From an uncultured Candidatus Saccharibacteria bacterium (GTDB lineage Bacteria; Patescibacteriota; Minisyncoccia; Phycocordibacterales; UBA12088), in the NCBI GenBank assembly GCA_964567265.1, contig CAZMLK010000001.1:91311-155310 (forward strand): a DNA stretch of 64,000 nucleotides. The letters are read 5' to 3'. Of this stretch, positions 1 to 64,000 are shown piece by piece (positions within the stretch are counted from its first letter, which is position 1; every line of letters starts with the position of its first letter). The notes under the pieces are model-generated. The model was not told where the DNA came from. It saw only the letters and a program-made list of their open reading frames with translations, and made no database searches. The position numbers and the translations under genes are program-made.

Positions 1-213
1 GCGCCGCCGCAAGCGCCGCGCGGAGCGGAAGCGCATGCGTCACGCGAAGCATCATCATACGGAATAATTACGCGACGCTCAGGCTTCGTGGTCGTTCATA
101 ACCCCAGTGCACTTGATTGGGTTTTTCAACCGCCCTCTGTGCTTTAGGCGGGAAATCCTTGACACATCATTATAATAATTGTAGGTTGCGCAGAGTCTTG
201 AGGGAGGAAGAAT

Positions 214-654
214 ATGGCTCAAGAGACGCAATCGGCCATCGTGACCAAGCTCGGGCTCCTGGTAGCCGGCATGCACCGGCTGATCGAGCTCGAATTCCAT
301 GTGAAGCCGAAAGTGACCGGGGACCGGGCCCTCATATTGCTCGAGCTTCATAAATTAGGCGGCAGCGTGACGAACAAGTACTTCGTGGCCGCCGGGGTGT
401 ATGCCGGTGCGAACATCGCATATAACTTGGACAAGCTGCATCAGGACGGGTACATAATCCGTTCGACCTCACAGATTGACGCGCGAGAAACCGAGCTGCG
501 CATCACCGAGAAAGGGACACGGCTCGCAAAGAGAGTGCAAGAGTTCTTGGAGCCACTCGAGCAGTTGCTCATCGATGCGGGATTTACGCACGATGCTCTC
601 ATCAAGCTCGCGCGCGACATCGAGGATCGGTACCGTCCGGTCCGTATCTTATAG
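214..654 (+). CDS. MarR-family winged-helix transcriptional regulator
   Basis: 146 aa with a wHTH-like core (RALILLELHKLGGSVTNKYFVAAGVYAGANIAYNLDKLHQDGYIIR) typical of MarR; size fits. Confidence 0.5.
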   Translation: MAQETQSAIVTKLGLLVAGMHRLIELEFHVKPKVTGDRALILLELHKLGGSVTNKYFVAAGVYAGANIAYNLDKLHQDGYIIRSTSQIDARETELRITEKGTRLAKRVQEFLEPLEQLLIDAGFTHDALIKLARDIEDRYRPVRIL

Positions 655-755
655 ACCTGCGTTGAGATGCGGGCAGCGCAAGCTGCCCGTTTTTCTTTTT
701 GTAACTGCAGATGAATCCAAAAAAAGGGCAGCCTCACGGCCGCCCTTTTGCATGT

Positions 756-1235
756 TCACCAGCTCCCGATGATCGCCCCCATCACGATCATGACGATCAG
801 GGAACACGCGCTCTCGAAGAGCCAGAGCTTCGCACTCCGTCCCATCCAAATGACTTCAATCGACGTTGCAGGAACGAGGAAGCCGGCCCATGCCCAGAGT
901 GCGCAGATGATTCCGCCCGTCATCCCGACTCCCCCGAGATAGGGAGACGTCGATGCGAGCAAATAAAAGACCGCGAGCCCGTATGCGGTTGCAAGATTCG
1001 CGACGAAGTTCCACACCAACTTCGGGATCATGTCCGCGAATTTCTCGTTTCCCGTCGGATGGATGTTGGCGAGCTTCATCCACAATTTCCCGGATATCGG
1101 GCCGTGGAACAAGAATCCGAGGATGAACGCGGCGACTGCCGCAAGGACGACAGCGATCAGATTGATCGGCAACATAGACGTTGTATTAGAAACAGATAGT
1201 AATACCCAGTAACCCCACAATCGTATCAAATCCAC
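756..1235 (-). CDS. DUF1761-family integral membrane protein
   Basis: 159 aa, four hydrophobic helices; resembles the paralog at 18622-19029 (SPK/YxxxxGKLWMKL motif). Confidence 0.5.
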   Translation of the reverse strand: MDLIRLWGYWVLLSVSNTTSMLPINLIAVVLAAVAAFILGFLFHGPISGKLWMKLANIHPTGNEKFADMIPKLVWNFVANLATAYGLAVFYLLASTSPYLGGVGMTGGIICALWAWAGFLVPATSIEVIWMGRSAKLWLFESACSLIVMIVMGAIIGSW

Positions 1236-1244
1236 TGGAAGTGG

Positions 1245-1799
1245 CTACATCTCCGCGAGCTTGCGCACCGTGTTCACATTGCGGCCCGTCATGTTCTTGT
1301 ATACCGCGGTTCCGATGAATTTCCGCATCCCGCTCTTGTTGTAGTCAGTCAATTTCACGTTCCAGATGATCGCGCCGTCGACATACTTCAAACGGTCGAC
1401 ATCCCCGTTTTGATGAATGAGCGCGAGCGTCTTCTTGCTATCAAATTCCTTCCACAAGAAAAGCACATCGGTCTTCTGCCCGTCGCCATTGATCCAGTCT
1501 GCTGGAATCGCCTTCGCCACCTTCCGGATATTCTTGATCTCGCGAAGCACGATACGGACAGGGAAGCCCAACCGCTTCTTGAGCGCCTTCTCGATATCCA
1601 ACAAGAGCGCGTCCGCTTCTTCAACGCTGTCGAAGATGACATTCCCGGAATTGATGTAGGTGACGACGTCCGTGCAGCCGAGCTTCGTGAAGAGTGTCTT
1701 CAGCTTCGACATCTCTACCTTGTTGTTCCCGCCGACGTTGATCCCGCGGAGGAGCGCGACGTATCGGGTGCTTTTTGTTTTAGCCGAGGCTTTCTTCAT
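1245..1799 (-). CDS. DUF1697-family protein
   Basis: The ORF track extends to 1964, but the likely start is the internal MKKASAKTK (rc ATG at 1797-1799). ALLRGINVGGNNKVEMSKLK is the hallmark N-terminus of DUF1697. Confidence 0.6.
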   Translation of the reverse strand: MKKASAKTKSTRYVALLRGINVGGNNKVEMSKLKTLFTKLGCTDVVTYINSGNVIFDSVEEADALLLDIEKALKKRLGFPVRIVLREIKNIRKVAKAIPADWINGDGQKTDVLFLWKEFDSKKTLALIHQNGDVDRLKYVDGAIIWNVKLTDYNKSGMRKFIGTAVYKNMTGRNVNTVRKLAEM

Positions 1800-1813
1800 G
1801 GAGTAGAAGAAAG

Positions 1814-1990
1814 CTACGCTCGTATTTCTACGTTTTTTGTGAGCGTCTTGAAACGCTCCCCGTTTGCTTGGAGGACCGTGATGGTCACGTGGCCGGTTTT
1901 GCTCGTCTTGATATCCTTGACCACGCCGGACTTGCCCGCGTGCGTGCCGCCGATGACTTTGCATTTTGCTCCATCCTTCAATCCTTTCAT
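1814..1990 (-). CDS. small KOW/Tudor-like (DUF2945-like) protein
   Basis: Start taken at internal MKGLKDG. The GAKCKVIGGTHAGKSGVVKDI...GHVTITV beta-rich motif resembles small hypervirulence-associated Tudor-like proteins. Confidence 0.4.
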   Translation of the reverse strand: MKGLKDGAKCKVIGGTHAGKSGVVKDIKTSKTGHVTITVLQANGERFKTLTKNVEIRA

Positions 1991-2172
1991 ATGAATATTG
2001 TTGCGTGTTCTGTGCTGGTTGTCGAGGGGCTGGCGAGCGAGCTCATGAGCCATACGACACCAACCCTTTCCGTACCGAGTCGCCTCCCCTTGAAGAAACT
2101 TCCGGTGAGTGCTTTTTCAGTACGATGCGCGTATAATTGGTGTCCGACTAATCGCTCCTAAGCAAATTTTGC

Positions 2173-3378
2173 ATGATTACTCAACGCGAAAAAGACGACA
2201 CCAAAACCACAAAGGAGCTGCTGGAAGCATTCCGACTCCGCCTCGCTTTGTATTTAGAAGATCATGCCGTTCCAATCGAACAAGCGTCGACCAAGCGCCA
2301 TGTCGAACTCATCGAAGGTGTGTCAGAAAACCTTACGTTCATCCGTTCGGTATCGGATCAGCATCAGGCCGTGGTCAGGCGCATCGCTGAGGAGTTGAAA
2401 AACCCCAAGCCGTTGATCGATGACTACCGTCAATTCGGCAAGCAGTTCGCGACCACTGCCGTTGAAAAGAACCTTTCACTCCGCGACGCGATCGACGGCA
2501 TCTTGTTTCTCAAAAGCGAGATACTCCAAGAGATTGCAGAAGGAGATTTTCTTCAGGAGCTCAGCAGCATGGAGCTGAAGAGCCTTATGGATTTCATCGG
2601 GACACGTATCGACGTGCTCTTTGCCGAGCTTGCCGTTTCCTACCACCGCAATTTTACTGAAATCCTAGAAGGAGAACTGAAGCACCGGGAGAAACAGAAC
2701 CGGCAGAAAGATCTCTTCATCAGGATCGCTTCGCATGAGATCCGCAATCCGCTCGCGAGCGCCCTCGCGGTGTGCGAGCTAGCGGAATTCGAGAGCGTGC
2801 AGGCAGGGCAGAAAGATGGAGCGGTGTTGCCTGCTTTCCATGAGATCAAAGGCAACCTCGATCTGATCAGCCGCCATCTGAGCCAGCTCCTGACCATGTC
2901 CCTGCTTGAAGACGATACGATCGATGTGAAAAAAGAGCTGACCGACCTGCCTGAACTCTTGGAGCGCATCAAGACTTCCTTTGAACGGATCAGAAAGGGG
3001 TGCGTCATCGTGTTCACGCATCCGGCCTCGCTGCGTATCAACACCGATCCTGACAAGGTTGATCAAATAATCTCAAACCTCCTTCAGAATGCGGTGAAAT
3101 ACTGCCCCGAGGGCAGAGAAATCCAGCTATCGCTTGTCGAGGAAGGAGACCATGCGCTGATTTCGGTCACCGACTTCGGCAAAGGGATAGACGAGGAGAA
3201 TCTGGAAAGAATTTTCGACCCCTATGCTCGGCTCTCGGGCAACGATCCAGGCATCGAAGGCCTTGGACTCGGCTTATATATCTGCCGGACGCTTTCCCGA
3301 GCGCTCGACGGAACGCTCACGGTGAAAAGCGCAGTCGGTGAAGGCTCTACCTTTACGCTTACACTCCCGCTCGAATAA
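2173..3378 (+). CDS. sensor histidine kinase (cytoplasmic, no TM segment)
   Basis: HisKA H-box IASHEIRNPLASAL. HATPase_c N, G1 and G2 boxes (LLQNAVKYCPEG, VTDFGKGIDEENLERIFDPY, GLGLGLYICR). Confidence 0.85.
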   Translation: MITQREKDDTKTTKELLEAFRLRLALYLEDHAVPIEQASTKRHVELIEGVSENLTFIRSVSDQHQAVVRRIAEELKNPKPLIDDYRQFGKQFATTAVEKNLSLRDAIDGILFLKSEILQEIAEGDFLQELSSMELKSLMDFIGTRIDVLFAELAVSYHRNFTEILEGELKHREKQNRQKDLFIRIASHEIRNPLASALAVCELAEFESVQAGQKDGAVLPAFHEIKGNLDLISRHLSQLLTMSLLEDDTIDVKKELTDLPELLERIKTSFERIRKGCVIVFTHPASLRINTDPDKVDQIISNLLQNAVKYCPEGREIQLSLVEEGDHALISVTDFGKGIDEENLERIFDPYARLSGNDPGIEGLGLGLYICRTLSRALDGTLTVKSAVGEGSTFTLTLPLE

Positions 3379-3415
3379 GGAGCACCTCCTGGTGGCGGTG
3401 TCCGTGTTTACTAAA

Positions 3416-4021
3416 TCACTCTGCCGCCTTGAGCGCGCCTGCAGGCTCGTAGGTTGCGAAGATGAGCCCAGTCTTTCCGATCTTCGAATCAACCAGCTTG
3501 AAATTTTCTGCCTGCGTCCCCTCCGCGAATAGTTTCTTGCCGGTCCCGATCGTGATCGGGTGTATCCAGAGATGCATCTTGTCGATCAGGCCGTGCTTCA
3601 GTAATGTCTGGATGAAGTTCCCGCTGCCATACACCCATAGATCCGGACCGTCCTGTTCCTTCAACTTCTTGAGCTCCGCGAGCACATCGCCCGAAATGCA
3701 GGTCGAATTGTTCCATGAAGGCTCGAACGATTCATGGGACACGACGTATTTCCTCGTCTTGTTGAAGGGAACCGCAACCTCGAGATCGGTATCTGCGTTC
3801 GGCCAGAATGCGGCGAAGATGTCATAGGTGGTCTTGCCGAGGAGAAGCTCGAACGGGATCTTGAAGAATCCGCTGAGGATTGCATTCAGCTCTTCGTCGT
3901 GAGGGAACGTGAGCTGCCAGCCGCCATACGCGAATCCGCCTGCCGTGTCCTCATCCGCGCCTCCCGGCGCTTGCATCACGCCGTCGAGCGTGACGAATGT
4001 AGTGGTGATGATTTTTCTCAT
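3416..4021 (-). CDS. dihydrofolate reductase family protein (RibD C-terminal domain-like)
   Basis: 201 aa with MRKIITTTFVTLDGVMQAPGG... and YGSGNFIQTLLKHGLIDKMHLWIHPITIGTGKKLF, typical of the RibD_C/DHFR-like family. Confidence 0.65.
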   Translation of the reverse strand: MRKIITTTFVTLDGVMQAPGGADEDTAGGFAYGGWQLTFPHDEELNAILSGFFKIPFELLLGKTTYDIFAAFWPNADTDLEVAVPFNKTRKYVVSHESFEPSWNNSTCISGDVLAELKKLKEQDGPDLWVYGSGNFIQTLLKHGLIDKMHLWIHPITIGTGKKLFAEGTQAENFKLVDSKIGKTGLIFATYEPAGALKAAE

Positions 4022-4121
4022 ATTGATACTATATCAAATCGAGCCTGTTGCGCTGACCACGTCTCTGGACGAGTGTACGCCGCCTGTCGAAACATTGCAG
4101 AAGTCCCGCACTCATTGGCAG

Positions 4122-4862
4122 CTATTGTTGCTCCCTATTTCCTCCTTCATTCGGATTTGGACGAATGAACCGCTCGAATTCCTGATAAATGGCATAACGG
4201 AAATTTGTATCCTCTTCGGAATCACCCCATATGCCGTGCGGCGCGTCTTTCAGGATAAAAAGTGAAAGCCCTCCGTCTTTTTTCACCTCCTTGTATTTGT
4301 GGATAACAGGACTGGGTATTACTTCATCCTTTTCAGACTCGATGAGTAGCACGGGATGTTCGTACATGCGCAACCACTCGAACGAGTGAGAGTCACGCCA
4401 GCTTCCTTCTTTCCGGATCTCGTCGGTGAAACCTTTCCCGAATGGCACGTTGTGGACCGAGCGGGCATACGCCGCAGGCGCATGAAGGATAAGTGCACCG
4501 AATACATCCGGCTTTTCTTGGATCAGTCCGAGTGCTATGTAGCCCCCCATGCTTGCTCCATAGAGGACGCGCCGGTGCGCCGGCATCTGTTCAGTCATCC
4601 AGTCAGTAACGTGGACCGCCTCCTCGATACGCGATTTCAGCGAACTTTCCTCGAGAGGTACGCCTGAGCCGTTCACTCCGGAATAATCAAAGCTCACGGA
4701 GCTTATACCTGCCGTAGCCAATCCTTCTTGCCACTCATGATAGCGTTCCTTGCCCACGGTGAGGCTGCCTCCGGAAAGAAAAAGGACGCACTCTCTCGAG
4801 CCCTCTGCCCTGATCACGGTCGCGTTCAAGGCGGTTGTTCCGGCTTGTATCTCGATTTCCAT
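4122..4862 (-). CDS. alpha/beta hydrolase
   Basis: GxSxG nucleophile elbow GASMGGYIAL. C-terminal D and H (DEVIPSP...APHG). Confidence 0.65.
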   Translation of the reverse strand: MEIEIQAGTTALNATVIRAEGSRECVLFLSGGSLTVGKERYHEWQEGLATAGISSVSFDYSGVNGSGVPLEESSLKSRIEEAVHVTDWMTEQMPAHRRVLYGASMGGYIALGLIQEKPDVFGALILHAPAAYARSVHNVPFGKGFTDEIRKEGSWRDSHSFEWLRMYEHPVLLIESEKDEVIPSPVIHKYKEVKKDGGLSLFILKDAPHGIWGDSEEDTNFRYAIYQEFERFIRPNPNEGGNREQQ

Positions 4863-4893
4863 TAGTTGCCTATTCTAGCAGTTTTTTGCTAGA

Positions 4894-5775
4894 GTGCTCG
4901 CGGCTCGTAAACGACAGGAGAATCTCGTGACACTTTCGAGACGAATGGCGATGCCTCAGACAGAAGCGGATTGGCTCAACACGGGCAGGTTCACTGTCGA
5001 ATATGTCACCGTCCGGGGCATATCGATAAAATGCGCGCTTGTGCCAAGCAAGGAAAGGGGCCGGCTGGTCACCATGATCGGCGGCATACCCCGTGAACCC
5101 GATAGGCAGCGCAACCTGCCCTTGGTGAATAAGTTGTATGGACAGCTCTCGATAGAACTGGCGGCCTGCGGAGTGAGCAGTCTGCTCTACAACCAACCCG
5201 CAACCGGCGGCTCCGGGGGAGCATGGGAGAAAGAAACCATTGCATCACGGACCGAGGTGCTTGCGGAACTGGTCATGCATTTCAGCAAGCGTCTCTCTGT
5301 AACAGACAATGCCCTGGTAGGTTCCAGTGCGGGTGCGTATATGGCGGTAGGTGCCCTCGAGCACGTGCGGCCCCATGGCGAGCTCGTCTCAAAGCTGATC
5401 CTCCTCTCTCCGGCAGCGTATCCAGAAAAGATTGAGTCGGTGTCCTATGGTCCGGAATTCAGCCAGCTCATCCGGGAGCCTTGGGACGTATCGACATCGC
5501 CGGTCTTCGAAAGGCTCGCGAAATTCGCGCGTGATGGCGGGGAAGCCCTCACCTGCTTTTTCGAAGCAGATGACCCGCCCATTCCGATGTTCATTCAAGA
5601 GTATTACCGGGATCACGCGAGACAGATTTTTGCGAAGAGAGGTGGCGGGTCCGTCATCACCATTCCGGGTGTGGCGCACAACTTCCGTAAGCTCAAAAGG
5701 GCGCGGAGAGAGAATGTCACCGACGATGACAGCATACGGGCCACCGCCCATACGTTCCTCGAATTCTTACGGTGA
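4894..5775 (+). CDS. alpha/beta hydrolase family protein
   Basis: GxSxG GSSAGAYMAV, and the size of the hydrolase fold. The true start may be an internal Met. Confidence 0.5.
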   Translation: MLAARKRQENLVTLSRRMAMPQTEADWLNTGRFTVEYVTVRGISIKCALVPSKERGRLVTMIGGIPREPDRQRNLPLVNKLYGQLSIELAACGVSSLLYNQPATGGSGGAWEKETIASRTEVLAELVMHFSKRLSVTDNALVGSSAGAYMAVGALEHVRPHGELVSKLILLSPAAYPEKIESVSYGPEFSQLIREPWDVSTSPVFERLAKFARDGGEALTCFFEADDPPIPMFIQEYYRDHARQIFAKRGGGSVITIPGVAHNFRKLKRARRENVTDDDSIRATAHTFLEFLR

Positions 5776-5953
5776 GCATGCTCACGAGAAACCGCCGGCT
5801 CCACGCCGGCGGTTTACATTATCCAAGCGACAACCGTGCCACCCTCACGCAATCAAAGCCTACGTCCAAATACCCAAAATAACGATAAATACATATTGAC
5901 AAACGATAAGTACTGGATTACGATCGAAGCATATACAGGTATAAGCAGTAACT

Positions 5954-6430
5954 ATGAAAAGAAGCTCGACAGTTTTTCTGCAGGTGGTCATCGTGGCTCT
6001 CGGCATCGGCGCGCTCGCGCTCCTGCTTGCCGAACCGCACTTCGAGGGCGTGAACGCGAACAAGACATTCTTCGCGGTGTATCTTGATCCCTTTATCGCG
6101 CTCGTCTACGCAGGTTCTATTCCTTTTTTCGTAGCGCTCTGCCAGGCGTTCAAGGTTCTGGGGTATGCGGGACAAAACAAGGTATTCTCGCCGGAAGCCG
6201 TGAAAGCCCTGCGCACCATAAAATACTGCGCGCTCGCCATCGTCGGCTTCGTCGTCTTAGAAGAGATTTTCATCATGCTGAATCATGGAAGCGATGACGC
6301 TGCGGGCGGCATTTTCATGGGCATCCTCATCACGTTCGGCTCAATCGTGATTGCGACAGCTGCTGCGATGTTCGAACGGATCTTGCAAAACGCCGTCGAC
6401 ATAAAGTCCGAGAACGACTTGGTGGTGTAA
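5954..6430 (+). CDS. DUF2975-family membrane protein
   Basis: Four-TM small protein immediately upstream of an XRE HTH gene, the conserved YozG/DUF2975 pairing. Confidence 0.6.
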   Translation: MKRSSTVFLQVVIVALGIGALALLLAEPHFEGVNANKTFFAVYLDPFIALVYAGSIPFFVALCQAFKVLGYAGQNKVFSPEAVKALRTIKYCALAIVGFVVLEEIFIMLNHGSDDAAGGIFMGILITFGSIVIATAAAMFERILQNAVDIKSENDLVV

Positions 6431-6440
6431 CGAAACCCCT

Positions 6441-6644
6441 ATGGCAATCATCATAAATATCGACGTCATGCTGGCGAAGCGGAAGATGAGCGTCACCGAG
6501 CTCGCCGAGAAAGTCGGCATCACGATGGCCAACATTTCTGTCTTGAAGAATGGCAAGGCGAAGGCCGTCCGCCTCTCGACCCTGGAGGCGATCTGCAAAG
6601 CCCTCAAGTGCCAGCCGGGAGACATCCTCGAATACACCGATTAG
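6441..6644 (+). CDS. XRE-family HTH transcriptional regulator (YozG-like)
   Basis: 67 aa with MLAKRKMSVTELAEKVGITMANISVLKNGKAKAVRLSTLEAICKALKCQPGDILEY, the canonical YozG-type HTH. Confidence 0.8.
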   Translation: MAIIINIDVMLAKRKMSVTELAEKVGITMANISVLKNGKAKAVRLSTLEAICKALKCQPGDILEYTD

Positions 6645-6794
6645 CTCGTTCACGGAGCGAATGGATTTAGCGCCCCAAGTAACGTATATTGGACTCAGTG
6701 GACATACGTGGATCATCTTGCGGCCGACGCTTCGGGCATTTCGCAGGCCACTCCCCACATTGAAATCGAAGCGAATTACCAGCTAATACGTGTA

Positions 6795-6980
6795 GCCATG
6801 AATCTGAAAGAGATGCATGACGAGCACACCCGCGACTGGTACGACCCCAAGGACGGCATCAAGTATGGCCTCGCAGCCATGAAATGGTACGGCTGGGGTT
6901 CGCCGGTGGGCTTAGGCCTATTTTTCCTGTCGGTCGCGGGAGTCATCTATCTCCTGCACCTCGCAGGCTTGATAGGGTAG
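6795..6980 (+). CDS. small membrane protein (hypothetical)
   Basis: Internal ATG at 6795. C-terminal hydrophobic helix. Followed by the intrinsic terminator at 6984-7017. Confidence 0.3.
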   Translation, partial: AMNLKEMHDEHTRDWYDPKDGIKYGLAAMKWYGWGSPVGLGLFFLSVAGVIYLLHLAGLIG

Positions 6981-6983
6981 CAG

Positions 6984-7017
6984 AAAAAGACCCGGGGGAA
7001 TTCCTCCGGGTCTTTTT
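6984..7017. terminator. bidirectional intrinsic terminator
   Basis: aaaagacccggggg-aattcc-tccgggtcttttt hairpin with flanking A/T runs, between convergent genes. Confidence 0.6.
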
Positions 7018-7052
7018 CATTTGCGTCTCAGCTCGAGTTACTGCTACCTGTT

Positions 7053-7466
7053 CTACTTCGCGTCGACGTCGATCATCCATTCGATACCGTATTTGTCCCT
7101 GAACATTGCAAAAGCACTGTTACCGGAGGGCGCAATCTCAACCGTTCCGCCTTCCGAAAGCCCTTTGAATAGCTTGTCGGCTTCTTCGCGGCTTTCCGCG
7201 CTGATTGATATCTTGGATCGGTTCTCGTTCTCGTTCGTCCGCCCCATGCTTTCCGGGACGTCATTGGCCTTCAGCGTGTTCGGGCCGATGGGGAGCGCGA
7301 TCAGTATTACTTTATTCTCTTCCTGGGGTGCGACAGGGAATTCAGCGCTTGCGATGTCCTTGAAACGAGTAATTTTTGAGATTTCTCCGCCGAATACCGA
7401 CTTGTAAAAAGTGAACGCTTCTTCGGCATTGCCGTTGAAGTTGATGTAGGGATTGATGAGTGCCAT
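7053..7466 (-). CDS. VOC/glyoxalase-family protein (PhnB-like)
   Basis: 137 aa, MALINPYINFNGNAEEAFTFYKSVFGG ... GIEWMIDV, matching the PhnB/VOC N- and C-terminal signatures. Confidence 0.7.
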   Translation of the reverse strand: MALINPYINFNGNAEEAFTFYKSVFGGEISKITRFKDIASAEFPVAPQEENKVILIALPIGPNTLKANDVPESMGRTNENENRSKISISAESREEADKLFKGLSEGGTVEIAPSGNSAFAMFRDKYGIEWMIDVDAK

Positions 7467-7550
7467 ATGCGTGGATTATATCTTATTTTACTAATTCCTC
7501 CAGCGGAGGGGGCCAATACGTACCTTTGAGTCCTCTCTCTGTCAAAAATG

Positions 7551-7584
7551 AAAAGCCCCGAGCAGCTTCGCTGCTCGGGGCTTG
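7551..7584 (-). terminator. intrinsic terminator of the protease gene
   Basis: gccccgagcagc-ttcg-gctgctcggggc hairpin followed (minus strand) by a U-run. Confidence 0.6.
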
Positions 7585-7598
7585 ATCCCACCGTTCAA

Positions 7599-8720
7599 TC
7601 ACTGAAACGGTGTTTGTATTTGCGGCAATCCTCCGACCGAAGGTTCCGCTCCATCACTTCTAGTACGACTGAACGCTTGGAGCGCCTCCCATGCTTTTTG
7701 TAATTCGGCGGCATTTCCGCCGCCAGTCTCAACTGCTCGCCTTGCAGCATCCGTCACTGCATTCATGAGCGTCGTGAGCTGATCATCAACGGAAACTCCT
7801 ACGGGTGCAGTCGGTACCTCATGTGTCGGCAGAATCAAATTTGGTGCCACACCATTCTTTTGCCTCAGGATCGAAGAAGCGCTGACCGCAAAATTATTCG
7901 CTTGGCCCCACGGTGGCGGGACATTCAATGAACCGAACGCCGCTACATTCATTGGACGGCTTGCGTAATCCTGCACGGTCGCAACGACCTGTCCCACACA
8001 ATCAAAGACAGGTGCACCTGACGCGCCGCGATTCAAGACATCACGGTGGTTATTTCTGTCGCCCACATCAAGGGGAATGTATGGGGGCGGTTCCTTTGCT
8101 TTGTCGCTCCTCGCATCTTCCGAGGGAGTCGGATATCGAACGTTCCCCAGCGCGATTCGGAGCACTGGATCAGGATCGGGTGTTGCGTACGCAGTAAGCG
8201 CTCGACTTCCATCGGGCGCGGGATACGCGAGTGCGACAATTGGCTCATTTTGCCGGAGCGGCGCATAGCGAATCTTCGCGATCTGCGCACCCTCGACCAC
8301 GTCTTTGAGTTCTAGCGCGACAATCACTTCTGCGCCGGGATCTCCCGCAAACACATTTGCGATTCTCGCCCGTGTTTCGAGTACGTGAGCAGATTTGCCT
8401 CCTTCCGCATCGCTCCAAAAGAACGTGACGGGTCTCCATTCGGTCGCGCTCAAATGCGCCGCGACCACCACATGCTCTATCGTAACGAGCGTTTTCTTAT
8501 CAAGAAACCATGCGGTCCCCCCGATCCCGTTGGTATACGCATTGGGACGCTCATCTTCTTTGAGCGGTACTTGCATTCCGACTGTGGTGCGAATGAGCCT
8601 TGTCGGCAACAGCTCATCCGGACATTTCTCGTACTGTTCAAACGCTCTTGGCGTCGCCGCACTTACGCTCGGCGTCGCGGCAAACAACAAGGCAAAAGCA
8701 CAAAGGGACGTACGCCACAT
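7599..8720 (-). CDS. secreted trypsin-like serine peptidase
   Basis: Signal peptide MWRTSLCAFALLFAATPSVSA. GASGAPVFD matches the GDSGGP-type catalytic Ser motif. His and Asp candidates lie upstream. Confidence 0.55.
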   Translation of the reverse strand: MWRTSLCAFALLFAATPSVSAATPRAFEQYEKCPDELLPTRLIRTTVGMQVPLKEDERPNAYTNGIGGTAWFLDKKTLVTIEHVVVAAHLSATEWRPVTFFWSDAEGGKSAHVLETRARIANVFAGDPGAEVIVALELKDVVEGAQIAKIRYAPLRQNEPIVALAYPAPDGSRALTAYATPDPDPVLRIALGNVRYPTPSEDARSDKAKEPPPYIPLDVGDRNNHRDVLNRGASGAPVFDCVGQVVATVQDYASRPMNVAAFGSLNVPPPWGQANNFAVSASSILRQKNGVAPNLILPTHEVPTAPVGVSVDDQLTTLMNAVTDAARRAVETGGGNAAELQKAWEALQAFSRTRSDGAEPSVGGLPQIQTPFQ

Positions 8721-9367
8721 CGAACTTCTCCAGAGCTAGAGTCACTTCTGGCCTGAGGATAGCATACAATTTCTGGGTGTACATTTGGCGTTGCGCCATT
8801 CTTCCTACCCTCCGTCTCGTCACTTCGTTTCGGCGGGCACGCCGCAGTTAGCAACCGGAGCTGGTATCGAGAAGCGCGAGCTTATGGGGTGGTTCAAATC
8901 GCGAGTAAAGATCACGAAGGGCGTAGTTCCCCTGGGATAGTGCGAGGCCAAAACTCCACCTTTGAGTTGAAATTCGGCGTTGCGTTTGCGGAACAGAGGG
9001 AATTCCAGGAGGAAATAATGCACACAAGGTTATATAGTTCATTTCAATCCCTATCCCTATCCCTAGGAATATGCATAATACCCTTATATAAGAAGGTATT
9101 TCAACTATATAGATATGCTACGCGTTCAGTAAAACCAGATAACCCATAGTGTGTCCGTTCCTGCTGGTAGCGGATCCTTTCCGCTAGCGTAACGCCGGAT
9201 TTCAACGACTCGGAAGGTCATTACCCCTTTACAATTGTGTCAGGAAGGTGATTTAATGGCTGAGATCGGCTCGCGCTTGGACCGGGTATTGACGCGCTCG
9301 AAGCTGGGTGTACACTAACTAGCAGTTCATAAACGCAGTACTCACTATCACTTTCAAAGTAAACATC

Positions 9368-9766
9368 ATGGCAAAGACTAACGATCCCCTCGCTTCTCTC
9401 ATCTCAAGCGATGCGAAGGCGACAGACAGGAAGAAGCTCGCTGAACTTGTGGGTCCATACATGGTCATAGACCAGGACTCACGGGAGTTCAGTTTTCACT
9501 CGATGCTACACGACGTAGACGGCAATGATACAAAAATTGAGATCCTTCTCGCAGGCGCAAAAGCGCGCTCTCTGTACTTCGATATGACCGACGGCCTGTT
9601 GCCCGGTGAAGTGCAGGCCGCCGGACTCATGCCCGAAGGTAGCGTGAAAACCAGCCTCAAAAAACTTTTCGATAGCCACCGTATAAAAAAGGACAAGGAA
9701 GGCAGGTACTTCCTCCCGGCACACCGCATCCAAGAACTTATTAAGAAACTCAATGGTCTTCAATAA
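9368..9766 (+). CDS. hypothetical protein (possible wHTH)
   Basis: 132 aa. First gene of a lower-GC four-gene operon. The C-terminus resembles a winged helix. Confidence 0.45.
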   Translation: MAKTNDPLASLISSDAKATDRKKLAELVGPYMVIDQDSREFSFHSMLHDVDGNDTKIEILLAGAKARSLYFDMTDGLLPGEVQAAGLMPEGSVKTSLKKLFDSHRIKKDKEGRYFLPAHRIQELIKKLNGLQ

Positions 9767-9769
9767 CAT

Positions 9770-10180
9770 ATGAACAAACTTCAAGATCAGGTTCACGCTC
9801 TCGAGGAACGAGTCGCCAAACTCGAACGGGTTTTACTCTCTGCACAGGAGAGCGGCGCGTCTCCAGCAAAGACAAAAAAATCATCTGCAAAAGAGTTCCT
9901 CATGACCAAGGCACTGAAAACTGAAACGCAAAAGGTGCTCGCACTCGGTTACTTCCTTGAGTACATGGGGAACATGGAATCATTCAACGTAAATGACCTG
10001 GAGACGGTCTTCCGTTCGGCAAAAGAGCGGGTGCCGAAAAACATGAACGACGCGGTCAACAAAAACATCGCCCGCGGATTCCTTATGGAAGCGGCCGGAA
10101 AGAAGGATGCGAAGAAGGCGTGGTGCCTAACGTCAACCGGAGAAAAGTATCTCGAAGACGACCTTACAACTAACCGATAA
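9770..10180 (+). CDS. hypothetical protein with N-terminal coiled coil
   Basis: 136 aa. Starts 4 nt after the previous stop. The C-terminal KKAWCLTSTGEKYL resembles KNAWLTSGDVGKV in the next gene. Confidence 0.45.
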   Translation: MNKLQDQVHALEERVAKLERVLLSAQESGASPAKTKKSSAKEFLMTKALKTETQKVLALGYFLEYMGNMESFNVNDLETVFRSAKERVPKNMNDAVNKNIARGFLMEAAGKKDAKKAWCLTSTGEKYLEDDLTTNR

Positions 10181-10185
10181 TCGCC

Positions 10186-10665
10186 ATGTCCGATACACTC
10201 AAAAATAAACTCGACACCATTCGCGACCTCGTCGACGAGTGCCTCACGGAACTCGGTTCAGGAAAAGTGGCAAAGGCTAGGCCGGCGAAGTCAGCAGCTG
10301 TGGACTCGGCAGACACCAATCCCGATACGGTACTCCGAATCGTCAATAAGGTTGGCGACTGTGATGAGGCAACCGCAATTGAGAAACACGTGCTTAATAC
10401 GCGAGGATCCGAAGGTAGGGTCCTCTTGGCCTTCTACATCGCCCACAAATACTTCAAGAACGCATGGCTCACCAGTGGCGACGTGGGAAAAGTTACCGCT
10501 GACCTGGGAATAAAAATCGACAAGAAAAACGTCTCTAACTACCTCGTGACGTACCGGAAGTACCTCGAGAGCGGTGCTGTTAGAAAGAAGGGTCAATCAA
10601 CCCCCTACCGCATGAACCGGGCGGGAGCGAAGCGTTTCGAAGAAATAATTCATGAAAAAGAGTAG
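10186..10665 (+). CDS. hypothetical protein (paralogous C-terminal module)
   Basis: 159 aa. Shares the AW(C)LTS-G motif with the upstream gene. Confidence 0.45.
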   Translation: MSDTLKNKLDTIRDLVDECLTELGSGKVAKARPAKSAAVDSADTNPDTVLRIVNKVGDCDEATAIEKHVLNTRGSEGRVLLAFYIAHKYFKNAWLTSGDVGKVTADLGIKIDKKNVSNYLVTYRKYLESGAVRKKGQSTPYRMNRAGAKRFEEIIHEKE

Positions 10666-11323
10666 CGACAAATCTGAGAAGGTGCCGGATATACTCCGCG
10701 TCCTTTGGCAACAAGGCTTCTTCAAAGAGTGGAAGAATCAGGAAGATGTCGCGACTCATCTCTCTGGGAACGGCCAAAATCTCCGTCCAAATACTCTTAG
10801 CGTTGCACTGCTGCGCGCGGACTATCTAACAAGCAAGAAGCAGAACGGTTCAAAGAAGTATATTCAAACGAAACCTGCCATAAGCAAGGCAATTGATAGG
10901 ATTGAGGACGATCTTTTCGAAGACGCGCTGTTAAAGAAATTTGGAAAGGAATTTGAGGTTGAGATAGCGGACCTTCGGCATAACTTTGGAGTTAGCGGGA
11001 ACTGCACCGCATTCCTTCTGCGTAAAATTCTTGAGAAACTTATCTTCATTACGTTTGCGCGGCATGGGATGCAGGCAAAACTCGAAGATCCTAAAACTCC
11101 CGGGACCGGCAGGCTGATCGGACTGGAGGCCATGATAAACGCTGCAGCAAGAGAGAAGGTAAACGGAATACCATTACTTACGTCGCATACCGCACAAGAA
11201 GTACGTGGGGTGAAGTTCCTTGGTGATGCTTCGGCACACAACCCACTCACCGAGGTCGATATGAAGACAATCATTCCTCAAATGCCGTTTATCATCACAG
11301 CATACAAGGAACTATTACGCTGA
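10652..11323 (+). CDS. hypothetical protein
   Basis: 223 aa. Overlaps the previous gene by 14 nt. No recognisable motif. Ends 54 nt before tRNA-Ser. Confidence 0.45.
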   Translation: MKKSSDKSEKVPDILRVLWQQGFFKEWKNQEDVATHLSGNGQNLRPNTLSVALLRADYLTSKKQNGSKKYIQTKPAISKAIDRIEDDLFEDALLKKFGKEFEVEIADLRHNFGVSGNCTAFLLRKILEKLIFITFARHGMQAKLEDPKTPGTGRLIGLEAMINAAAREKVNGIPLLTSHTAQEVRGVKFLGDASAHNPLTEVDMKTIIPQMPFIITAYKELLR

Positions 11324-11376
11324 AGATTGGGACTAACTCTAGCCCTCGGCATACCTCCGATACAAAAAACTTCCTG

Positions 11377-11461
11377 CGGAGGGTAGGAGATTCGAACTCC
11401 TGAGACCTTGCGGCCTACACGCTTTCCAAGCGTGCGCACTCGACCACTATGCGAACCCTCC
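11377..11461 (-). tRNA. tRNA-Ser (anticodon GGA)
   Basis: The reverse complement folds as a class II tRNA. Acceptor GGAGGGT/ACCCTCC. Anticodon loop TTGGAAA. Long variable arm. T-loop TTCGAAT. Confidence 0.8.
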
Positions 11462-11592
11462 TCGTATTCGTTTTTTTCCCCGCCAAATCGTTCCTGTTAT
11501 AGCACACCCCCTTGGGGTTCCAAAAGAAACAGCACCCTTGCGGGTGCTGCATTAGGGTCGTGATTCGAGCTGCTTTTATTCTTTTCGTTTCC

Positions 11593-11895
11593 TCAGTATA
11601 CGGCGGCAATTTCGACGGCCGGGACTTTGCCTGGGCGACGCCTATTCGTGCGAGCCTTGCGGCTCGTTGGTGAATTCGGGTGTCTGTGTTTTCGCCAGAT
11701 CTCTTCCATTACTTTGTACTGTTTCGTCCAGTTTGCGAGTGTTCGAACGGCGCGCGTGTGCACGTTGCCGATGCCATGTGCGTTACCTTCATCAAGAGCG
11801 GCAAGCTCGGCGAGCAGCCTCACCGCTTTCTCGAGCTGCGTGCGTGCATCCTGCATTCCAATGACTGCATGTACCAACGGGGTGTCGGGAAGCAT
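11593..11895 (-). CDS. hypothetical protein
   Basis: 100 aa ORF in the lower-GC island with a basic C-terminal tail. No motif recognised. Confidence 0.3.
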   Translation of the reverse strand: MLPDTPLVHAVIGMQDARTQLEKAVRLLAELAALDEGNAHGIGNVHTRAVRTLANWTKQYKVMEEIWRKHRHPNSPTSRKARTNRRRPGKVPAVEIAAVY

Positions 11896-11992
11896 CAGAA
11901 TCTCCTATTTCAACTTCGGCACTATATAAGCACACTAAATTGATTCCACAAATGTACTTTTTTTGGGTTTTAGACTATATTCGAGATTACCT

Positions 11993-12592
11993 ATGAAAAA
12001 ATACACCCTCTACATACTCGTGGCCATCGCCCTGATTCTACTTGGTGCTGGCGCATACTATCTCCGGCTTAAGCAGGAGGGAATGTCGATTGCTGAAAGC
12101 AAGCCTGGAGTGTATCAAAATGATGACTACAATTTTTGTATCCGTTATCCCGAAAGCTACAAGTTGACCACGTTGCCTGAAGGGGTGAACCCGCCTGCAG
12201 TTCTCTCGCTCAGCATCAGCGCATCTGCGCCATCTACGGGACAAGACCCAGAAACAAATGCAGGAATTGATTCGATGCATTCGATGTTGCTTACAGTGAA
12301 TACTCCCGCTTCAGCTGACCTCCACAGTCATGTGGCAACGATGATCGAGAAGCAGTTCTTAGTCTCTGAAACGGATACGTCAATAAATGGACTGTCGGCG
12401 GTTGCAGTGAGTGCGAAGTCGGCATTCGATGGGACTCCTTACAAGGCAACCTACCTATTCTTGCCTGCATCGGGAAATGTTGGGGATTCTTTGGTGACGA
12501 CAAGCTATGCAGATGGGACTGAATACACAACGAAATTTGATGAGACGGTTTTGAGTATAAAGAAAAAGGACCCGGGCGTGGACTGCAATTAA
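11993..12592 (+). CDS. membrane-anchored/secreted hypothetical protein
   Basis: Start at MKKYTLYILVAIALILLGAGAYY (signal anchor). Ser/Thr-rich extracellular region. Lower GC than the flanks. Confidence 0.5.
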   Translation: MKKYTLYILVAIALILLGAGAYYLRLKQEGMSIAESKPGVYQNDDYNFCIRYPESYKLTTLPEGVNPPAVLSLSISASAPSTGQDPETNAGIDSMHSMLLTVNTPASADLHSHVATMIEKQFLVSETDTSINGLSAVAVSAKSAFDGTPYKATYLFLPASGNVGDSLVTTSYADGTEYTTKFDETVLSIKKKDPGVDCN

Positions 12593-12634
12593 GAAGCAGT
12601 ACCAACACCCAAGGTCACTCAAGTCAGTAGAGGA

Positions 12635-13231
12635 TCAGTAGTAGCTCAACTGAGCTGGATTGATGAACGATTCGCTAAAGGCTGGGTAGCCGTCACATGC
12701 GGATTGCGGAAGCGCTCCGGCAACAGACACCCTTGAATTGTACGGAGCCATCCGTACGCCGAAGTGCAGATGGGTATTGGAACCCATGTTCGCAACGGTG
12801 GCGATTCTGGTCCCTGCGACCACTTGGACACCCGCGCCGGCTGATGGAATTGGCTCGATGTGCCAGTACACTGTCGTGAACTGACCACAATGGTCGATGA
12901 CCATCCCGTATCGCCATCCCGTGTTGTCGAACACGAATTGTACGATAGTGCCGTCCCATGCCGCGTACACTGGTGAACCGGGTGAGGTGTTGCTCCCGTC
13001 CACAATGTCGATGCCGTTGTGCTTCTTTATTCTCCCTGTGCACGGATCCGTACGTACCCAATTGGCTCCAAAGCCAAGGGTAATACGCGATGAGTTGAAG
13101 ACTCCATTCAGAGGATATTTGAAGCTTACTGGCGTCTGGCACCGGATGACCACCGCCTTTGCGGGAGTTATAACTGATTGTGCGAGTGACAAAGCGCTGA
13201 GACCGAATACGGCTCCACGACGTGTGAGCAC
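12635..13231 (-). CDS. secreted M23-family metallopeptidase
   Basis: Signal peptide. HNGIDI ... HIEP ... NTHLHFGV matches the HxxxD / HxH zinc ligands of LytM/M23. Confidence 0.75.
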   Translation of the reverse strand: MLTRRGAVFGLSALSLAQSVITPAKAVVIRCQTPVSFKYPLNGVFNSSRITLGFGANWVRTDPCTGRIKKHNGIDIVDGSNTSPGSPVYAAWDGTIVQFVFDNTGWRYGMVIDHCGQFTTVYWHIEPIPSAGAGVQVVAGTRIATVANMGSNTHLHFGVRMAPYNSRVSVAGALPQSACDGYPAFSESFINPAQLSYY

Positions 13232-13366
13232 GACAGCTTCCTTTCAGTAAGGAACGGGATGTTCCGTCCGTTGGCCACAGTATCCTAGAAATGATCAAGC
13301 ATCAATTCAGCATGTCTATACAAAACCGGAAAATTCTGGTTTGATAGGCCTTTCAGGTTCTCCTTT

Positions 13367-15121
13367 ATGGCTAGAGACGCTTCAACACAAAACAAACCGA
13401 CACCGGGGCCGAGCTTGATCGCGCTCCTCCGGCCGTACCGCGGGCAGATCGCCTTGCTGGTGGTTTTGACCTTGATCGCGAACGCGCTCAACCTCGCGGT
13501 GCCGAAGATATTGGCCCGCGGGATCGACACCTTCGCGCGCGGCAATTTCAATCTCGACGCGCTCATCATCGAGTTCTCGCTCGTGGCTTTTTTCATCTTC
13601 GTATTCACGTATCTCCAGAACGTCGTCCAGGTGTACGCCTCGGAGCGGGTCGCGCGCGATCTCCGGAACGAGCTCTCGGCGAAGATCTCGGTCCAGACCT
13701 ATGCATATATAGAGAAGGTGACGCCGTCGAAGCTGCTCACGAATCTCACCTCCGACATCGACTCCATCAAGACCTTCGTCTCGATGGCGATCGCGTCGAT
13801 CATCTCCTCGGCGTTCCTCATCATCGGCGCGTCGGTACTCCTCTTGCTCATCGACTGGAAGCTCGCGCTCGCGGTCCTCGCGACCCTGCCCTTGATCGCC
13901 GGCACTTTCTACTATGTGCTTGCCAAGGTGCGGCTCCTCTTCAAGCGCTCGCAGGAGGCGATCGACTGGCTCAACAAGGTCATCAATGAAAGCATCCTCG
14001 GCGCGGCGCTGATCCGCCTCCTCGATTCGCATGCATCCGAATACCAGAAGTTCCTCCGCGCGAACGAGGAAGCGAAGACCATCGGCCTCTCTATCCTCCG
14101 CCTCTTCGCGAGCTTGATCCCCGTGATCACGTTCTGCACCAACTTCGCGACCTTGATCATCCTCACGCTCGGCGGGCACTTCGTCATCCAGGGCTCCATG
14201 TCGCTCGGCGATTTCGCGGCGTTCAACAGCTACCTCGCTATCCTCATCTTCCCGATCCTCATCATCGGATTCATGAGCAATGTCATCGCGCAGGCATCGG
14301 CCTCGTACGCACGCGTGGCGGAAGTCTTGAATGCGCCGGAGCATGAGAAGACGGGCGGCATCGTCGCGCCGGTCCGCGGTGACATCGAGGCCAGGGATGT
14401 GAACGTGATGTTCGGCGAGAAGGCGGCACTCAAGGACGTGTCGTTCAAGGTGAAGGCGGGAACGCGGACCGCGATCATCGGCCCCACGGCCGCCGGGAAG
14501 ACGCAGCTCCTCTATCTCCTCACCGGGCTTCTCGGCCCCACTTCGGGCACCATACTCTTCGACGGCAAGGACGTGAACGAATACAACAAGGAGAACCTCC
14601 ACGCGCAGGTCGGCTTCGTGTTCCAGGACAGCGTGATGTTCAACCTCTCGGTGCGCGAGAACATCGCGTTCAGCAACACGGTCGGCGACGCGCATCTCGA
14701 GAAGGCGGTCCGCACGGCGGAACTCGAGGATTTCATCCAAGCGCTTCCGGAGAAGTACGACACCATCGTCTCGGAGCGCGGCAGCAGCCTCTCGGGCGGG
14801 CAGAAGCAGCGCATCATGCTCGCACGCGCGCTCGCGCTCGATCCGAAGGTGCTCCTCCTCGATGACTTCACCGCACGCGTCGATACCTCGACCGAGCGGA
14901 AGATCCTCGAGAATATTGGAAAGGAATATCCCGGCATCACGCTCATCTCGGTGACGCAGAAGATCTCTTCGGTCGAGCACTACGATCAGATCATCCTCCT
15001 CATGGAGGGCGAGATCCTTGCGTCTGGCACCCATGACGAGCTCATGCACAGCTCGCCCGAGTACGTGCAGATCTTCGAGTCGCAGCGGAGTACCAGCGAG
15101 TACGAAGCGACTGAGGCATAA
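13367..15121 (+). CDS. ABC transporter ATP-binding/permease (exporter half-transporter)
   Basis: Six-TM N-terminal domain. Walker A GPTAAGKTQL, signature LSGGQKQR, Walker B LLLDD. Confidence 0.9.
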   Translation: MARDASTQNKPTPGPSLIALLRPYRGQIALLVVLTLIANALNLAVPKILARGIDTFARGNFNLDALIIEFSLVAFFIFVFTYLQNVVQVYASERVARDLRNELSAKISVQTYAYIEKVTPSKLLTNLTSDIDSIKTFVSMAIASIISSAFLIIGASVLLLLIDWKLALAVLATLPLIAGTFYYVLAKVRLLFKRSQEAIDWLNKVINESILGAALIRLLDSHASEYQKFLRANEEAKTIGLSILRLFASLIPVITFCTNFATLIILTLGGHFVIQGSMSLGDFAAFNSYLAILIFPILIIGFMSNVIAQASASYARVAEVLNAPEHEKTGGIVAPVRGDIEARDVNVMFGEKAALKDVSFKVKAGTRTAIIGPTAAGKTQLLYLLTGLLGPTSGTILFDGKDVNEYNKENLHAQVGFVFQDSVMFNLSVRENIAFSNTVGDAHLEKAVRTAELEDFIQALPEKYDTIVSERGSSLSGGQKQRIMLARALALDPKVLLLDDFTARVDTSTERKILENIGKEYPGITLISVTQKISSVEHYDQIILLMEGEILASGTHDELMHSSPEYVQIFESQRSTSEYEATEA

Positions 15122-15126
15122 CCCCT

Positions 15127-16893
15127 ATGAAAAATTACGCGCTCACAAAAGCAGATCAGGACAAGGAGAAAGAGAAGGGCGTGCTTGGCACTGCCTGGCG
15201 GCGGCTCGTGCCCCTCATGGCGACCGAGAAGAAATCGGTCCTGATCGCGCTCGCCGCGATCTTCATCAACTCCGCCTCGACGCTGATCGCGCCGACACTC
15301 ATCGCGCGGTCGGTGGATACGTATATCGCCGGAAAGGATTTTGGCGGTGTGCTCATGTATGCGGGAATCCTCCTCGTGGTCTTCGCGATCGGCGGCGCGG
15401 CGAGCTACGTGCAGGTGCGCACCATGGGCGGCGTCGGGCGGCGCATCCTCTTCGCGCTCCGCAACAACATCTTCCTGAAACTGCAGGAGCTCCCGGTCGC
15501 GTTCTTCAATGCCAACAAGGCGGGCGACCTCATCTCGCGCATCAATAATGACACCGACAAGCTCAATCAGTTCTTCGCGCAGGCGCTGATGCAGTTCATT
15601 GGGAACTCGGTCCTCATCGTCGGTACCGGCATCTTTATTTTGGTCCTCAATCCGAAGCTCGGCGCGGCAGCGCTCGTGCCTGCGCTCGCGGTCCTTATCA
15701 TCACGCCGATCATCTCGCCGTGGGTGAAGCGATCGAGCCTCCGGAGCCTCCGCACCGTCGGCGGCATGAGCGGCGAGATCTCGGAGAGCCTTTCGAACTT
15801 CAAGGTCATCGTCGCGTTCAACCGCCTCGATTATTTCCGTACCAAATTCAAGGAGGCGAACGAGGAGAACTACAAGGCATCGATTACGGCCGGCATCGCG
15901 AGCAACATCTTCACGCCGCTCTACACCTTCGCCTCCGTCGCCGCGCAGGTCATCGTGCTCTCGTACGGCATCACCTTGATCGGCGACAACCAGCTCACGA
16001 TCGGCCTCCTCATCGGATTCTTCCTCTATGTGAACAATTTCTATATGCCGCTCCGCCAGCTCGCGCAGGTGTGGTCGTCGTTCCAGCTCGCGCTCGCCGG
16101 CCTCGATCGCATCTCCGAAGTCCTCGCGCTCTCGACCGACATGGAACAGCTGCCGCATGCGGAGAAGGTCTCGGACACGCTCCTTGAATTCAAGGATGTC
16201 TCGTTCCACTACCCGAGCGGGAAGGAAGTGCTTCGCCACGTGAATCTCACCCTCGAACAGGGGAAGACGTACGCGCTCGTCGGCCCGACTGGCGGCGGCA
16301 AGACGACGACCGCGTCCCTCATGGCGCGTCTCTATGATCCAAGCGAGGGCACCGTGCTCCTCGACGGCAAGGACATCCGCTCGTACACGCCCGCAGAGCG
16401 CACCAAGAAAATCGGATTCATCCTCCAGGAGCCGTTCCTCTTTTCGGGCACGGTCCGCGAGAACATCCTCTATGGCAACGACGAGTACCAGGGCCATTCG
16501 AGCGAGCAGCTCCTCGCCGAGCTCGAGAAGGCGAATCTCGGGAAACTCCTCTCGCGTTTCTCTGAAGGGCTTGATACGCCGGTCGCATCGAGCGGCGATT
16601 CGGTGAGCCTCGGCCAGAAGCAGCTGATCGCGTTCATGCGCGCGGCGCTCCGCCGTCCGGAACTCCTCATCCTCGACGAGGCGACCGCGAACATCGACAC
16701 CGTGACCGAGCAGCTCCTCGAAGAGATCTTGGAGAAGCTGCCGAAGACCACGACCCGCGTCGTCATCGCGCACCGCCTCAATACTATTGAGAACGCCGAT
16801 CTCATCTTCTTCGTGAACGGCGCCGAGGTCACGCCTGCGGGCGACATGGAGCACGCTGTCGAGATGCTCCTCCACGGCAAGCGCCAAAGTTAG
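15127..16893 (+). CDS. ABC transporter ATP-binding/permease (partner half-transporter)
   Basis: Six-TM domain. Walker A GPTGGGKTT, degenerate signature VSLGQKQL, Walker B LILDE. Starts 6 nt after the previous gene, so a heterodimeric pair. Confidence 0.9.
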   Translation: MKNYALTKADQDKEKEKGVLGTAWRRLVPLMATEKKSVLIALAAIFINSASTLIAPTLIARSVDTYIAGKDFGGVLMYAGILLVVFAIGGAASYVQVRTMGGVGRRILFALRNNIFLKLQELPVAFFNANKAGDLISRINNDTDKLNQFFAQALMQFIGNSVLIVGTGIFILVLNPKLGAAALVPALAVLIITPIISPWVKRSSLRSLRTVGGMSGEISESLSNFKVIVAFNRLDYFRTKFKEANEENYKASITAGIASNIFTPLYTFASVAAQVIVLSYGITLIGDNQLTIGLLIGFFLYVNNFYMPLRQLAQVWSSFQLALAGLDRISEVLALSTDMEQLPHAEKVSDTLLEFKDVSFHYPSGKEVLRHVNLTLEQGKTYALVGPTGGGKTTTASLMARLYDPSEGTVLLDGKDIRSYTPAERTKKIGFILQEPFLFSGTVRENILYGNDEYQGHSSEQLLAELEKANLGKLLSRFSEGLDTPVASSGDSVSLGQKQLIAFMRAALRRPELLILDEATANIDTVTEQLLEEILEKLPKTTTRVVIAHRLNTIENADLIFFVNGAEVTPAGDMEHAVEMLLHGKRQS

Positions 16894-17012
16894 GCGATTG
16901 TAGGTGGGAAAGGGAAATCTGCTATACTGTGGCACCTGTCATTTCTGGCAGGTGTTTCTATACCGCTGAACATAGCCCTCCGGGGCACTTTTACTACCTG
17001 GCTTTCATACCT

Positions 17013-18227
17013 ATGCAATCACAAAGACGAGTGCTTCCGATCCTCTTCGCCACGCTCCTTCTCGACATGATCGGGATCGGGATGGTGATCCCGATCATCC
17101 CGATCATCTTCACCGATCCGTCGTCGCCGTCGTTCCTGCTCCAGGGCTATTCGCAGACCTGGCAGTACATCATCGCGGGCCTCGTGACCGCGCTCTTCGG
17201 GCTCATGCAGTTCATCGCCGCGCCGATGCTCGGCGAGCTTTCTGACTTCTATGGACGGAAGAAGATCCTCGCGGTCGGTGTCGGCGTTCTCGCGATCTCA
17301 CAATTTTTCTTCGGCTTCGGCATCCTCGCGGGATCGATCGTGATCCTGCTCGTCAGTCGCGCGATCGCCGGGCTTGCAGGCGCAAACTTCTCGATCGCGC
17401 AGGCTTCGATCGCGGACGTGACAGAACCCAAGGACCGCTCGAAGAACTTCGGGCTTATCGGTGCCGCGTTCGGTACTGGGTTCCTCCTCGGTCCGATCCT
17501 CGGCGGCTGGATCGCGCACCTCACCGGAAGCCCGGCATCACCGTTCTGGTGCGCAGGCGCGCTCGGCGTCCTCAACCTCGCGTTCCTCTATTTCTTCCTT
17601 CCGGAAACGCGCGTCACGAACGGCGAGAAGCATCACTTCACGATCTGGAAGGGAATCCAGAACGTCCGCTCCGCGATCCGCGACAAGGATGCGCGGCCGG
17701 TGTACCTCGCGAGCTTCCTCACTGTCTGCGGCTTCTCATTCTTCACGTCATTCATCGGCGTCCTCCTCGTGTCGCGCTTCGGCATGACTGCCTCCGGCAT
17801 CGGCACGTTCTTCGGCGCGGTCGGCGCATGGGTGATCGTGACGCAGCTCGGCGTCCTCCGCATCCTTTCGCGCCGTTACAACGAGCGCACGATCCTCCGC
17901 GTGTCCCTCCTCGTGTTCGCATTCGCGATCGCGCTCTATCCGTTCGCGCCGACCATCGGCATCCTCTATCTCCTCGTGCCGCTCCTCGCGATTCCGCAGG
18001 GACTTTCGCTCGCTAACATGACCGCGCTCGTGAGCAAGAGCGTCTCCGCTGACAAGCAGGGAGCGGCGCTCGGCATCAATGGATCCCTCTTCGCGCTCGC
18101 GCAGGGCGTGATCCCAATCGCCGCCGGCTTCGCATCGGGCCTCATCGGCATCGAGACGCCGTTCCTCGCAGGCGCCATCCTCGTCGTCATCGCTTGGAGT
18201 ACACTGTTCATCTTCAAGCCGCGCTGA
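17013..18227 (+). CDS. MFS transporter
   Basis: 12 predicted TM helices. GELSDFYGRKK (MFS motif A). Start taken at the internal ATG 17013 (MQSQRRVLPILF). Confidence 0.8.
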   Translation: MQSQRRVLPILFATLLLDMIGIGMVIPIIPIIFTDPSSPSFLLQGYSQTWQYIIAGLVTALFGLMQFIAAPMLGELSDFYGRKKILAVGVGVLAISQFFFGFGILAGSIVILLVSRAIAGLAGANFSIAQASIADVTEPKDRSKNFGLIGAAFGTGFLLGPILGGWIAHLTGSPASPFWCAGALGVLNLAFLYFFLPETRVTNGEKHHFTIWKGIQNVRSAIRDKDARPVYLASFLTVCGFSFFTSFIGVLLVSRFGMTASGIGTFFGAVGAWVIVTQLGVLRILSRRYNERTILRVSLLVFAFAIALYPFAPTIGILYLLVPLLAIPQGLSLANMTALVSKSVSADKQGAALGINGSLFALAQGVIPIAAGFASGLIGIETPFLAGAILVVIAWSTLFIFKPR

Positions 18228-18621
18228 CCCCTTGTCCCCCTCGTACCCCTAGCGCATCCCAAAAGGACGTTGTATAGTTGCGTCGGTCACCTTTTTCAGT
18301 GGAGGTTCTCAATGAGCGCAACCGTGTCTGATCTTTGGGCTGCCGCGCCGCCCCTTCGGCAAACAGAGAATCCAGACGGATCGTATACGGTCGATGCCAG
18401 TATTTCGGCATCGGCTCCGGTTCAACAGACTGCCGTTTCGAGAGACGGTGACGACGACGATTTCAAGCCCGGCGTTACCATGGCCTGGTTCGGGCAAGGC
18501 AAGGATCCCCGCCCGTACAAAGACTGAATCCGCCTCGTTTCCGGCGACTGCACTCCATGTGCGGCCGCCGGTTTTGCTTCGTGGTAGCATTTAGAAGTCA
18601 TTAGCATTCTCATATTTCTAT

Positions 18622-19029
18622 ATGGATATTTCAGTGAATCTGCTCTGGGTCCTCGTCGCCACCGTCGCCGGGGTTGCCATCGGCATGGCGTGGTATTCGC
18701 CGAAGCTTTTCGGGAACCAGTGGATGAAGCTCTCCGGCATCACGCCGGACCCAGCGGACAAGAAGGGGATGTACCAAGGCATCGCGATCGGATTCGCTGC
18801 GAATTTCTTCCGCGCGTACATCCTCGCGCACTTCGTCTACATCGTCGCCTCGATGGACTGGATGGAAGCGCTGGTGCTCGCGTTCTGGCTCTGGCTCGGC
18901 TTCGTCGCGACCACGCTCAGCAACATCGTCGCGTGGGAAGGAAAGTCGTGGAAGCTCTTCGCCCTCCATGGTGCGTATCATTTCGTCTCGCTCGCGGCGA
19001 TGGCGATCATCCTGACCTATTTCGCGTAG
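18622..19029 (+). CDS. DUF1761-family integral membrane protein
   Basis: 135 aa with four helices. WYSPKLFGNQWMKL motif is shared with the 756-1235 paralog. Confidence 0.55.
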   Translation: MDISVNLLWVLVATVAGVAIGMAWYSPKLFGNQWMKLSGITPDPADKKGMYQGIAIGFAANFFRAYILAHFVYIVASMDWMEALVLAFWLWLGFVATTLSNIVAWEGKSWKLFALHGAYHFVSLAAMAIILTYFA

Positions 19030-19066
19030 CCCCGGCATCTTCGGTATACTGGGCGCTACCATTCAT

Positions 19067-21448
19067 ATGAAACGATTCCGCCCGCCAAGCGCACGAACAC
19101 TTCTCCCCGCGGTCGTCTTCGTGACGGGCGCTGCGGTCTTGATCGTCGAAGTCGTCGCGGTCCGCCTTCTCTCTCCATACTTCGGGAACACGCTCTATAC
19201 GTTCTCGAGCGTCCTCAGCGTCATCCTCGCGGCGCTCGCGATCGGATACCGCCAGGGCGGGCGGCTCGCGGACCGTCGCGGGACGTACGGCCTCTTCTTC
19301 GCGATCATCGCGGCGGGCGGTTTCTCTATATTGGTGCTCCTCGGGCTCGGCCGGATCTCACTGCCAGTCCTTAGCGCTGCATTCTCGCTCTCGCTTGGCC
19401 CCTTGGTCGCCTCGATGCTCCTTTTTTCCGCGCCCGCATTTCTCCTTGGCATGCTCTCGCCGTTCGCGGTGAAGCTCGCGGCGCTTGATACGCCCCATGC
19501 AGGCGTCGGCGGCGCGGCCGGGAGCATGTTCTTCTACTCGACGCTCGGCAGCATCGCGGGAAGCCTCTCTTCAGGATTCTTCCTCATCCCGTTCGTCGGC
19601 GTGTCGCATACGCTGATCGCGACCGCGACGGTCCTCGTGATCATGGGCGCGGCGGGCGCAATCGAGAGCGGGGATTTTCCAAAATCAAAGATAAAAAGCT
19701 GGGGGCTCGGCGTCGTACTCCTTTTCTTTTTCCTCGTATGGACGCTTCTCCGGCTGCCTGCGTATGCCGATTTTCCGGGAGTGACGCTCCATCAGGAAGA
19801 TGGGAGGTATGAGCAGATCACGGTCCTTGAGACAGAGTACAGAGGCAAGCGGGCACGGATACTCGCACTCGACCGGGGGTTCTCCTCCGGTATTTTTGTT
19901 GATTCCGGCGCGCTCGCGTTCGAATACACGCCGTACTACAAATTCGCGCATTTCCTCGAGGAGCCTATGGAGAAGGCGCTCGTGATCGGTGGCGGTACCT
20001 TCACGGTGCCGAAAGCGCTCGCGGACGAATTCCCGGATGCATCAGTGGATGTCGTCGAGGTGGAGCCGGCGCTCTATGGCCTCGCGCAGAAATATTTCGG
20101 CCTGGTCCCGACTCCTCGGATCCGCAACATCACCGCGGACGGCCGCCAATTCATCCGCGGCTCGAAGGAGAGATACGATTTCATATTCGGCGATGCGTAC
20201 TCGAGCCTCTATTCGCTTCCGCCGCATCTCACGACGAAGGAATATTACGACCTCGTCGCGAATCATCTCTCCGAGGGCGGCATCTACATCGAGAATTTCA
20301 TCGGGTCGCTGTCGGAGACGGATCCATCACTCATTTATTCGAGCATCCGAACGATGCAGGAAGTCTTTCCGGAAGTCTCAGTGTTTGCAGTCACGGTGCC
20401 GGGAAGCATCTCGCCGCAGAACATCATGCTCGTGGGACATTCGCGGCCGCTCCCGGAACGATACCCGACGGATGCATTCCTCGATGACGCGCTCCAGGCG
20501 CATACAGTCGCTATTGATCACCTGCCGCTCTCACGCTTCCCGATCATCACGGACGACAAGGCACCTGCGGAGTATTTCGCTGCGAAGCTCCTCTCGAACC
20601 TCGAATCGCGCGACATGAGCTTTGATGGGGACGAGGCGCTCGCGCGGATCGAGAGCCAGCTCGCGTTCGGTCCGCGGTACCCGGGGAGCGAGGGGCATGC
20701 CGCGACGGAACGCTATATCAAAGGAGAACTCGAGAAGTACGGCATCCCCGTCGCGCTCGACACCTTCACGCCGAATGGGAGCGCGCAACGCTACACGAAT
20801 ATCATCGGACATTTCGGGTCTTCATCGAAGCGCATCATCCTTGGCGCGCACTATGATACGAAGCGCCATGCCGATCTCGATCCACGGCATCCGGAAGACG
20901 CGCTTCCGGGCGCGAATGACGGCGCATCCGGCGTCGCCGTCCTCCTCGAGCTCGCGCGCATCCTTTCGATACATGGATACGGGAACGTCGGTATTGATTT
21001 CGTCTTCTTTGATGGAGAGGAGGGAGCACCGGACATCGACTCGCGCACCTTCCTCGGCTGGCAGCCGATCGGCTCGACTCATTTCGCGGAAAATATCCAG
21101 AAGCAATATCCGGGTCAGAAGCCGGCATTCGGCATCGTGGTTGATATGGTCTGCGACCGCGACCTTCATATATATCGCGAGCGGAATTCCGACACGGCGG
21201 CGCCCGAGGTGATCGCGAAACTCATCGCGGAAGGTGATGCACTTTTTCCTGGGAAATTCCATGACACAGAGCGGGGCGTGATTGAGGACGATCACAGCGC
21301 GCTCACGCGTGCGGGCATTCCCTCGGTCCTCCTCATCGATCTCGACTATCCCGCATACCACACCACCGGCGATACGATTTCAAAATGCTCGAGCGAGAGC
21401 CTCTCCGCGGTTGGCGTCACGCTCCAGAAATACCTGAAGGGGTTGTAG
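19067..21448 (+). CDS. fusion protein: polytopic membrane domain + spermidine-synthase-like methyltransferase fold + C-terminal M28-family peptidase domain
   Basis: N-terminal ~230 aa with multiple TM helices. Middle: VIGGGTFTVPKAL...VDVVEVEPAL...GDAY (SpeE-like Rossmann motif). C-terminal: GAHYDTK...DGASGVAVLLELARIL...FVFFDGEE (M28 zinc-ligand pattern). Confidence 0.7.
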   Translation: MKRFRPPSARTLLPAVVFVTGAAVLIVEVVAVRLLSPYFGNTLYTFSSVLSVILAALAIGYRQGGRLADRRGTYGLFFAIIAAGGFSILVLLGLGRISLPVLSAAFSLSLGPLVASMLLFSAPAFLLGMLSPFAVKLAALDTPHAGVGGAAGSMFFYSTLGSIAGSLSSGFFLIPFVGVSHTLIATATVLVIMGAAGAIESGDFPKSKIKSWGLGVVLLFFFLVWTLLRLPAYADFPGVTLHQEDGRYEQITVLETEYRGKRARILALDRGFSSGIFVDSGALAFEYTPYYKFAHFLEEPMEKALVIGGGTFTVPKALADEFPDASVDVVEVEPALYGLAQKYFGLVPTPRIRNITADGRQFIRGSKERYDFIFGDAYSSLYSLPPHLTTKEYYDLVANHLSEGGIYIENFIGSLSETDPSLIYSSIRTMQEVFPEVSVFAVTVPGSISPQNIMLVGHSRPLPERYPTDAFLDDALQAHTVAIDHLPLSRFPIITDDKAPAEYFAAKLLSNLESRDMSFDGDEALARIESQLAFGPRYPGSEGHAATERYIKGELEKYGIPVALDTFTPNGSAQRYTNIIGHFGSSSKRIILGAHYDTKRHADLDPRHPEDALPGANDGASGVAVLLELARILSIHGYGNVGIDFVFFDGEEGAPDIDSRTFLGWQPIGSTHFAENIQKQYPGQKPAFGIVVDMVCDRDLHIYRERNSDTAAPEVIAKLIAEGDALFPGKFHDTERGVIEDDHSALTRAGIPSVLLIDLDYPAYHTTGDTISKCSSESLSAVGVTLQKYLKGL

Positions 21449-21473
21449 GAAGGTTTTTTCTGTTGTACAGTGT

Positions 21474-21900
21474 CTGTTGTTTCGTGCCGGGCAGCCGCGC
21501 TGGAAATGGGGATACGTTCCTGTTCCGGTGAGGAAAGTCCGAACTGAGCGAATCCCGCCCCGAATCGAAGGTTCGCTTGCGAACCTTCGATTCGGGGCGG
21601 GAGGGGACGAGTAGCGGGTAACCCCCGTCCGGAGCGATCCGAGAGGTGCGAGCAGAGACGCCTGATGGCGAAAGCCAAGGGCATCTCCGGCCTCGCAAGA
21701 GGCCGGAGATGAGCCGCCCTAGCGATAGGGAGGGTGAAACGGCAAAATCCTTACTTCTCCGCAAGGCCGTGCCCTGGGCAACCAGGGAGTGCCGCTTGAG
21801 GCTTCCCGCAAGGGAAGTCCTAGATAAATGGCTGCCGCGTCCGGACGTTTCCAAAAGAAATCACGGGCGTACAGAATTCGGCTTATAGGCACGAGACAGA
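21474..21900 (+). ncRNA. rnpB: RNase P RNA (rnpB, bacterial type A)
   Basis: Conserved elements GAGGAAAGTCCG (P4 5' strand), GGGTGAAACGGC, and ACAGAATTCGGCTTATAGG (P4 3' strand). Terminal P1 pairing tgtttcgtgcc/ggcacgagaca. The overlapping ORFs are spurious. Confidence 0.75.
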
Positions 21901-21940
21901 ACATGAAAAAGGACTCCGCAAGGAGTCCTTTTTCATGTTC
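21901..21940 (+). terminator. intrinsic terminator after rnpB
   Basis: Perfect hairpin catgaaaaaggactcc-gcaa-ggagtcctttttcatg. Confidence 0.6.
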
Positions 21941-22038
21941 TCATTGTCATGTTCTGCCAGTTATCCTTCTTGAACAAAGTAACGGGGTTCTAGTACACTA
22001 GGCAGGTAGTCGATTTCATTAATTCATTAAGCACGGGT

Positions 22039-24420
22039 ATGTTCAACCAAGCAGGAGAGCAGAACTCTCATGAAATCGCACGTCCACAAGCTGTTTCATT
22101 TGACGGGGTTGCCGTAATCATGCTCGCGGTGTTCGCGGGTCTCGCGCCGTTCTTCTTTATTCCGACGTCGTCGTTCCCGCTGCAGCTCACGAAGGTCGTC
22201 TTCGTCGCGCTCGCAGCGCTTCTGACGCTCGCGTGCTTCATCGCGGGCCGGATGAAAGAGCGGCGGATCTCGCTTCCAGTGCATCCGCTGTTCTTCGCAG
22301 CGTTTGCGATCCCGGTCGCGTACCTCATATCAGCATCGTTCTCAAGTAATGTGTGGCTCTCGCTCGCGGGCGGAGGTCTCGGCACCGACTCAGTCGCGTT
22401 CATCGCGATTTTGACGTTGCTGTTCGCGCTCCCGGCGCTCGTCATCCGCTCGAAAGAGAAGCTCTTGCAGCAGTACCTCGCGATCCTCGCAGGCGGCGGC
22501 ATCTTGGCGCTCTTCCAGGGGCTGCGGCTCATGATTGATCCGGGAACGCTATCGTTCGGCGTGCTCGATTCACGGACGACGACACTTCTCGGCTCCTGGT
22601 ACGGCATTTCCGTATTCTTCGGACTCATCATCATCCTCTGCCTCGTCACGTTGATTGCCGTCCGGCTCGAAGGAATGCTCAAGTGGTTCGTCACCGGAGC
22701 GATCGTGGTCTCTTTGATTTTCCTTTCGGTCGTCAACTTCGCGCTCACGTGGTGGCTGGTCGGCGGCTTCGCGCTCGCCGTCTTCGTGTACTCGATCTCG
22801 ATCGGCAGCTATTCTCGCGGTGGGGGAACCGGCATGTCATTCGCCGCGCTCCTCGTCCTCGCGTTTGCCATCGTCTTCCTCGTAGGCGGAGAGAATCTCC
22901 AGAATACGCTCGCGAACTCATTCGGCGTCGCGCATGTCGAAGTGCGCCCGTCTTGGCAGAGCACTGTCGATATCGCGCGCGCGACGCTGGGCACCGATTT
23001 CTTCTTCGGTTCCGGTCCGGGCACGTTCGGCAAGCAGTGGCTTCTCTACAAGCCGCAGATCGTGAACCAGACCAATTTCTGGAATGCTGATTTCGCAAGC
23101 GGCATCGGCTACGTGCCTTCGACGATCGCGACGACCGGCCTCCTCGGCCTCATCGCATGGATCCTTTTCTTCAGCGCATTCCTCTATGCAGGTTTCCGCG
23201 CGCTTCTCGGAAAGGGAAGCTCTGAGGATCCGATTGCGTACTACCTTTCGCTCTCGACCTTCCTCGGTGCGCTCTATCTCTGGCTGTTCGCGATCCTCTA
23301 TATGCCGGGGCCAGTCCTCCTCGCGTTCGCATTCTTCATGACCGGCCTCTTCCTCGCGTCGCTCCGCATGCGCGAGGGCCAGCTCCGCGAGTGGCGCCTG
23401 TCATTCGTTGATACGCCGCGCCTCGGATTCCTCGCAGTCCTCTTCCTCACAATCGCGTTCCTCGGTTCGGTCGCAAGCATCTTCTCGGTCGGACAGGTCT
23501 TCGCGAGCGGCGTCTACTTCCAGAAGGCGGCCGTGACTCTGAATCAGACCGGCGACCTCACCACCGCTGAAGCGCTCACCCGCCAGGCGATCTCGTTCGG
23601 CCCGCAGGACCAGCACTACCGGCTCATCGCAGCGATCAATATCGCCAAGCTGAACGCGCTCGGCACCAAGACCGATCTTCCGCCCGAGCAGCTCCGCACT
23701 GAATTCCAGAATGATCTCGCGACAGCGGTCGCAGCCGCACAGGCGGGCGTCGCGTACGATTCGCGCGACTACCAGAACTGGCTGACTCTTGCGCAGGTCT
23801 ACCAGACGGTCGTCCCTCTCAAGATCGAAGGCGCATACGACAATGCCAAGAAGGCGTATGAGCAGGCGATCGCGCTCAATCCGCAAAGCCCGGCGCTTCT
23901 CCTCAGGCAGGCAGAGCTCGAGCTCCTCAATGGCAACCGTGACGCTGCGGAAAAGCAGGTCGTCGCTGCGATCGAAAAGAAGAACAACTACACCGACGCA
24001 ATCTTCCTCCTTTCCCAGATCCAGATCGAAGAGGGCAAGATCGATGAGGCGATCCAGGCAGTCGATGCTGCGACCATCATCGATCCGTCGAATCCGGTCG
24101 CCTTCTTCCAGCTCGGCCTCCTCCGCTACAGCAAGAAGGACTTCACGAACGCAGCCGCTGCGCTTGAGAAGGCGGTCGCACTCAGCGCCGACTACTCGAA
24201 CGCGCGCTACTTCCTCGGACTCTCGTATGCTGAGCTCGGCCATCCGGACGATGCCATCAAGCAGTTCGAGCGTATCGAGAACCTCAATCCTGACAATCAG
24301 GAAGTAAAATCGATTCTTGAGAATCTTCGTGCGGGAAAGCCAGCATTCGGCACCACGCAGACAGCAAAGGTCGAAACGCTGAAGGGTGTCCCTGTTCCTG
24401 ACGCGAAGGCAGCAGAGTAG
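22039..24420 (+). CDS. O-antigen ligase/Wzy-like polytopic membrane protein with C-terminal TPR repeats
   Basis: About 12 TM helices in the first 470 aa. The C-terminal 300 aa are TPR-like (AIALNPQSPALLLRQAELELLNG..., YFLGLSYAELGHPDDAIKQFERIENLNPDN). Confidence 0.6.
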   Translation: MFNQAGEQNSHEIARPQAVSFDGVAVIMLAVFAGLAPFFFIPTSSFPLQLTKVVFVALAALLTLACFIAGRMKERRISLPVHPLFFAAFAIPVAYLISASFSSNVWLSLAGGGLGTDSVAFIAILTLLFALPALVIRSKEKLLQQYLAILAGGGILALFQGLRLMIDPGTLSFGVLDSRTTTLLGSWYGISVFFGLIIILCLVTLIAVRLEGMLKWFVTGAIVVSLIFLSVVNFALTWWLVGGFALAVFVYSISIGSYSRGGGTGMSFAALLVLAFAIVFLVGGENLQNTLANSFGVAHVEVRPSWQSTVDIARATLGTDFFFGSGPGTFGKQWLLYKPQIVNQTNFWNADFASGIGYVPSTIATTGLLGLIAWILFFSAFLYAGFRALLGKGSSEDPIAYYLSLSTFLGALYLWLFAILYMPGPVLLAFAFFMTGLFLASLRMREGQLREWRLSFVDTPRLGFLAVLFLTIAFLGSVASIFSVGQVFASGVYFQKAAVTLNQTGDLTTAEALTRQAISFGPQDQHYRLIAAINIAKLNALGTKTDLPPEQLRTEFQNDLATAVAAAQAGVAYDSRDYQNWLTLAQVYQTVVPLKIEGAYDNAKKAYEQAIALNPQSPALLLRQAELELLNGNRDAAEKQVVAAIEKKNNYTDAIFLLSQIQIEEGKIDEAIQAVDAATIIDPSNPVAFFQLGLLRYSKKDFTNAAAALEKAVALSADYSNARYFLGLSYAELGHPDDAIKQFERIENLNPDNQEVKSILENLRAGKPAFGTTQTAKVETLKGVPVPDAKAAE

Positions 24421-24423
24421 GGA

Positions 24424-26097
24424 ATGGTCTCACGATTCTTCAAGTTCTTATCGCAAGAGGTACGCGGTCTCCATGAGGCTGCGTACCTTTTGGCTTTCTT
24501 CTCGCTCCTCTCCCAGCTCCTCGCGCTCCTCCGGGATCGGCTGCTCGCCGGCGCCTTCGGCGCCGGCGAGACCCTCGATCTCTACTACGCAGCATTCCGC
24601 ATTCCTGACCTCGTCTTCGTCGGCGTCGCATCGCTCGTCTCGGTGTACGTCCTCATTCCATTCCTTGCGGAGCGGATGGATAACCTCGATGCCCTCCGCG
24701 CGTTCTTGAAGAGTGCGGCATCCTTCTTCGGCGGGCTCGTGCTCGTCGTCACCATCCCGCTTGCCCTCCTCGCTCCTTGGCTCCTCCACTGGTTTTTCCC
24801 GATCATCATGGAGGGTCCGCGCGCCGATGAGCTTGTGCTCCTCACGCGCATCCTGCTCCTCCAACCGATACTCCTCGGATTCTCGAGCCTTTTCGCGAGC
24901 GTGACGCAGGCGTACCACAAGTTCGTGCTCTACTCGGCGAGCCCGATCCTCTACAATCTCGGCATCATCGCCGGCATCATCGCCTTCTATCCGATCTTCG
25001 GCGTCGCGGGTCTCGGATATGGAGTCGTTCTCGGGGCATTCCTCCATCTCGCTATCCAGGCACCGTTCCTGATCGGGGAGGGGCTCTTGCCGCTCCCAAC
25101 GGTCCGGGTGCGCGTTCGAGAAATGGTGGCGGTCATCAGGACGTCCCTGCCGCGCACCCTCGCGCTCTCGGTAAGCCAGCTCATCCTCCTCGCCCTGGTC
25201 GCCTTCGCGTCGCGGCTCACGGAAGGCTCGATCGCCGTCTTCACGTTCGGCTTCAACCTCCACGCCGTCCCGCTCACGATCATCGGCGTGTCGTACTCGG
25301 TCGCGGCATTCCCGACCTTGGCGCGGCTTTTCTCGACAGGAGATCGTGAGGCATTCTTCGCGCAGATAGTCACCGCGTCCCGGCACATCATCTTCTGGTC
25401 GTTCCCCGCGATCGTCCTCTTCATCGTCCTACGCGCGCAGATCGTCCGCGTCATCCTCGGGAGCGGGCACTTCGACTGGTCGGACACACGCCTCACGGCC
25501 GCCGCGCTCGCGCTCTTCGTGATCTCGATTTCCGCGCAGGCGCTCGTCCTCCTCATCACGCGCGGGTACTATGCGGCAGGGCATACGGCCAAGCCGCTCA
25601 TGGTGAATCTCTCGACCTCGGCATTCTCGGTCCTCATCTCGTGGCTCCTCCTCCAGGAGTTCCAGTCGAATCTCGCGTGGCAGCATTTCTTCGAGAGCGT
25701 GCTCCGCGTCGAAGGCATCCCCGGCACCGCGCTCCTCATGCTCCCCTTAGGATATTCGATCGGCGCGTTCCTCAATTCGGTCGTCCTCCTCAGCCTCTTC
25801 CAGCATGACTTCCAGCAATTCTCCGAGGCGCTCACGCCCGTCGTCCTCAAGACTGCATTCGCCTCCTTCATGGCGGGACTCGCGGCCTATCTCGGCCTTC
25901 AGCTCCTCGCGGATGTCTTCAACATCAATACCTTCCTCGGCATCTTCTCGCAGGGAGCGCTCGCGGGCATCGCAGGCCTCATCTCAGGTATTGCCGCACT
26001 TCGCCTCACCAACAGCAGGGAACTCGACGAGACCTGGAGGGCGCTCCGGAGCAAGATCTGGAAGCCGCCGGTCGTCCTTCCCGAGCAGGAAGTCTAG
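24424..26097 (+). CDS. murJ: lipid II flippase MurJ
   Basis: 557 aa with 14 TM. N-terminal SRFLGFLRDxLLAxxFGAG-like motif (SQLLALLRDRLLAGAFGAGETLD) characteristic of MurJ/MviN. Confidence 0.8.
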   Translation: MVSRFFKFLSQEVRGLHEAAYLLAFFSLLSQLLALLRDRLLAGAFGAGETLDLYYAAFRIPDLVFVGVASLVSVYVLIPFLAERMDNLDALRAFLKSAASFFGGLVLVVTIPLALLAPWLLHWFFPIIMEGPRADELVLLTRILLLQPILLGFSSLFASVTQAYHKFVLYSASPILYNLGIIAGIIAFYPIFGVAGLGYGVVLGAFLHLAIQAPFLIGEGLLPLPTVRVRVREMVAVIRTSLPRTLALSVSQLILLALVAFASRLTEGSIAVFTFGFNLHAVPLTIIGVSYSVAAFPTLARLFSTGDREAFFAQIVTASRHIIFWSFPAIVLFIVLRAQIVRVILGSGHFDWSDTRLTAAALALFVISISAQALVLLITRGYYAAGHTAKPLMVNLSTSAFSVLISWLLLQEFQSNLAWQHFFESVLRVEGIPGTALLMLPLGYSIGAFLNSVVLLSLFQHDFQQFSEALTPVVLKTAFASFMAGLAAYLGLQLLADVFNINTFLGIFSQGALAGIAGLISGIAALRLTNSRELDETWRALRSKIWKPPVVLPEQEV

Positions 26098-26191
26098 GGA
26101 ATGGGTGTTCGGAGTGTGCCGAAGGTCTTGCGGACATCGGTTTTTCGATGCGCTGTCAATTCCGCCTCATTTACGCTAGAATCGGCACTAC

Positions 26192-27985
<1,794 letters not shown>

Positions 27986-28024
27986 CCAAAAAGCCCCGCA
28001 AGCAGAGCTTGCGGGGCTTTTTGT
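27986..28024. terminator. intrinsic terminator after lepA (bidirectional)
   Basis: aagccccgcaagc-agag-cttgcggggctt + tttg. Confidence 0.65.
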
Positions 28025-28029
28025 TCGCG

Positions 28030-28140
28030 TTAGCGATACAAGGATGGGATGTACAAGCCGATCATGCTGACGATGACCATAACCGAGAGGACGATCCAAA
28101 TCACCCGTGCGGCGCTCTTCGTTTTCTTGTGGAATAGCAT
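28030..28140 (-). CDS. possible 36-aa small membrane protein
   Basis: rc ATG at 28138-28140, stop at 28030. MLFHKKTKSAARVIWIVLSVMVIVSMIGLYIPSLYR is a single TM helix. No clear RBS. Confidence 0.3.
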   Translation of the reverse strand: MLFHKKTKSAARVIWIVLSVMVIVSMIGLYIPSLYR

Positions 28141-28268
28141 GGTAATACTGATTTTCTAACGTCCCTATCTGGTGTACTATTGCGTGTGATGATAACGCTT
28201 CCGGGTATTCTCGGCAAGCCTTGTCGTATTGTATGGTTGAGTTCTACCAGAAAAGACGCCTTAAGCGC

Positions 28269-28607
28269 ATGATGTACTCGCCGCCTGTGCTTGCGGTCGT
28301 GGCGCTCGTGGTCGGGCTCCTGGCTTCGGGTGCCTGGAGCGCGTACAACAAGCAGGCAGAGACCGGGAAGAAGCGGGCAGCCGCAGCGGCAGAGCTCGCG
28401 CTCTTGTCGGCCCGCGAGGAATCGCTGAAGGCGGACCTCGCGAAGCTCGACACCGATGCCGGCGTCGAATCGGAGATCCGCCAACGCTTCGAGGTGGGGA
28501 AGGAGCAGGAGCATATGATCGTCGTGGTGGATCCGCCCGCTCCGCAGGCATCCTCGACCCCTGAGGAGCCGAAGCGTTGGTGGAATCGGCTCTTCTCGTG
28601 GTTCTAA
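28269..28607 (+). CDS. FtsB/DivIC-like septum formation initiator
   Basis: N-terminal TM (MMYSPPVLAVVALVVGLLASGAW), coiled coil, and C-terminal IRQRFEVGKEQEHMIVVVD matching the FtsB C-terminal motif. Confidence 0.5.
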   Translation: MMYSPPVLAVVALVVGLLASGAWSAYNKQAETGKKRAAAAAELALLSAREESLKADLAKLDTDAGVESEIRQRFEVGKEQEHMIVVVDPPAPQASSTPEEPKRWWNRLFSWF

Positions 28608-28619
28608 ATTAAAATAATC

Positions 28620-28712
28620 GCGGATATAGTTTAGTGGTTCAGAATCATGAATCCTTCCCCGAAGGATTCATTTCCCAAGCATAGGGCGGGAGTTCTTCAA
28701 CAATTGATGACC
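28620..28712 (+). pseudogene. tRNA-Gly-derived pseudo-tRNA / structured element
   Basis: The first 18 nt (GCGGATATAGTTTAGTGG) are identical to the tRNA-Gly immediately downstream. Then a perfect 10-bp hairpin ATGAATCCTT-CCCCG-AAGGATTCAT, then TTCCCAAGCAT (identical to the tRNA-Gly anticodon-loop segment). There is no canonical T-arm. Confidence 0.3.
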
Positions 28713-28783
28713 GCGGATATAGTTTAGTGGCAGAACTGGTGCTTCCCAAGCATCGGACGGGGGTTCGATTCCCCCTATCCGCA
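28713..28783 (+). tRNA. tRNA-Gly (anticodon CCC)
   Basis: Acceptor GCGGATA/TATCCGC. D-arm GTTTAGTGGCAGAAC. Anticodon stem-loop GGTGC-TTCCCAA-GCATC. T-arm GGGGG-TTCGATT-CCCCC. 71 nt. Confidence 0.85.
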
Positions 28784-28844
28784 CAATTTTCTCAAACTTG
28801 CTGAAGTGGTATACTACCCGGACTTGATTAGTTAAGAAATCCGT

Positions 28845-29144
28845 ATGCAAGACGCACCAGTCCTTCAAACTGAAGTCGCGACACCGCCGGCAGCAGCCGA
28901 AGGCGCAGCCAATGTCGTCATCTACTCGACACCGTCGTGCCATTTCTGCGCGATGGCGAAGACCTTCCTCCAAGGCCACGAAATTCCATACACTGAATAC
29001 AATGTAGCCGCTGATCCCGCGAAGCGCGCGGAAATGATCGAGCTTTCTGGACAGATGGGCGTGCCGGTGATCGTCATTAACGACAATCTCGTCGTCGGCT
29101 TCAACAAGCCGAAGATCATGGACCTTCTCGGGGTGTCGGAATAA
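28845..29144 (+). CDS. glutaredoxin-like thiol-disulfide oxidoreductase
   Basis: 99 aa. VVIYSTPSCHFCAMAK (CxxC). GVPVIVIND (cis-Pro loop region) of the thioredoxin fold. Confidence 0.8.
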   Translation: MQDAPVLQTEVATPPAAAEGAANVVIYSTPSCHFCAMAKTFLQGHEIPYTEYNVAADPAKRAEMIELSGQMGVPVIVINDNLVVGFNKPKIMDLLGVSE

Positions 29145-29170
29145 CAGATGGAAATGGGAAAAACCGCCCC

Positions 29171-29207
29171 GGGCCGAAGGCCCGGGGCGGTTTTTCGTGG
29201 GCGATTC
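29171..29207 (+). terminator. intrinsic terminator after the glutaredoxin gene
   Basis: aaaaccgccccgggcc-gaag-gcccggggcggtttttc. Confidence 0.65.
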
Positions 29208-29272
29208 CGCATGCTACATTGCAGGGAAGTCCGAGGGACGCTTCGCAATGAAGCTCCCCCCGGAACTTCATT

Positions 29273-29344
29273 GCCCCCGTAGCTCAATGGATAGAGCAGT
29301 CCCGTCCTAAGGGAAAGATATGAGTTCGATTCTTGTCGGGGGCA
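29273..29344 (+). tRNA. tRNA-Arg (anticodon CCT)
   Basis: Acceptor GCCCCCG/CGGGGGC. D-arm GCTCAATGGATAGAGC. Anticodon loop GTCCTAA. T-loop TTCGATT. 72 nt. Confidence 0.8.
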
Positions 29345-29353
29345 CCCAGAATC

Positions 29354-29510
29354 AAAAGACCGGATTTACTCCGGTCTTTTGATTCTGCAGGGGTGGGCGA
29401 GAATCGAAGGTCGGAGAACAGGCTTCGGGGAAGCCTGTTCGAGGCGGGGTCGCGAGCACTTAGCCGCTTGCGGCTTAGTGACTTGTGACCGATTCTTGTT
29501 CCAAAAAAAC
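29354..29510 (+). repeat. tRNA-linked structured element, copy 1 (terminator hairpin + ~120-nt conserved RNA-like module)
   Basis: aaaagaccgg-atttact-ccggtctttt hairpin, then an outer stem agaatcg...cgattct enclosing hairpin aacaggcttc-ggg-gaagcctgtt and the core GGGGTCGCGAGCACTTAGCCGCTTGCGGCTTAGTGACTTGTGACC. It is paralogous to 32485-32648 with compensatory base changes. Confidence 0.55.
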
Positions 29511-29702
29511 CGCAAGGTGTGGTCCTGTAAGGGCCGATGGAAAGGGTGCCAGCGTTCCAAAGGCGGCATAAATACTTAGGTGAAATGATTCGGGGAATCA
29601 TTTCACGGTGACCGATTCTTACCAAGGACGCATCCCTTGACAGAATCACTCCGAAGTAATCTAATTTCCCCAGACCTAAACCCTTCAGAGGAGTTTCGAA
29701 CC

Positions 29703-30545
29703 ATGCCTCGATTGGTGTATCAGATTCAAGGAATTGGATCCGCGAGTGCGCGCAATCCACTGTTTCACTCCGGCGGGATGTTCGTATCAGCAGACAACCG
29801 AGACGGTCCTGTGAATCGGCTGCTGTACGAATGCGGTGCCGATATCTTGAGCCGGCTTGATCAGTTCGGAAAGAGGCCTGCTGACTTCGGGTCACTCTTG
29901 GTGACCCACCAACATGCAGACCATATCGGCGGGCTGGAGCACTTCGCATACGAGACCTGTTTTGATTCCAAGTATGTCGGTGACGGCGGTCCTCCTGGTG
30001 CAGTATTTCCGTCGTCATTTCGCCCGAAGCTCTATCTGCCCGTGGACGCGGTCCCGTTCGTCGAAGCGTGGGCGGAGCGGGGAGGGCTGTACCACCCGAA
30101 ACTCGGCATCACCTCCCCGTACCGCTTCTTCGATATCGAGCCTATCCACGACACGATGGAATTTGAATGGGGCGGCGCACTCTTTACAGTCATCCAGGTG
30201 CCGCATGTCAGCGGTAGCACGGGCAGCCTGTGTTCCCATGCGCTTTTCGTACGCAAGGGAAGGCAGAACCTGCTCTTGACCGGCGATCTCAGTCTGGAAG
30301 GCTGCAACGTCCTCATTCCGTGGTATGAGCAGGCGACCTGGATCATTCAGGACTGCGATATCATGGGAATATCCGAAGTGCATCCTTCGTATGAGATGTT
30401 GCGATCCGGGGCGTCCGATAAGATGCGAAAGAAGATGATTCTCACGCATCACATCGCTCGGATGACCGATGGGCTGCCGGACGCGGTCGCGGATGGATTC
30501 CATGGCTACGCGTACCAGGGCCAGCAGATTCGTTTCGAGCCGTAG
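29703..30545 (+). CDS. MBL-fold metallo-hydrolase
   Basis: HQHADHIGGLEHF (HxHxDH motif), plus later His and Asp ligands. Start taken at MPRLVYQ (29703). Confidence 0.7.
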   Translation: MPRLVYQIQGIGSASARNPLFHSGGMFVSADNRDGPVNRLLYECGADILSRLDQFGKRPADFGSLLVTHQHADHIGGLEHFAYETCFDSKYVGDGGPPGAVFPSSFRPKLYLPVDAVPFVEAWAERGGLYHPKLGITSPYRFFDIEPIHDTMEFEWGGALFTVIQVPHVSGSTGSLCSHALFVRKGRQNLLLTGDLSLEGCNVLIPWYEQATWIIQDCDIMGISEVHPSYEMLRSGASDKMRKKMILTHHIARMTDGLPDAVADGFHGYAYQGQQIRFEP

Positions 30546-30617
30546 AAGTTCATTGCAGCCAACGCCGCGTTTTCCCCTCCGGGGAAAACGCGGCGTTTTG
30601 CTATACTACTCACAATC

Positions 30618-32027
30618 ATGCACGAGGGCGCTCCTGTTGAAACTGAAAAGAAGAACCCACGCCGCCATCTCGGCGTGAAGGAAGCTGCGCTTGCGGCGAC
30701 GGTCGCATTTACCTCTGCAGCCTCGGAAGGAAAATCCTTCCAGCACTTACGCGGCACGCATGAATCGGCGACGCAAGAAGGTGATCTCAAGTTCAGAGAA
30801 CAGTTCCAAAGCCTCAACAGCACGCTCCGCGTCTTGGATGCAGGGCCGATCGTCGATGATATCCTCTCCGAGATGGATACGATCCGCCGCGGATCGACCG
30901 GGAAGATCCACTATGAAGAGACACTCCGTTCGCTGTATGAGCGGCACATCGTACGCGACATCTTCGAGGATCTCGCGATCGACCGTGAGCGGCTCATGGG
31001 GCGCATCGTGAGCGAGGCAGGCTCTACGCGGAATGAAGCCATCCATGAACTCAGGAATCTTGGTGAGAAAGTGTTGCGGATCGCCAAGGCGGCCGAAGAG
31101 GCAGGGGTCGAGATTGATGGAGCGGACATACCGTACCTCTCTCCCGAAGCGCTTGATGCCGTCAAGGAATACGATAACGGCCTCAGGAATGCCGTAGACG
31201 AAGTGCTCTCATTTTTCCGTCAAAGCGGCCTTCCGGGAGGTACGTTTGAGCAAGATCTCCTTTCAGAGGGACGCATGAATCCCGAGGCGGATTTCGAGCG
31301 CACGCGCGAACTCATTGATGTCTACGCCGATCGCCTCGGCGCCAGGCTCGAATACATCCTTTCGAGCCGCGAACGGACAGGCTCGGATGCCTATCAATCG
31401 GTCATTACTGAAGATCTGTATGGTATTACAGAGACGACCGCTGCGTTCCGTGGCTTCCGGGAACGATTTTATGCGGCACACGGTGAAGAGGTCTCACCAC
31501 TCGACAGTGCAGCTTTTGAGGCGCTTGCCGCGCTTAATCCGGAATCTAATCCAGATGCTGCTGAAAGTGCGCGCCTCGCCCTCAGCGAAGCGCTCGCGCC
31601 GCATCTTGATGCGGCCAAGGACGCGCTCAAGGAAGTGATCCTCGCGACCATGTACGGCGATCCATTGGAAGTGGATCGCCGCGTTGCATCCTTTCGATTC
31701 ACGGGCGAGACCATTGCCGAAGCGGAATGGTACTTGGGTAGCGTGAAGCGCCTCGAGAACGAGCTTGAGAAGCAGCTTGCATGGGAAATCACGAATGCGG
31801 AAAGCCAGATCGCGCGTGAACCCACCATGCTCACCGAAGAAGCGCTCGCGAATAACCGCCTCCGCGTCTGGACGCTCTTCCGTGCGATCAAGCAACTCTC
31901 TGATCATGTCGCCGAGCCGCTCGCAGGCATTCTCGGCTATCCCGATATGGAAGTCGGCTTCTCAGAAGAGCTCCTGGCGCGGTTCCATGCGCTGAAACAG
32001 GGACTGCACGAGGAGGAGCCGATCTAG
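30618..32027 (+). CDS. hypothetical acidic alpha-helical protein
   Basis: 469 aa. Uninterrupted ORF with codon usage like its neighbours. No recognisable catalytic motif. Confidence 0.5.
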   Translation: MHEGAPVETEKKNPRRHLGVKEAALAATVAFTSAASEGKSFQHLRGTHESATQEGDLKFREQFQSLNSTLRVLDAGPIVDDILSEMDTIRRGSTGKIHYEETLRSLYERHIVRDIFEDLAIDRERLMGRIVSEAGSTRNEAIHELRNLGEKVLRIAKAAEEAGVEIDGADIPYLSPEALDAVKEYDNGLRNAVDEVLSFFRQSGLPGGTFEQDLLSEGRMNPEADFERTRELIDVYADRLGARLEYILSSRERTGSDAYQSVITEDLYGITETTAAFRGFRERFYAAHGEEVSPLDSAAFEALAALNPESNPDAAESARLALSEALAPHLDAAKDALKEVILATMYGDPLEVDRRVASFRFTGETIAEAEWYLGSVKRLENELEKQLAWEITNAESQIAREPTMLTEEALANNRLRVWTLFRAIKQLSDHVAEPLAGILGYPDMEVGFSEELLARFHALKQGLHEEEPI

Positions 32028-32067
32028 CCGGCATTGGTTCGTAAAAGCGGCCTTTGTTGGTATACTT

Positions 32068-32394
32068 TTGGATATGGAAATGGACGAAGAAGGGAAACGT
32101 CTCCTCCGGGAGACGCTTGCGGTTGAAAAGGAAAACAACCTGATGCTCCGGAAGATGCGTCGAGACGCGGTCGTCGGCCGCATCATGACCCTGGTCTTTT
32201 GGGCGATCACGCTTGGCCTCCCGATCGTCATCTATTACTACTTCCTCTCGCCATACGTCGCCCAGATCACGGCGACCTACCAGAGCATGGAGCAGAATGC
32301 CAAGCAGATGGAGGCCCTCAAGGCCGATCTCCCCGATTGGGCGCGCAATTTGTTCGATAAGGCATTTTCTGGTACAACAACTGATGCGAGGTAG
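32068..32394 (+). CDS. small membrane protein (hypothetical)
   Basis: 108 aa with a central TM helix RIMTLVFWAITLGLPIVIYYYFL. Ends 9 nt before tRNA-Phe. Confidence 0.45.
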   Translation: MDMEMDEEGKRLLRETLAVEKENNLMLRKMRRDAVVGRIMTLVFWAITLGLPIVIYYYFLSPYVAQITATYQSMEQNAKQMEALKADLPDWARNLFDKAFSGTTTDAR

Positions 32395-32402
32395 GGGGCA
32401 TG

Positions 32403-32475
32403 CCGAGGTAGCTCAGTTGGTTAGAGCATTTGTCTGAAGAACAAAGGGTCGGCGGTTCGAATCCGCCCCTCGGCA
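32403..32475 (+). tRNA. tRNA-Phe (anticodon GAA)
   Basis: Acceptor GCCGAGG/CCTCGGC. D-arm GCTCAGTTGGTTAGAGC. Anticodon stem-loop TTTGT-CTGAAGA-ACAAA. T-arm GGCGG-TTCGAAT-CCGCC. Confidence 0.85.
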
Positions 32476-32484
32476 CATGAATAC

Positions 32485-32648
32485 AAAAGACCGGCTCAAA
32501 GCCGGTCTTTTGTATTCACAAATGCCGCCGCGGGGCGGATTCGAAAAGCGGAAAACAAAGGTTCGGGGAACCTTTGTTTGAGCTGGGGTCGCGAGCACTT
32601 AGCCGCTTGCGGCTTAGTGACTCGTGACCGAATCCGCCCCTCGCGAAC
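32485..32648 (+). repeat. tRNA-linked structured element, copy 2
   Basis: aaaagaccgg-ctcaaa-gccggtctttt hairpin. Outer stem ggggcggattcg...cgaatccgcccc. Internal hairpin aacaaaggttc-ggg-gaacctttgtt. Same 45-nt core as copy 1. The 3' end mimics the tRNA-Phe T-arm/acceptor 3' half. Confidence 0.55.
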
Positions 32649-32713
32649 GATTAGCAACTGACGACCAAACCACTATAAAAACATCCGGCAAGTGCCGGAT
32701 GTTTTTATCGCTT

Positions 32714-33235
32714 TTAGTTCGCCTTCACCTTCAGCTTGGTCTGCTTCGCCTTGTCGATCTTCGGGAGTCGGATGGTGAGGAGGCCGTGCTTCTCGATCGC
32801 TTCCGCTTCCTCGACTTCGATTTCCTGAGGAAGGAGGATTGTCCGGGAGAATGACCCCCAGTAGAGCTCGCGGTAGAAGTAGTTGTCGTCGGAGACTTCG
32901 CGTGCATCCTCGCGCTTTCCGCGGATGGTCACCATGTCGCGGGTGATTGAGACATCGAGATCCTCAGGGCGCACTCCGGCGACGATAGCTTTGATGACGA
33001 TCTCATCCGGGTCCTGATAGACGTCCACGGTGAGCTGACCTTCAAGCTCTTCCTCTGGTTCCTGGAACTGCTGCTGTGGCGCTGCCATCATTTGCGCACG
33101 CTCCTGAGGGCGCTGAGAAGCGCCGGGAGCCATCCGCGCGGATGATGCCATCGGCTGGTCCTCGAACTCATCGTAGTCATCCATCTCCACCGATCCGGTG
33201 AGCCGCTCGAAGAATGAACGCTTTTCTCGTGCCAT
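32714..33235 (-). CDS. Hsp20/alpha-crystallin family small heat-shock protein
   Basis: 173 aa. The C-terminal alpha-crystallin domain ends ...GSFSRTILLPQEIEVEEAEAIEKHGLLTIRLPKI (the I/LxI/L-like tail). Confidence 0.85.
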   Translation of the reverse strand: MAREKRSFFERLTGSVEMDDYDEFEDQPMASSARMAPGASQRPQERAQMMAAPQQQFQEPEEELEGQLTVDVYQDPDEIVIKAIVAGVRPEDLDVSITRDMVTIRGKREDAREVSDDNYFYRELYWGSFSRTILLPQEIEVEEAEAIEKHGLLTIRLPKIDKAKQTKLKVKAN

Positions 33236-33252
33236 AAGGAATTTTCTAAGTG

Positions 33253-33948
33253 CTAATGCGGTCTCGCGATGCGTTTTACTTTCTCAAAAGAGAGGAACAG
33301 GATTATGATACCGACCCAGACGAAATAGAAGACACGGAAAACTTCCTGGACCCCTGCTCCGGTACTCCCGATTATAAAAAAGTTAAAGAGAGCATGCAAT
33401 GCTATAGCCGCACCCGTGCCTGTTAATAAGTACCAATGGCGCCGGCTGGACTTCATGTAGAAGGAGAGCGCCAAGGAGAGTCCGATTACTGAAGATGACA
33501 GGACATGGAGGAGCGAGGCGCCGAGGAATCGCAGATTCCCCGTGAGGATGCTCCGGGTGAAGTCCTCATTGAGGAGGGGGCCGAGCACGAAGAGCGCGTT
33601 CTCGGCCGCGGCGAAGCCGAGCGCGACCGTGATCATGTAGATCATGGCATCTATAGGCTCGTCCACTGACGAGCGCCAGAGGACCGTCAGATATGCCGCC
33701 ATGAGCTTGAATATCTCCTCAGCGGCCGCCCAGGCGATGATAAGGGGCGTCCCGACGAGGAACCCGAGCGAGAACCGCTCAACGGGGATGACGAATGCGA
33801 CCGCGACCATGCCGCCGATGAATGTAAGGAGGATCAGCGGGCGCGGTTCCGGATGCGTGCTGTCCTCGCGGCGGAACAGCCACAGCCAGAGGAGCGCCGG
33901 AAGGAGGCCTGCGAGGAGGGCGTACGCTATAGAGAGGGCAGGGTGCAT
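33253..33948 (-). CDS. PrsW-like intramembrane metalloprotease (CPBP/PrsW superfamily)
   Basis: Polytopic. Motifs AAAEEIFK (EExxK), GFAAAENALF (FxxxE), and HALFNFFII (HxxxN/D). Confidence 0.55.
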   Translation of the reverse strand: MHPALSIAYALLAGLLPALLWLWLFRREDSTHPEPRPLILLTFIGGMVAVAFVIPVERFSLGFLVGTPLIIAWAAAEEIFKLMAAYLTVLWRSSVDEPIDAMIYMITVALGFAAAENALFVLGPLLNEDFTRSILTGNLRFLGASLLHVLSSSVIGLSLALSFYMKSSRRHWYLLTGTGAAIALHALFNFFIIGSTGAGVQEVFRVFYFVWVGIIILFLSFEKVKRIARPH

Positions 33949-33980
33949 TGGAGGTTTGGCGTCCTCTCAGTATACCTCGA

Positions 33981-34017
33981 AAGCCCCGCCCAAAAATTTC
34001 ATTTTTGGGCGGGGCTT
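33981..34017 (-). terminator. terminator downstream of valS
   Basis: aagccccgcccaaaaat-ttc-atttttgggcggggctt hairpin. Confidence 0.5.
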
Positions 34018-34043
34018 ATCCACATCCTGGCATTGCTTCTCTA

Positions 34044-36155
34044 CTACTTCCCAGACGGCCACTCTTCAACCATGAGAATCGACTGCTTGCCCATGGACTG
34101 CCAGATTTCTTCCGTCACGAACGGCATGAAGGGGTGGAGGAGCTTAAGAGAGGTCTCGAGGATGGTGAGGAGCGTGTACTGTCGAGATGTACGGGCATCA
34201 GCGTCGGAACCGTTCAATAGCGCCTTGCTGTCCTCAAGGATGTCGTCGGCAAGCGTATGCCAGACATAGTGATAGAGCTTCTCGCCCGCGAGGTAAAAAC
34301 GGTATTCGTCGATTTCCTTGGTGACTTCGCGGGAGAGCGACCACAGGTTCGCGAGAAGTGTCGCATCTACGGGAGTCAGTACTGGATTCTTTGAGGTATC
34401 AAAATCTTCCGCGTTCGAGAGCACGAAGCGGGCAATGTTCCAGAGCTTGTTGGCGAACAGTTTGTAGGCCTTGATCTTCTCTTCATAGAGTGCGCTTGAG
34501 GTTCCCGGCGTATTGCCGATCGTGAGGCCCATACGGAGCGCATCGGTGCCGTATTTCTGCGAAAGCTCCAAGGGGGAAATGACATTGCCCTTCGACTTCG
34601 ACATCTTCTTGCCATCCTTCGCGGTCACGATGCCATGGAGATAGACGGTGGTGAATGGGAGCCGACCGGTGCGGTACTTGCCGAGCATGAGCATGCGCGA
34701 CACCCAGAAGAAGATGATCTCGCCCGCGGTCTCCATGACTTGCGTGGGGTAGAAGGTTTTGAAATCCTCGCTGTCGGGGAATCCGAGCGTCGCGAATGGC
34801 CACTGGCCGGACGAGAACCAGGTGTCAAAGGTGTCTGTTTCCCGCGTCCAGCCATCGCCTGGAGCGGTTTCGCCGACATGCACTTCGCCATTCTTGTACC
34901 AGGCGGGAATCGGGATGCCCCACACAATCTGTCGGGAGACATTCCAATCCTCGATATTGGTGAGCCAGTGGAGGGTGATCTTCTTGTAGTGTTCCGGGTA
35001 GAACACGATTTCATCTGCTTCGATTGCCTCGATAACGGGCGCCGCGAGGCTCTTCATGCTGACGAACCACTGCGGGAGGACACGTGGCTCGAGGACACGC
35101 TCGCACTTGTAGCATTTCTTGACCGCATGCTTGTACTCAAGATCAACCTTGACCATGAGGCCGGCCTTCTCGAGATCTTCCGCGACCTGTTTTCGTGCGT
35201 CCTCGACCTTGAGCCCGGCATACTTGCCGCACTTGTCGTTCAATTTGCCGAACTGGTCGATGACCTCGACGATCGGCAGATTGTGGCGCTTGGCGATCGC
35301 GAAGTCATTCGGATCGTGGGCGGGGGTGATCTTCACGACGCCGGTCCCGAATTCGGGATCGACGTAGTCGTCCGCGATCACTTTGAGCTTGATGGGGCCC
35401 AAGAGTCCTTCGAATTCGATCTCCTTGCCGATCCATTCCTTGTATCGCTCGTCATTCGGATTCACCGCGACCGCTGTGTCGCCGAACTTGGTCTCCGGGC
35501 GGACGGTCGCAAGAGTGAACGGCCCGTACTGCATATAGTAGAGAGGGTCGACACGTTCCTCGCTGATGGTCTCCAGTTCTGAAAGGGAGGTCTGATGCTT
35601 GGTGCACCAATTGATGCTTTTCTCGCTCCGATAGACGAGTCCGTCGGCGTAGAGTTGCTCGAAGGTGCCATAGACCGTCTTCACGACGTCCTGGTCGAGC
35701 GTGAATTTCTCACGACTCCAGTCGCAGGACGCCCCGAGTTCTCGCAATTGGCCTTCCATGAACTGCTTGTTATGGAGCGTGAAGTCGAGGATTTCTTTTC
35801 GGAGCGCTTCTGGATCCATACCGAAGCGCGAGCGGCCTTCCTTCTCGAGCTTCTTCTCGTACACCACCTGTGTCTCGAAGCCCGCGTGATCGGCACCGGG
35901 GAGCCACAATGTCTTGAAGCCCTGCATGCGCTTGTAGCGGATCAACAGGTCCTCGATGGTCACGAATACCGCGTGGCCGGCGTGGAGGGAGCCGTTCGCA
36001 TTCGGCGGCGGCATGATGATGGTGTAGGGCAGCGCCCGATCTCCTGGCAGATTGTCAGGATTGAAGTAGCCCGATTCGTCCCAGAGCTGATAGATCCGCT
36101 TCTCGGTTTCCTCGGGGTTGTAGGGCTTGAGAAATTTCTCGTCCATTGCAGCCAT
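34044..36155 (-). CDS. valS: valine--tRNA ligase (short form lacking the C-terminal coiled coil)
   Basis: HIGH region PPPNANGSLHAGHA. KMSKS motif KMSKSKGNVI. The editing-domain insertion is present. 703 aa is short for ValRS. Confidence 0.8.
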   Translation of the reverse strand: MAAMDEKFLKPYNPEETEKRIYQLWDESGYFNPDNLPGDRALPYTIIMPPPNANGSLHAGHAVFVTIEDLLIRYKRMQGFKTLWLPGADHAGFETQVVYEKKLEKEGRSRFGMDPEALRKEILDFTLHNKQFMEGQLRELGASCDWSREKFTLDQDVVKTVYGTFEQLYADGLVYRSEKSINWCTKHQTSLSELETISEERVDPLYYMQYGPFTLATVRPETKFGDTAVAVNPNDERYKEWIGKEIEFEGLLGPIKLKVIADDYVDPEFGTGVVKITPAHDPNDFAIAKRHNLPIVEVIDQFGKLNDKCGKYAGLKVEDARKQVAEDLEKAGLMVKVDLEYKHAVKKCYKCERVLEPRVLPQWFVSMKSLAAPVIEAIEADEIVFYPEHYKKITLHWLTNIEDWNVSRQIVWGIPIPAWYKNGEVHVGETAPGDGWTRETDTFDTWFSSGQWPFATLGFPDSEDFKTFYPTQVMETAGEIIFFWVSRMLMLGKYRTGRLPFTTVYLHGIVTAKDGKKMSKSKGNVISPLELSQKYGTDALRMGLTIGNTPGTSSALYEEKIKAYKLFANKLWNIARFVLSNAEDFDTSKNPVLTPVDATLLANLWSLSREVTKEIDEYRFYLAGEKLYHYVWHTLADDILEDSKALLNGSDADARTSRQYTLLTILETSLKLLHPFMPFVTEEIWQSMGKQSILMVEEWPSGK

Positions 36156-36260
36156 GATGGGGCAATCGTAGCAGAAATAAGCCCTTTTTTAAAGCGTTTG
36201 ACAGGGCTGTGGGGAGGCGTACTCTTCTCTCTATACCTTTTTGTTCAGAGGAGTGTCCCC

Positions 36261-36431
36261 ATGAGTGCATGGCCTATCGCGCCACTTCCGCACACGCCGC
36301 GAAAAGAGAACTGGATCGGCAGGTTCGCCGTAAATCACCCGCTCATCACGTTCTTCGCAGCTGCCAGCGTGGTTATCGTGACCCTCTTGTACCTTGCGGT
36401 CTTCGGGTTCCATCCCCCCAGGGGATGGTGA
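36261..36431 (+). CDS. 56-aa small membrane protein
   Basis: RBS agaggag 8 nt upstream of ATG 36261. One TM helix (ITFFAAASVVIVTLLYLAVFGF). Immediately followed by the gcggcggccgac-ttgtc-ggccgccgc terminator hairpin. Confidence 0.45.
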   Translation: MSAWPIAPLPHTPRKENWIGRFAVNHPLITFFAAASVVIVTLLYLAVFGFHPPRGW

Positions 36432-36545
36432 GTACCGTCGAACGCGGCGGCCGACTTGTCGGCCGCCGCGTTCTCTTTTTGTTTGACAAACCTTTGCCTG
36501 CGTCCTCGATCTATTTGACAACCAATGCGCTTTTCTCTATCGTGC

Positions 36546-36680
36546 AGCGAGCGGTACCTTTCATAGGTACCGCTTCAGCTTTTGAAAAGCGGATACGAAG
36601 AACCCGCACATGGACGCTCAATTCTGATCCGGAAGGATCGTTTCCCCAATTGAGCGTCCGTGTGCGGATTTTTGCTTGGC
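36546..36680 (+). ncRNA. candidate small structured RNA (standalone transcription unit)
   Basis: Upstream TTGACA boxes at 36483 and 36515. Hairpin gcggtacc-tttcata-ggtaccgc, with an alternative pairing ccgctt...aagcgg. Then a 19-bp stem cgcacatggacgctcaatt / aattgagcgtccgtgtgcg enclosing a small hairpin, followed by GATTTTTGC. Confidence 0.35.
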
Positions 36681-37054
36681 AGAACACACGGAGGAGGAAT
36701 ATGTCTAGTTGACTGGCCGTGTCACGAGTATATCATTTCTCCATACACCACTGATAGATGTCTCGTTGGGGAAACCGGGACACCATTGTGGAAACGATGG
36801 TGGAACGTTTCTTCACAGCGAGCACAACAAAAACTGTGCAGCGCGACGAGCGCTCGTACTTTTGTCGTGCAGATCAAATAGAGTCGTAGAGAACACACCC
36901 CGCTTCGCGCATGCGAAGCGGGGTGTGCGCTTTATCGAAAGGTGAAGGTGCACGCGGTCGATACAGCAGGGGTCCATTTGTTCCGTTTGCCCTTAAGGGA
37001 CGGAAGAAATGCCCGCTAACAAATTTACAAGTTCAAAATATTTAGAGACAACAT

Positions 37055-38098
37055 ATGTCAACTTCAAAGAAGGTCGCGATCCTCGGCGTACTTCCGAGCC
37101 TCGCACTCGGTCTCGCAGCACTTCCGGCGTTCGCATACACGCCGGCAGCAGATGTGACGACTGTCTCGGTCTCGAATGTGAACAAGGCAACCGTCACAAA
37201 CTCGGTCACCCTCACGTCGACGACGGGATACAACACCGCGAATGGCGGTAATGGCGCAAACGGGGGCAAGGGCGGAAGCTCAGGCTCGAATGCAGGTAAC
37301 GGCGGCAAGGGCGGTAACGGCGGTGATGCTTCAGGCACCGGAGACAATTTCGGTGGTACGGGCTCCATGGGTGGTAACGGCGGTTGGACCGGCGATGCTG
37401 GCATGGGCGGTAACGGTGGTATGGGCGGCCTCGGCGGCTTGATCATCACTGGCGATGCATCAGCTGCATCTGCTATCTCGAACGACGTTAACTACAATTC
37501 TACGAAGGTTACTCTCCAGGACTGCGGCTGCGATCGCTACAATGTCTGGACAAAGGACACGTGGCTCGCAAAGTCGAGCACGAACGGTGGCCATGGCCAT
37601 CACGGCAGCTCGAACAGCTCAGCGCTCGAGAAGTCTTCGAATGAATACAAGAAGACGGCAGTTCCTCAGATCGTCACGGTCGCTGTCGGTAACGACAACA
37701 CCGCAGAAGTCATCAACTCAGTTGGTGGCGCTGTAGACACTGGTATGAACACCGCGAATGGCGGCAATGCAGGCAAGGGTGGCAAGGGCGGAAGCTCAGG
37801 CTCAGCTGCAGGCAATGGCGGTCAGGGCGGCAACGGTGGTGATGCCACTGGCAGCACCTCGACCGGCCACGGACACAGCTGTTCTCACAGCTGCGGTACG
37901 ACGGCAGGCACCAACCTCGGCGGCGATGCAGGCATGGGTGGCGTTGGCGGTTCAACCGGCGATGCTGCAGCAGCAGGCAACGGCGGCGATGGCGCAATGG
38001 GCGGCACGGTCTCGACAGGCAAGGCAGATGTACTTTCTGCAATTGCAAACGTCGTCAACAAGAACGTGACTCGCATCGTTCGCGGCGCAGGTCTCTAG
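37055..38098 (+). CDS. secreted Gly/Asn-rich repeat protein (family member 1)
   Basis: Signal peptide. Two copies of the module N-[KT]-A-[TE]-V-x-N-S-V...T(G)-x-NTANGGN followed by GGNGGKGG-type tracts. Confidence 0.7.
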   Translation: MSTSKKVAILGVLPSLALGLAALPAFAYTPAADVTTVSVSNVNKATVTNSVTLTSTTGYNTANGGNGANGGKGGSSGSNAGNGGKGGNGGDASGTGDNFGGTGSMGGNGGWTGDAGMGGNGGMGGLGGLIITGDASAASAISNDVNYNSTKVTLQDCGCDRYNVWTKDTWLAKSSTNGGHGHHGSSNSSALEKSSNEYKKTAVPQIVTVAVGNDNTAEVINSVGGAVDTGMNTANGGNAGKGGKGGSSGSAAGNGGQGGNGGDATGSTSTGHGHSCSHSCGTTAGTNLGGDAGMGGVGGSTGDAAAAGNGGDGAMGGTVSTGKADVLSAIANVVNKNVTRIVRGAGL

Positions 38099-38183
38099 TT
38101 TCTTTCTGAATGGTGCGGAATCGCTTCTCGCGACTCCGCCCTTCGGATGCGGTCTTGAATGATTCGAGGCTGCATGAGAGGGA

Positions 38184-38804
38184 ATGGATAGAAACACCAC
38201 ATGGATTCGTACATTGAAAGCGGCCCCGATCGCGGTGCTGCTCTCGGGGGTGGTGGTGCCTGCAGCATTGCCGGCACTTGCAGACACCGCGACGGTCAAC
38301 AACTCGGTCGAGATCCATGCCAACAGCGGCGGGAATGCGGGCGCGTCGGTCACGAATGGCTCGGTTTCGCGGACTGTTGATGTCACCACGATCGTGAACG
38401 GCGAGGTCGTGACCGATATCCACGAGCGCGCGCTCGAAAACGGGACGACGACCGTCAAGGTGACCTATGCAGCAGGCGGCATCTCCGCAAATGGCGCGGA
38501 CGGGCAGGATGGCGCTGACGGACTCCCGGGATCAAGCGGAAGCGACGGATCGAATGGCCAGGCAGCTGTCGTCGTGCTCGCGGCCTCGAGCACGACACCG
38601 GCCGAAGCCGTTCAGAAATCAGTGCCGCATGTCCCGAAGTTGAAAGCGAAGGAGATGGAGCCGATCCCCGTCACCTTCACGGCATCCGTTTCCGAAGCGA
38701 ATGCCTCCGGGTTCAAGGAGACGTTCATCCCGAAGACCTTCCATCGCATCGAATCCTTCTTCTCATATATGTTCGCCTCGATTATCACGATTTTTATCCA
38801 CTAG
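38184..38804 (+). CDS. secreted Gly/Asp-rich protein (family member 2)
   Basis: Signal peptide. DTATVNNSVEIHANSGGNAGASV module. GADGQDGADGLPGSSGSDGSNG tract. Confidence 0.6.
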   Translation: MDRNTTWIRTLKAAPIAVLLSGVVVPAALPALADTATVNNSVEIHANSGGNAGASVTNGSVSRTVDVTTIVNGEVVTDIHERALENGTTTVKVTYAAGGISANGADGQDGADGLPGSSGSDGSNGQAAVVVLAASSTTPAEAVQKSVPHVPKLKAKEMEPIPVTFTASVSEANASGFKETFIPKTFHRIESFFSYMFASIITIFIH

Positions 38805-38813
38805 AATCCCCGT

Positions 38814-41800
38814 ATGACAGAATTCCTCGCACGCATCCTCACGGTTGCACTCATGGTCGGGACGGTCGTGTTCACGAACCCGATCCTTCCGATCTTTGCC
38901 GAAGAAGTGGCGACGCCGCCTGCTGAGACTCCCGCGCCGAGCGGCGAGTCGACGACCGTACCCGATGCGGCAAGCACCTCGGGCACGAGCGGAGGTACCG
39001 CGTCCGGTGACGCCGTGATCGTGACGGGAGATGCTGCGTCGGTCGGCGATACGACGACGAGCGCCAACACCAACGACACCAATGTCGGCGGCGGCACGAC
39101 GGGCGGAACCACGGGAGGGATTCCTGAGGGAGCGACGCCGGTCCCGAGCGAGACCACGACGACAACCACGAACGACAACACGGCGGCCGCGACGACCGAC
39201 TCGACCGTGACTGCAGATACAGGGAACAACACTGCTGATGCGTCAGCAGGCGTGGGTGGCGGAGGCGGTTCCGCAAACCAGGTGTCCACTCCAGGCACCG
39301 AGGGCGGCAGCGGCGGGGGAGGCGGAGCTACGGCTTCTTCGGGTGGCGGCAACGCGACGGTCGCGACGGGGAATGCGTATGCGGCGGCGAACGTCATCAA
39401 CGTCCTCAATACCAACATCTTCAATTCGAACGGATTCTTCCTCTTCCTCAACTCATTCTTCGGCGGCGGCACGCTCGATCTCTCGAAGCTCGATTTCCTT
39501 TCTGCTCCGGAGAGCGCGCCCACCGGCACGACCTACTGCTCGCTCGGCGGCTGCCCGGAAGGCGGCGCGAGCTACGTGATGATGAACAACAATACGGCGA
39601 CCATCGATAACGCGGTGGTGGTCCGCTCGAACACGGGCGGCAATGTCGCAGCGGGAGATGGAAATGCGACCGTCGCGACCGGCAACGCCTACGCAGCGGC
39701 AAACGTGGTCAATGTCGCGAATTCCAACTTCGTCGACTCAAACTACCTGCTCCTTTCATTCAACAATTTCGGGAACATGGATGGCGACATCGTCCTCCCC
39801 AACAGTGATTTCTTCGCGAAATACTTCCATGGCGGCGCGCTCTCGACCGGCGCATCGAACACAGTCACGAACACGAATACTGCTGAGGTCACGAACGCTG
39901 TCGGCGTGACTGCGGACACGGGAAACAACTCCGCGTCATCAAACGGGGGGAACGCCGTCATCGCTACGGGGAATTCAAGCGCGAACGGAGCCGTCACGAA
40001 CGTCATCAACACGAACGAATTCGGTGGCGACAAGGTCTTCATGCTCTTCCGCGTCTTCGGCAACTGGGCAGGGAACATCTATAATGCGCCGAAGGGTATC
40101 GAGTGGGCGCCGACCGCGACAGGCGTCGAGCTCTTTTCCACCGATGCGGATACCGCCGGCGGCAGCGCGAATCCGCTCCAGAACCTGAAATCGTTGAACA
40201 GCAACAGCGCGACCGTGAAGAACGATGTGCAGGTCTACGCGCTCACGGGCGACAACCGGGTCGATGCGGGTACCGGCAACGGGACCGTCGTCACCGGGGA
40301 TGCGTATGCGGCAGCGAACGTCACCAACGTCGTCAATACGAACGTCGTCGGTCGCAACTGGATCTTCGCGATCTTCAACATCTTCGGCGACTTCAATGGC
40401 AGCATCTCGTTCGGTCGTCCTGACCTTTGGCTCGGGGCAGTCGCAGACAGCAACGGGCATCCATATGGACCGGGACAGGATGTCACCTATACATTCACGA
40501 TCACCAACCACGGCGACGCGGATGCATCGAACGTGCACCTGAAGGCCGCGTTCAACCACAATCTCCTCCAGTTCATGGACGGCGATGAGTGGGATCTGGG
40601 AGCGCTCGCGAAGAACCAGACGGTTGAAGTCGTGAAGCACGCGAAGGTGACCGGAAGCCTCGGGGTCGGGGACACGCCGATCCCTGTCGATGCGTCGGTC
40701 TCGCTCCACGAATCCGATGCGGACATGACCGATAACTACGAGGAGGTCACCATCGTCGGCCAGTACTATCCGACCGGCATGATCGGCGCGGTCCGTCCTG
40801 GTCCTGAGACTCCGGATCCGATCTGGAAACTCAAGAAGACAGTCTCGACGCCGACGACGGTCGCGAGCTCGACGGTCGACTATGCGATCCAGATCCTGAA
40901 CGATGGCGGTCCGGCATACAACGCAGTCCTCTTCGATTCGGTCACGGATTCCGATGGGGATGTCGTCTTCGAGCAGTCGTGGGATCTGGGAATGGTGCAG
41001 GCAAACGAGGAAATCAACGTCACCTACTCGGTGTTCTTCCATGACAATATCCCTCCCGGCGTGTACACCAACCATGCGTTCATCCGCGCGCTCGGCCGCT
41101 CTCCGGCACCCCAGTACGCGGTCTCGAAGGACTCTGGAGTCGTCTCTGCGGCCGTCACGATCACCGCTCCGGTCGCGGAAGGCGCGGACCAGCCCGAGGT
41201 AGTGCTTGCTCCTGAGGAACCGCGCTCGTGCGACCAGTATATCTACGAGTCGATCCGATCGGGCGCACGGAACAACCCCGAGGAGGTCCGGAAGCTCCAG
41301 AACTTTCTCAACAAATTCGCCGGATTCACGGGCATCGGCGAGACCGGCATCTACGACAAGGCCACGGAGGCAGCCGTGAAGAAGTTCCAGGAGGAGAATA
41401 CGGATGAGGTTTTGAGCCCTTGGGGACTCGACGGACCGACCGGATACGTGTACATTACTACACGGAAGAAAATAAATGACATCTATTGTCAAGGGCAGGC
41501 GGAATTCCCCCTCTCCGATGGGGAAGTGACTGAAATTAACGGTTTTAAGGGCTATCTCATGTCCCTCCGGTCGCTCCGGATCAAGGGCTCAGAGAGCGTC
41601 CTCCGCACGCCTCCGGCTTCGGTGACCAATCCGGTGCCCGTTCCTGAAGAATTCGAGGGCTCGCCATCTCCGACCACGAGCAGCGAGACGGCGCCGTCGG
41701 TCGTCGAATCCGCGACGACCTCGCTCATCGGGACCACAAGCGCCATCTTCGGCAAGGTCGCCTCGACCGCCCTCGACTCGATCGCGGGAGCAGCCGGAAG

Positions 41801-41903
41801 CCTCGACAATCTGCGGCAATGGCTGGCCTCGATGGCAGGATCGCTCCGCAACATCCTCTCCACGCTCATGGTGAGCCACGAGAAAACGCTCGGCAGCCTC
41901 TAG
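38814..41903 (+). CDS. large secreted surface protein with 4x GN(A/G)TVATGNAYAAANVxNVxNTN repeats, DUF11-like domains and a C-terminal peptidoglycan-binding-like domain
   Basis: 1029 aa. Signal anchor. Four near-identical 25-aa repeats. VTYTFTITNHGDADASNV and VDYAIQILNDGGPAYN (DUF11-like). C-terminal ...VRKLQNFLNKFAGFTGIGETGIYDKATEAAVKKFQEEN (PG_binding_1-like). Confidence 0.8.
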   Translation: MTEFLARILTVALMVGTVVFTNPILPIFAEEVATPPAETPAPSGESTTVPDAASTSGTSGGTASGDAVIVTGDAASVGDTTTSANTNDTNVGGGTTGGTTGGIPEGATPVPSETTTTTTNDNTAAATTDSTVTADTGNNTADASAGVGGGGGSANQVSTPGTEGGSGGGGGATASSGGGNATVATGNAYAAANVINVLNTNIFNSNGFFLFLNSFFGGGTLDLSKLDFLSAPESAPTGTTYCSLGGCPEGGASYVMMNNNTATIDNAVVVRSNTGGNVAAGDGNATVATGNAYAAANVVNVANSNFVDSNYLLLSFNNFGNMDGDIVLPNSDFFAKYFHGGALSTGASNTVTNTNTAEVTNAVGVTADTGNNSASSNGGNAVIATGNSSANGAVTNVINTNEFGGDKVFMLFRVFGNWAGNIYNAPKGIEWAPTATGVELFSTDADTAGGSANPLQNLKSLNSNSATVKNDVQVYALTGDNRVDAGTGNGTVVTGDAYAAANVTNVVNTNVVGRNWIFAIFNIFGDFNGSISFGRPDLWLGAVADSNGHPYGPGQDVTYTFTITNHGDADASNVHLKAAFNHNLLQFMDGDEWDLGALAKNQTVEVVKHAKVTGSLGVGDTPIPVDASVSLHESDADMTDNYEEVTIVGQYYPTGMIGAVRPGPETPDPIWKLKKTVSTPTTVASSTVDYAIQILNDGGPAYNAVLFDSVTDSDGDVVFEQSWDLGMVQANEEINVTYSVFFHDNIPPGVYTNHAFIRALGRSPAPQYAVSKDSGVVSAAVTITAPVAEGADQPEVVLAPEEPRSCDQYIYESIRSGARNNPEEVRKLQNFLNKFAGFTGIGETGIYDKATEAAVKKFQEENTDEVLSPWGLDGPTGYVYITTRKKINDIYCQGQAEFPLSDGEVTEINGFKGYLMSLRSLRIKGSESVLRTPPASVTNPVPVPEEFEGSPSPTTSSETAPSVVESATTSLIGTTSAIFGKVASTALDSIAGAAGSLDNLRQWLASMAGSLRNILSTLMVSHEKTLGSL

Positions 41904-41990
41904 GCGAATCGACCACAACTGCATATCCTCCCACTCTGTCCGCTGGACACCGTACGCTTCCGATTCGCGAGAAGCACGCGGTGTCTCAGT

Positions 41991-44159
41991 GTGAATGAGG
42001 ACGCTTTCAAGAACATGGTTTTTTACGACAAGTCACAAAAAAGAACGCAGTATTTCCACGCATCCCTGATCGGATTCGGCTGCTTCGTGTTCATCTCGGT
42101 CGCGTTCGCGCTCGCAGGCCTCTCGTTCCAGAAAGTCGGTGAGTACCGCACGGCAAAGGATGTCGCGTACAAACAGACCAATGACAAGGTCTTGGCGCTC
42201 ACGTTCGACGACGGACCGGATCCGGTCTTCACGCCGGAAATCCTCGCGATCCTGAAAGAAGAGAAGGTGCCGGGCACCTTCTTCGTGATCGGCGAGCACG
42301 TCATGGAGCATCCGAGCATCATCCGCGACATCAACGAGGCAGGGTTCGAGATCGGCAACCACACATACACCCACTCAGAGGCAGTGCATAATTCGCCGGC
42401 ACGCCTCCAGATCGAGCTCACGGCGACGGCGAAGGCGGTGGGGCAGATCACGGGCACGATGCCGCTCATGTATCGCCCGCCGTTCCTCCAGGACATCGGA
42501 CTCACCATGAACGGCGGACCGGTGCGCGAAGAGCAGCTTGAGGTCGCGCGCCAGCTCGGCTACGTCGTCGTCGGCGCCGACATCGAATCGCGCGACTGGG
42601 ATGCGGGCTCGGCCGAGCAGGTCGAGCAGATGGTGCGCGACAACCTGAAGGAAGGGCGGCACGTCATCCTCTTCCACGACGGCGGCGGTCCGGACCGCAC
42701 CAACACCATCAAGGCGCTCAAGAAGCTCATCCCTGAACTCAAGGCGGAAGGCTACACGTTCGTGCCCGCGTCCTATTTCTTCGGACTGAGCCAGAAGGAG
42801 GTAATGCCGCCGATCTCGTCGGTCACATCAATCGGTGACGGCGTCCTCTTTACCTACCTCCTCTTGATGGCGAAGCTCTCGGGAGCCATCGGCATCATCA
42901 CGCTCGCTGTCCTCGTGCTCACGTTCTTCCGCATCTCGACGATGCTCATCATGCGCTACGTGTTCGTCGCGGAGCAGAAGACCTACGGCAAGAAGCACGG
43001 CTATCGCGGAGCGGTCGCGGTCATCATTCCCGCATACAATGAAGAGGCGAACATCGATGCGACGATCACCAGCGTCATCGAGAACAGCCATCCGCCGGAC
43101 CAGGTCATCGTCGTCGACGACGGCTCGAAGGACAAGACGGCGGAGCGCGTGCGCGCGCTCATCGAGCACTATGGTGATCGGCTGCAGCTCATCCAGGTCA
43201 CGAACGGCGGCAAGGCGCGTGCGCTCAATATCGGCATCGCGTACGCACGCCCGAACATCGTCATCTGCATCGACGGCGACACCATTTTCCATCATGACGC
43301 GATCGCGAAGCTGATCCGCCATTTCGATGATCCGAAGGTCGGCGTTGTCGCTGGCAAGGTGGTGCCGGTCCGCGAGGAGACGCTCCTCGACAAGTTCCAG
43401 ATCGTCGAGTACATGATCGGGCAGAACATCGAGAAGGAAGTGCTCGCGGTCATGAACGCGGTCGGCGTGGTGCCGGGCGCGGTCGGCGCATGGCGGAAGA
43501 GCGTGATCCGCGCGCGCGATGGGTATCCGGAAGATACGATTGTCGAGGACCAGGACCTCACCCTCTCGTTCCTCGTGCAGGGGTACAAGATCGTGTACGA
43601 AGGGGAAGCGATCGCGTACACCGAGGCGCCGAACAACATCAAGGATTTCATGAAGCAGCGCTCGCGCTGGGTGTTCGGAACCTTCCAGTGCTTCTGGAAA
43701 TACCGGAAGCATGTGGGAAGCATGGAGCGTCCCAGCCTCGGCTGGATCGTGCTCCCGAACATCCTGCTTTTCAATACCATCCTCCCGCTCCTCACGCCGT
43801 TCATGGATATCTTCGCGCTGGTCACCATCCTCGAGGGCGGCGGCTTCAAAGGAGCTGTGATCGCGTTCTTCGTGTTCACGCTCATCGATATGACCTATGC
43901 CGCCCTCGCGATCGCGAGCGATCAGAATCCGCCGTACCGCCTCATCTGGACGGTAATCATCCAGCGCATCTTCTACCGCTACGCCATGTTCTATGTGGTC
44001 TCAGAAAGCATGATCAAGGCGATAAAGGGCAACATCGCGCCGAAGTCGCGCTGGAAGCCGCCGACCCGCCAGGGTCATGCGCAGGCAGCATTCGATGGCG
44101 TCAACCGGCTCGGCGGCCGGCCCGTCAAGCAGCCGATCACCGCGAGCATGTCGTCATAA
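41991..44159 (+). CDS. fused polysaccharide deacetylase (NodB/CE4) + processive family-2 glycosyltransferase (PgaB/PgaC- or IcaB/IcaA-like)
   Basis: N-terminal LTFDDGPDP...PGTFFVIGEH...NHTYTH (CE4 motifs). C-terminal VIIPAYNEE, VVDDGSKD, ICIDGDT, QRSRWVFGTFQ (QxxRW) with flanking TM helices. Confidence 0.85.
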   Translation: MNEDAFKNMVFYDKSQKRTQYFHASLIGFGCFVFISVAFALAGLSFQKVGEYRTAKDVAYKQTNDKVLALTFDDGPDPVFTPEILAILKEEKVPGTFFVIGEHVMEHPSIIRDINEAGFEIGNHTYTHSEAVHNSPARLQIELTATAKAVGQITGTMPLMYRPPFLQDIGLTMNGGPVREEQLEVARQLGYVVVGADIESRDWDAGSAEQVEQMVRDNLKEGRHVILFHDGGGPDRTNTIKALKKLIPELKAEGYTFVPASYFFGLSQKEVMPPISSVTSIGDGVLFTYLLLMAKLSGAIGIITLAVLVLTFFRISTMLIMRYVFVAEQKTYGKKHGYRGAVAVIIPAYNEEANIDATITSVIENSHPPDQVIVVDDGSKDKTAERVRALIEHYGDRLQLIQVTNGGKARALNIGIAYARPNIVICIDGDTIFHHDAIAKLIRHFDDPKVGVVAGKVVPVREETLLDKFQIVEYMIGQNIEKEVLAVMNAVGVVPGAVGAWRKSVIRARDGYPEDTIVEDQDLTLSFLVQGYKIVYEGEAIAYTEAPNNIKDFMKQRSRWVFGTFQCFWKYRKHVGSMERPSLGWIVLPNILLFNTILPLLTPFMDIFALVTILEGGGFKGAVIAFFVFTLIDMTYAALAIASDQNPPYRLIWTVIIQRIFYRYAMFYVVSESMIKAIKGNIAPKSRWKPPTRQGHAQAAFDGVNRLGGRPVKQPITASMSS

Positions 44160-44162
44160 ACA

Positions 44163-44207
44163 AAAAACCCACCGATTTGCACTAGTGCAAATCGGTGGGT
44201 TTTTTTG
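44163..44207. terminator. bidirectional intrinsic terminator
   Basis: aaaaaacccaccgatttgcac-tagt-gcaaatcggtgggttttttt between convergent genes. Confidence 0.7.
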
Positions 44208-44221
44208 ATGTGTGAAGTGAA

Positions 44222-45022
44222 TTATCGTCTCGTCGTCACCACCTTGGTCCAGGGACCCTTCGGCACCGCCGTGTCTTCGACGAAGCGCCACTCGACGTCT
44301 GAGATGTCGCCGACGCCGAGGCAGTCGCGCATCGCGGGCGAGAGGTCGATGCCTGCGCCCGCATCGAACGTGTTCTTCGATTTCATGTTGGTCCCGAATA
44401 CGTATGCGACATCGTCCTCCTCGAACGGACCGACATCTTGCCACTGCCCGTAGCAGGTCTTGTTTTTTCGCGTGACTTCGATCCAGTGGTTCTTGAGGAT
44501 CGATTTGCCGGCGCTGAGACTGAGCGCCTTCCCGGAATACCAATGCACGAGTGCAGCATTGTCCTTGCGGTCGCCTTCTTCGTCGAGATCGTTGTAGGGA
44601 AGCGCCACGTAGAACGGATTCTCCTTCGCGACGAACCGGCAGGGGTTGTATCCCGAGCGGCAGTCTGGGTCGTCGATGCCGCCATAGTGTTCCATCCACT
44701 GCTCGTCCCAGGCGCTCATGGCATTCGGAATGAAGTCGTTCGAGGCGTCCGCCTCTTCGCCTACCCAGAACACGGTCGCAATCGCGCTCTTGTAGCCGGT
44801 CTTGGTTGTCGTGGTAGTTGCGGTCGAGGTTGCAGTGGTCGTTCCTGCCAGCAATCCCTCAGGAGTGGTCGAGCTCGTTTCAGAAGATACAGAGGTGCTG
44901 GCGAATTCGAGGAAATTGTCATCGCTCGTGATTGGAGCAGTTTTGATGCCGTAGGCGAGGTATGCTGCCGCAGCGCCCACCGCCAACACAAAAAAGCCCA
45001 ATATCCCGAGCCATATTTTCAT
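44222..45022 (-). CDS. membrane-anchored secreted protein (hypothetical, Thr-rich linker + Cys-containing globular domain)
   Basis: Start at MKIWLGILGFFVLAVGAAAAYLAY. TTATSTATTTTTKTG linker. The C-terminal domain has conserved Cys (CRSGYNPC, CYGQWQDVGP, CLGVGD). Confidence 0.55.
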   Translation of the reverse strand: MKIWLGILGFFVLAVGAAAAYLAYGIKTAPITSDDNFLEFASTSVSSETSSTTPEGLLAGTTTATSTATTTTTKTGYKSAIATVFWVGEEADASNDFIPNAMSAWDEQWMEHYGGIDDPDCRSGYNPCRFVAKENPFYVALPYNDLDEEGDRKDNAALVHWYSGKALSLSAGKSILKNHWIEVTRKNKTCYGQWQDVGPFEEDDVAYVFGTNMKSKNTFDAGAGIDLSPAMRDCLGVGDISDVEWRFVEDTAVPKGPWTKVVTTRR

Positions 45023-45127
45023 GTGTGTTGTCAGCATAGAACCGCATGATACCATGGCAGCCGCAGCTCCCAAACGCCCGCGGTTGAGGCCCGATTTATT
45101 GGCAATCCATGTCCGAAATGGCAAGAT

Positions 45128-47845
45128 GTGGATACCACTTATTCATATCTATCCAGACTTTTCATGCACACATTCATGGCCCGTGCGCTGACCTCGGGAT
45201 TACTCGCATTGGTTGCGTTCTTCCCTACAGGAGCCCTGCTTGCCGAAACGGCCCCGGTGGCCGAGCCGCAAGCTACGGAGGCGGTCGCACCAGCTGCCGC
45301 CCCGCTCGATGGCCGGGGAAGCTCGATTCTTGTCGTGAAGGCGGCAAGCAACCCCTTCAGCGCATACTACGCCGAGATACTGCGCGCGGAGGGCTTCAAC
45401 AGCTTCACGTCGCTGGATCTTTCTCAAGTCACCGCGTCAGTCCTTTCGAGCTTCGATGTGGTCATCGTCGGCGACCTCTCGCTCACAGCCGCGCAGGTGA
45501 CGCTTTTCACGAATTACGTGAATGCGGGCGGCAACCTGATCGCGATGAGTCCGGACAAGAAGCTCTCCCCCTTGCTCGGCCTCACCGATGCATCCTCGAC
45601 CAGATCGAATGCGTATCTCCTCGTGAACACCGCGAATGATCCGGGAAAGGGAATCGTCGGTCAGACCATCCAGTATCACGGAAGCGCGGACCGCTATACC
45701 TTGAATGGCGCAACTGCGGTCGCTTCGATCTACTCGAGCGCGGCGACCAGCACTACGAATCCTGCGGTCTCCATCCGCTCGGTCGGCGGGAGCGGCGGAC
45801 AGGCAGCGGCATTCACGTTCGATCTCGCAAAATCCATCGTCTATTCGAGGCAGGGAAATCCGGCATGGTCCGGACTCGAGCGCGATGGCTCGGCACCCAT
45901 TCGTCCGAACGATCTTTTCTTCCCGGATTGGGTGAACTTGGACAAGGCGGTGATCCCGCAGGCGGATGAGCTCCAACGGCTCCTCGGCAACATGATCATA
46001 TATATGAATCAGGACAAGAAGCCGCTTCCGCGCTTCTGGTATTTCCCGAGCATGAAAAAAGCGGTCATCCTTATGAGCGGGGACGATCATGGGACCGTAG
46101 CGGGGACCAAGACCACATTCAATAATCTGATTGCGGCAAGCGCGCCTGGATGCGTCGTTGCGAATTGGGAATGCTACCGCGCGACATCGTGGCTCTATAC
46201 GAGCTCGCCGCTCACCAATGCCGAAGCGCTCGCGTATCACAACCAAGGATTCGAGATCGGCGTCCACGTGAGCACGAACTGCGCCGACTGGACTCCTGCG
46301 ACGCTTCCTGGATTCTTTACCAATGACCTCGCTGCGTTTGCTGCGAAGTACACCAGTCTTCCCGTGCAGCAGACCAGCCGCACGCACTGCATCGCCTGGA
46401 GCGATTATGCGACGCAGCCGAAGGTGGAACTCCAGAAAGGGATCCGGCTCGATGAGAACTATTACTACTGGCCGGCATCATGGGTCCAGAATCGCCCTGG
46501 CTTCATGACGGGTTCCGGCATCCCGATGCGGTTCGCCGATACGAATGGCGCACTCATCGATGTGTACCAGCAGCCGTCACATCTGGTGAATGAGAACGAC
46601 GTCAGCTATCCGGCCGGCATCAACAGCATGCTGGACAGGGCGCTCGGCGCTGAAGGGTACTACGGCGTCTTCGGCACGCACTACGACCACAGCGATGCGT
46701 TCGACAGCCAGCTCCTCGCGTCCGCGCAGACGCGGGGAGTCTCGCTGATTTCTGCCAAGCAGCTCCTCACGTGGTTGGATGGCCGTAATAATTCGACGTT
46801 CGGCACGACCACCTGGAACGGCAGCACGCTGACCTTCCCGGTAGTCGTCAGATCAGGCGCAGTGAACCTCTACACGATGATCCCGTTCAAGTCAGGCACG
46901 CTCCAGGTGACCGGCGTCAAGATCGGCGGATCGTCGGTCCCTTTCACCACCGACACGATCAAGGGCCGCGTGTACGCGCTCTTCAAGGTCACGAGCGGCA
47001 CGGTCGTCGCGACGTATGCGGCCGATACCGCGGCGCCAACGGTCGTCAGCGTCTCGCCCGCGAATGGCGCTCAGAATGTGAGCAGCAGTACGAATATCCT
47101 GATTACCTTCTCGGAAGCGATGACGGCCTCCTCGATCGGCACCTCGACCATCGAGCTCCGTGATCCCGCGAATGCGCTCGTCGCGCGTGCAGTGACTTAC
47201 AACACGGCCACCTTCACCGCGACGCTGAATCCGAACGCGAACTTACGCGCCTCGACGACCTACACCGTGAAGGTGAAGGGCGGCGCGACCGACCCGCGCG
47301 CGAAGGATGCATCGGGGAATGCGCTTGCCGTGAATTTCACGTCGACCTTCAAGATCTCCGCGACCGGCCAGGCGCCGACGGTGAGCCTCTGGAGCAGCAC
47401 CACGACTCCGGCTGTCGCCTCCGTGAATGATCCGAACGCGATCGAGCTCGGTGTGCGATTCCGTTCATCGGTCGCGGGTACGATTACCGGCATCAGGTTC
47501 TACAAGGGCGCTGCGAATACCGGCACGCATACAGGCACGCTCTGGAATGCGTCCGGGACATCGCTCGCGACAGGAACCTTTTCGGCAGAAAGCGCGACCG
47601 GCTGGCAGACGCTCATCTTCGCGAGTCCGGTCGCCATCACCGCGAACACGGACTACGTAGCCTCGTACTTCACCCCGACGGGGAATTACGCGGCCGACAG
47701 TAATTATTTTGCCGCAGCGCGCGTGAACGGCGTCTTGTCCGCGACGGCGGTCGTGAACGGGCTCTTCTCATACGGCCCGCACGCATTCCCGACTCAGAAT
47801 TTCCAGGCGACCAACTACTGGGTGGATGTGATCTTCCAGCCGTAG
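45128..47845 (+). CDS. large secreted surface protein with bacterial Ig-like domain and DUF4082
   Basis: Signal peptide. Ig-like segment TAAPTVVSVSPANGAQNVSSSTNILITFSEAM...TYTVKVKGGATD. DUF4082-like ELGVRFRSSVAGTITGIRFYKGAANTGTHTGTLW...TDYVASYF. Confidence 0.8.
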   Translation: MDTTYSYLSRLFMHTFMARALTSGLLALVAFFPTGALLAETAPVAEPQATEAVAPAAAPLDGRGSSILVVKAASNPFSAYYAEILRAEGFNSFTSLDLSQVTASVLSSFDVVIVGDLSLTAAQVTLFTNYVNAGGNLIAMSPDKKLSPLLGLTDASSTRSNAYLLVNTANDPGKGIVGQTIQYHGSADRYTLNGATAVASIYSSAATSTTNPAVSIRSVGGSGGQAAAFTFDLAKSIVYSRQGNPAWSGLERDGSAPIRPNDLFFPDWVNLDKAVIPQADELQRLLGNMIIYMNQDKKPLPRFWYFPSMKKAVILMSGDDHGTVAGTKTTFNNLIAASAPGCVVANWECYRATSWLYTSSPLTNAEALAYHNQGFEIGVHVSTNCADWTPATLPGFFTNDLAAFAAKYTSLPVQQTSRTHCIAWSDYATQPKVELQKGIRLDENYYYWPASWVQNRPGFMTGSGIPMRFADTNGALIDVYQQPSHLVNENDVSYPAGINSMLDRALGAEGYYGVFGTHYDHSDAFDSQLLASAQTRGVSLISAKQLLTWLDGRNNSTFGTTTWNGSTLTFPVVVRSGAVNLYTMIPFKSGTLQVTGVKIGGSSVPFTTDTIKGRVYALFKVTSGTVVATYAADTAAPTVVSVSPANGAQNVSSSTNILITFSEAMTASSIGTSTIELRDPANALVARAVTYNTATFTATLNPNANLRASTTYTVKVKGGATDPRAKDASGNALAVNFTSTFKISATGQAPTVSLWSSTTTPAVASVNDPNAIELGVRFRSSVAGTITGIRFYKGAANTGTHTGTLWNASGTSLATGTFSAESATGWQTLIFASPVAITANTDYVASYFTPTGNYAADSNYFAAARVNGVLSATAVVNGLFSYGPHAFPTQNFQATNYWVDVIFQP

Positions 47846-48410
47846 AGGGAGGAAACCGGAATGAGACAAATCCCCGCACGGCGCTGCCGTGCGGGGATTT
47901 TGATTCTTGAAAAAAGAAAATCGGCGGGTCGTGAGACCCGCCGACGATCGCAGTCGTGCCGTGCACAAGGTGCAGGAGCGGCGTCGATTGCGTGCAGTGC
48001 TGGAACGCGATCTTCCGATTCTCGGTTCCGCCCATGCGGCGGTCGAGTTCTGCGACAAGAGCGTCTTGCGCATCCCGAGCAATCTTCCCATCTGCCTGAT
48101 GGAAAATCGCAGGTTCCGGGCTGCCGCTGAGCTGGATCACCCAGTATTCCTCGCGTGCAGTATTCCGACCGGCGAGCGGAGCCTTCGCGGAGGCGAATGG
48201 TTTCCCATTCAGCTTGAAGACAGGTCCTTCGCTGTCCTGACCACGGACATACTCCATGCTGAAGGGTCCGCAGGTCAGGCTGGATACGGTCGTGTCCTCG
48301 TCGGAGACAAGGGGGGTAAGCCGCGTGGTCTGAAGGAAGCGATCATGAGTTGCCGCGCAGCCGCCTAGGCCGAGAATGCCGCAAACGACCAGCAGGACGA
48401 TTCGGAGCAT
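47670..48410 (-). CDS. putative lipoprotein (3' end uncertain; ORF reads through a terminator hairpin)
   Basis: Start taken at MLRIVLLVVCGILGLGGCAA (lipobox). The ORF has no stop until 47670, overlapping the 45128-47845 gene. The distal part is low-complexity Arg/Ser/Pro, so the true stop may be missing through a frameshift. Confidence 0.35.
   Translation of the reverse strand: MLRIVLLVVCGILGLGGCAATHDRFLQTTRLTPLVSDEDTTVSSLTCGPFSMEYVRGQDSEGPVFKLNGKPFASAKAPLAGRNTAREEYWVIQLSGSPEPAIFHQADGKIARDAQDALVAELDRRMGGTENRKIAFQHCTQSTPLLHLVHGTTAIVGGSHDPPIFFFQESKSPHGSAVRGFVSFRFPPSTAGRSHPPSSWSPGNSESGMRAGRMRRARSRPPSRTRRRSRALRQNNYCRPRNSPSG
47868..47902. terminator. intrinsic terminator hairpin
   Basis: aaatccccgcacggc-gctgc-cgtgcggggatttt. 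Confidence 0.6.
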
Positions 48411-48552
48411 CGGAGCAATCTCCAAGGTGGTGGTTCCTGATAATATGGAACCACGCTCATAGATTACTGTCAATGGATGCTCAAACTTAAAAAAATGCCG
48501 CCAAGGGAACCTTGGCGGCGGGGTTCTGCCTGAATCGGCAGGAATGAGGACG

Positions 48553-49083
48553 TTATGCCCTAGTGCGATATTCCGCGTGCATTTCTCGAATTGCGTCGTT
48601 ACAGGTTTTGAATGCCTGGTCGCCGTCTGCGTCCGGTGCGAGATAGGGGTCGAGGACGGCTCCGGCCAGGCGCCTGGCTTCCGTGTCCGTGTGGGGGTGC
48701 GGATTCACCATGTTAAGGAAGTCCGATGGGCGGCCCGTATGCAGGAATTGATACGTGACGATTTCATTTTCGCCCACCTTCTTGATGATCAGATAGAAGG
48801 CGAGCTGTCGTGAACTGGAATCCCTGTCGACCACGAAGTCGTAGACTGCGGCGTCGTTGAACTGGCGCCACACGACCACGACCGGCAGAGTGCCGCACCG
48901 GACAACGGCGGTCGGTGCCGACGCGTATGCTTCCGCCGAAACGCCGAATGGACCTTCTGTTGGTCGCGTGTCGATCCCGACGGCTCCCGAAACGGGGACG
49001 CCGCCACCGGTGGATGCGCAGCCGGGAAGGAGGGCGAGCAAGGAAAGCGCGAGAAATACCGGAATCGATTGATTGAGTCGCAT
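48553..49083 (-). CDS. lipoprotein (hypothetical)
   Basis: MRLNQSIPVFLALSLLALLPGCAS lipobox. Confidence 0.55.
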   Translation of the reverse strand: MRLNQSIPVFLALSLLALLPGCASTGGGVPVSGAVGIDTRPTEGPFGVSAEAYASAPTAVVRCGTLPVVVVWRQFNDAAVYDFVVDRDSSSRQLAFYLIIKKVGENEIVTYQFLHTGRPSDFLNMVNPHPHTDTEARRLAGAVLDPYLAPDADGDQAFKTCNDAIREMHAEYRTRA

Positions 49084-49227
49084 GCGCGAATCTCCGTGTG
49101 ATGAACAGGCAAGAATGCCTGACGCATAGTCACATGGATGGATGGCTCCGTCAATGTGCGCGAGATGGAATGAAAATACCGCCGCTTTGACCTGCAGGTC
49201 AAAGCGGCGGTAGGGATCCCCCTGTAC

Positions 49228-49821
49228 TCAGGGCGGGGGTTCGGGTGGGGCAGGCAGTTGTTCATATGGCTGGCCGGGCACATGCTCGCGGCCTGCTTCA
49301 GTAAGCGCGCGCATCCGTGCGTCGTAGGTGAGTTCAGGCTTCGGTGCCGTGACCTGCAGATTTTCCATTTGAGCAAGGCATGCCTTGATGACCGTGTCCG
49401 TCCTAAGGACGCCGGTCTCAGAAAGATACTTCACCATAAGGCGACGCAGATTCTGATCATCGGTTTCGTCATCCTGTTTGGCATCTTCCAACCTGGAGAA
49501 TACCACCCGCTCCTCTGCGTCCTCGCGCTGGACTTCGAAGTAGAAGATCTTTTCGCCGACGAGGTATTCAAGTACCCGTTGTTTGTTGGGAAGGGGGCTG
49601 AGGTATCGTTTGACCTTGAGCGGTGCCGAATCGCACACGATGTCCATCGGCCAGCCCGCATACCAAGCGACCGAACGCTGTGCGGCTTCGGCGGACAGCA
49701 CTGTGACGAGCATCAACAGAAGCGTGATTGCTGACCTCTGAATGAGATGCACGGTATCCTCCGGATCGATTTCCTGTTTCTTTCCTGGCCGTACAATGTC
49801 TCTGATTTCAACAGACGTCAA
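49228..49821 (-). CDS. signal-anchored hypothetical protein
   Basis: Internal TM LLLMLVTVLSAEAA. Terminator hairpin downstream at 49164-49207. Confidence 0.45.
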   Translation of the reverse strand: MTSVEIRDIVRPGKKQEIDPEDTVHLIQRSAITLLLMLVTVLSAEAAQRSVAWYAGWPMDIVCDSAPLKVKRYLSPLPNKQRVLEYLVGEKIFYFEVQREDAEERVVFSRLEDAKQDDETDDQNLRRLMVKYLSETGVLRTDTVIKACLAQMENLQVTAPKPELTYDARMRALTEAGREHVPGQPYEQLPAPPEPPP

Positions 49822-49877
49822 GCGGGGTAAATGAGAAGGCGCCGGCTTGGGGATGCAATCCCCAAGCCGGCGCCGCG

Positions 49878-50396
49878 CTAGAAGTCAGTCCGCTCTACGA
49901 TCGTTGTGCAGGTGTTGATGATGCTATCGAGAGCCGCGACATCAGCGAGTCCGAGCTTGACTCGTGTCGCTTCGAGTACCATGCGAGATTCTCCCCATAC
50001 ACCGCCGGGAGCTGTCTCGACCGCAATATACTGATCACTTTCCACATCACCCGCAGCATCCTCGACCTGCATGATCTGAGGCTGCTCGGATTTCCAGGTG
50101 TTGCCGAAAAGCGCGAAGACCTTGTTTGAAAGCGTATTGTCCTCGTAGGAAAAAGAGAAGACACCGACGGGCAATCCATCCACACGGAATTCCATCATCG
50201 TGTCAGCGTTCGAGGGGTGGAAGCGCTCCACCGTGCTGAAGCGGGGTGAGCAATGCATTTCGATCCAGACCCAATCTTTTGTATCAGGGAGATCGGGCGG
50301 TAGGGTTGCAGCGACCATCGGTTGCGGTGGGGTTGGAGGTGCGGTCGCGCATCCGGAAAGGAGGAGCAAGGCAAGCGCGCAGAATCGCGAGTCCAT
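49878..50396 (-). CDS. lipoprotein (hypothetical)
   Basis: MDSRFCALALLLLSGCATAPP lipobox. Terminator downstream at 49838-49878. Confidence 0.55.
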   Translation of the reverse strand: MDSRFCALALLLLSGCATAPPTPPQPMVAATLPPDLPDTKDWVWIEMHCSPRFSTVERFHPSNADTMMEFRVDGLPVGVFSFSYEDNTLSNKVFALFGNTWKSEQPQIMQVEDAAGDVESDQYIAVETAPGGVWGESRMVLEATRVKLGLADVAALDSIINTCTTIVERTDF

Positions 50397-50533
50397 CGAT
50401 ATCTTCCTTCTGATCGAGGTGGAGACAGTAAATGTCTAGGAGAGAGCGTAGCATGAAGATTCCAAGCTGTCAGTGGATCGAAAATGAAGTGCCCCCGCCA
50501 GAACTGAAAGTTCTGGCGGGGGCATGGATATTC

Positions 50534-51076
50534 CTACGAGCTCGTGCGCGCCGGTACCTCGAACGCGCCAGGAGCACAATCTCCGAGGCGTTCGAGCGGA
50601 TTCGGCGCCGTGAACCCATCACGGATTGCGTATAACATCCACCGTTTCCGATTGTCAGAATCGGGCGACTCCATCGTGTGCCACGAGTCGCCATAAAAAG
50701 CATGAAAGGTGCGCTCGGGTTCCAGTGTCACGAGTTGAGGGGCTGACGGCGGAAGCACGGCGACCTCGACGACGAGCAGCGTGCCGTCCCGCTTAGTGAG
50801 TTCGGTCACCTGGAGGGTCCAGGCGATGTTCGTCATTGCTTCGTATCGGCGCGCGAAGAGATAGCTCCCGCACCTGAGCTCGGCCGATCTGAGCGACCGG
50901 TAGTTGCTCGGAAGCGAGGGCGTCTGTCCGTCAGTGCCGACGCCCATAAATTGCGACTCGCTCATGAGGAGGAATGTGGGGCCTGCATGCGTGATCGGAG
51001 GGAAGGCCCAGTCGGCGCGGACGCTGAAGAGGGAGGTGCATGTCCAGAGTACGATGGCAGCAATGAGTGCGTGCAT
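50534..51076 (-). CDS. secreted hypothetical protein
   Basis: Signal peptide MHALIAAIVLWTCTSLFSVRA. Terminator hairpin at 50489-50521. Confidence 0.5.
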   Translation of the reverse strand: MHALIAAIVLWTCTSLFSVRADWAFPPITHAGPTFLLMSESQFMGVGTDGQTPSLPSNYRSLRSAELRCGSYLFARRYEAMTNIAWTLQVTELTKRDGTLLVVEVAVLPPSAPQLVTLEPERTFHAFYGDSWHTMESPDSDNRKRWMLYAIRDGFTAPNPLERLGDCAPGAFEVPARTSS

Positions 51077-51233
51077 TTCAAATCTCCCTTCTGGAGTTTG
51101 GATAGGAAGAAGAGCGCTCTGGAATCACTCTGATCTTGTTTCCAGCAAGCGTCAAGTAACGGGAAAGAGAAAGCGCCTCGGGATTGCTCCCGAGGCGCTG
51201 GTGCCGGTTTCTAGAGCCGGCGATTGGGCTCTG

Positions 51234-51626
51234 TCAGTTGTCGACGACGACGTCTGCCTCCGGAACGACGCTGCCGACGATAAGCTTTCCGTTGTCTTCC
51301 CAGTCGACGACGATCGTGACGCGTTCGTCCTTGCAGTACGCGTTACTGACGCGACCCCGGGCGTCTGCCGTAAGCGTTGCATTCTGGTTGAGCAGCTTGT
51401 CGGTCGGCTGGACCAGCTTCCCGCTGTAGATATCGGGGACCAGACAGATCTTTCCAATGACATCGGGCGGGAAGTTATAGAACTGGCCGAGACCGGAACC
51501 ATCCGCCGCATGTGCGGATGGGATGGCGAGAAGGCGGGAGCCGATCTCGAATGCTCCGAGTAAGGTGCTGCCGATCACCAGTGTAGCTCCGGCGACTACG
51601 AAGCGGGCCTTGAGGTGCTTGGTCAT
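51234..51626 (-). CDS. secreted hypothetical protein
   Basis: Start at MTKHLKARFVVAGATLVIGSTLLGAFEIGSRLLAIPSAHA (signal peptide). Terminator at 51168-51200. Confidence 0.5.
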   Translation of the reverse strand: MTKHLKARFVVAGATLVIGSTLLGAFEIGSRLLAIPSAHAADGSGLGQFYNFPPDVIGKICLVPDIYSGKLVQPTDKLLNQNATLTADARGRVSNAYCKDERVTIVVDWEDNGKLIVGSVVPEADVVVDN

Positions 51627-52431
51627 GGACTGTACTCCAAGTGGTTGAGTTCGGTACCTACCGCTTGTTGTCGTTCCCCGAAAGGAAGGACAGGAAGAGC
51701 GTGAAGCCGACCATGGTCTCGTAGTACTGGCCGACCACGTTGCGGAGAACCGCATAGCCGATGATGCGCATACGCGCTTGGATACGGAACCAGAACAAGA
51801 TGCGTTTCGCGTTCCGGAGGTCACGATTGATCTCGCGGAGCTTTGTCTGGTCAACGGGCGTCAGCATGGAAATCACCCTCTTTTTAGCTGTCGAAGAAGT
51901 CGAATTTGTCTGGGGAAAACATACCACGAATACGTAGTAATGTCAATATGTGGAAGGAAGGGAGTGAATCGATGCTCACCCCACTTTTTGACCAAAATCA
52001 ATTTCGTGCCCCGCGAATTTTTGAAAAAATTCGCGGGGCACTCTTCAAACACGCACGCAACACGAAAATAGCAAGTATGAATTCTTCATGCTCTCAAGGA
52101 CACGCTATCGGACACGGAAATTGGCGGCTCCATAGAGCCGTTTTGTCTCAGCCAAAACGGTTTGTTTGACAGTCTTTTAGTGTCGTTTTCCTCACGAAAG
52201 GTGTGTATTACTTCCTCACATTTTCCTCATACTCGATTGCTATTATGTTGCTCTCACCAAGGAATGGAGCAGGCGAATGTAGCCAGTGCCGGAAGCTCTA
52301 CCCCTTAATTCAGTCCCCGACTTGGGGGCGAGAGTTACCGAGCGGTGGCATATGGGAGGTCGGTTCCATAGGCTCCTTCCGAAAAGGTGAAGAACATTAC
52401 AAGCACTGATTAGCTATAAATTTACGTCTCA

Positions 52432-53970
52432 ATGAAAAGAATACTTCTCGGTATCGGGATGATCGTCTTCGTCAGCGCGATTGCTGCCGGAGCGACGGGC
52501 GCGTTTTTCTCTGATACGGAGACTTCGACCGGCAACACCTTCACTGCCGGAGCGATTGATCTCAAGGTGGACTCGACGCAGCATTACAACAACGCGGTCT
52601 GTACCAATGGCGTCTGGGTACTCGCGGCTGGCCAAACCATCGCCGTGGACCAGTATCCGGTCCTTGGAAGCGCATGTACTGGTTCATGGACCCTGACTGA
52701 TCTCGGGCCGACGAACCAGTTTTTTAATTTCGGCGACGTGAAGCCGGGCGATCGCGGCGAGAACACTGTTTCTCTCCACATCGATAACAACAATGCGTGG
52801 GCATGTCTTGATCTCCGCACCACAGGCAACAACGAGAATACGCTCGTCGAGCCGGAGTCGGATGCAGGTGATGTGACGCTTGATCCGTCAGGCGGTGAGC
52901 TCGCGCAGAACATCAAGGTGTTCTCATGGCTCGACAATGCATCTACGAGTGGTGCTATCCCAGGTGACAACATCTGGCAGGCAGGCGAGCCGATGTTGTT
53001 CTCGCCGGTCGCGCTTTCAGGTCTTGGCTCGACCACGACGCTTCCGCTTGCTGACTCAGTCACCAACGGCGGCGCGACGATGGCGCCGGGCGTGACGAGC
53101 TACATCGGCCTCTTCTGGTGCGCAGGCAACCTGACCGCGGTCGCCGGTGTCATCACTTGCGACGGCTCAGCGATGGGCAACCAGTCGCAGACGGACTCCG
53201 CAACGACCACGGTCTCATTCCGCGTCGTGCAGTCCCGGAACAATCCGACCTTCCAGTGCAGCAATCAGGTGGTCGTTGAGGAGCCAATCACGGTTACCGT
53301 GACGGCAAATGATCTCGATGCAGGACCTGCGGCTTCCGCCGCAACGAATGGTCTCGGCAAGTGGTTCATGTACAACGACACGACCGACGTGATCGATAAC
53401 AACCTCGGTACCTTCGTTGCAGGTCCGGCTGGAGTACCGAATGGCGCAAATAGCATCCAGTTCGTACTCGGTGCAAGCCCGCTTGATCGGAAGAATATCG
53501 CCACCTTCAAGTTCCAGGGAACAGTACTCTCGACCATCACTCAGATGGGCTTCGGGGTGTACTCGCACGGAGGAACAGGCGGAGCGGGTCCGAATGAGTC
53601 ACCATTCCTCGCATTCAATGTCGACTTCTTCAACACGGGCGTCTTCCAGAATCGCCTCGTCTATGTCCCGACCATCAATACCGGGGCAGTGCCGCAGGAC
53701 ACTTGGAATTCATATGACGTGATTGCAGGAGGCGCAGCGAAGTGGGTCTACTCAGGTGCAAACTGGCCAGCTCCAAACGCGCAGCCAGGCACTACGCCGA
53801 AGACATGGGCGCAGATCCTTGCTGATTATCCGAGCGCCAAGATTCTTGGACTCGGCGGATGGCTCGGAATCCGTGTCGGCGAGCCAGGACCGACCAACTA
53901 CATCGGCAATGTCGACTTCTTCAAGATCGCGACAGGCGGACCGGTGACGACGTACGACTTCGGCAACTAG
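52432..53970 (+). CDS. TasA/camelysin-like (peptidase M73 family) secreted protein with SipW-cognate signal peptide, paralog 1
   Basis: MKRILLGIGMIVFVSAIAAGATGAFFSDTETSTGNTFTAGAIDLKVD matches the SipW-cognate class leader (AFFSD-E-S-N-F-AG-LDL). Downstream FNFGDVKPGD matches the TasA NLSNLKPGD box. Confidence 0.8.
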   Translation: MKRILLGIGMIVFVSAIAAGATGAFFSDTETSTGNTFTAGAIDLKVDSTQHYNNAVCTNGVWVLAAGQTIAVDQYPVLGSACTGSWTLTDLGPTNQFFNFGDVKPGDRGENTVSLHIDNNNAWACLDLRTTGNNENTLVEPESDAGDVTLDPSGGELAQNIKVFSWLDNASTSGAIPGDNIWQAGEPMLFSPVALSGLGSTTTLPLADSVTNGGATMAPGVTSYIGLFWCAGNLTAVAGVITCDGSAMGNQSQTDSATTTVSFRVVQSRNNPTFQCSNQVVVEEPITVTVTANDLDAGPAASAATNGLGKWFMYNDTTDVIDNNLGTFVAGPAGVPNGANSIQFVLGASPLDRKNIATFKFQGTVLSTITQMGFGVYSHGGTGGAGPNESPFLAFNVDFFNTGVFQNRLVYVPTINTGAVPQDTWNSYDVIAGGAAKWVYSGANWPAPNAQPGTTPKTWAQILADYPSAKILGLGGWLGIRVGEPGPTNYIGNVDFFKIATGGPVTTYDFGN

Positions 53971-54096
53971 CAGGTTTTCTCTCTAGCCGTCGAGGAGCGG
54001 AACATCCGCTCCTCAGGGCTGGAGGGAATCCAGTCAAACGAAATTATCAGGATTATTACTAACCCGTGCGCGTAGGCGCACCTAACACAAGAACAG

Positions 54097-54999
54097 ATGA
54101 AAAGAATTCTTCTCGGAATGGGCATGATTATCTTCGTCTCGGCAATCGCCGCCGGAGCAACGGGAGCCTTCTTCTCCGACACGGAGACCTCGACAGGCAA
54201 CACCTTCACGGCGGGCGCGATCGACCTCACGGTCGACTCGACGCAGCACTACAACAATGCGATCTGTAAGGAGGTGACTGCAGGAATCTTCCAGTGGCAG
54301 CTTGCTCCAAACGCAGTGTTGGCAGTCGATCAGTATCCCGTTATCGGTACCCCATGTACGGGTACTTGGGCAGCGACCAATCTGGGTGCGCAGTTCCAGT
54401 TCTTCAACTTCGGTGACGTGAAGCCGGGAGATCAGGGCGAGAACACCGTTTCTCTCCACATTGAGAACAATCCGGCATGGGCATGTGCCTTCATCAAGAC
54501 GACGGGCAACAATGAGAACGATCTCATCGAGCCGGAAGCAGATGCGGGTGATGTGACCTTTGGTGCTGGAAATGGTGAGCTCGCGCAGAACATCTCGGTG
54601 TTCGGCTGGCTCGACAATGCATCCACCAGCGGTGCAGTCGTTGGTGACAACATCTGGCAGGCAGGCGAGCTCGCGCTCTTTGCAACGACGACACTCAGTG
54701 GTCTCGGCGGTGCAACAACGACGCTTCCGCTCGCAGATTCACTGAACGGCAATACGCCGCTTGCAGGCGGCTCGACCAGCTACATCGGCCTCTACTGGTG
54801 CGCAGGTACGCTGAACGCGGGCACTCCGGGTTCAGTGACGTGTAACGGCGCATCGATGGGCAATCAGGCGCAGACTGACTCTGCGACGACAACGGTCAGC
54901 TTCTATGTGGAGCAGGCCCGCAACAATCCAAACTTCACCTGTGCAGCGCACAGCGGAAATCCGGTACAGGTCAGTTTGATTGATGAATCAAATTTCTAG
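54097..54999 (+). CDS. TasA/camelysin-like secreted protein, paralog 2
   Basis: The N-terminal 60 aa are near-identical to paralog 1 (MKRILLGMGMIIFVSAIAAGATGAFFSDTETSTGNTFTAGAIDLTVD). FNFGDVKPGD box. Confidence 0.8.
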   Translation: MKRILLGMGMIIFVSAIAAGATGAFFSDTETSTGNTFTAGAIDLTVDSTQHYNNAICKEVTAGIFQWQLAPNAVLAVDQYPVIGTPCTGTWAATNLGAQFQFFNFGDVKPGDQGENTVSLHIENNPAWACAFIKTTGNNENDLIEPEADAGDVTFGAGNGELAQNISVFGWLDNASTSGAVVGDNIWQAGELALFATTTLSGLGGATTTLPLADSLNGNTPLAGGSTSYIGLYWCAGTLNAGTPGSVTCNGASMGNQAQTDSATTTVSFYVEQARNNPNFTCAAHSGNPVQVSLIDESNF

Positions 55000-55137
55000 C
55001 TTCTAGTTTCTCTCTAGCCGTTCAGGGGCGACCATTTCCCCGTCGCTCCTGCGGGCTGGAGAGACCCCGACTCTCATTCAGCTCCAGGCTTTATTATCGC
55101 GACGGGGAAATCGCGGACAGTTAAGACAAGAACAGCG

Positions 55138-56568
55138 ATGAAAAAGATCTTACTCAGCATTGCGATGGTGGCGCTCCTCTCGGGCGGCGTCATCGGCGCG
55201 ACCGGTGCATTCTTCAGTGACACCGAGACCTCAAGCGGCAATACCTTTGCCGCCGGCGCGATCGACCTCAAGGTCGACAACGAGTCGTATTACAACGGCA
55301 ACAAGTGCGTGGACGCGGACGGTGACGGACCGGGCCTCGAGCACATCTGGCAGGGTGCCGCGCTCTACCCGTCACCGGGCAGCGAATGCGATACGTCGTT
55401 CCCAGCGAGCGATCTCGACAACGGTCTCTTCTTCTTCCACTTCGAGGACCTGAAGCCGGATGATGAAGGCGAGGACACTATCTCGCTCCATGTCGACAAC
55501 AATGATGCCTACGCCTGCATGGATCTCACGCTCACCTCGAATGATGACAAATCATCGAATGAGCCTGAGCTCGAAGTCGATGCGCCTGAGGATATCAACA
55601 ACACCTGGGATGGCGAGCTTGCGGGCGCGCTCCAGTTCTTCTGGTGGGCGGACGACGGCGACAATGTCTATGAAGACAATGAGCAGACGATTTCCGGCGG
55701 CGTGAAGACGCTTATGGATCTCGCATCGACGACGGGACCGTTCTCAGTCGCGCTTGCAGACTCGGTATCGAATGTCTGGGGCACTCCGGGTCCGATTCCT
55801 GGCAATCAGACGAGGTACATCGGCAAGGCGTGGTGCTTCGGAACGCTGACCTTGAACCCGCTTCCACAGGGGCAGGGACTGAGTCCGTCAGTCGCAACCG
55901 GCGTCACTTGTAACGGCACTTCGCTCGGCAATCTCTACCAGACGGACGGCGTGACGCTTGATGTCGCGTTCCGCACCGTGCAGGCCCGCCACAATCCGAC
56001 CTTCCAGTGCGGTAATACGCAGACTCGGACCGCGAAATTGACGGTCGTGAAGCAGATCATCAATGACAACGGCGGCAACAATGTTGTCCCAGACTTCCAG
56101 CTCAAGGTGGTTGGCACGGTGGTGACTCCGGTCACGAGCGGTGCGACGACCACTCTTGCGGTCGGAAACTACACGGTCACTGAGACGGGCGTCTCCGGGT
56201 ACGTTGCCTCATTCAGCGGCGATTGTAATGCATCCGGACAGATCACGCTTGTAGCAGGCGATGAGAAGATTTGTTACATCACCAACAATGACCTTCCAGC
56301 GAATATCACGCTGATAAAGAACGTCGTTGGCGGAGTTGCGGACCCCGTCCAGTTCTCGATGCGCGTTGATGCAGGTCTCGTGCAGAACAACACGTCGGTC
56401 GCGGTCACCTCGAATGCAGTGCACACAATCACTGAAGATGCGTTCCCTGGGTATCACTTCACCTCGATCACTGGCGCGGGCTGCCCAGCAACGCTTCCAG
56501 GTAATGTCAGTTTGACCGAAGGACAGGCAATCGTTTGTACGATTACGAACACGGCAAACGGAAACTAG
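55138..56568 (+). CDS. TasA/camelysin-like secreted protein, paralog 3, with two C-terminal Ig/prealbumin-like beta-sandwich repeats
   Basis: MKKILLSIAMVALLSGGVIGATGAFFSDTETSSGNTFAAGAIDLKVD. FEDLKPDD box. C-terminal tandem ~85-aa repeats, each ending C-x-ITN. Confidence 0.8.
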   Translation: MKKILLSIAMVALLSGGVIGATGAFFSDTETSSGNTFAAGAIDLKVDNESYYNGNKCVDADGDGPGLEHIWQGAALYPSPGSECDTSFPASDLDNGLFFFHFEDLKPDDEGEDTISLHVDNNDAYACMDLTLTSNDDKSSNEPELEVDAPEDINNTWDGELAGALQFFWWADDGDNVYEDNEQTISGGVKTLMDLASTTGPFSVALADSVSNVWGTPGPIPGNQTRYIGKAWCFGTLTLNPLPQGQGLSPSVATGVTCNGTSLGNLYQTDGVTLDVAFRTVQARHNPTFQCGNTQTRTAKLTVVKQIINDNGGNNVVPDFQLKVVGTVVTPVTSGATTTLAVGNYTVTETGVSGYVASFSGDCNASGQITLVAGDEKICYITNNDLPANITLIKNVVGGVADPVQFSMRVDAGLVQNNTSVAVTSNAVHTITEDAFPGYHFTSITGAGCPATLPGNVSLTEGQAIVCTITNTANGN

Positions 56569-56651
56569 TTGAAATGGAATCCCGAGCGGCGAAGCCGCGC
56601 GGGGCCATTCCCAAAAATCGCATCATCCTCTAGCTCTCTCACACGTTCCCC

Positions 56652-57200
56652 GTGAAGACACTCACAAACATCTTCTACACAATCTTCGTAGCGCTCCTCA
56701 TTGGGATCGCGCTCATGCTCCTTGCCACGATGGTACCGATTCCCGGCAACATCGAGGTCAAGATCGTGAAGTCGGGCTCGATGGAGCCGACCATCCACAC
56801 GGGCTCCCTCGTCGTGGTGAAGCCGGAGGCTGACTACAAGGTCGGCGACATCATCACATTCGGGGCGGATACGAAGACGCAGATCCCGACGACGCACCGC
56901 ATCATCGCGGACCAGGTCGCGGACGGGAAGATCTACTACACCACCAAGGGTGATGCGAACGAGGAGCAGGATTCGAACAAGACCCCGAAGGAGCTCGTGA
57001 TCGGGAAGGTGATCTTCACCCTCCCGTACGCGGGATTCATCACGGACTTCGCTCGGACCAAGCTCGGCTTCGTGCTCTTGATTGCGCTCCCGGCAGGCAT
57101 CGTCATCATCGACGAGCTCATGACCATCTGGGGCGAGGCAGCCGCGCTCCGCAGGAAGAAGAAAGCCGTCGTGGCGGAAGACACACGCAATGATTCCTAG
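56652..57200 (+). CDS. sipW: type I signal peptidase, SipW/archaeal-eukaryal (SPC18-like) type
   Basis: N-terminal TM. IVKSGSMEPTIHTGSLVVV (SGSMEP Ser box with downstream His). GDIITF. C-terminal TM LGFVLLIALPAGIVII. 182 aa. Confidence 0.8.
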   Translation: MKTLTNIFYTIFVALLIGIALMLLATMVPIPGNIEVKIVKSGSMEPTIHTGSLVVVKPEADYKVGDIITFGADTKTQIPTTHRIIADQVADGKIYYTTKGDANEEQDSNKTPKELVIGKVIFTLPYAGFITDFARTKLGFVLLIALPAGIVIIDELMTIWGEAAALRRKKKAVVAEDTRNDS

Positions 57201-59361
57201 TCCCTACCAAAAAAGCATAGTGAGCATGGATGGCGTCGTCCTCGTGGCGCGCCCGAAGAAGCAGGCGCTCCGCTCGCGCGCGTTCATGACGGACGGCATC
57301 CTGCCACCCGCGCGCCCGCTTGCGGCCGCGCGGGTGGCAGACGCGATCGTCGAGACCGCGCACGGCGTCGGCCGCGCCGCGAAGGGGCTCGCCTTCACCC
57401 TCCTCCTCTCCATCGTCTCGATCAACTTCACCGGCATCGGCTACACGCATGCGTACTTCAACGACAACGAGACCTCGACGAGTAACAAGTTCAACGCCGG
57501 CCTCATCGACTTCGACGCGCTCATCACCGCGAGCTCCTCAGCATTCGCGCGCATCAACTGCACGCCGCACGCGACCAGCTCGCAGATGATCGAGATCAAG
57601 CCGAACGCGAGCTCGAACCCGTTCAAGTACTATCCCGATGTCGACAACATGGGCGGCGACGAGTGCTTCTGCAACCAGATCGACGTCACCGCGTACCTGA
57701 ATGGCGTGAAGGTGTACAAGGGCCCGCTCGCAGGCCTCTCCTCGACCGCGACCACGACGACCGGCACGTGGAAATTCGAATTCTCGACCTCGGTCAACAC
57801 CGCGAACTACATGTGCTCCTATGATGTCGCCTTCAAGGGCTGGCAGACGCGCCACAACTATCCGTCGTACGAGCATGGCGGCTACACCGACATCGAGCGC
57901 GTGCACAATACGCTCTCCTCATGGGGCATCCGCATCAACAAGGTGTATGACGACGTCGGTCCCGGTCGCGGCGCCGAGGGCGACAACGAATGGGTGGAGC
58001 TTTACAACCAGACCAATACATCTATCAACCTCACGGGATGGAAGCTTTGCGACGGCGCGCTCTGTGATGCGTTCCCGACGACCACGAAGCGCATTCCTGC
58101 GGGAGGATTCGCGCTCGTGACCTCCGCGACCTCGACCTTCGACTACTGGAACGTGCCCTCCGGCATCCAGCGCATCGTGCTTCCGGACGGCCGCATCGGG
58201 GACGGCCTCGGCGATCACGCGGACATGCTCGTCCTCAAGCGTCCGGATGGCGCCATCGTCGATCAGATGAACTGGGGTACCATGAGCCCGGCATGGGTAA
58301 ACGTGAATGCGGATGTCTGGAGCCCGGGCGTCACCGATGATGCGGAAGGGAGCATGCTTGCCCGGAAGCCGACCGGATTCGACACGAACAGCGTCTCCGA
58401 CTGGGTGTCGCTCCTCCCGCCTGTCATCGATCTCGTGTCTCCTGACGAGGGTGACTTCGGCGCGATCTGGAAGCAGGGCGAGGTCCACAACATCCTCTGG
58501 ACTGCGCACAATCAGAACGGTCCGGATTCCGCACTCAAGATTGGCCTCTATCTCATCAAGGATACGAATGGCAACCATGTCATCGACAAGAATGACACCA
58601 TAAAAACCATCACCGCGAAGACCGACAATGACGGCCAGTACCAGTACAAGGTGCCGGGCGGATTCAAGGGCGACGCATGGATCCGCGCGATCGCGACGGG
58701 GCCTGAGAATCCGCTTGCGAACTCGATGACGACGAGCGGCAAGTTCACCATCGAGAAGCCGAAGAAGGGCGGCGGCGGGAATGACAATAGCGGCGAATGC
58801 GCGCTCGGCGATTTCGCACCCGATGATGACAGCGACTACGGCCACGACAAGCTCTTCGGGAAGATCGACGAGAAGATGAATTTCCTCGATGGCATCAACG
58901 CGGAGCTTGAGGAAAAAATCAACGACAAGCTTGATGATCTGCAGAGCAAGGTCGATGGACTCCTCGCGGGCGCGGGTGCCGCTGACTTCGGCGATGACGA
59001 CGAAGATGCCGCTCCGGCTGCAAGCGCGGATACGTCCTCAACCGGGACGACCACTGAAGCAGCTGCTCCGGAAAAGCCAGAGAAGCCGACGGCACCGGAG
59101 AAGCCCGAAAAGCCGAGCGATGTGGAGGAGCATATCGCGCCGAAGCAGGATGACGGCGGTTCGACTGCGGATGTTCCCGCTGATACGGGAAAAGCGCCTG
59201 GCTCGGATGATGACGAGACCGCGCTCCACGAGGACCAGAAAGATACGGTCGTGTCAGAGGCGCATGACAATACGTCGCCGGTCGTTCCGCCGACTCCGGT
59301 TGCACCCGAAAAGCCGACGGCACCAGTCAAGCCGACCGCGCCAACGAAGCCGACACACTAG
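57190..59361 (+). CDS. secreted protein with SipW-cognate-like leader, lamin-tail domain (LTD) and Pro/Lys/Thr-rich C-terminal tail
   Basis: Leader ...LLLSIVSINFTGIGYTHAYFNDNETSTSNKFNAGLIDF. LTD GEGDNEWVELYNQTNTSINLTGWKLCDG. C-terminal PEKPEKPTAPEKPEKP low complexity. Confidence 0.75.
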   Translation: MIPSPYQKSIVSMDGVVLVARPKKQALRSRAFMTDGILPPARPLAAARVADAIVETAHGVGRAAKGLAFTLLLSIVSINFTGIGYTHAYFNDNETSTSNKFNAGLIDFDALITASSSAFARINCTPHATSSQMIEIKPNASSNPFKYYPDVDNMGGDECFCNQIDVTAYLNGVKVYKGPLAGLSSTATTTTGTWKFEFSTSVNTANYMCSYDVAFKGWQTRHNYPSYEHGGYTDIERVHNTLSSWGIRINKVYDDVGPGRGAEGDNEWVELYNQTNTSINLTGWKLCDGALCDAFPTTTKRIPAGGFALVTSATSTFDYWNVPSGIQRIVLPDGRIGDGLGDHADMLVLKRPDGAIVDQMNWGTMSPAWVNVNADVWSPGVTDDAEGSMLARKPTGFDTNSVSDWVSLLPPVIDLVSPDEGDFGAIWKQGEVHNILWTAHNQNGPDSALKIGLYLIKDTNGNHVIDKNDTIKTITAKTDNDGQYQYKVPGGFKGDAWIRAIATGPENPLANSMTTSGKFTIEKPKKGGGGNDNSGECALGDFAPDDDSDYGHDKLFGKIDEKMNFLDGINAELEEKINDKLDDLQSKVDGLLAGAGAADFGDDDEDAAPAASADTSSTGTTTEAAAPEKPEKPTAPEKPEKPSDVEEHIAPKQDDGGSTADVPADTGKAPGSDDDETALHEDQKDTVVSEAHDNTSPVVPPTPVAPEKPTAPVKPTAPTKPTH

Positions 59362-59363
59362 AT

Positions 59364-60815
59364 ATGCACGCACTTCGAAATCTATTCCTCGGGTTCTCCG
59401 CATTCCTGGTCCTTGCTGGGAGCGCTCCCTATGTCGCGAACGCAGCGAATCTCGATGTCGTCTTCGAAGCGACGCCGCTTTTCAGCGAGGCGAACATCTT
59501 GCCCGGTGATACGGTGACGAGAAGTGCGCAGGTCTCGAACCTCACCGACGCGCCGCAGGATGTGTACGTGAAGGCGGTGAACGCTGCATTCTCAGGCACG
59601 CTCTCGGACGCGCTCACGATTACGGTGAAGAAGGGCGCGACGACGTATTTCTCCGAAAGCCTCACTGCATTCCTCGATGGCACCCCGCGCGCGCTGACCC
59701 AAGATCTTGCCGCATCTGATAGCGAGGAGTACGCGTTCATCGTCTCCTTCGCACCCGGCTCGGCCAATGAGTACCAGGATGATTCCGTCGTATTTGATTT
59801 CTGTATTGGATTCGCAGGCGGTCCGAACACTTGTATCACTGACGGTGTGGGTGGCGACAAGGGCGAAGCGACAATCGCCTCCTTTGGGGGCGAGTCACAT
59901 GGAGGCGGAGACGGGCCGAATGCATCGAGGGCGGCTGACAGCGGCTCTGGAGGCGGAAACGGAGGAGGTGGAACAGGTGGAAACGGCGGCGGTGCGGGTG
60001 CGCTCGTCATCTTCAACGAGAAGGCGAGCGGTATCAATGATGCTGCGGGAAATGCCGCGATCACTTGGAACACCAACATGCCGGCGACCAGCCGCGTGGT
60101 GTATGGCCCGCGTCCGGACGCCGCGGTCCCGTTCCCGTATGTGCTCGATGTGACCGATCAAAATTTTGGCTATCCGAATACGACGGTCGAGAATCCGCTC
60201 CTCGCGGAAATACATGGCGAGATTATTGAAGGGCTGGCGCCCGGGACCTACGTCGCACGTGTCGTGTCGCGCACGATTCCAGGCGGAGCGGAAACCGTCT
60301 CTCCGCAGTTCACCTTCACGCTCGCGCCGAATGGCACGCTGACGTTTGCACGCGCCGCCGGCACGACCGGAAGCGGGAATGTGTTTGGGAAGGGGGCCGG
60401 CGGCGGAAGCAGCGAAGCGACGACGACCGAGGAGGTCGGCGGATTCTTTGAGACGCTGACGCTTCCAGCCATCGACAATGGCGGTCCGATCGATCAGGCG
60501 GCTGCCGCCGCACTTTCGGTCCCCGCATGGCTCGCTGACAATCTTTCATGTCTTGCGATAGCGCTCGCCATACTCGTCTTCGCATACATCGCGTGGTCCC
60601 TCTTCGACCGCCGACGCGGCCACCACTATGACCACATCGAGCGCGCGAAGATCCGGAATGCATACTTCCTCGCGGGCTCATCGCTCGGGATCATTCTCAT
60701 GGCCGTTCTCGGATATCTCTGCGTCCTCCCGTTTCTCCTTTTCTTCGCGATCGTGTTCCTCATCTGGTACATCGTGCTCTTCTTCCAGGAGCGGGATGAG
60801 GAAGGGGATTGGTAA
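59364..60815 (+). CDS. secreted, C-terminally membrane-anchored protein (possible fibre anchor/assembly factor)
   Basis: Signal peptide. Gly-rich tract GGGNGGGGTGGNGGGAG. FN3-like segment ITWNTNMPATSRVVYG. Two C-terminal TM helices. Confidence 0.65.
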   Translation: MHALRNLFLGFSAFLVLAGSAPYVANAANLDVVFEATPLFSEANILPGDTVTRSAQVSNLTDAPQDVYVKAVNAAFSGTLSDALTITVKKGATTYFSESLTAFLDGTPRALTQDLAASDSEEYAFIVSFAPGSANEYQDDSVVFDFCIGFAGGPNTCITDGVGGDKGEATIASFGGESHGGGDGPNASRAADSGSGGGNGGGGTGGNGGGAGALVIFNEKASGINDAAGNAAITWNTNMPATSRVVYGPRPDAAVPFPYVLDVTDQNFGYPNTTVENPLLAEIHGEIIEGLAPGTYVARVVSRTIPGGAETVSPQFTFTLAPNGTLTFARAAGTTGSGNVFGKGAGGGSSEATTTEEVGGFFETLTLPAIDNGGPIDQAAAAALSVPAWLADNLSCLAIALAILVFAYIAWSLFDRRRGHHYDHIERAKIRNAYFLAGSSLGIILMAVLGYLCVLPFLLFFAIVFLIWYIVLFFQERDEEGDW

Positions 60816-61196
60816 TCGCGCAGATTGACCGGCGGATATTTTCATAGTAAAACGATGGCAGACAAACCAGCGGAGGGCTTTGCATGTTTGATCTGTTTAC
60901 TGCCCGAGACGCTACTCGGCAACTCATTGCGGCAGCACTGACCGCGATCGTCATTTCGCCATACGGCTACGCTCCTGGGGGGATGTACGCCGCGCCTTGG
61001 TGGGAGCCCAGCTGGTCCCGTGCATCTCCATCAGTCCCGTCATTTCGCAAAAAGAAGCGGAGGCTGTTGGCAGCGAAGCAAAAACGAAAGAAGCGTGTAC
61101 GGCCGAACAAGCGGTATCAGCGTTCACTGCGGTAACTTCGCAATCACACAAAGTGGCCTATGCCGAAAGAGTAGGGAGAATCTAGTATGGGCTGGG

Positions 61197-61340
61197 GATA
61201 TGCGTGGCGACATTGGGTGGCGCGGAAGCAGGCGCTTGCAAAGCGGAAGCGTCGCCAAATTGACCAGCTTGCCGCCGCGGAAGCGCAAGGGAAGCCGAAG
61301 CGCAGACGCGGCCCGATATCGTTGTGGTGATGGGGAAGCC
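61197..61340 (+). CDS. possible 47-aa basic Trp/Arg-rich small protein
   Basis: RBS gggaga upstream. MGWGYAWRHWVARKQALAKRKRRQIDQLAAAEAQGKPKRRRGPISLW. Strong terminator at 61332-61380. Confidence 0.35.
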
Positions 61341-61380
61341 CCCGGCCGGTCAGAATGACCGGCCGGGGGCGCACTTTTTG
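61332..61380 (+). terminator. intrinsic terminator
   Basis: ggggaagcccccggccggtc-agaat-gaccggccgggggcgc + actttttg. Confidence 0.7.
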
Positions 61381-61481
61381 ATTAGGCCACACGCCCATCG
61401 AATTGACAAGTGGCTACTTCTGTGGGTATACTTCTACTCGGACAGGAATAGTTCCTGCCGAAACGTTCGGGGTTTTTTCCG

Positions 61482-61757
61482 ATGAATGCCCACACACAAC
61501 AACAAACTCCCTTGTTCCCAGGATTTGGGATTCAGGAAGAGGATGTCGTTCGTCCGGAGAGAGACTTAGGCTACTTGAGCCTGTTGGCCTGCATCGAGCT
61601 GGATATGCTCAGGGCAGCTGAAGTCACTGTCGAAACGTATCTTTCGGAAAACGCAACGCAAGGTATGTGTGTTGATAGCCACGGTTGTGTCCATCGAATT
61701 ACGGCCATGAAAGATGGCGGTCCCACTTTGGACCGCATCAACGCCGCCTACCGCTAA
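61482..61757 (+). CDS. hypothetical protein
   Basis: 91 aa. Followed by the terminator gaggccgcggg-aaatt-cccgcggcctttt at 61785-61814. Confidence 0.45.
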   Translation: MNAHTQQQTPLFPGFGIQEEDVVRPERDLGYLSLLACIELDMLRAAEVTVETYLSENATQGMCVDSHGCVHRITAMKDGGPTLDRINAAYR

Positions 61758-61844
61758 TTTATATAGCGGAAGCAACAGATCACGGAGGCCGCGGGAAATT
61801 CCCGCGGCCTTTTACATTTCCATATTCAATTTTTCGAAGCCAAC

Positions 61845-63092
61845 CTAGTGCGGCGCGACCACTGCATTCAGCTTGAGATTTCCTTGGACGCGGAGAAGAT
61901 CGTCGAGCGGTGAAGGACCTTTCTCTCCGGTCATCTCATTCTTGAGGTGTCGGAAATAGCCGGCAGCCGCGATCATGATGCCGTTGTCAGTCGTAAGCTC
62001 AGGGGGCGGCATGTGGAGGCCGACATTCGGATAGTCAGCCTTGATCATCTTCTCGAACGCCGCGCGGATGGTGGTGTTCGCCGCGACGCCGCCGCCGATC
62101 ACGAGAGTCCGTGCGGCGTTCATGTCGAGCGCGCGCCTCGTCTTCGTGGTGAGTATTTCGGTGACCGAGTCCTCGAACTCCTTCGCAATCTTCTGCTTCG
62201 TCGGGAGATCCAATTTCTCGATGTCCTCGATCATGTAGAGGACAGCGGTCTTGAGTCCTGAGAATGAGAAGTCACAGCTCTCTGAGTGGAGCATCGGACG
62301 CGGGAGCGTGCAGTCGATGCTCATCGGATGATGGTATCCGCTGCCGCTGTGCGCGGCCGCGCGTCCTTGTTCTGCGAGATTCTGGAGGCCGACGCCGCCC
62401 GGGTATGGGAGGCCGAGGAGCCGTGCGACCTTGTCGAAGGCTTCGCCGACCGCGTCATCGCGGGTAGTGCCGATTGCCGTGTATTCCATCCATGAGTGCG
62501 CGAGGACGAGCTCCGTGTGGCCGCCGGAGATGAGGAGCGCGACCAGCGGGAACTCGATCTTCGAAAGCGTGTAGAGGTGTGTGTGCTCCTGATGCTTCAT
62601 GATCGAGGAGATCACGTGGCCTTCCATGTGATTGACCGGCACGAGGGGCTTGTTCCAGGCATAGGCGAGCGCGCGTGCCACGTTGAAACCGACCCAGAGC
62701 GCAGGCTCGAGTCCGGGCCCATGCGTGACGGCGATCGCGTCGATGTCGGGGATTGCTGAATGCTCGAGGAATTCGATCATCTTCTGGCGGAGGGTGACTT
62801 CTTTCACCAATATATTGATGAGCTGCGCTTTCTCTTCGTCAGGAATGACGCGCGGCTTCGGGAAATACAGCTTGGCTCCGATCAGCGCTTCCTCAAGCAG
62901 GGGGAGGATGTTCTCAGCGTGCTCGCGGCGCGCGAGCGACGGATGGACGCCGCCGAATTCAGCATGCTTCTCGATCTGCGAGTTGAGCGCGTTCCCGAGG
63001 ACGAGGAATTCAGCGCCGTCGAAATTGCCCGTCGCTTCAAGGATGCTGATCGCGGTCTCATCGCAGCTCGTCTCGATGCTGAGTATTTTCAT
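61845..63092 (-). CDS. tsaD: tRNA N6-adenosine threonylcarbamoyltransferase TsaD (Kae1/Gcp family)
   Basis: MKILSIETSCDETAISILE. LVPVNHMEGH (His-His metal site). GGVAAN C-terminal motif. 415 aa, slightly long because of internal insertions. Confidence 0.85.
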   Translation of the reverse strand: MKILSIETSCDETAISILEATGNFDGAEFLVLGNALNSQIEKHAEFGGVHPSLARREHAENILPLLEEALIGAKLYFPKPRVIPDEEKAQLINILVKEVTLRQKMIEFLEHSAIPDIDAIAVTHGPGLEPALWVGFNVARALAYAWNKPLVPVNHMEGHVISSIMKHQEHTHLYTLSKIEFPLVALLISGGHTELVLAHSWMEYTAIGTTRDDAVGEAFDKVARLLGLPYPGGVGLQNLAEQGRAAAHSGSGYHHPMSIDCTLPRPMLHSESCDFSFSGLKTAVLYMIEDIEKLDLPTKQKIAKEFEDSVTEILTTKTRRALDMNAARTLVIGGGVAANTTIRAAFEKMIKADYPNVGLHMPPPELTTDNGIMIAAAGYFRHLKNEMTGEKGPSPLDDLLRVQGNLKLNAVVAPH

Positions 63093-63113
63093 GGGGAAAT
63101 GGGAAGCAAGCGG

Positions 63114-64000
63114 CTAAAAGGATAGCAGTAGTATGCTTGAAAATGCGGCCGAAAGGAAGAGCGCGTGGAAGAGTTGCGCCGGCACGAAAATGGCGATCAG
63201 TGTCGCGAGCCCGTAGAGGAGGACGCGGCTCAGCATGAGCACCAGCTCGCGGAAGACGATGAATTCGGCGACGCCGCTCACCTTCGCGAGCCGGTAGACG
63301 CGGGCGTTGAATGGCACGGTCACGAGCGCCGAGAAGAATCCCGCGCCGACGCTGATGCCGTAGAGGAGGAGCTCGCTTTCAACAGTGCTCCGGAGTATCC
63401 AGACAAGCGCCATCGCGAGCGCGCCCGCGCGGAGGAATGCGAGCCCGCCCCTGCTGTCCGAGTATTTGCCAACGATCAAGGTCAGAATCGCGCTCCCGAT
63501 CCCGAGGAAGGTGCCGACGAGGCCGATCGAGAGGATGTTGTGGAACGTGAGGAAGAGGAAGATGGGCCAGAAGACGCCTTCAGGCTCCGCGAGAAATACA
63601 TCGAAGATCTGGAGGAGTACGTATTTTTTGTTGCCTTTGAAAATCGCAAAAAGCTTCGCGCCATGCATCGCGGGCGGCCGCTTGGAATCTCCCATCGCGA
63701 GGAGCGGGATCAGTGACACGAGATAGACAATCGCGACGAAGACGATGAGTGAGCCGAAGCCGAAGGTCGCGGTGATGACGCCGCCGAGCACGGGACCGAG
63801 TACTGAGAGGAGCTGCGGGAACGCGAAAAGCCGCGAGACCTCGCTCCCGACATTTTCTGCGTTCGCCGCTTCGCCGAAGAGGACCTGGATCGGATACCAG
63901 TAGAAGGCGATCTGGAGTCCGGCGAGAACGGCGAGGAAGGTGAGGGGGATGTGCCCGCCGGGAAGCTGATAGAGGCATGCAAGATAGCCGAAGAGGAACG
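63114..64000 (-). CDS. MFS-type transporter (partial; 5' end beyond the window)
   Basis: The ORF has no stop through 64000. Multiple TM helices. VGKYSDSRGG resembles MFS motif A. C-terminal half only. Confidence 0.55.
   Translation of the reverse strand, partial: FLFGYLACLYQLPGGHIPLTFLAVLAGLQIAFYWYPIQVLFGEAANAENVGSEVSRLFAFPQLLSVLGPVLGGVITATFGFGSLIVFVAIVYLVSLIPLLAMGDSKRPPAMHGAKLFAIFKGNKKYVLLQIFDVFLAEPEGVFWPIFLFLTFHNILSIGLVGTFLGIGSAILTLIVGKYSDSRGGLAFLRAGALAMALVWILRSTVESELLLYGISVGAGFFSALVTVPFNARVYRLAKVSGVAEFIVFRELVLMLSRVLLYGLATLIAIFVPAQLFHALFLSAAFSSILLLSF

Follow-up and report, generated by a model that had tools for sequence, protein, structure and literature searches.

The DNA between positions 8814 and 11375 of the window (the whole 64-kb stretch analysed here, from a patescibacterial genome of the Paceibacteria type, ~0.6 Mb in size) was acquired horizontally as cargo and fills a variable hotspot next to the 3' end of a tRNA-Ser(GGA) gene. 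It carries a four-gene cassette that is likely, in our view, to be a mobile module for conflict or defence, with a HEPN RNase predicted as its effector. The features of the locus are:

8803..8814, plus strand: the 12-nt TCCTACCCTCCG at the left slot border, which repeats the tRNA-Ser 3' end (11377-11388) exactly in inverted orientation
8814..11375, no strand: acquired cargo segment (variable slot), from sister-strain alignment and GC content
8863..8940, plus strand: remnant of a large serine recombinase gene (last 26 codons and stop), aligning to the 3' end of ORF 452-1219 of L073
8958..9218, no strand: imperfect palindrome of ~260 nt in the leader, from self reverse-complement alignment
9368..9766, plus strand: gene A, 132 aa; an N-terminal part unassigned to a fold and a probable winged helix (~residues 55-132)
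9770..10180, plus strand: gene B, 136 aa; a long, coiled-coil-like N-terminal helix (2-27), a linker, the SAKEFL helix and a winged helix (52-130)
10186..10665, plus strand: gene C, 159 aa; N-terminal helix, linker and probable winged helix
10652..11323, plus strand: gene D, 223 aa; winged helix (residues 10-72, nt 10679-10867) and predicted HEPN-fold domain (77-223, nt 10880-11320)
11213..11245, plus strand: invariant motif K188-F-L-G-D-x-S-A-H196-N-P of D, from homologue alignment
11376..11461, minus strand: tRNA-Ser(GGA), a host gene whose 3' end is the right slot border (ARAGORN; Rfam tRNA, 54 bits)

The limits of the 2.56-kb slot follow from alignment with the sister strain L078, which matches the window at 16756-11948 (93%), 11947-11376 (82%) and 8813-7679 (90%). 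The slot lies between the upstream region of a trypsin-like protease gene and the tRNA-Ser 3' end, and the tRNA is present at the same border in L078. Between the same two borders, the sister strain lacks the four-gene cassette and holds an unrelated 1.69-kb insert, which encodes an OLD-family nuclease (PADLOC Old, E 6e-65). The first-pass annotation had suggested searching relatives for an empty tRNA-Ser flank; in L078 the cassette is indeed missing, with other cargo in its place. The same comparison shortens the island, originally drawn at ~3.9 kb (8750-12600), and returns the 100-aa ORF (11593-11895) and the secreted protein (11963-12592), which had been counted as part of it, to the conserved backbone.

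The GC content of the slot is 49.0%, compared with 57.4% for the window (z = -2.76), and the lowest-GC 2.56-kb stretch of the entire 64 kb starts at 8951. The drop described at first reading is real, but the left flank lies at 53-56% and not at 62-65%; values of 58-64% are reached only beyond ~14 kb. GC3 is 51-61% in A-D versus 73-87% in LepA, MurJ, ABC, MFS, LeuRS and TsaD, with GC3 being depressed across the entire 1-13.3 kb region of the window. As in tRNA-associated islands, the locus deviates in composition, sits at the 3' end of a tRNA and is missing from a close relative, but it has no intact integrase with flanking direct repeats. A search for a direct repeat of the tRNA-Ser end (att sites) returned only the 12-nt inverted copy. 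TCCTACCCTCCG is the sole other copy of this tRNA end in the 64 kb, two matches were reached in 3 of 100 shuffles, and the L078 copy is degenerate (TCCTCACCTTCC); we regard the significance of this repeat as marginal and uncertain.

The same cassette is found in a different organism (L073) at 92.3% nucleotide identity, in an unrelated genomic context and adjoining its own tRNA-Ser. The two tRNA-Ser genes are only ~78-80% identical, against 92% for the cassette. The DNA shared with L073 begins exactly at 8863, the first position of the serine recombinase remnant. The statement that no integrase is present holds for an intact gene, but overlooked this 26-codon 3' end. In L073, the corresponding ORF upstream of the cassette is longer, though still truncated, and contains PF07508 (Recombinase) and PF13408 (Zn_ribbon_recom). 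Serine recombinase homologues adjoin cassettes in six further loci, and most cassette loci have no recombinase nearby. In five cassettes of the ABCD type, a convergent tRNA is located 52-96 nt downstream (four identities: Ser, Glu, Gln and Asn), at a background density of one tRNA per 25 kb. The cassette has thus been acquired, it moves, and the contents of its slot are swapped. A large serine recombinase probably drove the integrative element that brought the cargo in, and has decayed since. The OLD nuclease in the L078 slot and the 92%-identical copy in L073 strengthen the initial reading of an accessory or defence-type module acquired at tRNA-Ser, and the window, L078 and L073 together provide a clean natural case of cargo exchange at a tRNA-adjacent hotspot.

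The first-pass annotation correctly described a leader of ~650 nt with a repeat, followed by four plus-strand genes (9368-11323) that end close to the minus-strand tRNA. The leader (8721-9367) comprises 647 gene-free nucleotides with a perfect ATCCCT tandem repeat (x3.2) at 9047-9065. This repeat is contained in the AT-rich core at the centre of the palindrome, which is 77% complementary over 238 nt (score 136; shuffles 43 ± 9.5, maximum 76) and is kept in L073 (86%, more perfect) and in L077 (77%). Its RNA fold z-score is -3.25, and an Rfam scan of 8400-12800 recognised the tRNA and no other ncRNA. The genes form a tight operon, with spacings of 3 nt and 5 nt and then a 14-nt overlap, and the stop of D lies 52 nt from the tRNA. 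In comparison with L073, dN/dS is 0.08-0.35 across all four genes (0.089 for A, 0.354 for C), indicating purifying selection.

As single sequences, A-D have no significant match in Pfam, NCBIfam, PHROGs or PADLOC, and pairwise BLASTP among them returned none either. The earlier view that the products fall into no recognisable family stands to this extent, but it missed the HEPN fold in D. The three-helix bundle and β-hairpin wing of a winged helix were found. B combines a coiled coil with a winged-helix (wHTH) fold, its SAKEFL helix is conserved, and it has 303 homologues. C is probably a distant paralogue of B that also contains a winged helix, judging from profile alignments (hhalign B-C, E 0.01 over 91 columns; C to the N-terminal wHTH of D, 1.5e-3), and it is optional, being found in only some cassettes. 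The A family aligns with the N-terminal wHTH of D (E 5.8e-4) and with C (2.4e-3); the wHTH calls for A and C thus rest on E-values of 1e-2 to 6e-4 from small-database profile comparisons. A has 12 or more homologues, invariably the first gene of the cassette. In PADLOC-DB v2.0.0, B, C and D have no match and A has only sub-significant ones, to the AbiEi N-terminal wHTH (E 0.0028, residues 88-120) and to JetB (E 0.019), both confined to the wHTH; related small proteins match the AbiEi wHTH weakly as well. The AW(C)LTS / YLTSKK element that had been read as a shared wing lies within the wing in B, but when the profiles of B and C are aligned, the element of C falls on the helix-2 region of B, and the likeness between the two is coincidental.

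The C-terminal two-thirds of D is modelled as a HEPN fold related to DUF4145, with a four-helix up-and-down core, and this domain is the probable effector. A Foldseek search of the PDB with D gave no significant match. Sequence profiles place D as a distant DUF4145 relative and a non-member by Pfam's criterion: the D of the window matches no family, PF13643 included, at E ≤ 1, and 17 of 46 homologues match PF13643 over profile positions 13-80 of 88 (residues ~112-199), the best with 19.3 bits (E 0.0012), below the gathering threshold of 23.1 bits. We found 631 D homologues; a HMMER profile search of 1.84 billion representatives returned only 270 relatives, which makes D a small, sharply bounded family. 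Identity across phyla is 50-75% with 30 invariant positions, which is unusually well conserved for a toxin and speaks against the conflict or defence reading.

D does not contain the canonical Rx4-6H before the last core helix. The equivalent position is occupied by K188-FLGDxSA-H196 (K-x7-H), with no arginine 4-6 residues ahead of H196; K188, D192 and H196 are invariant among the 46 homologues. The spacing of K188 and H196 is identical to that of R146 and H154, the catalytic residues of the DUF4145 RNase RAZR (PMC13017515). As lysine replaces the catalytic arginine and the structure model has low confidence in the motif loop (193-198), D may instead be a non-catalytic binder of RNA or a ligand. 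With its invariant K...H, this form of the DUF4145 HEPN site is a natural test case for lysine substituting for catalytic arginine.

Related cassettes occur at ~140 distinct loci with unrelated neighbours, in Patescibacteria, DPANN archaea, Acidobacteriota and others, including Omnitrophota and Bradyrhizobium. Their distribution is patchy and crosses domains. Phage, plasmid and IMG/VR collections contained no relatives, suggesting that the cassette is cell-borne. The cassettes always consist of two to four small winged-helix proteins and a terminal protein that joins a winged helix to an effector. This terminal effector domain is exchanged: downstream of B homologues, an N- or C-terminal wHTH is fused to a TIR, PLD or HEPN domain. 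The TIR is of the CAP12/PycTIR type (Pfam 4.8e-37; PADLOC PDC-S35 2.9e-66), the PLD-type protein matches PDC-S05 (7.7e-21), and some of the HEPN domains carry the canonical RNxxAH. The search against defence models proposed at first reading thus gave no significant PADLOC match for A-D themselves, but strong ones for the terminal proteins of sister cassettes, so that part of this super-family is already on record among candidate defence systems. The definitions of PDC-S35 and PDC-S05, whose "S" presumably denotes single-gene candidates, do not include the set of several wHTH partners.

In the mechanism we favour, A, B and C would be small partners of D, with the winged helix as the theme common to all four proteins and the N-terminal coiled coil of B serving in dimerisation. 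D, in which a winged helix of this kind is fused to a DUF4145-like HEPN, would be the effector RNase, its composite active site being formed by H196 and K188 of two paired HEPN domains. The winged-helix proteins would constitute the regulatory or sensing part and would repress the operon at the ~260-nt leader palindrome. Winged-helix and coiled-coil contacts would keep D inactive in a hetero-oligomer until an invader-derived trigger releases or assembles it, leading to RNA cleavage and growth arrest, as in abortive-infection or toxin-type immunity. What we infer here is RNA cleavage by D, its assembly into a complex, binding to the operator, the trigger and a role against phages.

Alternatively, the cassette could be an addiction (toxin-antitoxin) module that stabilises a recombinase-borne integrative element, with D as a HEPN toxin and at least one wHTH protein as autoregulating antitoxin. 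The serine recombinase genes or remnants beside the cassette in the window, L073 and six other loci fit this reading, as do the small tight operon with its palindromic upstream region, the weak AbiEi-type wHTH similarities and the frequency of HEPN toxins in toxin-antitoxin systems (PMC3710099). However, the cassette has three to five genes and not two, it outlasts the decay of the mobile element in the window and L073, and it mostly has no recombinase nearby. Moreover, the swapping of HEPN, TIR and PLD domains, and a slot that is occupied by OLD in L078, point more to an immune system. We consider the addiction module rather unlikely as the main explanation, although the two roles are not mutually exclusive. 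A non-toxic regulatory module, in which the wHTH proteins act as transcription factors or nucleoid-associated proteins and D as a Roquin-like binder of RNA or a ligand with a dead HEPN that tunes host expression, seems less probable still. The substitution of lysine for arginine would suit it, but the patchy cross-domain distribution, unrelated neighbours and absence from the sister strain argue against it, as does the pairing of the same partners with TIR and PLD domains, and invariant H196, D192 and K188 would be unexpected for a relaxed site. That the ORFs have no function and persist by chance from a prophage or integrative element that has decayed is hardly credible: although the recombinase is truncated and no other element genes are left in the slot, all four genes show low dN/dS, the ORFs are intact and tightly coupled, the many D and B homologues have strongly conserved motifs, and phage collections contain no homologues.

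The defence module that we favour does not correspond to any described system found in our literature search. RAZR (PD-T7-4), which we compared by description, is a single gene combining a Cys4 zinc ribbon with a DUF4145 HEPN RNase (PMC13017515), whereas D has an N-terminal winged helix without the Cys4 pattern, three wHTH partner genes alongside and lysine in place of arginine. DUF4145 effectors tied to defence by experiment are RAZR, BxaP and Ishtar (RAZR: PMC13017515). The DUF4145-like HEPN families (Anantharaman et al. 2013, PMC3710099), BxaP and Ishtar included, share with D the HEPN fold, varied N-terminal fusions and defence contexts. The fusions listed there are sigma-HTH, zinc ribbon and REase; they do not include a wHTH fused to DUF4145 and accompanied by tandem wHTH partner genes, as in the D cassette (PMC3710099). 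HEPN-MNT and AbiE are likewise small mobile operons, with a HEPN toxin or a wHTH antitoxin (AbiEi) and a partner, but they have two genes rather than four, and no nucleotidyltransferase domain (MNT or AbiEii) was found in A-C or the neighbouring genes. The Type IX retron, composed of RT, ncRNA, HEPN and a wHTH protein, resembles the cassette in that a HEPN nuclease and a separate winged-helix protein act as dual effectors (bioRxiv 10.64898/2026.07.14.738597), whereas the slot contains neither an RT ORF nor an Rfam-recognisable msr/msd ncRNA. The eukaryotic, non-nucleolytic, RNA-binding ROQ-HEPN of Roquin is 7% identical to D and alike in fold only; its ROQ winged helix sits between the HEPN halves, unlike the domain order of D. 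Dallas (PMC12366544), again compared by description, is a multi-gene, abortive-infection-type system from Patescibacteria DNA whose proteins have no recognisable homology; its DdgA reportedly has homologues only within Patescibacteria, while those of A, B and D are not confined to that group.

It is possible, though we put this forward only tentatively, that the cassettes represent an undescribed immune super-family, especially common in Patescibacteria and DPANN. Here, paralogous winged helices would act as homotypic adaptors, akin in function to Death or effector-associated domains, and would link small sensors or regulators, two to four in number, with an effector that can be exchanged (K/H HEPN, canonical HEPN, TIR or PLD), with a HEPN branch using a lysine-histidine active site. 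Tandem winged-helix partners and fusion to an exchangeable head offer a testable hypothesis of small adaptor domains coupling sensing to effectors. To our knowledge, few defence systems have been recognised in genome-reduced episymbionts such as Patescibacteria and DPANN archaea. If immune, a compact cassette spanning Patescibacteria, DPANN, Acidobacteriota, Omnitrophota and Bradyrhizobium would help to fill this gap. Looked at one by one, several loci have S subunits of type I R-M systems or a PDC-S02 nuclease next to them, and in Bradyrhizobium guangxiense a 59%-identical B homologue lies within a 3-kb low-GC islet.

The four cassette genes A to D lie head to tail on the plus strand, with a 3-nt gap between A and B, a 5-nt gap between B and C, and a 14-nt overlap of C and D. 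They are followed closely by a convergent tRNA gene.

Genes of the cassette and the adjoining tRNA gene (window coordinates)
9368-9766, plus strand, gene A, ORF of 132 aa
9770-10180, plus strand, gene B, ORF of 136 aa
10186-10665, plus strand, gene C, ORF of 159 aa
10652-11323, plus strand, gene D, ORF of 223 aa
11376-11461, minus strand, tRNA-Ser(GGA), 52 nt past the stop codon of D

The borders of the acquired segment are set by a related contig, L078. Its M23 peptidase is at least 90% identical to that of the window and the flanks share 90-93% nucleotide identity, and L078 was therefore treated as a sister strain.

Segments of L078 aligned with the window
L078 1-4810, window 16756-11948, ABC transporters, M23 peptidase and ORF F (secreted protein, 11963-12592)
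L078 6321-6857, window 11947-11376, ORF E (100 aa, 11593-11895) and tRNA-Ser, 82% identity
L078 8545-9681, window 8813-7679, trypsin-like protease gene and its upstream region

Between the 3' end of the tRNA and position 8813, A-D are replaced in L078 by an unrelated 1.69-kb insert. Its sole product, a protein of 533 aa, matches the PADLOC model 'Old' (E 6e-65) and also the AriA and GajA ATPase models. Since this insert occupies the borders that hold A-D in the window, 8814-11375 is a hotspot, whose cargo is A-D in the window and a known defence gene in L078. The first-pass annotation had placed a 3.9-kb island at 8750-12600. An acquired segment at the tRNA-Ser is indeed present, but ORFs E and F, which align in L078, belong to the backbone. 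In addition, L078 has ~1.5 kb of strain-specific DNA inserted at another point, between ORFs E and F (L078:4811-6320, window junction 11947/11948), so that the tRNA-Ser neighbourhood has at least two variable points. The 186-aa and 104-aa genes of this second insert gave no match in PADLOC.

Base composition gives a broader picture. The slot (8814-11375) has a GC content of 49.0% versus a window mean of 57.4% (z -2.76), and the lowest-GC 2.56-kb stretch of the window begins at 8951. The GC drop described initially thus exists, but its size was overstated, as the left flank lies at 53-56%; values are 46-53% over 9000-12700 and reach 58-64% only beyond ~14 kb. GC3 is 51-61% in A-D versus 73-87% in LepA, MurJ, LeuRS, TsaD and the ABC and MFS transporters. 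Low GC3 (50-65%) is also found in the trypsin-like protease, ORF E, ORF F, the M23 peptidase and the histidine kinase flanking A-D; with such neighbours on both sides, the whole of 1-13.3 kb is compositionally atypical. Across window 1-13300, GC (~53%) and GC3 (50-65%) are both below the rest of the window (GC3 73-87%), and the genes include a histidine kinase, DUF1697, RibD_C, alpha/beta hydrolases, a DUF2975 and HTH_26 pair, a glyoxalase, the trypsin-like protease and the M23 peptidase. This stretch is possibly a more extensive variable or accessory region. The pair is compact: at 5954-6644, a DUF2975 membrane protein is directly followed by a 67-aa Cro/C1-type HTH_26 protein.

The cassette has also moved between organisms. 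L073, whose flanks are unrelated to those of the window (Peptidase_M48, LemA) and which stems from a different organism, bears the same cassette, with 92.3% DNA identity over window 8863-11461 and 95% amino acid identity in D. Its tRNA-Ser(GGA) likewise lies 52 nt past D. This tRNA is only ~78-80% identical to that of the window, against 92% for the cassette, which indicates that it is the recipient's own gene, outside the transferred DNA, and rules out that the tRNA travels with the cassette. Directly 5' of the leader, an ORF of L073 (452-1219) encodes the C-terminal half of a large serine recombinase (PF07508, PF13408), and homologues of it adjoin related cassettes in six further loci. In the window, only the last 26 codons persist as a scar (8863-8940, ending ...GIEKRELMGWFKSRVKITKGVVPLG*). 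The initial statement that no integrase was present therefore holds for an intact gene and misses this remnant.

In five of the closest cassettes (A-B-C-D type), a convergent tRNA gene lies 52-96 nt downstream, in four tRNA identities.

tRNA genes downstream of these five cassettes
Ser-GGA, window and L073
Glu-CTC, L002
Gln-CTG, L077
Asn-GTT, L083

Against a background density of one tRNA per 25 kb, these five cassettes suggest that insertion at tRNA 3' ends has happened repeatedly. No direct-repeat att sites flank the insert. The left border holds an exact 12-nt inverted copy of the tRNA-Ser 3' end (11377-11388), TCCTACCCTCCG, at 8803-8814; the window has no copy beyond these two arms, and the match is marginally significant. 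Being inverted rather than direct, the repeat does not fit a classical attL/attR pair, and it is degenerate in L078. A phage or plasmid origin is unsupported, since tblastn of INPHARED phages and PLSDB plasmids found no relatives of D, nor did scanning IMG/VR for a sequence pattern. Comparison of natural relatives (the window, L078 and L073) shows directly that the segment was acquired, that it is mobile and that it alternates with a defence gene in the slot.

As single sequences, the products of A-F had no significant match in Pfam, NCBIfam, PHROGs or PADLOC. For D, the databases contain 631 homologues, none of them named, at 50-95% identity. In an alignment of 46 sequences, 30 positions are invariant and cluster in DL.LNFG.SGNCTAFLLRKILEKL and KFLGDxSAHNP. 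The AF2 model of D (pLDDT 86.6) predicts a winged helix (10-72) followed by an all-helical domain (77-222). When each of the 46 homologues was scanned against Pfam, 17 weakly matched DUF4145 (best E 0.0012, all below the gathering score). Positions 13-80 of the 88 in the profile correspond to residues ~112-199 of D, including both conserved motifs. DUF4145 is a HEPN family (PMC3710099), and the experimentally studied DUF4145 RNase RAZR has R146 and H154 as catalytic residues (PMC13017515). The invariant K188 and H196 of D have the same spacing, with RAZR taken from published residue numbers. By its modelled fold, D is thus a HEPN protein and a distant relative of DUF4145, with an invariant K...H pair; it lies below the Pfam threshold and lacks the canonical Rx4-6H motif. 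Searches of PDB sequences with the D profile, together with that of A, returned noise only (listeriolysin, E 0.3; RNAP omega, E 0.1), and Foldseek of D against the PDB gave nothing at E <= 0.001, recovering neither RAZR nor other full-length analogues. Among 1.84 billion representatives searched exhaustively with HMMER, just 270 relatives were recovered, 59 of them at E <= 1e-30; many of the 270 are 75-115-aa proteins that match the N-terminal winged helix alone.

Among the partner proteins, B (303 homologues, 23 invariant positions) is modelled (pLDDT 76.6) with a winged helix at residues 52-130, joined by a disordered linker to a long helix at the N-terminus (2-27). Profile-profile comparisons weakly connect the C-terminal halves of A and C with one another and with the B and D winged helices (A versus the D N-terminal domain, E 5.8e-4; C versus the same domain, 1.5e-3; A versus C, 2.4e-3; B versus C, 0.01 across 91 columns), and A weakly matches the AbiEi wHTH (E 0.0028). 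The first-pass annotation had noted a short AW(C)LTS/YLTSKK element, wing-like in appearance, in three of the four proteins. As a homologous motif, it does not hold for B and C: in their alignment, KKAWCLTSTGE in the wing of B pairs with STPYRM-RAG of C, and KNAWLTSGD of C pairs with the helix-2 region of B, so the shared motif is coincidental between the two.

The 647 nt 5' of A (8721-9367) contain no convincing gene. Within this leader, 8958-9218 forms an imperfect palindrome with an AT-rich core at its centre, 77% self-complementary over 238 nt (score 136 versus 43 +/- 9.5 for shuffles). It is kept in three cassettes: the window, L073:1245-1485 (more perfect, 86%) and L077:8355-8554 (77%). 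In L077, which lacks the recombinase, the palindrome is recognisable. The RNA fold of the region has a z-score of -3.25; Rfam on 8400-12800 found the tRNA alone and nothing in the palindrome, and a sigma-70 promoter scan gave matches no better than chance. Candidate roles for the element (200-260 nt) are an array of operators, a cruciform or hairpin structure, and a site of recombination; in our view it would likely serve the winged-helix proteins as an operator or regulatory region. The leader also holds a perfect ATCCCT x3.2 repeat (9047-9065). A type III toxin-antitoxin (TA) system with a tandem-repeat RNA antitoxin was ruled out, the sole repeat being this 19-nt hexamer array, which is degenerate in L073. 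A long leader as a general cassette feature was likewise rejected: the median of 186 nt versus 38 nt for other intergenic gaps is a crude ORF-based figure from rough gene calling.

With the D and B alignments as queries, 144 loci were recovered from genome and metagenome contigs. Hosts in the genome-contig scan include Patescibacteria, DPANN archaea (Woese-, Micr-, Nano- and Pacearchaeota), Omnitrophota, Acidobacteriota, Bacteroidota, Thermoplasmata and Hadarchaeia, and further hosts are alpha- and gammaproteobacterial MAGs and the cultured Bradyrhizobium guangxiense. The cassette thus spans Patescibacteria and DPANN archaea, groups with few recognised defence systems. Its neighbours vary locus by locus. 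Iterated HMMs revealed a constant plan: two to four small plus-strand proteins (~70-170 aa), either A/B/C family members or carriers of a domain homologous to the N-terminal winged helix of D (~150 matches), immediately followed by a terminal protein of ~220-280 aa. In some B-anchored loci this terminal protein is not D.

Terminal protein types
HEPN with the K/H pair, as in D of the window
Winged helix and canonical HEPN (GTRNSCAHP), L141, DUF4145 E 0.033, PD-T7-3 0.001
Same N-terminal domain and CAP12/PycTIR TIR, L080, Pfam 4.8e-37, PADLOC PDC-S35 2.9e-66
Winged helix and PLD, L150, PLDc_2 1.8e-4, PDC-S05 7.7e-21, NsnC, DrmC
251 aa, N-terminal FRSRKKGVH motif and C-terminal winged helix, 19 loci

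In their winged-helix parts, the terminal proteins show a weak relationship with the A and B families (best E 9.8e-5). Related cassettes thus swap the head of the putative effector in modular fashion among HEPN, TIR and PLD. Type I R-M specificity subunits lie 3' of the cassette in six loci, and a PDC-S02-type nuclease 3' of D in L003. In B. guangxiense (GCA_053181705.1), L080:9001-12000 is a 3-kb islet of 49-52% GC in a 65% GC chromosome, with genes for a B homologue, a protein of 183 aa and a wHTH-TIR protein (PDC-S35); this cultured rhizobium would be tractable for testing the super-family. In one A-B-C-D lineage (L074:3086-3358, L075, L076), precomputed Pfam assignments place an Imm5_like (immunity protein) gene directly 3' of D. 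A cytidine/dCMP deaminase-family gene (PF00383, 7.5e-10) lies 3' of the terminal protein in two B-containing cassettes (L155:6155-6634 and L157) and may be a further accessory component.

In our reading, the cassette is probably a mobile module for conflict or defence, in which D serves as the HEPN effector. D would act as an RNase whose active site forms upon HEPN dimerisation. A, B and C may bind the palindrome, D or both, with B dimerising via a coiled-coil and winged helices contacting one another among the proteins. Jointly, A-C would hold D off until an invader-derived cue appears, and activation would lead to RNA cleavage and growth arrest. Precedents are RAZR, which is activated by assembly on phage proteins (PMC13017515), the HEPN-MNT toxins (PMC3710099) and the type IX retron, in which a HEPN nuclease is paired with a winged-helix protein (bioRxiv 10.64898/2026.07.14.738597). 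The cassette is none of these: unlike RAZR, D has no zinc ribbon, and the cassette lacks the nucleotidyltransferase of HEPN-MNT and AbiE and the RT of retrons. A-D matched none of the PADLOC v2 models, which already list just the TIR and PLD heads found in sister cassettes, as candidates PDC-S35 and PDC-S05, and no paper describing the cassette was found in the searchable literature. We therefore describe it as a putative HEPN/TIR/PLD-effector conflict module with a tandem winged-helix partner architecture that, in a comparison without the Patescibacteria-derived 'Dallas' system, is previously undescribed. The first-pass annotation had suggested an accessory or defence-type module; its observation is confirmed in part and its interpretation supported in part.

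A role primarily in addiction, with the cassette acting as a TA system, is a rather unlikely alternative. We give still less credence to a non-toxic regulatory or RNA-binding role; in its favour are the lysine substitution, a fold match resembling Roquin and conservation at an unusually high level. A dead remnant is highly improbable; all four genes are under purifying selection (dN/dS versus L073: A 0.089, B 0.118, C 0.354, D 0.083).

The host of the window is a member of the Patescibacteria (CPR) of Paceibacteria type, with unusually high G+C content; the nearest named relatives of its LepA (~70%) are proteins of Paceibacterota, Taylorbacteria, Zambryskibacteria and Parcubacteria. Elsewhere in the window, two tandem ORFs (19067-21448 and 22039-24420) encode 793 aa each. 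The first carries Spermine_synth and Peptidase_M28 domains, and the second, given the equal lengths, is probably its paralogue. At 34044-36155 lies a class I aminoacyl-tRNA synthetase of just 703 aa that contains a fragment of a LeuRS-type editing domain.

Follow-up and report, generated by a model that had tools for sequence, protein, structure and literature searches.

The T-loop is a classic sublocation for integrases that target tRNA genes, and the attL and attR scars of such elements are expected to show a direct repeat of the 3' part of the tRNA bounding the inserted DNA, an integrase or recombinase gene (or a remnant of one) inside the bounded DNA, and one lineage per tRNA target. Short gene-less repeats such as MITEs, REPINs, and the palindrome-associated elements derived from IS200/IS605 are expected to be multi-copy, variably present among close strains, and provided with conserved terminal inverted repeats and, elsewhere in the genome, with a cognate transposase such as a RAYT, DDE, or Y1 enzyme. 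Integron attC sites and the attP(+) hairpin of CTX phage are recombination sites made of folded single-stranded DNA. Among structured RNAs, the YrlA RNAs are tRNA mimics with the motif GNCGAA(N)G, and the Ro60-binding helix of Y RNAs reads GGUCCGA/UUGACC (PMC4201824). The group I introns of Patescibacteria tRNA genes occupy position 35/36 of the anticodon loop, exceed 200 nt in length, and are recognized by Rfam intron models (PMC13011429).

Here, we describe a repeated module in a 64,000-nt stretch of DNA (the window) from an uncultured Candidatus Saccharibacteria bacterium. The module belongs to a large and apparently undescribed Patescibacteria (CPR) family of Y-shaped, RNA-like elements of ~110 nt located 3' of tRNA genes; a literature search found no paper on the family. 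We put at roughly one in two the probability that the modules are copies of a non-autonomous, selfish-type, gene-less structured repeat of CPR that sits at tRNA and tmRNA 3' flanks. The relevant features of the window are as follows.

29272-29348, + strand: tRNA-Arg(CCT) (ARAGORN; Rfam tRNA, 56.7 bits)
29347-29387, + strand: hairpin X1, 18-bp perfect stem CAGAATCAAAAGACCGGA / TCCGGTCTTTTGATTCTG (repeat search)
29393-29503, + strand: module copy 1, Y-shaped (covariance model R1, 87.4 bits, E = 5.6e-22)
29395-29406, + strand: copy 1, P1 5' arm
29407-29409, + strand: copy 1, junction AAG
29410-29445, + strand: copy 1, P2 (lower stem GUC/GGC, internal loop GGA/GA, hairpin 29416-29440)
29446-29447, + strand: copy 1, junction GG
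29448-29490, + strand: copy 1, P3 (invariant G.U, bulged A, CUUG tetraloop)
29490-29499, + strand: copy 1, P1 3' arm, a direct copy of tRNA-Arg from C56 (10-nt repeat, CGATTCTTGT)
29500-29622, + strand: unit B, a second, degenerate unit with a UUC-GGG-GAA-loop hairpin at 29580-29606 (read from the sequence; repeat search)
32402-32476, + strand: tRNA-Phe(GAA) (ARAGORN; Rfam tRNA, 75.8 bits)
32478-32518, + strand: hairpin X2, 19-bp perfect stem (repeat search)
32524-32543, + strand: inverted copy of tRNA-Phe positions 56-72 (GCCGCGGGGCGGATTCG; 16 of 17 nt complementary)
32530-32642, + strand: module copy 2 (R1, 94.4 bits, E = 5.9e-24)
32532-32543, + strand: copy 2, P1 5' arm
between P1 5' arm and P2, + strand: copy 2, junction AAAA
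32548-32584, + strand: copy 2, P2 (lower stem AGC/GCU, loop GGA/GA, hairpin with UUC-GGG-GAA)
between P2 and P3, + strand: copy 2, junction GG
32587-32629, + strand: copy 2, P3
32629-32643, + strand: copy 2, 3' arm, a direct copy of tRNA-Phe C56-70 (15-nt repeat, CGAATCCGCCCCTCG)

Read 5' to 3', the predicted anatomy comprises the tRNA, a long hairpin (X), an inverted copy of the tRNA 3' quarter, a G-A-A-R junction, an optional P2, G-G, a long hairpin P3, and a direct tRNA copy from C56 onward. The inverted copy spans T-loop C56 to the T-stem 3' strand and often continues through the acceptor 3' strand; it pairs with the direct copy as stem P1, which closes the Y. In many members, the inverted copy is interrupted at its T-stem/acceptor boundary by an additional hairpin (P0). 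The optional P2 branch has an invariant G(G/C)A / GA internal loop, and the base of P3 is conserved in sequence, with a G.U pair and a bulged A.

The first-pass annotation had proposed a duplicated structured module 3' of tRNA-Arg and tRNA-Phe. The two copies do share an identical 37-nt core (GGGGTCGCGAGCACTTAGCCGCTTGCGGCTTAGTGAC), which occurs exactly twice (29446-29482 and 32585-32621; none expected from shuffles), and the 60 nt around it are 92% identical. On the + strand, copies 1 and 2 fold into one and the same Y shape (-63.2 kcal/mol, z = -6.9, and -76.3 kcal/mol, z = -8.3, respectively), the - strand folds being weaker (-45.3 and -70.4 kcal/mol). The other structures reported at that stage were all found: a hairpin after each tRNA, the outer stems (GGGCGAGAATCG/CGATTCTTGT.TCC in copy 1, GGGGCGGATTCG/CGAATCCGCCCC in copy 2), internal hairpins with compensated differences (AACAGGCTTC-GGG-GAAGCCTGTT versus AACAAAGGTTC-GGG-GAACCTTTGTT), and a palindromic apex, AGCCG-CTTG-CGGCT in both copies. 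X1, which overlaps the 3' end of tRNA-Arg, is homologous to X2; CAAAAGACCGG/CCGGTCTTTTG is common to both, one compensated pair differs (A-T versus C-G), and the hairpin pattern has two matches against none expected.

The 5' arm, which the earlier description did not cover, carries in inverted form the tRNA segment that is repeated directly in the 3' arm. For copy 1, the source of the arms is the T-loop and 3' part of tRNA-Arg (TTCGATTCTTGT...). At tRNA-Phe, X2 forms the centre of an imperfect palindrome of ~104 nt (32449-32552) that runs from the tRNA 3' part through X2 into the inverted copy, because the 5' arm there is an inverted copy of 17 nt with a single mismatch; the last 12 nt of the inverted copy are the P1 5' arm of copy 2. 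Unit B, likewise absent from the earlier description, again ends in GTGACCGATTCTTAC, in the form GGTGAC followed by CGATTCTTAC, and is thus in tandem with copy 1; the covariance model does not recognize it.

A degenerate pattern scan of 185,579 species genomes identified 51 loci (50 beyond the window), of which 49 were in CPR or unclassified MAGs, with several loci per genome; the viral collection gave no match to the pattern. The covariance-model search for further copies that the first-pass annotation had suggested (R1, E < 1e-3) was run on the window and the pattern loci, and it recovered 74 copies. In 62 of these, the 3' end of a same-strand tRNA or tmRNA lies at most 450 nt upstream (median distance 58 nt), and modules linked to a tRNA are always on its sense strand. 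The upstream genes encode tRNAs for Ser, Tyr, Leu, Ala, Arg, Thr, Glu, Pro, Met, Gly, His, Phe, Cys, Lys, Val, and Asp, as well as tmRNA. Most copies are gene-less units of 130-190 nt without ORFs. Within single genomes, one interior type is found behind many isotypes (>15 isotypes): near-identical interiors follow tRNA-Ser(cga), Ser(gga), Glu, Gly, and Val in one genome (L010, L016, L020, L057), and both tRNA-Arg and tRNA-Phe in the window.

The 3' arm had been said to mimic the T-arm 3' half of its own tRNA, and this holds generally. Direct tRNA copies of at least 10 nt, exact, are present in 23 of 48 cases (1.1% in permuted controls), inverted T-loop/T-stem copies of at least 9 nt in 27 of 48 (1.9%), and inverted acceptor copies of at least 7 nt in 23 of 48 (6.1%), while none of 73 tRNAs in a non-CPR control had such copies. 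The closing stem is tRNA-specific, its 3' arm being a direct and its 5' arm an inverted copy from T-loop C56 on. Beyond a T-loop motif of 5-6 nt, each locus has arms of its own, copied from the adjacent tRNA. Across the family, the direct repeats are 8-26 nt exact and start at C56, though the downstream copy is frequently just 7-10 nt; the arm junction falls exactly at the T-loop TCGA palindrome. At two wobble positions, the inverted copy of L020 agrees with the reverse complement of the 3' strand and differs from the 5' strand of the tRNA. Exceptions should be kept in mind: the inverted copy of L046 matches a relative's tRNA-Glu variant and not its own tRNA, and the 5' arm at the window tRNA-Arg looks complementary to the end of another tRNA; in some cases, then, the 5' arm has been inherited and not templated anew.

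Selection on structure, also claimed at first pass, is supported for the stems by 46 aligned members. In an alignment fitted to the model, 94.8% of cells are paired, compared with 76.4% in shuffles and 32-42% with slid partners, compensatory changes occur at 20 of 29 pairs, and the covariation score is 0.498 versus 0.164 in shuffles; none of 500 shuffles reached the observed values. The middle pair of the P2 lower stem, for example, is GC in 17 members, CG in 16, AU in 7, UA in 1, and UG in 1. G.U or U.G pairs outnumber A.C or C.A by 116 to 13, which indicates a strand-specific fold. Several unpaired positions outside the search pattern are invariant or nearly so, namely G-A-A-R, G(G/C)A/GA, GG, and the bulged A (46 of 46). 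The invariance of the P3 base and CGAWTC is partly by construction in 40 of the 46 sequences, since the search pattern demanded both (ascertainment bias).

The first-pass annotation had offered either a novel tRNA-associated ncRNA or the scars of a mobile element. Given the selection on pairing, the many copies, the arms matched to their own tRNA, and the finding that only tRNA models of Rfam 15 were matched (by the window at the gathering threshold, by 29200-32800 at E <= 10, and by 16 family loci), the ncRNA option holds up; scars of the usual integrase kind do not, with no integrase enriched near the 50 loci and many isotypes occupied.

One might instead regard the module as a host-serving cis element, a functional 3'-trailer RNA of CPR tRNA operons. 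It would be a processing or insulating structure, or a tRNA-mimicking, Y RNA-like one, whose core binds a CPR protein and so brings about tRNA maturation, quality control, or regulation; the closing stem would reproduce the acceptor/T-stem stack of the neighbouring tRNA, and the inverted copy could switch between pairing with the tRNA itself and with the downstream copy. Invariant unpaired nucleotides and a helix whose sequence is conserved across CPR classes fit such a role, as do the tRNA-like junction made by the arms with P0, where present, and two loci (L049 and L055) in which every tRNA is followed by a module. The window tRNA-Gly and tRNA-Ser, however, have none, the downstream tRNA copy often spans just 7-10 nt, and tandem and decayed copies occur. 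Modules are also more alike within than between genomes, the opposite of what orthologous functional genes should show, and a sister strain has unrelated sequence in place of one of them. We consider a host function possible, if doubtful.

The likeness to Y RNAs is a lead for that alternative, not a test of it. Like YrlA, the module is ~100 nt long and joins a tRNA-like helical stack to a helix that is conserved in sequence; its P3 base, GGUCG/UGACC with a G.U pair (GGUCGCGAG/..GUGACC), partially resembles the Ro60 site, and its junction UCGAAAG partially resembles the YrlA motif (PMC4201824). Unlike YrlA, it is multi-copy, lacks a T-loop or D-loop mimic, and has tRNA-like stems copied from the neighbouring tRNA. 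Among 259 neighbouring ORFs, the TROVE-domain (rsr/Ro60) family was not one of the 25 Pfam families seen most often, and the Rfam Y RNA and YrlA models had no match at E <= 10 in 29200-32800 or at the gathering threshold in the 16 family loci. The group I introns of Patescibacteria are comparable in their host group, their association with tRNAs, and their persistence in reduced genomes as RNA elements without a protein gene, but the module is located beyond the end of a tRNA that stays intact and gave no hit to an intron model.

Turnover is best seen at the Arg locus, where the sister strain, with near-identical flanks, has 29410-29610 swapped for 65 unrelated nt; no clean pair of empty and filled sites was found. 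The short-read contigs of the source strain end inside the core. Tandem arrays exist in the window and at L034, L025, L026, L028, L032, L040, and L050, and the P3 apex has an identity of 0.82 within genomes and 0.56 between them. Neither integrases nor transposases are enriched near the 50 loci, where the neighbours are housekeeping genes, and no enzyme or mechanism for spread was identified at the loci examined (gene neighbourhoods of 8 kb and the one 64-kb window). The sister-strain replacement, the tandem arrays, the likeness within genomes, and the lack of a recombinase encoded nearby point to a proliferating gene-less element that is kept by selection on a single-stranded, probably RNA, fold.

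Such an element would resemble MITEs, REPINs, and IS200/IS605-derived elements in being short (about 100-190 nt), gene-less, multi-copy, intergenic, variably present among close strains, and rich in stable hairpins, with higher similarity within genomes, tandem and decayed copies, and a presumed dependence on a factor encoded elsewhere. It differs in that its terminal arms, rather than being element sequence, reproduce the tRNA 3' quarter, one in inverted and the other in direct orientation; because they are copied from the neighbouring tRNA, they differ at every locus, and conserved terminal inverted repeats are lacking. It is, in addition, strictly tied to tRNA/tmRNA 3' flanks in a single orientation, is built around a three-way junction in which unpaired nucleotides are invariant and a G.U pair is conserved, and has no cognate transposase nearby in the 8-kb loci or the 64-kb window.

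As for its life cycle, the module would be read through from the tRNA promoter, act as a folded single strand, most likely RNA, and, being non-autonomous and of the selfish type, persist and spread from one tRNA gene to another. The candidate switch or recombination points for spread and homogenization are motifs shared by all copies and all tRNAs, namely GAWTCGAA on the left, GTGAC-CGAWTC on the right, and the T-loop TCGA palindrome. The target may serve as the template from which both tRNA-derived arms are synthesized, by fold-back or copy-choice, with neither arm carried along, though the inherited 5' arms of L046 and the window tRNA-Arg argue against re-templating in every case. The P2/P3 core may be recognized by a putative trans-acting CPR factor or may itself be catalytic. 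Every hairpin, X, P0, and P2 included, shows compensated differences between related loci at the same tRNA (L020 and L046), which could fit a long-term host function in place equally well.

A more radical reading would be a new protein-free RNA-based element, small, Y-shaped, and ribozyme-like or factor-recruiting, that exploits the universally conserved T-loop to settle behind any tRNA gene and has the tRNA 3' quarter copied both inverted and direct by fold-back or copy-choice at the TCGA palindrome. We regard this reading as unlikely; in its boldest version, tRNAs cleaved in the T-loop would find a decoy or a spare part in the downstream copy, which runs from C56 to the 3' end in a tRNA-like helix.

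The same arms could be read as DNA. In a folded single-stranded recombination site analogous to attC or attP(+), the paired inverted and direct arms would imitate the right half of the tRNA gene in its duplex form, the P3 base would serve as a second protein-binding box, the bulged A as the extrahelical base, and the apex as the variable terminal structure, with a trans-acting recombinase or HUH enzyme inserting the module at the T-loop. The geometry is right: a spacer of ~90 nt is enclosed by two inverted arms that pair, the bulged bases are constant and the apex varies, the structure is strand-specific, the junction coincides with the TCGA palindrome, and units adjoin target sequence, with cassette-like replacement between fixed arms and tandem arrays. 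The arms, however, read GAWTCG/CGAWTC plus tRNA-specific sequence and vary with the target, unlike attC R boxes, and they lack the R''/R' core consensus (RYYYAAC / GTTRRRY). The module has no linked IntI or Xer gene; integron integrases, Xer-type, HUH, and other recombinases are not enriched near the loci, and viral contigs gave no match. The abundance of G.U (G.T) pairs, one of them invariant, is more typical of RNA. Taken together, a DNA site of this kind appears quite improbable.

This leaves the reading of the modules as attL/attR remnants of conventional integrase-borne islands at tRNA-Arg and tRNA-Phe, with the 3-kb segment between them as the island. A direct repeat of the tRNA 3' part, beginning in the T-loop, does flank the inserted DNA beside an intact tRNA, and serine-recombinase islands with defence genes lie between tRNA and module at L041 (6 kb) and L050 (at least 8 kb). 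The only recombinases seen, the large serine recombinases of L041, L028, and L050, nevertheless belong to islands of their own, whose insertion point is the extreme 3' end of the tRNA; the module was present in none of 80 loci of this recombinase family, and the L041 island lies between the tRNA end and a pre-existing hairpin and module. Unlike attL/attR, the unit is only about 110-190 nt, encloses no integrase or recombinase gene or remnant, includes an additional inverted copy of the target, has a fold under selection, and repeats one interior at many isotypes per genome instead of one lineage per target. The recombinase, isotype, inverted-copy, and sister-strain evidence largely refutes conventional integrase scars, which we consider very improbable.

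The bracketing of the 3-kb segment by the two copies proves coincidental, each module belonging to its own upstream tRNA. The MBL protein encoded there shows weak similarity to the anti-Pycsar protein Apyc1, a point in favour of an island. The first-pass annotation had suggested looking for variable presence of the segment in related genomes; its three genes keep the same order in the sister strain, where the Arg-side module is replaced.

The window appears to be part of a CPR (Patescibacteria) chromosome, judging by its gene content of housekeeping genes, which include that for a 703-aa LeuRS. At two of its loci the order is the same, that is, a tRNA gene, then a perfect hairpin, and then a Y-shaped element of approximately 110 nt, here called the module. 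Its parts are the closing outer stem P1 (a 5' and a 3' arm), the optional branch P2, the long hairpin P3 with its conserved base, and an extra hairpin, P0.

Features of the two loci and of the 3-kb segment between them
29272-29348, tRNA-Arg(CCT), called by ARAGORN and Rfam
29347-29387, perfect hairpin 3' of tRNA-Arg, 18-19 bp
29393-29503, module copy 1
29500-29622, second, degenerate unit 3' of copy 1, its end again GTGAC followed directly by CGATTCTTAC
29703-30545, MBL-fold protein, similar below threshold to Apyc1, an anti-Pycsar phosphodiesterase (32.7 bits, cut-off 50)
30618-32027, 469-aa acidic protein, for which a search of 5.8 billion proteins gave a single relative, 87% identical
32402-32476, tRNA-Phe(GAA), called by ARAGORN and Rfam
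32478-32518, perfect hairpin 3' of tRNA-Phe, 18-19 bp
32530-32642, module copy 2

The two hairpins have the stem CAAAAGACCGG/CCGGTCTTTTG in common (two matches in a pattern search of the window, 0 expected), and a 37-nt core of the module occurs exactly twice in the 64 kb, where 0 occurrences are expected. Both modules adopt one and the same Y on the + strand, at -63.2 kcal/mol (z = -6.9) for copy 1 and -76.3 kcal/mol (z = -8.3) for copy 2, and the - strand of each folds clearly more poorly. All the stems named in the first-pass annotation were found, including the compensated differences of the inner hairpin. Overlooked there were the degenerate unit behind copy 1 and the fact that the outer stem has, as its 5' arm, the 3' part of its own tRNA in inverted form. 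In the case of tRNA-Phe, this inverted copy is complementary at 16/17 nt, so that 32449-32552 forms a single long imperfect palindrome.

An exact 20-mer of the core had 0 matches in the genome and viral collections. Because the source genome lies outside the species representatives searched, a degenerate pattern was needed (GGTCGCGAG-N24-34-CTYGTGACCGAWTC), and this returned 51 loci from 185,579 species genomes. Patescibacteria or unclassified MAGs hold 49 of these, spread over Saccharibacteria, Paceibacteria, Nomura-, Kaiser-, Lloyd-, Adler- and Gracilibacteria; one of the others is in a MAG labelled Elusimicrobiales, and one is an evident chance match in a Streptomycetaceae coding region. 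In several cases a single genome has two to four matches. A phage origin was rejected, since a distant blastn search against phages gave one 21-nt chance match and no viral contig matched the pattern.

A covariance model (R1), the route to further copies that the first-pass annotation had suggested, was built from 26 members and finds 74 copies at E < 1e-3 in the window and the pattern loci, many of them falling outside the degenerate pattern. They come in two architectures, the one seen in the window, which includes the P2 branch, and a shorter, P2-less one in which AAUAGG joins the 5' arm to P3. The element had also been flagged as potentially novel, and this holds: Rfam 15, at the gathering threshold and at E <= 10, matched only tRNAs, and no description of the family was found in the searchable literature. 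As far as these two sources show, a conserved, covarying, RNA-like fold that is regularly coupled to tRNA genes and borrows the T-stem/acceptor of the adjoining tRNA is undescribed. It is firmly supported that the module is a structured element without genes, specific to CPR, present in multiple copies and sited in tRNA 3' flanks, with a core conserved and covarying on the sense strand and a closing stem built from the adjoining tRNA.

Selection for pairing, as the first-pass annotation had proposed, is borne out. When 46 sequences were aligned to the covariance model, an alignment that is itself fitted to that model, standard pairs occupied 94.8% of cells, against 76.4% with partners shuffled and 32-42% with partners slid, and 20/29 pairs had changed on both sides. 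The covariation score was 0.498 (0.164 when shuffled), a value reached in 0/500 shuffles. One example is the middle pair of the lower P2 stem, which occurs as GC (17), CG (16), AU (7), UA (1), and UG (1). Since G.U/U.G pairs far exceed A.C/C.A (116 vs 13, or 45 vs 13 excluding two conserved G.U columns), the + strand is the structured one, which fits RNA. Little or no variation is seen in the junction G-A-A-R, the unpaired junction GG, and the internal loop in which G(G/C)A faces GA, and a bulged A in P3 is found in 46/46; all of these lie outside the search pattern. The invariance of the P3 base and of CGAWTC is partly ascertainment, because the pattern requires both. Hammerhead and K-turn readings of the junctions were rejected by inspection, the conserved nucleotides being off both consensuses with no model match.

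Such conserved unpaired nucleotides, and compensated evolution at related loci, would be equally natural in a trailer RNA that serves the host. This is the main rival to our preferred reading, in which the module is a non-autonomous, proliferating element, a reading to which we give a probability of roughly one half. We consider the host-serving RNA rather unlikely. Occupancy is patchy, copies are replaced between strains, some tandem copies have decayed, and similarity follows the genome, all of which suits it less well. The fit is poorer than for either of these if the module is taken as a folded single-stranded DNA recombination site, a reading that is, in our estimate, decidedly unlikely.

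The arms of the module are related to the adjoining tRNA in both orientations. After GTGAC, the tRNA is repeated from T-loop C56 for 8-26 nt, at times into the trailer, and the other arm holds the inverted copy.

Copies of the adjoining tRNA, with permuted controls
Direct copy, at least 10 nt: 23/48 (control 1.1%)
Inverted copy of the T-loop/T-stem 3' strand, at least 9 nt: 27/48 (control 1.9%)
Inverted copy of the acceptor 3' strand, at least 7 nt: 23/48 (control 6.1%)

Many members have a complete inverted copy of 19-20 nt, which P0 splits exactly at the T-stem/acceptor boundary (L010, L016, L020, L057, and L011; L numbers denote loci from other genomes and metagenomes). At CPR loci, an inverted 9-mer copy lies downstream of 35/76 tRNAs and a direct one downstream of 29/76; at the non-CPR metagenome loci used as a control, 0/73 tRNAs had either. 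The inverted copies run on into the gene's own trailer and not into CCA, and must therefore be templated on DNA or the primary transcript rather than mature tRNA; a retro-copy from mature tRNA was rejected on the same grounds. Also rejected was the view of the module as a degenerate second tRNA copy whose T-loop carries an insertion. The 5' arm of TTCGATT-type members, AATCGAA, is the complement of the 3' arm and not a copy of the T-loop, and two wobble positions in L020 show the acceptor-like strand to be the reverse complement of the tRNA 3' strand, not a copy of the 5' strand.

Among members whose downstream copy and tRNA have diverged, there are 18 in which the 5' arm pairs with the tRNA alone, 7 in which it pairs solely with the 3' arm, and 19 in which it pairs with both, so the arms look like tRNA copies that drift later rather than a continuously compensated stem. 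In L046 and in the Arg copy of the window the 5' arm is closer to another tRNA variant, and it is therefore sometimes inherited.

A same-strand tRNA or tmRNA 3' end lies no more than 450 nt upstream of 62/74 copies (median 58 nt); the others are mostly at contig ends or behind larger insertions. Nearly all tRNA isotypes are represented. Some loci have one module per tRNA (L049, L055), and tandem arrays are common (the window, L034, L025, L026, L028, L032, L040, and L050), with the best-scoring copy nearest the tRNA in 4/7. The module at L054 172-295 (-) lies 3' of a tmRNA gene (367-788, -) and not of a tRNA, so the element tracks the T-arm and 3' end rather than tRNA identity.

A sister strain, available as short-read contigs only, encodes a 469-aa protein that is 87% identical. 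At its Arg locus the flanks, to which the 5' arm and the last CCGATTCTTACC belong, are near-identical, and the interior between them is replaced by 65 unrelated nt. The source-strain contigs end inside the core, as expected of a repeat. Mean P3 apex identity is 0.82 for copies of one genome and 0.56 for copies of different genomes. The first-pass annotation had the two copies bracketing the 3-kb segment; that this segment is an island bounded by the modules is not supported, as both strains have it whatever the state of the module. Its reading of the modules as classical att scars is likewise a poorer fit than the proliferating element or the trailer RNA, and we consider it very improbable.

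If the module is a proliferating element, its fold would be needed for persistence or spread, its arms would be produced by templated copying at the TCGA motif of the T-loop, and copies would be homogenised within genomes via the motifs that flank every interior. No recombinase, reverse transcriptase, or transposase was enriched among module neighbours (330 ORFs clustered, 259 scanned with Pfam), which are ordinary housekeeping genes, e.g., Mur ligases, aaRS, Clp, and DnaB. Large serine recombinases at three loci suggested a mobiliser.

Large serine recombinase genes at module loci
L041 1880-3559 (-), in a defence island with SMODS (CBASS-like) cargo, between tRNA and module
L028 232-1827 (+)
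L050 6723-8000 (+), in a defence island with Abi_C and NB-ARC/STAND NTPase cargo, between tRNA and module

This candidate was rejected. The module is absent from all 80 metagenomic relatives of the recombinase (L060-L139), the recombinase integrates at the extreme tRNA 3' end, where relatives show direct repeats (L064, L070), and the L041 island has the tRNA end on one side and, on the other, a hairpin and module that are already complete. An opposite-strand tRNA gene (Pro, Leu, Ser, His, Gln, or Glu) abuts or lies just past the recombinase 3' end in 20/27 near-full-length relatives. These look like islands driven by the recombinase and aimed at tRNA 3' ends; given the target site, the absence of the module, and the order in L041, they are independent users of the same tRNA genes. 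In L028, inverted repeats of ~120-150 nt (65-214 and 1684-1827), which include the recombinase's own last 48 codons and the tRNA-Arg flank, surround the gene, and this segment may be invertible.

Closest in kind to the module are structured non-autonomous repeats. What sets it apart from them is that its arms are templated on the target, that it is strictly coupled to tRNA genes, and that its conservation is of the RNA type. There is a small but real chance that it is something more unusual than such a repeat. The group I tRNA introns of Patescibacteria were rejected, as their site (35/36) and size differ, and TIGR-Tas arrays (PMC12045711), described as tandem guide arrays adjoining Tas genes, were judged unrelated.

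Patescibacteria genomes are among the smallest bacterial genomes, yet at the loci examined many tRNA genes bear ~110-190 nt of this element. If selfish, it would represent a new route by which a gene-less element settles on a target that is essential and universally conserved, and leaves that target intact. If host-serving, it would point to an unrecognised level at which a major and little-understood branch of bacteria matures its tRNAs or controls their quality. The module accounts for assembly breaks beside tRNA genes in CPR metagenomes, and R1 is ready for annotating it there.

Several smaller observations should be kept in mind. Many unrelated genomes have a second conserved motif at the P3 apex, CUUA-UGAGCGNAGCGAA-UUAG (e.g., L009 2393-2441 (-), L025 3214-3262, and L042 4449-4497), possibly a tertiary-contact or protein-binding loop; the window copies have a plain CUUG-capped stem in its place. 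A TTC-GGG-GAA loop with its closing pairs is common to window hairpins of differing stems (29415-29441, 29580-29606, 32553-32579, and 28643-28667 (-)). The sequence TTCGGGGAA occurs five times in the window, against 0.72 expected, one match (51674-51682, -) having other sequence around it. The 5' end of tRNA-Gly(CCC) is partially duplicated at 28620-28712, immediately upstream of the genuine gene (28713-28784), with 18 identical nt (GCGGATATAGTTTAGTGG), TTCCCAAGCAT further on, and an inserted hairpin, ATGAATCC-TTCCCCGAA-GGATTCAT; ARAGORN makes no call on this duplicate. The DNA adjoining HSP20 in sister strains differs from the window: next to the stop codon (L006 5430-5899, L007 3512-5098, and L008 4109-4339) are a 309-aa gene and a further ORF, and at the junction, where ATATTCGAATC meets TAGTTCGCC, the T-loop-like TTCGAATC is again found at the breakpoint.

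What the first reader, a model, noticed from the sequence alone, without database searches (positions are those of the whole stretch)
41991..44159. Single-polypeptide fusion of CE4 polysaccharide deacetylase and processive GT2 synthase, embedded among surface-protein genes
The N-terminal NodB-homology deacetylase motifs (TFDDGP, HTYTH) and the C-terminal PgaC/IcaA-type synthase motifs (DDGSKD, DGD, QRSRW) lie in one 722-aa ORF. In PNAG systems these are normally separate proteins, with a periplasmic PgaB/IcaB and a membrane PgaC/IcaA. The fusion also places the deacetylase N-terminal to the synthase. A secreted Cys-rich protein lies on one side and the Gly/Asn-rich surface proteins and a Big/DUF4082 protein on the other. 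Together these suggest a compact exopolysaccharide plus surface-protein module.
Basis: partly seen in the sequence, partly recalled or inferred. Interest (0 to 1): 0.5.

Follow-up and report, generated by a model that had tools for sequence, protein, structure and literature searches.

The report
Fused polysaccharide synthase–deacetylase, known type
One membrane protein of an ultra-small Patescibacteria bacterium joins an enzyme that makes an N-acetylglucosamine polymer to one that removes its acetyl groups; the fusion is real but is the already described, widespread Streptomyces MatB design, so it is ordinary apart from a conserved, uncatalogued neighbour gene.

Summary
The ORF is real. It runs 41991-44159 on the + strand, and the true start is probably ATG 42015 (714 aa). 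It has an N-terminal membrane anchor, an intact CE4/NodB-type deacetylase, one long transmembrane helix, a processive GT2 synthase with D, DxD, ED and QxxRW motifs, and C-terminal membrane helices. It is not a frameshift: the identical protein occurs in independent assemblies, and all 120 best homologues listed carry both domains.

The fusion is not unusual. Streptomyces MatB has the same order, NodB-like CE4 then PgaC-like GT2, and makes PNAG. NCBI has a standard name for this architecture. I found it in at least seven phyla. The GT2 domains of all fused proteins sampled form one clade (100/100 bootstraps). That clade is about equally distant from PgaC/IcaA and NodC, so the linkage (beta-1,6 or beta-1,4) is unresolved. 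The CE4 domain resembles NodB/PgdA, not PgaB/IcaB.

The "surface-protein module" is only partly supported. The "secreted Cys-rich" neighbour lies on the opposite strand. It is a membrane-anchored protein with an RlpA/expansin-like double-psi beta-barrel fold and no Pfam family. It sits convergently downstream of the synthase in 6 of 8 related loci.

Verdict: a new member of a known kind, of low interest. The conserved partner is the only lead worth following.

The parts
42015..44159 (+). Gene for the bifunctional CE4 deacetylase / GT2 synthase, 714 aa.
   Evidence: ORF. Start supported by the gene calls and by conserved M1/F3/R10 in the 46-sequence alignment.
42066..42122 (+). TM1, an N-terminal signal-anchor helix (residues 18-36). 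It is preceded by K6, K9 and R10.
   Evidence: Kyte-Doolittle peak of 2.42. AF2 helix 9-37 with pLDDT above 90.
42189..42803 (+). CE4 / NodB-homology deacetylase domain (residues 59-263), predicted extracytoplasmic. All five CE4 motifs are present: TFDDGP (D65, D66), HTYTH (H116, H120), RPPF (R154, P156), RDW (D194, W195) and LFHD (H221).
   Evidence: Pfam PF01522, E 2e-31. D65, D66, H116, H120, R154, P156, D194 and H221 are invariant in 46 homologues. Foldseek to B. cereus BC1960 PgdA gives TM 0.84-0.85. BLASTP gives 111 bits to NodB and no hit to PgaB or IcaB.
42831..42986 (+). Single long helix (residues 273-324). It holds TM2 (about 276-305) and a basic cytoplasmic extension (R306, R314, K322, K325, K326).
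   Evidence: AF2 secondary structure. Hydropathy peak 294-312 and charge counts.
43014..43700 (+). GT2 catalytic domain (residues 334-562), cytoplasmic. Motifs: VVDDGSKD (D369), DGD (D420, D422), VEDQD (E511, D512) and QRSRW (Q548-W552) on an interface helix.
   Evidence: Pfam PF00535, PF13641 and PF13632. Invariant columns. Motif alignment with PgaC, IcaA, NodC and BcsA. Foldseek top hits are hyaluronan synthases at E 2e-18, plus BcsA and Chs1.
43731..44027 (+). C-terminal membrane helices (573-606, 611-634) and an amphipathic helix (641-671): the putative polymer-conducting part.
   Evidence: AF2 helices. Hydropathy peaks 575-633. The NCBIfam PgaC_IcaA model aligns through this region, positions 23-406 of 407.
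44049..44075 (+). Conserved C-terminal motif RWKPPTRQG. It aligns with PgaC RWVSPDRG, IcaA TWSSPDRG and the BcsA gating-loop region KFNVTAKGG.
   Evidence: Alignment. W680 is invariant and G687 nearly invariant.
44162..44205 (.). Bidirectional intrinsic terminator: a 20-bp perfect stem flanked by an A-run and a T-run, between the two convergent genes.
   Evidence: RNA fold -30.8 kcal/mol, z -8.0, 0 of 200 shuffles as stable. The pattern scan missed it.
44222..45022 (-). Conserved convergent partner gene, 266 aa from ATG 45022 (gene callers also use 45055). It has an N-terminal TM helix, a Ser/Thr-rich linker and a roughly 190-aa double-psi beta-barrel domain with a GIDLSPA motif.
38814..41903 (+). 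Upstream same-strand gene for a 1029-aa surface protein (DUF11/CLIPPER plus PG_binding_1). It may be co-transcribed with the synthase across a 111-bp gap with no predicted terminator. It is a weakly supported member of the neighbourhood.
   Evidence: Pfam. Conserved upstream of the synthase only in L003, at 51% identity over residues 494-1016. Terminator scan.

Best explanation
The gene encodes a MatB-type bifunctional exopolysaccharide synthase-deacetylase of a Patescibacteria (Parcubacteria/Paceibacteria) cell.

Shown by sequence and model: a short basic N-terminus, an anchor helix TM1, a CE4 domain, a single transmembrane helix TM2, a GT2 domain, then two more transmembrane helices, an amphipathic helix and a basic tail.

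Inferred topology: the GT2 domain must face the cytoplasm, where UDP-sugars are found. Because only one helix separates it from the CE4 domain, the CE4 domain sits on the outer face of the membrane.

Inferred mechanism: the GT2 domain polymerises GlcNAc from UDP-GlcNAc and pushes the chain through a channel formed by its own membrane helices, as PgaC, IcaA, hyaluronan, cellulose and chitin synthases do. The tethered, catalytically intact CE4 domain removes part of the N-acetyl groups as the chain emerges. The product would be a cationic, adhesive, partly deacetylated poly-GlcNAc.

The envelope presumably has no outer membrane, so no PgaA/PgaB-type export step is needed.

Linkage is unresolved. 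I lean to beta-1,6 (PNAG) because the one characterised family member, MatB, makes PNAG. I put this at about 0.55, against 0.35 for a beta-1,4 chitin/chitosan-like chain.

The convergent neighbour, a membrane-anchored RlpA/expansin-like double-psi beta-barrel protein, is proposed to bind or trim this glycan or the wall it crosses. This is inference from synteny and fold only.
For: Domains and motifs.

Topology: hydropathy and charge bias (5 K/R just after TM2 against 1 before it); a single continuous helix 273-324 in a model with pLDDT 89 and pTM 0.84.

Processive synthase fold: Foldseek to Chlorella virus and Xenopus hyaluronan synthases (E 2e-18 to 1e-15), BcsA and Chs1.

GlcNAc-polymer family: the NCBIfam best hit is PgaC_IcaA at 176 bits over the whole model, with NodC at 101 and CelA at 49. 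BLASTP of the GT2 region gives PgaC 126, IcaA 119, NodC 104 and BcsA 38 bits.

Same clade as fused proteins from Streptomyces, Actinoplanes, Bacillaceae, Sphingomonas, Acidobacteriota, Verrucomicrobiota and Bacteroidota: 100/100 bootstraps.

Characterised precedent: MatB has the same domain order, an extracellular CE4 and an intracellular GT2, and its product is PNAG (PMC4391728; PMC5972031).

Host taxon: the nearest named relatives of the window's LepA (one at 70%, the others 67-69% identical) are Paceibacterota, Taylorbacteria, Zambryskibacteria and Parcubacteria.

Partner.
Against: No biochemical data exist for any member of the Patescibacteria-type clade.

The protein scores far below the PgaC_IcaA equivalog cut-off (176 against 422 bits).

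Its position relative to PgaC/IcaA or NodC is unresolved (57 against 42 of 100 bootstraps).

The CE4 domain resembles enzymes that act on beta-1,4 substrates (NodB, PgdA, PdaB) and shows no BLASTP similarity to PgaB or IcaB.

Relatives carry or sit beside GH18 domains.

Topology rests on hydropathy and an AF2 model, not on a dedicated predictor or an experiment.

The partner is absent from 2 of 8 related loci. Only 3 of 12 well-flanked partner loci in metagenomes have a full fusion within 6 kb.
Confidence: 0.75

Rival explanations
1. The architecture and mechanism are the same, but the product is a beta-1,4 chitin-like chain. The CE4 domain converts it to a chitosan-like polymer, so the system would be a fused NodC/NodB or chitin synthase/chitin deacetylase analogue rather than a PNAG system.
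For: The best CE4 matches are NodB, PgdA and PdaB, all acting on beta-1,4 GlcNAc, with no BLASTP hit to PgaB or IcaB. In the tree NodC is sister to the fusion clade in 42 of 100 bootstraps. Bacillaceae homologues have a GH18 domain in the same polypeptide. L006 has a GH18 gene and two more CE4 genes within 6 kb. The partner's structural relatives (expansins, GH45, cerato-platanins, RlpA, a viral chitosanase) act on or bind beta-1,4 glycans.
Against: MatB, the only characterised fused member, makes a polymer identified as beta-1,6 PNAG although its CE4 domain has the same NodB/PgdA-like character (PMC5972031). Scores to PgaC/IcaA are somewhat higher than to NodC and extend through the membrane part.
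Confidence: 0.35
2. The two domains do unrelated jobs. The external CE4 domain de-N-acetylates peptidoglycan, like PgdA, for lysozyme resistance, and the GT2 domain makes a separate polymer that is not deacetylated.
For: The closest solved CE4 structures include peptidoglycan GlcNAc deacetylases: BC1960 at TM 0.85, and SpPgdA. Related synthases carry a PG_binding_1 domain between CE4 and TM2. The upstream 1029-aa protein also has PG_binding_1.
Against: All sampled fusions form one clade found in at least seven phyla, which argues that the two activities are coupled on one substrate. The CE4 domain is tethered next to the channel exit by a single helix. The MatB precedent also argues against it.
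Confidence: 0.1
3. The enzyme iteratively glycosylates a peptide or protein acceptor, as IgtG does with a lasso peptide. IgtG is annotated with the same NCBI architecture name.
For: [quoted passage not shown] Surface-protein genes lie next to the window gene.
Against: No RiPP precursor, cyclase or protease genes lie near the gene. The neighbouring surface proteins are not conserved with it. All processive-synthase features are conserved: QxxRW, the membrane helices and the gating-loop-like motif.
Confidence: 0.04
4. The fusion is an artefact: a sequencing frameshift or misassembly has joined two genes.
For: None found.
Against: The identical protein occurs in independent assemblies, including a strain with different downstream DNA. 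All 120 best homologues carry both domains. 595 confirmed genomic relatives were found, and the best 80 span both domains. The model is confident across the junction.
Confidence: 0.01

Closest known systems
MatB (SCO2962 / SLI_3306) of Streptomyces coelicolor and S. lividans, the bifunctional PNAG synthase/deacetylase of the matAB locus
   Same: The architecture and order are the same: N-terminal NodB-like CE4, a transmembrane helix, then a C-terminal PgaC-like GT2, with CE4 outside and GT2 inside. The homology pattern also matches, with the GT2 closest to PgaC and the CE4 closest to PgdA/NodB. A Streptomyces fused homologue (L077) is 33-36% identical over both domains and falls in the same GT2 clade.
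   Different: The window protein belongs to a separate, well-supported Patescibacteria-type subclade (100/100). I saw no matA-like or icaC-like neighbours by Pfam annotation, though no MatA sequence was available to compare. The conserved neighbour is instead a DPBB-fold protein that tblastn did not detect in the Streptomyces loci fetched. I could not confirm that L077 is the matB orthologue itself.
PgaCD + PgaB (E. coli) and IcaAD + IcaB (staphylococci), the PNAG systems with separate synthase and deacetylase
   Same: The GT2 has the same motifs and C-terminal membrane part. It scores 126 and 119 bits against PgaC and IcaA, and IcaA aligns almost end to end. A CE4 deacetylase acts outside the membrane.
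   Different: Here there is one polypeptide. The TIGR03937 cut-off is not reached (176 against 422 bits). The CE4 domain is not PgaB/IcaB-like. No PgaA, PgaD, IcaD or IcaC gene was seen, and there is no GH153 or GH20 hydrolase.
NodC + NodB (rhizobial chitooligosaccharide synthase and deacetylase)
   Same: Both pair a GlcNAc-polymerising GT2 with a NodB-type CE4. The CE4 gives 111 bits to NodB and the GT2 gives 104 bits to NodC.
   Different: In rhizobia these are separate genes and NodB is cytoplasmic. NodC makes short oligomers. The TIGR04242 and TIGR04243 cut-offs are not reached.
GT-PgaB deacetylase fusion clades noted by Bundalovic-Torma et al. 2020 (PMC7112194)
   Same: These are deacetylase domains fused to GT domains in loci that lack pgaA and pgaD, with the deacetylase inferred to act at the outer face of the inner membrane.
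   Different: They were described for Gram-negative genomes only, and Patescibacteria were not discussed. The paper words the event as an N-terminal fusion of a GT domain to the deacetylase. In the window protein the deacetylase is N-terminal.
RlpA / expansin / kiwellin / GH45 double-psi beta-barrel proteins (for the partner gene)
   Different: No Pfam or NCBIfam model matches any of 42 members. There is no PDB sequence match. hhalign against E. coli RlpA is not significant. The partner has extra elements around the barrel, and about 190 residues are conserved at 55-66% identity.

Membership tests
[quoted passage not shown] | [quoted passage not shown] | tested here: met
   PF01522 at residues 61-192 and PF00535/PF13641/PF13632 at 342-609 of one ORF. 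The definition comes from PMC4391728.
[quoted passage not shown] | A transmembrane helix between the domains, so that CE4 is extracellular and GT2 intracellular | tested here: met
   A single helix 273-324 in the AF2 model. One hydropathy peak, with a positive-inside bias of 5 K/R against 1. This is prediction only; no dedicated topology predictor was available.
[quoted passage not shown] | An intact CE4 catalytic set: Asp-Asp, His-x-x-x-His, Arg, Asp-Trp and His | tested here: met
   D65, D66, H116, H120, R154, D194 and H221 are invariant and W195 nearly invariant (at least 90%) in 46 homologues.
[quoted passage not shown] | Processive GT2 motifs D, DxD, ED and QxxRW, followed by membrane helices | tested here: met
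   D369, D420/D422, E511/D512 and Q548-W552 are invariant. Helices 573-671.
[quoted passage not shown] | The GT2 domain groups with other fused proteins rather than with stand-alone synthases | tested here: met
   In an NJ tree of 340 columns and 20 sequences, all fusions are monophyletic in 100 of 100 bootstraps. Only four stand-alone references were included.
[quoted passage not shown] | The product is partly deacetylated PNAG (dispersin B-sensitive, recognised by anti-PNAG antibody) | not testable with these tools
   This needs biochemistry. Sequence does not resolve beta-1,6 from beta-1,4.
[quoted passage not shown] | A co-transcribed MatA membrane protein upstream and an IcaC-like acyltransferase downstream, as in the Streptomyces mat locus | not tested
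   No MatA sequence was available. By Pfam, the window neighbours are a DUF11/PG_binding_1 protein and a DPBB protein, with no acyltransferase.
PgaC/IcaA PNAG synthase equivalog (NCBIfam TIGR03937) | Score at or above the curated cut-off of 422.3 bits | tested here: not met
   176.2 bits, although the alignment covers model positions 23-406 of 407.
PgaC/IcaA PNAG synthase equivalog (NCBIfam TIGR03937) | Works with a separate PgaB/IcaB-type deacetylase and a small PgaD/IcaD subunit | tested here: not met
   The deacetylase is fused, and BLASTP at E < 1e-3 finds no similarity to E. coli PgaB or S. arlettae IcaB. PgaD and IcaD were not searched for specifically.
NodC chitooligosaccharide synthase (TIGR04242) and NodB (TIGR04243) | Scores at or above the cut-offs of 550 and 240 bits | tested here: not met
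   101.4 and 121.4 bits.
   QRSRW and the C-terminal helices are present. PpgS, AglJ and ArnC-type models score only 35-37 bits, and only over the N-terminal Rossmann half.
RlpA-like double-psi beta-barrel proteins, Pfam DPBB_1 (for the partner gene at 44222-45022) | DPBB fold | tested here: met
RlpA-like double-psi beta-barrel proteins, Pfam DPBB_1 (for the partner gene at 44222-45022) | Match to the family's sequence model | tested here: not met
   None of 42 members matches any DPBB family at E <= 1. hhalign to E. coli RlpA gives probability 0.2.

The most novel reading that the evidence does not exclude
In Patescibacteria and a few neighbouring lineages, the CE4-GT2 synthase and its convergent, uncatalogued DPBB-fold partner form a minimal two-gene system. 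The synthase would make a partly deacetylated GlcNAc polymer, possibly a beta-1,4 chitosan-like one rather than PNAG. The partner would be a new family of glycan-cleaving or glycan-loosening proteins dedicated to releasing, trimming or threading that polymer through the wall, filling the role that BcsZ, the PgaB hydrolase domain, PelA or PslG play in other synthase-dependent systems. In these ultra-small, host-dependent cells the polymer would serve for attachment.
Probability: 0.2. Interest if true: 0.55.

Novelty: new member of a known kind. Interest (0 to 1): 0.25.

Why it matters
The fusion itself matters little. It is a correctly spotted member of a large family that is already named and partly characterised. 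It does show that Parcubacteria-type cells with very small genomes keep a self-contained machine for a cationic GlcNAc polymer, a plausible adhesin for organisms thought to live attached to other cells. The more useful outcome is the partner. It belongs to a family of more than 3,000 'hypothetical' proteins with no Pfam model and a confident RlpA/expansin-like fold. It is repeatedly placed tail-to-tail with the synthase. If it acts on the polymer, it would add a new accessory enzyme class to synthase-dependent exopolysaccharide systems. It might also help settle what polymer this whole fused family makes.

Tried and rejected
- **Frameshift or misassembly:** rejected.
- **GTG 41991 as the start:** probably wrong. 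ATG 42015 fits the conserved N-terminus.
- **Genome-collection scan:** It returned only non-Patescibacteria relatives and not the source genome, so it gave phyletic breadth but no close synteny. I used exact-protein look-ups for that instead.
- **Partner against Pfam, NCBIfam and PDB sequences:** no match. hhalign to E. coli RlpA was not significant.
- **Convergent 351-aa gene downstream of the synthase in L173:** unrelated to the partner.
- **First bootstrap run:** it gave meaningless zero support for deep nodes because of rooting. I recomputed support as bipartitions.
- **Foldseek against afdb50:** not available.
- **Sigma-70 and terminator pattern scan:** it missed the long hairpin after the gene, which I then confirmed by folding.
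- **Literature search for this fusion in Patescibacteria:** nothing specific found.
- **Streptomyces locus L077:** its flanks (a sigma factor and a PBP-like gene) do not look like the published mat locus, so I do not call it the matB orthologue.
- **Gly/Asn-rich proteins (37055-38804) and the Big_5/DUF4082 protein (45128-47845) as part of a conserved module:** rejected, since none appears beside the synthase in the related loci examined.
Full report
**Observation.** The window has one uninterrupted ORF from 41991 (GTG) to 44159 on the + strand. Pfam finds a CE4 polysaccharide deacetylase domain at residues 61-192 (PF01522, E 2e-31). It finds GT2 families PF00535, PF13641 and PF13632 over residues 342-609 (E 8e-33 to 5e-22). 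Gene callers on three other records start the protein at ATG 42015, giving 714 aa. A 46-sequence alignment has M1, F3 and R10 conserved in at least 90% of rows. I therefore take 42015 as the start and number residues from it below.

**Not an artefact.** The identical 714-aa protein is on record from a 621,860-bp NCBI contig and from two independent sequencing runs. One of these contigs, L002, departs from the window right after the stop codon. It carries an extra 297-aa gene before the shared terminator, so it is a different strain with the same fused gene. All 120 best homologues listed have both PF01522 and PF00535. The AlphaFold2 model built on 46 homologues has mean pLDDT 89 and pTM 0.84, and it is confident through the junction.

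**Anatomy.**
- Hydropathy gives strong peaks at residues 18-36 and 294-312 and a cluster at 575-633.
- The model shows helix 9-37, an alpha/beta domain at 59-263, and one continuous helix at 273-324. An alpha/beta domain follows at 334-540, then an interface helix at 542-562 carrying QRSRW, helices at 573-606, 611-634 and 641-671, and a basic tail.
- Five K/R residues follow the second hydrophobic stretch and only one precedes it. A GT2 that uses UDP-sugars must be cytoplasmic, and a single span separates it from the CE4 domain. The CE4 domain is therefore predicted to lie outside the membrane. This is an inference from prediction, not a measurement.
- The five CE4 motifs are intact. D65, D66, H116, H120, R154, D194 and H221 are invariant in the alignment and W195 is nearly invariant.
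- The GT2 signature residues D369, D420/D422, E511/D512 and Q548-R549-x-R551-W552 are also invariant.
- A conserved C-terminal motif, RWKPPTRQG, aligns with PgaC RWVSPDRG, IcaA TWSSPDRG and the BcsA segment KFNVTAKGG. From my own knowledge, that BcsA segment is the gating loop.

**What kind of GT2.**
- Foldseek against the PDB puts hyaluronan synthases first (E 2e-18 to 1e-15). An archaeal membrane mannosyltransferase, BcsA and yeast Chs1 follow. The N-terminal domain matches B. cereus BC1960 PgdA at TM 0.84-0.85.
- The best NCBIfam hit is PgaC_IcaA, at 176 bits across model positions 23-406 of 407, but the cut-off is 422. NodC scores 101 and CelA 49. For the CE4 part, PdaB, NodB and PgdA lead.
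- BLASTP of the GT2 region gives 206-468 bits to fused homologues. It gives 126 to E. coli PgaC, 119 to IcaA (nearly end to end), 104 to NodC and 38 to BcsA.
- The CE4 region gives 111 bits to NodB and no hit to PgaB or IcaB.
- I built a neighbour-joining tree of 340 trimmed columns. All fused proteins are monophyletic in 100 of 100 bootstraps, and so is the Patescibacteria-type subclade containing the window. The sister group is PgaC+IcaA in 57 replicates and NodC in 42.
The enzyme belongs with GlcNAc-polymer synthases. The linkage cannot be read from sequence.

**How common the fusion is.**
- The homologue search scored 7356 proteins at E <= 1e-10. [quoted passage not shown]
- Variants exist with PG_binding_1 inserted after CE4 (about 800 aa). 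Bacillaceae have variants with a GH18 domain in front (about 1100 aa).
- In plasmid records, 36 hold matches covering at least 80% of the protein. These come from Bacillus, sphingomonads, Deinococcus, Prevotella, Sulfitobacter and Streptomyces.
- A scan of species-representative genomes confirmed 595 relatives before hitting its limit. Nearly all of the best 80 cover both domains. They come from Bacillota, Alphaproteobacteria, Acidobacteriota, Gemmatimonadota, Verrucomicrobiota, Bacteroidota, Actinomycetota and others.

**What is already published.**
- Van Dissel et al. [quoted passage not shown]
- The 2018 paper places the GT2 inside and the CE4 outside, joined by a transmembrane helix. It notes that the CE4 resembles PgdA and NodB, and it shows that MatAB produces PNAG (PMC5972031).
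- Bundalovic-Torma et al. 2020 list GT-deacetylase fusions in PNAG loci lacking pgaA and pgaD (PMC7112194).
- A protein with the same NCBI architecture name, IgtG, glycosylates a lasso peptide (PMC11912497). This is a minor rival for function.

**Host.** The window's LepA is 67-70% identical to proteins named Candidatus Paceibacterota, Taylorbacteria, Zambryskibacteria and Parcubacteria. The surrounding genes are mostly without Pfam families, apart from housekeeping genes such as MurJ, LepA, LeuRS, HSP20 and PrsW. The organism is a Patescibacteria member of the Parcubacteria/Paceibacteria type. I found no paper in the held library that discusses this fusion in Patescibacteria.

**Neighbourhood.**
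- Upstream on the same strand lie two Gly/Asn-rich secreted proteins (37055-38098 and 38184-38804). A 1029-aa protein with DUF11 and PG_binding_1 follows (38814-41903). It is separated from the synthase by 111 bp with no predicted terminator.
- Only the 1029-aa protein recurs, and only in the closest relative, L003 (51% identity).
- A 20-bp perfect hairpin flanked by A and T runs follows the synthase (-30.8 kcal/mol, z -8).
- The next gene is on the opposite strand (44222-45022), convergent with the synthase.
- The Big_5/DUF4082 protein (45128-47845) does not recur next to any homologue.

**The partner.**
- The convergent gene encodes a 266-aa protein. It has an N-terminal transmembrane helix, a Ser/Thr-rich linker and a conserved domain of about 190 residues.
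- Copies 50-66% identical lie in the same place and orientation in L003, L004/L005, L006, L171 and L172. This holds although the synthases there are only 41-58% identical and the other flanking genes differ.
- It is absent from L173 and L174, so it is present in 6 of the 8 loci of this subclade that I examined.
- It is absent from all 80 loci from other phyla.
- In L004 and L172 the domain is fused to an SLH wall-binding domain instead of a membrane anchor.
- The family has 3371 homologues at E <= 0.001. None has a Pfam domain, and the few that are named are called hypothetical.
- Starting from the partner, 80 metagenome loci were fetched. Of these, 17 have a full or contig-truncated fusion within 6 kb and 5 have a GT2-only hit. 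Among the 12 loci with at least 3 kb on both sides, 3 have a full fusion, 3 a GT2-only hit and 6 nothing. The link is recurrent and specific but not obligatory.
- No Pfam, NCBIfam or PDB sequence match exists.
- hhalign to E. coli RlpA is not significant, although it lines up the 'GPFEEDD ... GIDLSPA' region with RlpA's 'GPYGNDRV ISLS'.
- Proteins of this fold bind, loosen or cut beta-linked glycans. I propose that the partner handles the synthase's product or the wall it crosses. This is inference only.

**Mechanism and rivals.**
- Best supported, at confidence about 0.75 for architecture, topology and a GlcNAc polymer: cytoplasmic polymerisation, translocation through the enzyme's own helices, and partial de-N-acetylation by the tethered external CE4 domain. 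The product would be a cationic adhesive polymer, and no outer-membrane export components are needed.
- Linkage: I lean to beta-1,6, following MatB. The beta-1,4 chitosan-like alternative has real support from the NodB/PgdA-like CE4, the GH18 associations, the partner's fold relatives and the unresolved tree.
- Less likely: the CE4 domain acts on peptidoglycan independently of the GT2 product, or the enzyme glycosylates a peptide as IgtG does.

**Verdict.** This is a new, uncharacterised Patescibacteria member of a known, named and partly characterised family. Interest is low. The conserved DPBB partner family is the one item that goes beyond what is catalogued.

Noticed in passing
window 44222-45022 (-); also L003 3780-4538, L006 10222-11004, L171 8103-9050, L172 8625-9833, L004 10738-11937: A family of more than 3,000 'hypothetical' proteins with no Pfam, NCBIfam or PDB sequence match and a confident RlpA/expansin-like double-psi beta-barrel model. 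It sits tail-to-tail with the CE4-GT2 synthase in 6 of 8 related loci. In two lineages it is fused to an SLH domain instead of a membrane anchor.
   Followed up: yes
L002 2776-3669 (corresponds to an insertion at window ~44160): Another strain with the identical synthase has an extra AT-rich gene inserted between the synthase stop codon and the shared terminator hairpin. It encodes a 297-aa multi-pass membrane protein of unknown function, with no Pfam hit.
   Followed up: partly
homologues P0004, P0012 and others; window 38814-41903: A PG_binding_1 domain is inserted between CE4 and TM2 in many related synthases of about 800 aa. In the window the same domain type sits instead in the separate 1029-aa protein encoded just upstream. 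This suggests that wall anchoring is associated with the system in different ways.
   Followed up: partly
homologues P0086, P0103, P0109, P0112, P0114 (Metabacillus, Oceanobacillus, Aquibacillus, Virgibacillus); L006 11285-15791: Bacillaceae have versions of about 1100 aa with GH18, CE4 and GT2 in one polypeptide. One Patescibacteria-type locus has a GH18 gene and two further CE4 genes within 6 kb of the synthase. This hints that the family's polymer may be chitin-like in some lineages.
   Followed up: partly
window 37055-38098 and 38184-38804 (+): Two secreted proteins with long Gly/Asn/Ser-rich repeats (GGNGANGGKGG...). They have no Pfam family and no counterpart next to the synthase in any related locus.
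   Followed up: partly
window 52432-60815 (+): A run of five same-strand genes. Three have N-termini that weakly match the Peptidase_M73/camelysin signal region, and one of these also has a SpaA_2 domain. A fourth gene has a Lamin-tail domain. This may be a surface-filament or pilus-like cluster.
   Followed up: no
window 34044-36155 (-): The leucyl-tRNA synthetase is only 703 aa, and its match to the editing-domain model PF13603 covers just 49 residues. This suggests a reduced editing domain.
   Followed up: no
window 1-14000 versus 14000-28000: G+C rises from 0.50-0.54 to about 0.60, and the GC skew becomes more negative across 14-28 kb. That stretch holds an MFS transporter, an M28 peptidase/spermidine-synthase-like fusion, a TPR protein, MurJ and LepA.
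   Followed up: no
window 45128-47845 (+): A 905-aa protein with C-terminal Big_5 and DUF4082 domains and an N-terminal region of about 600 aa with no family match (only a sub-threshold ThuA hit). It is transcribed divergently from the partner gene and is not conserved in related loci.
   Followed up: partly
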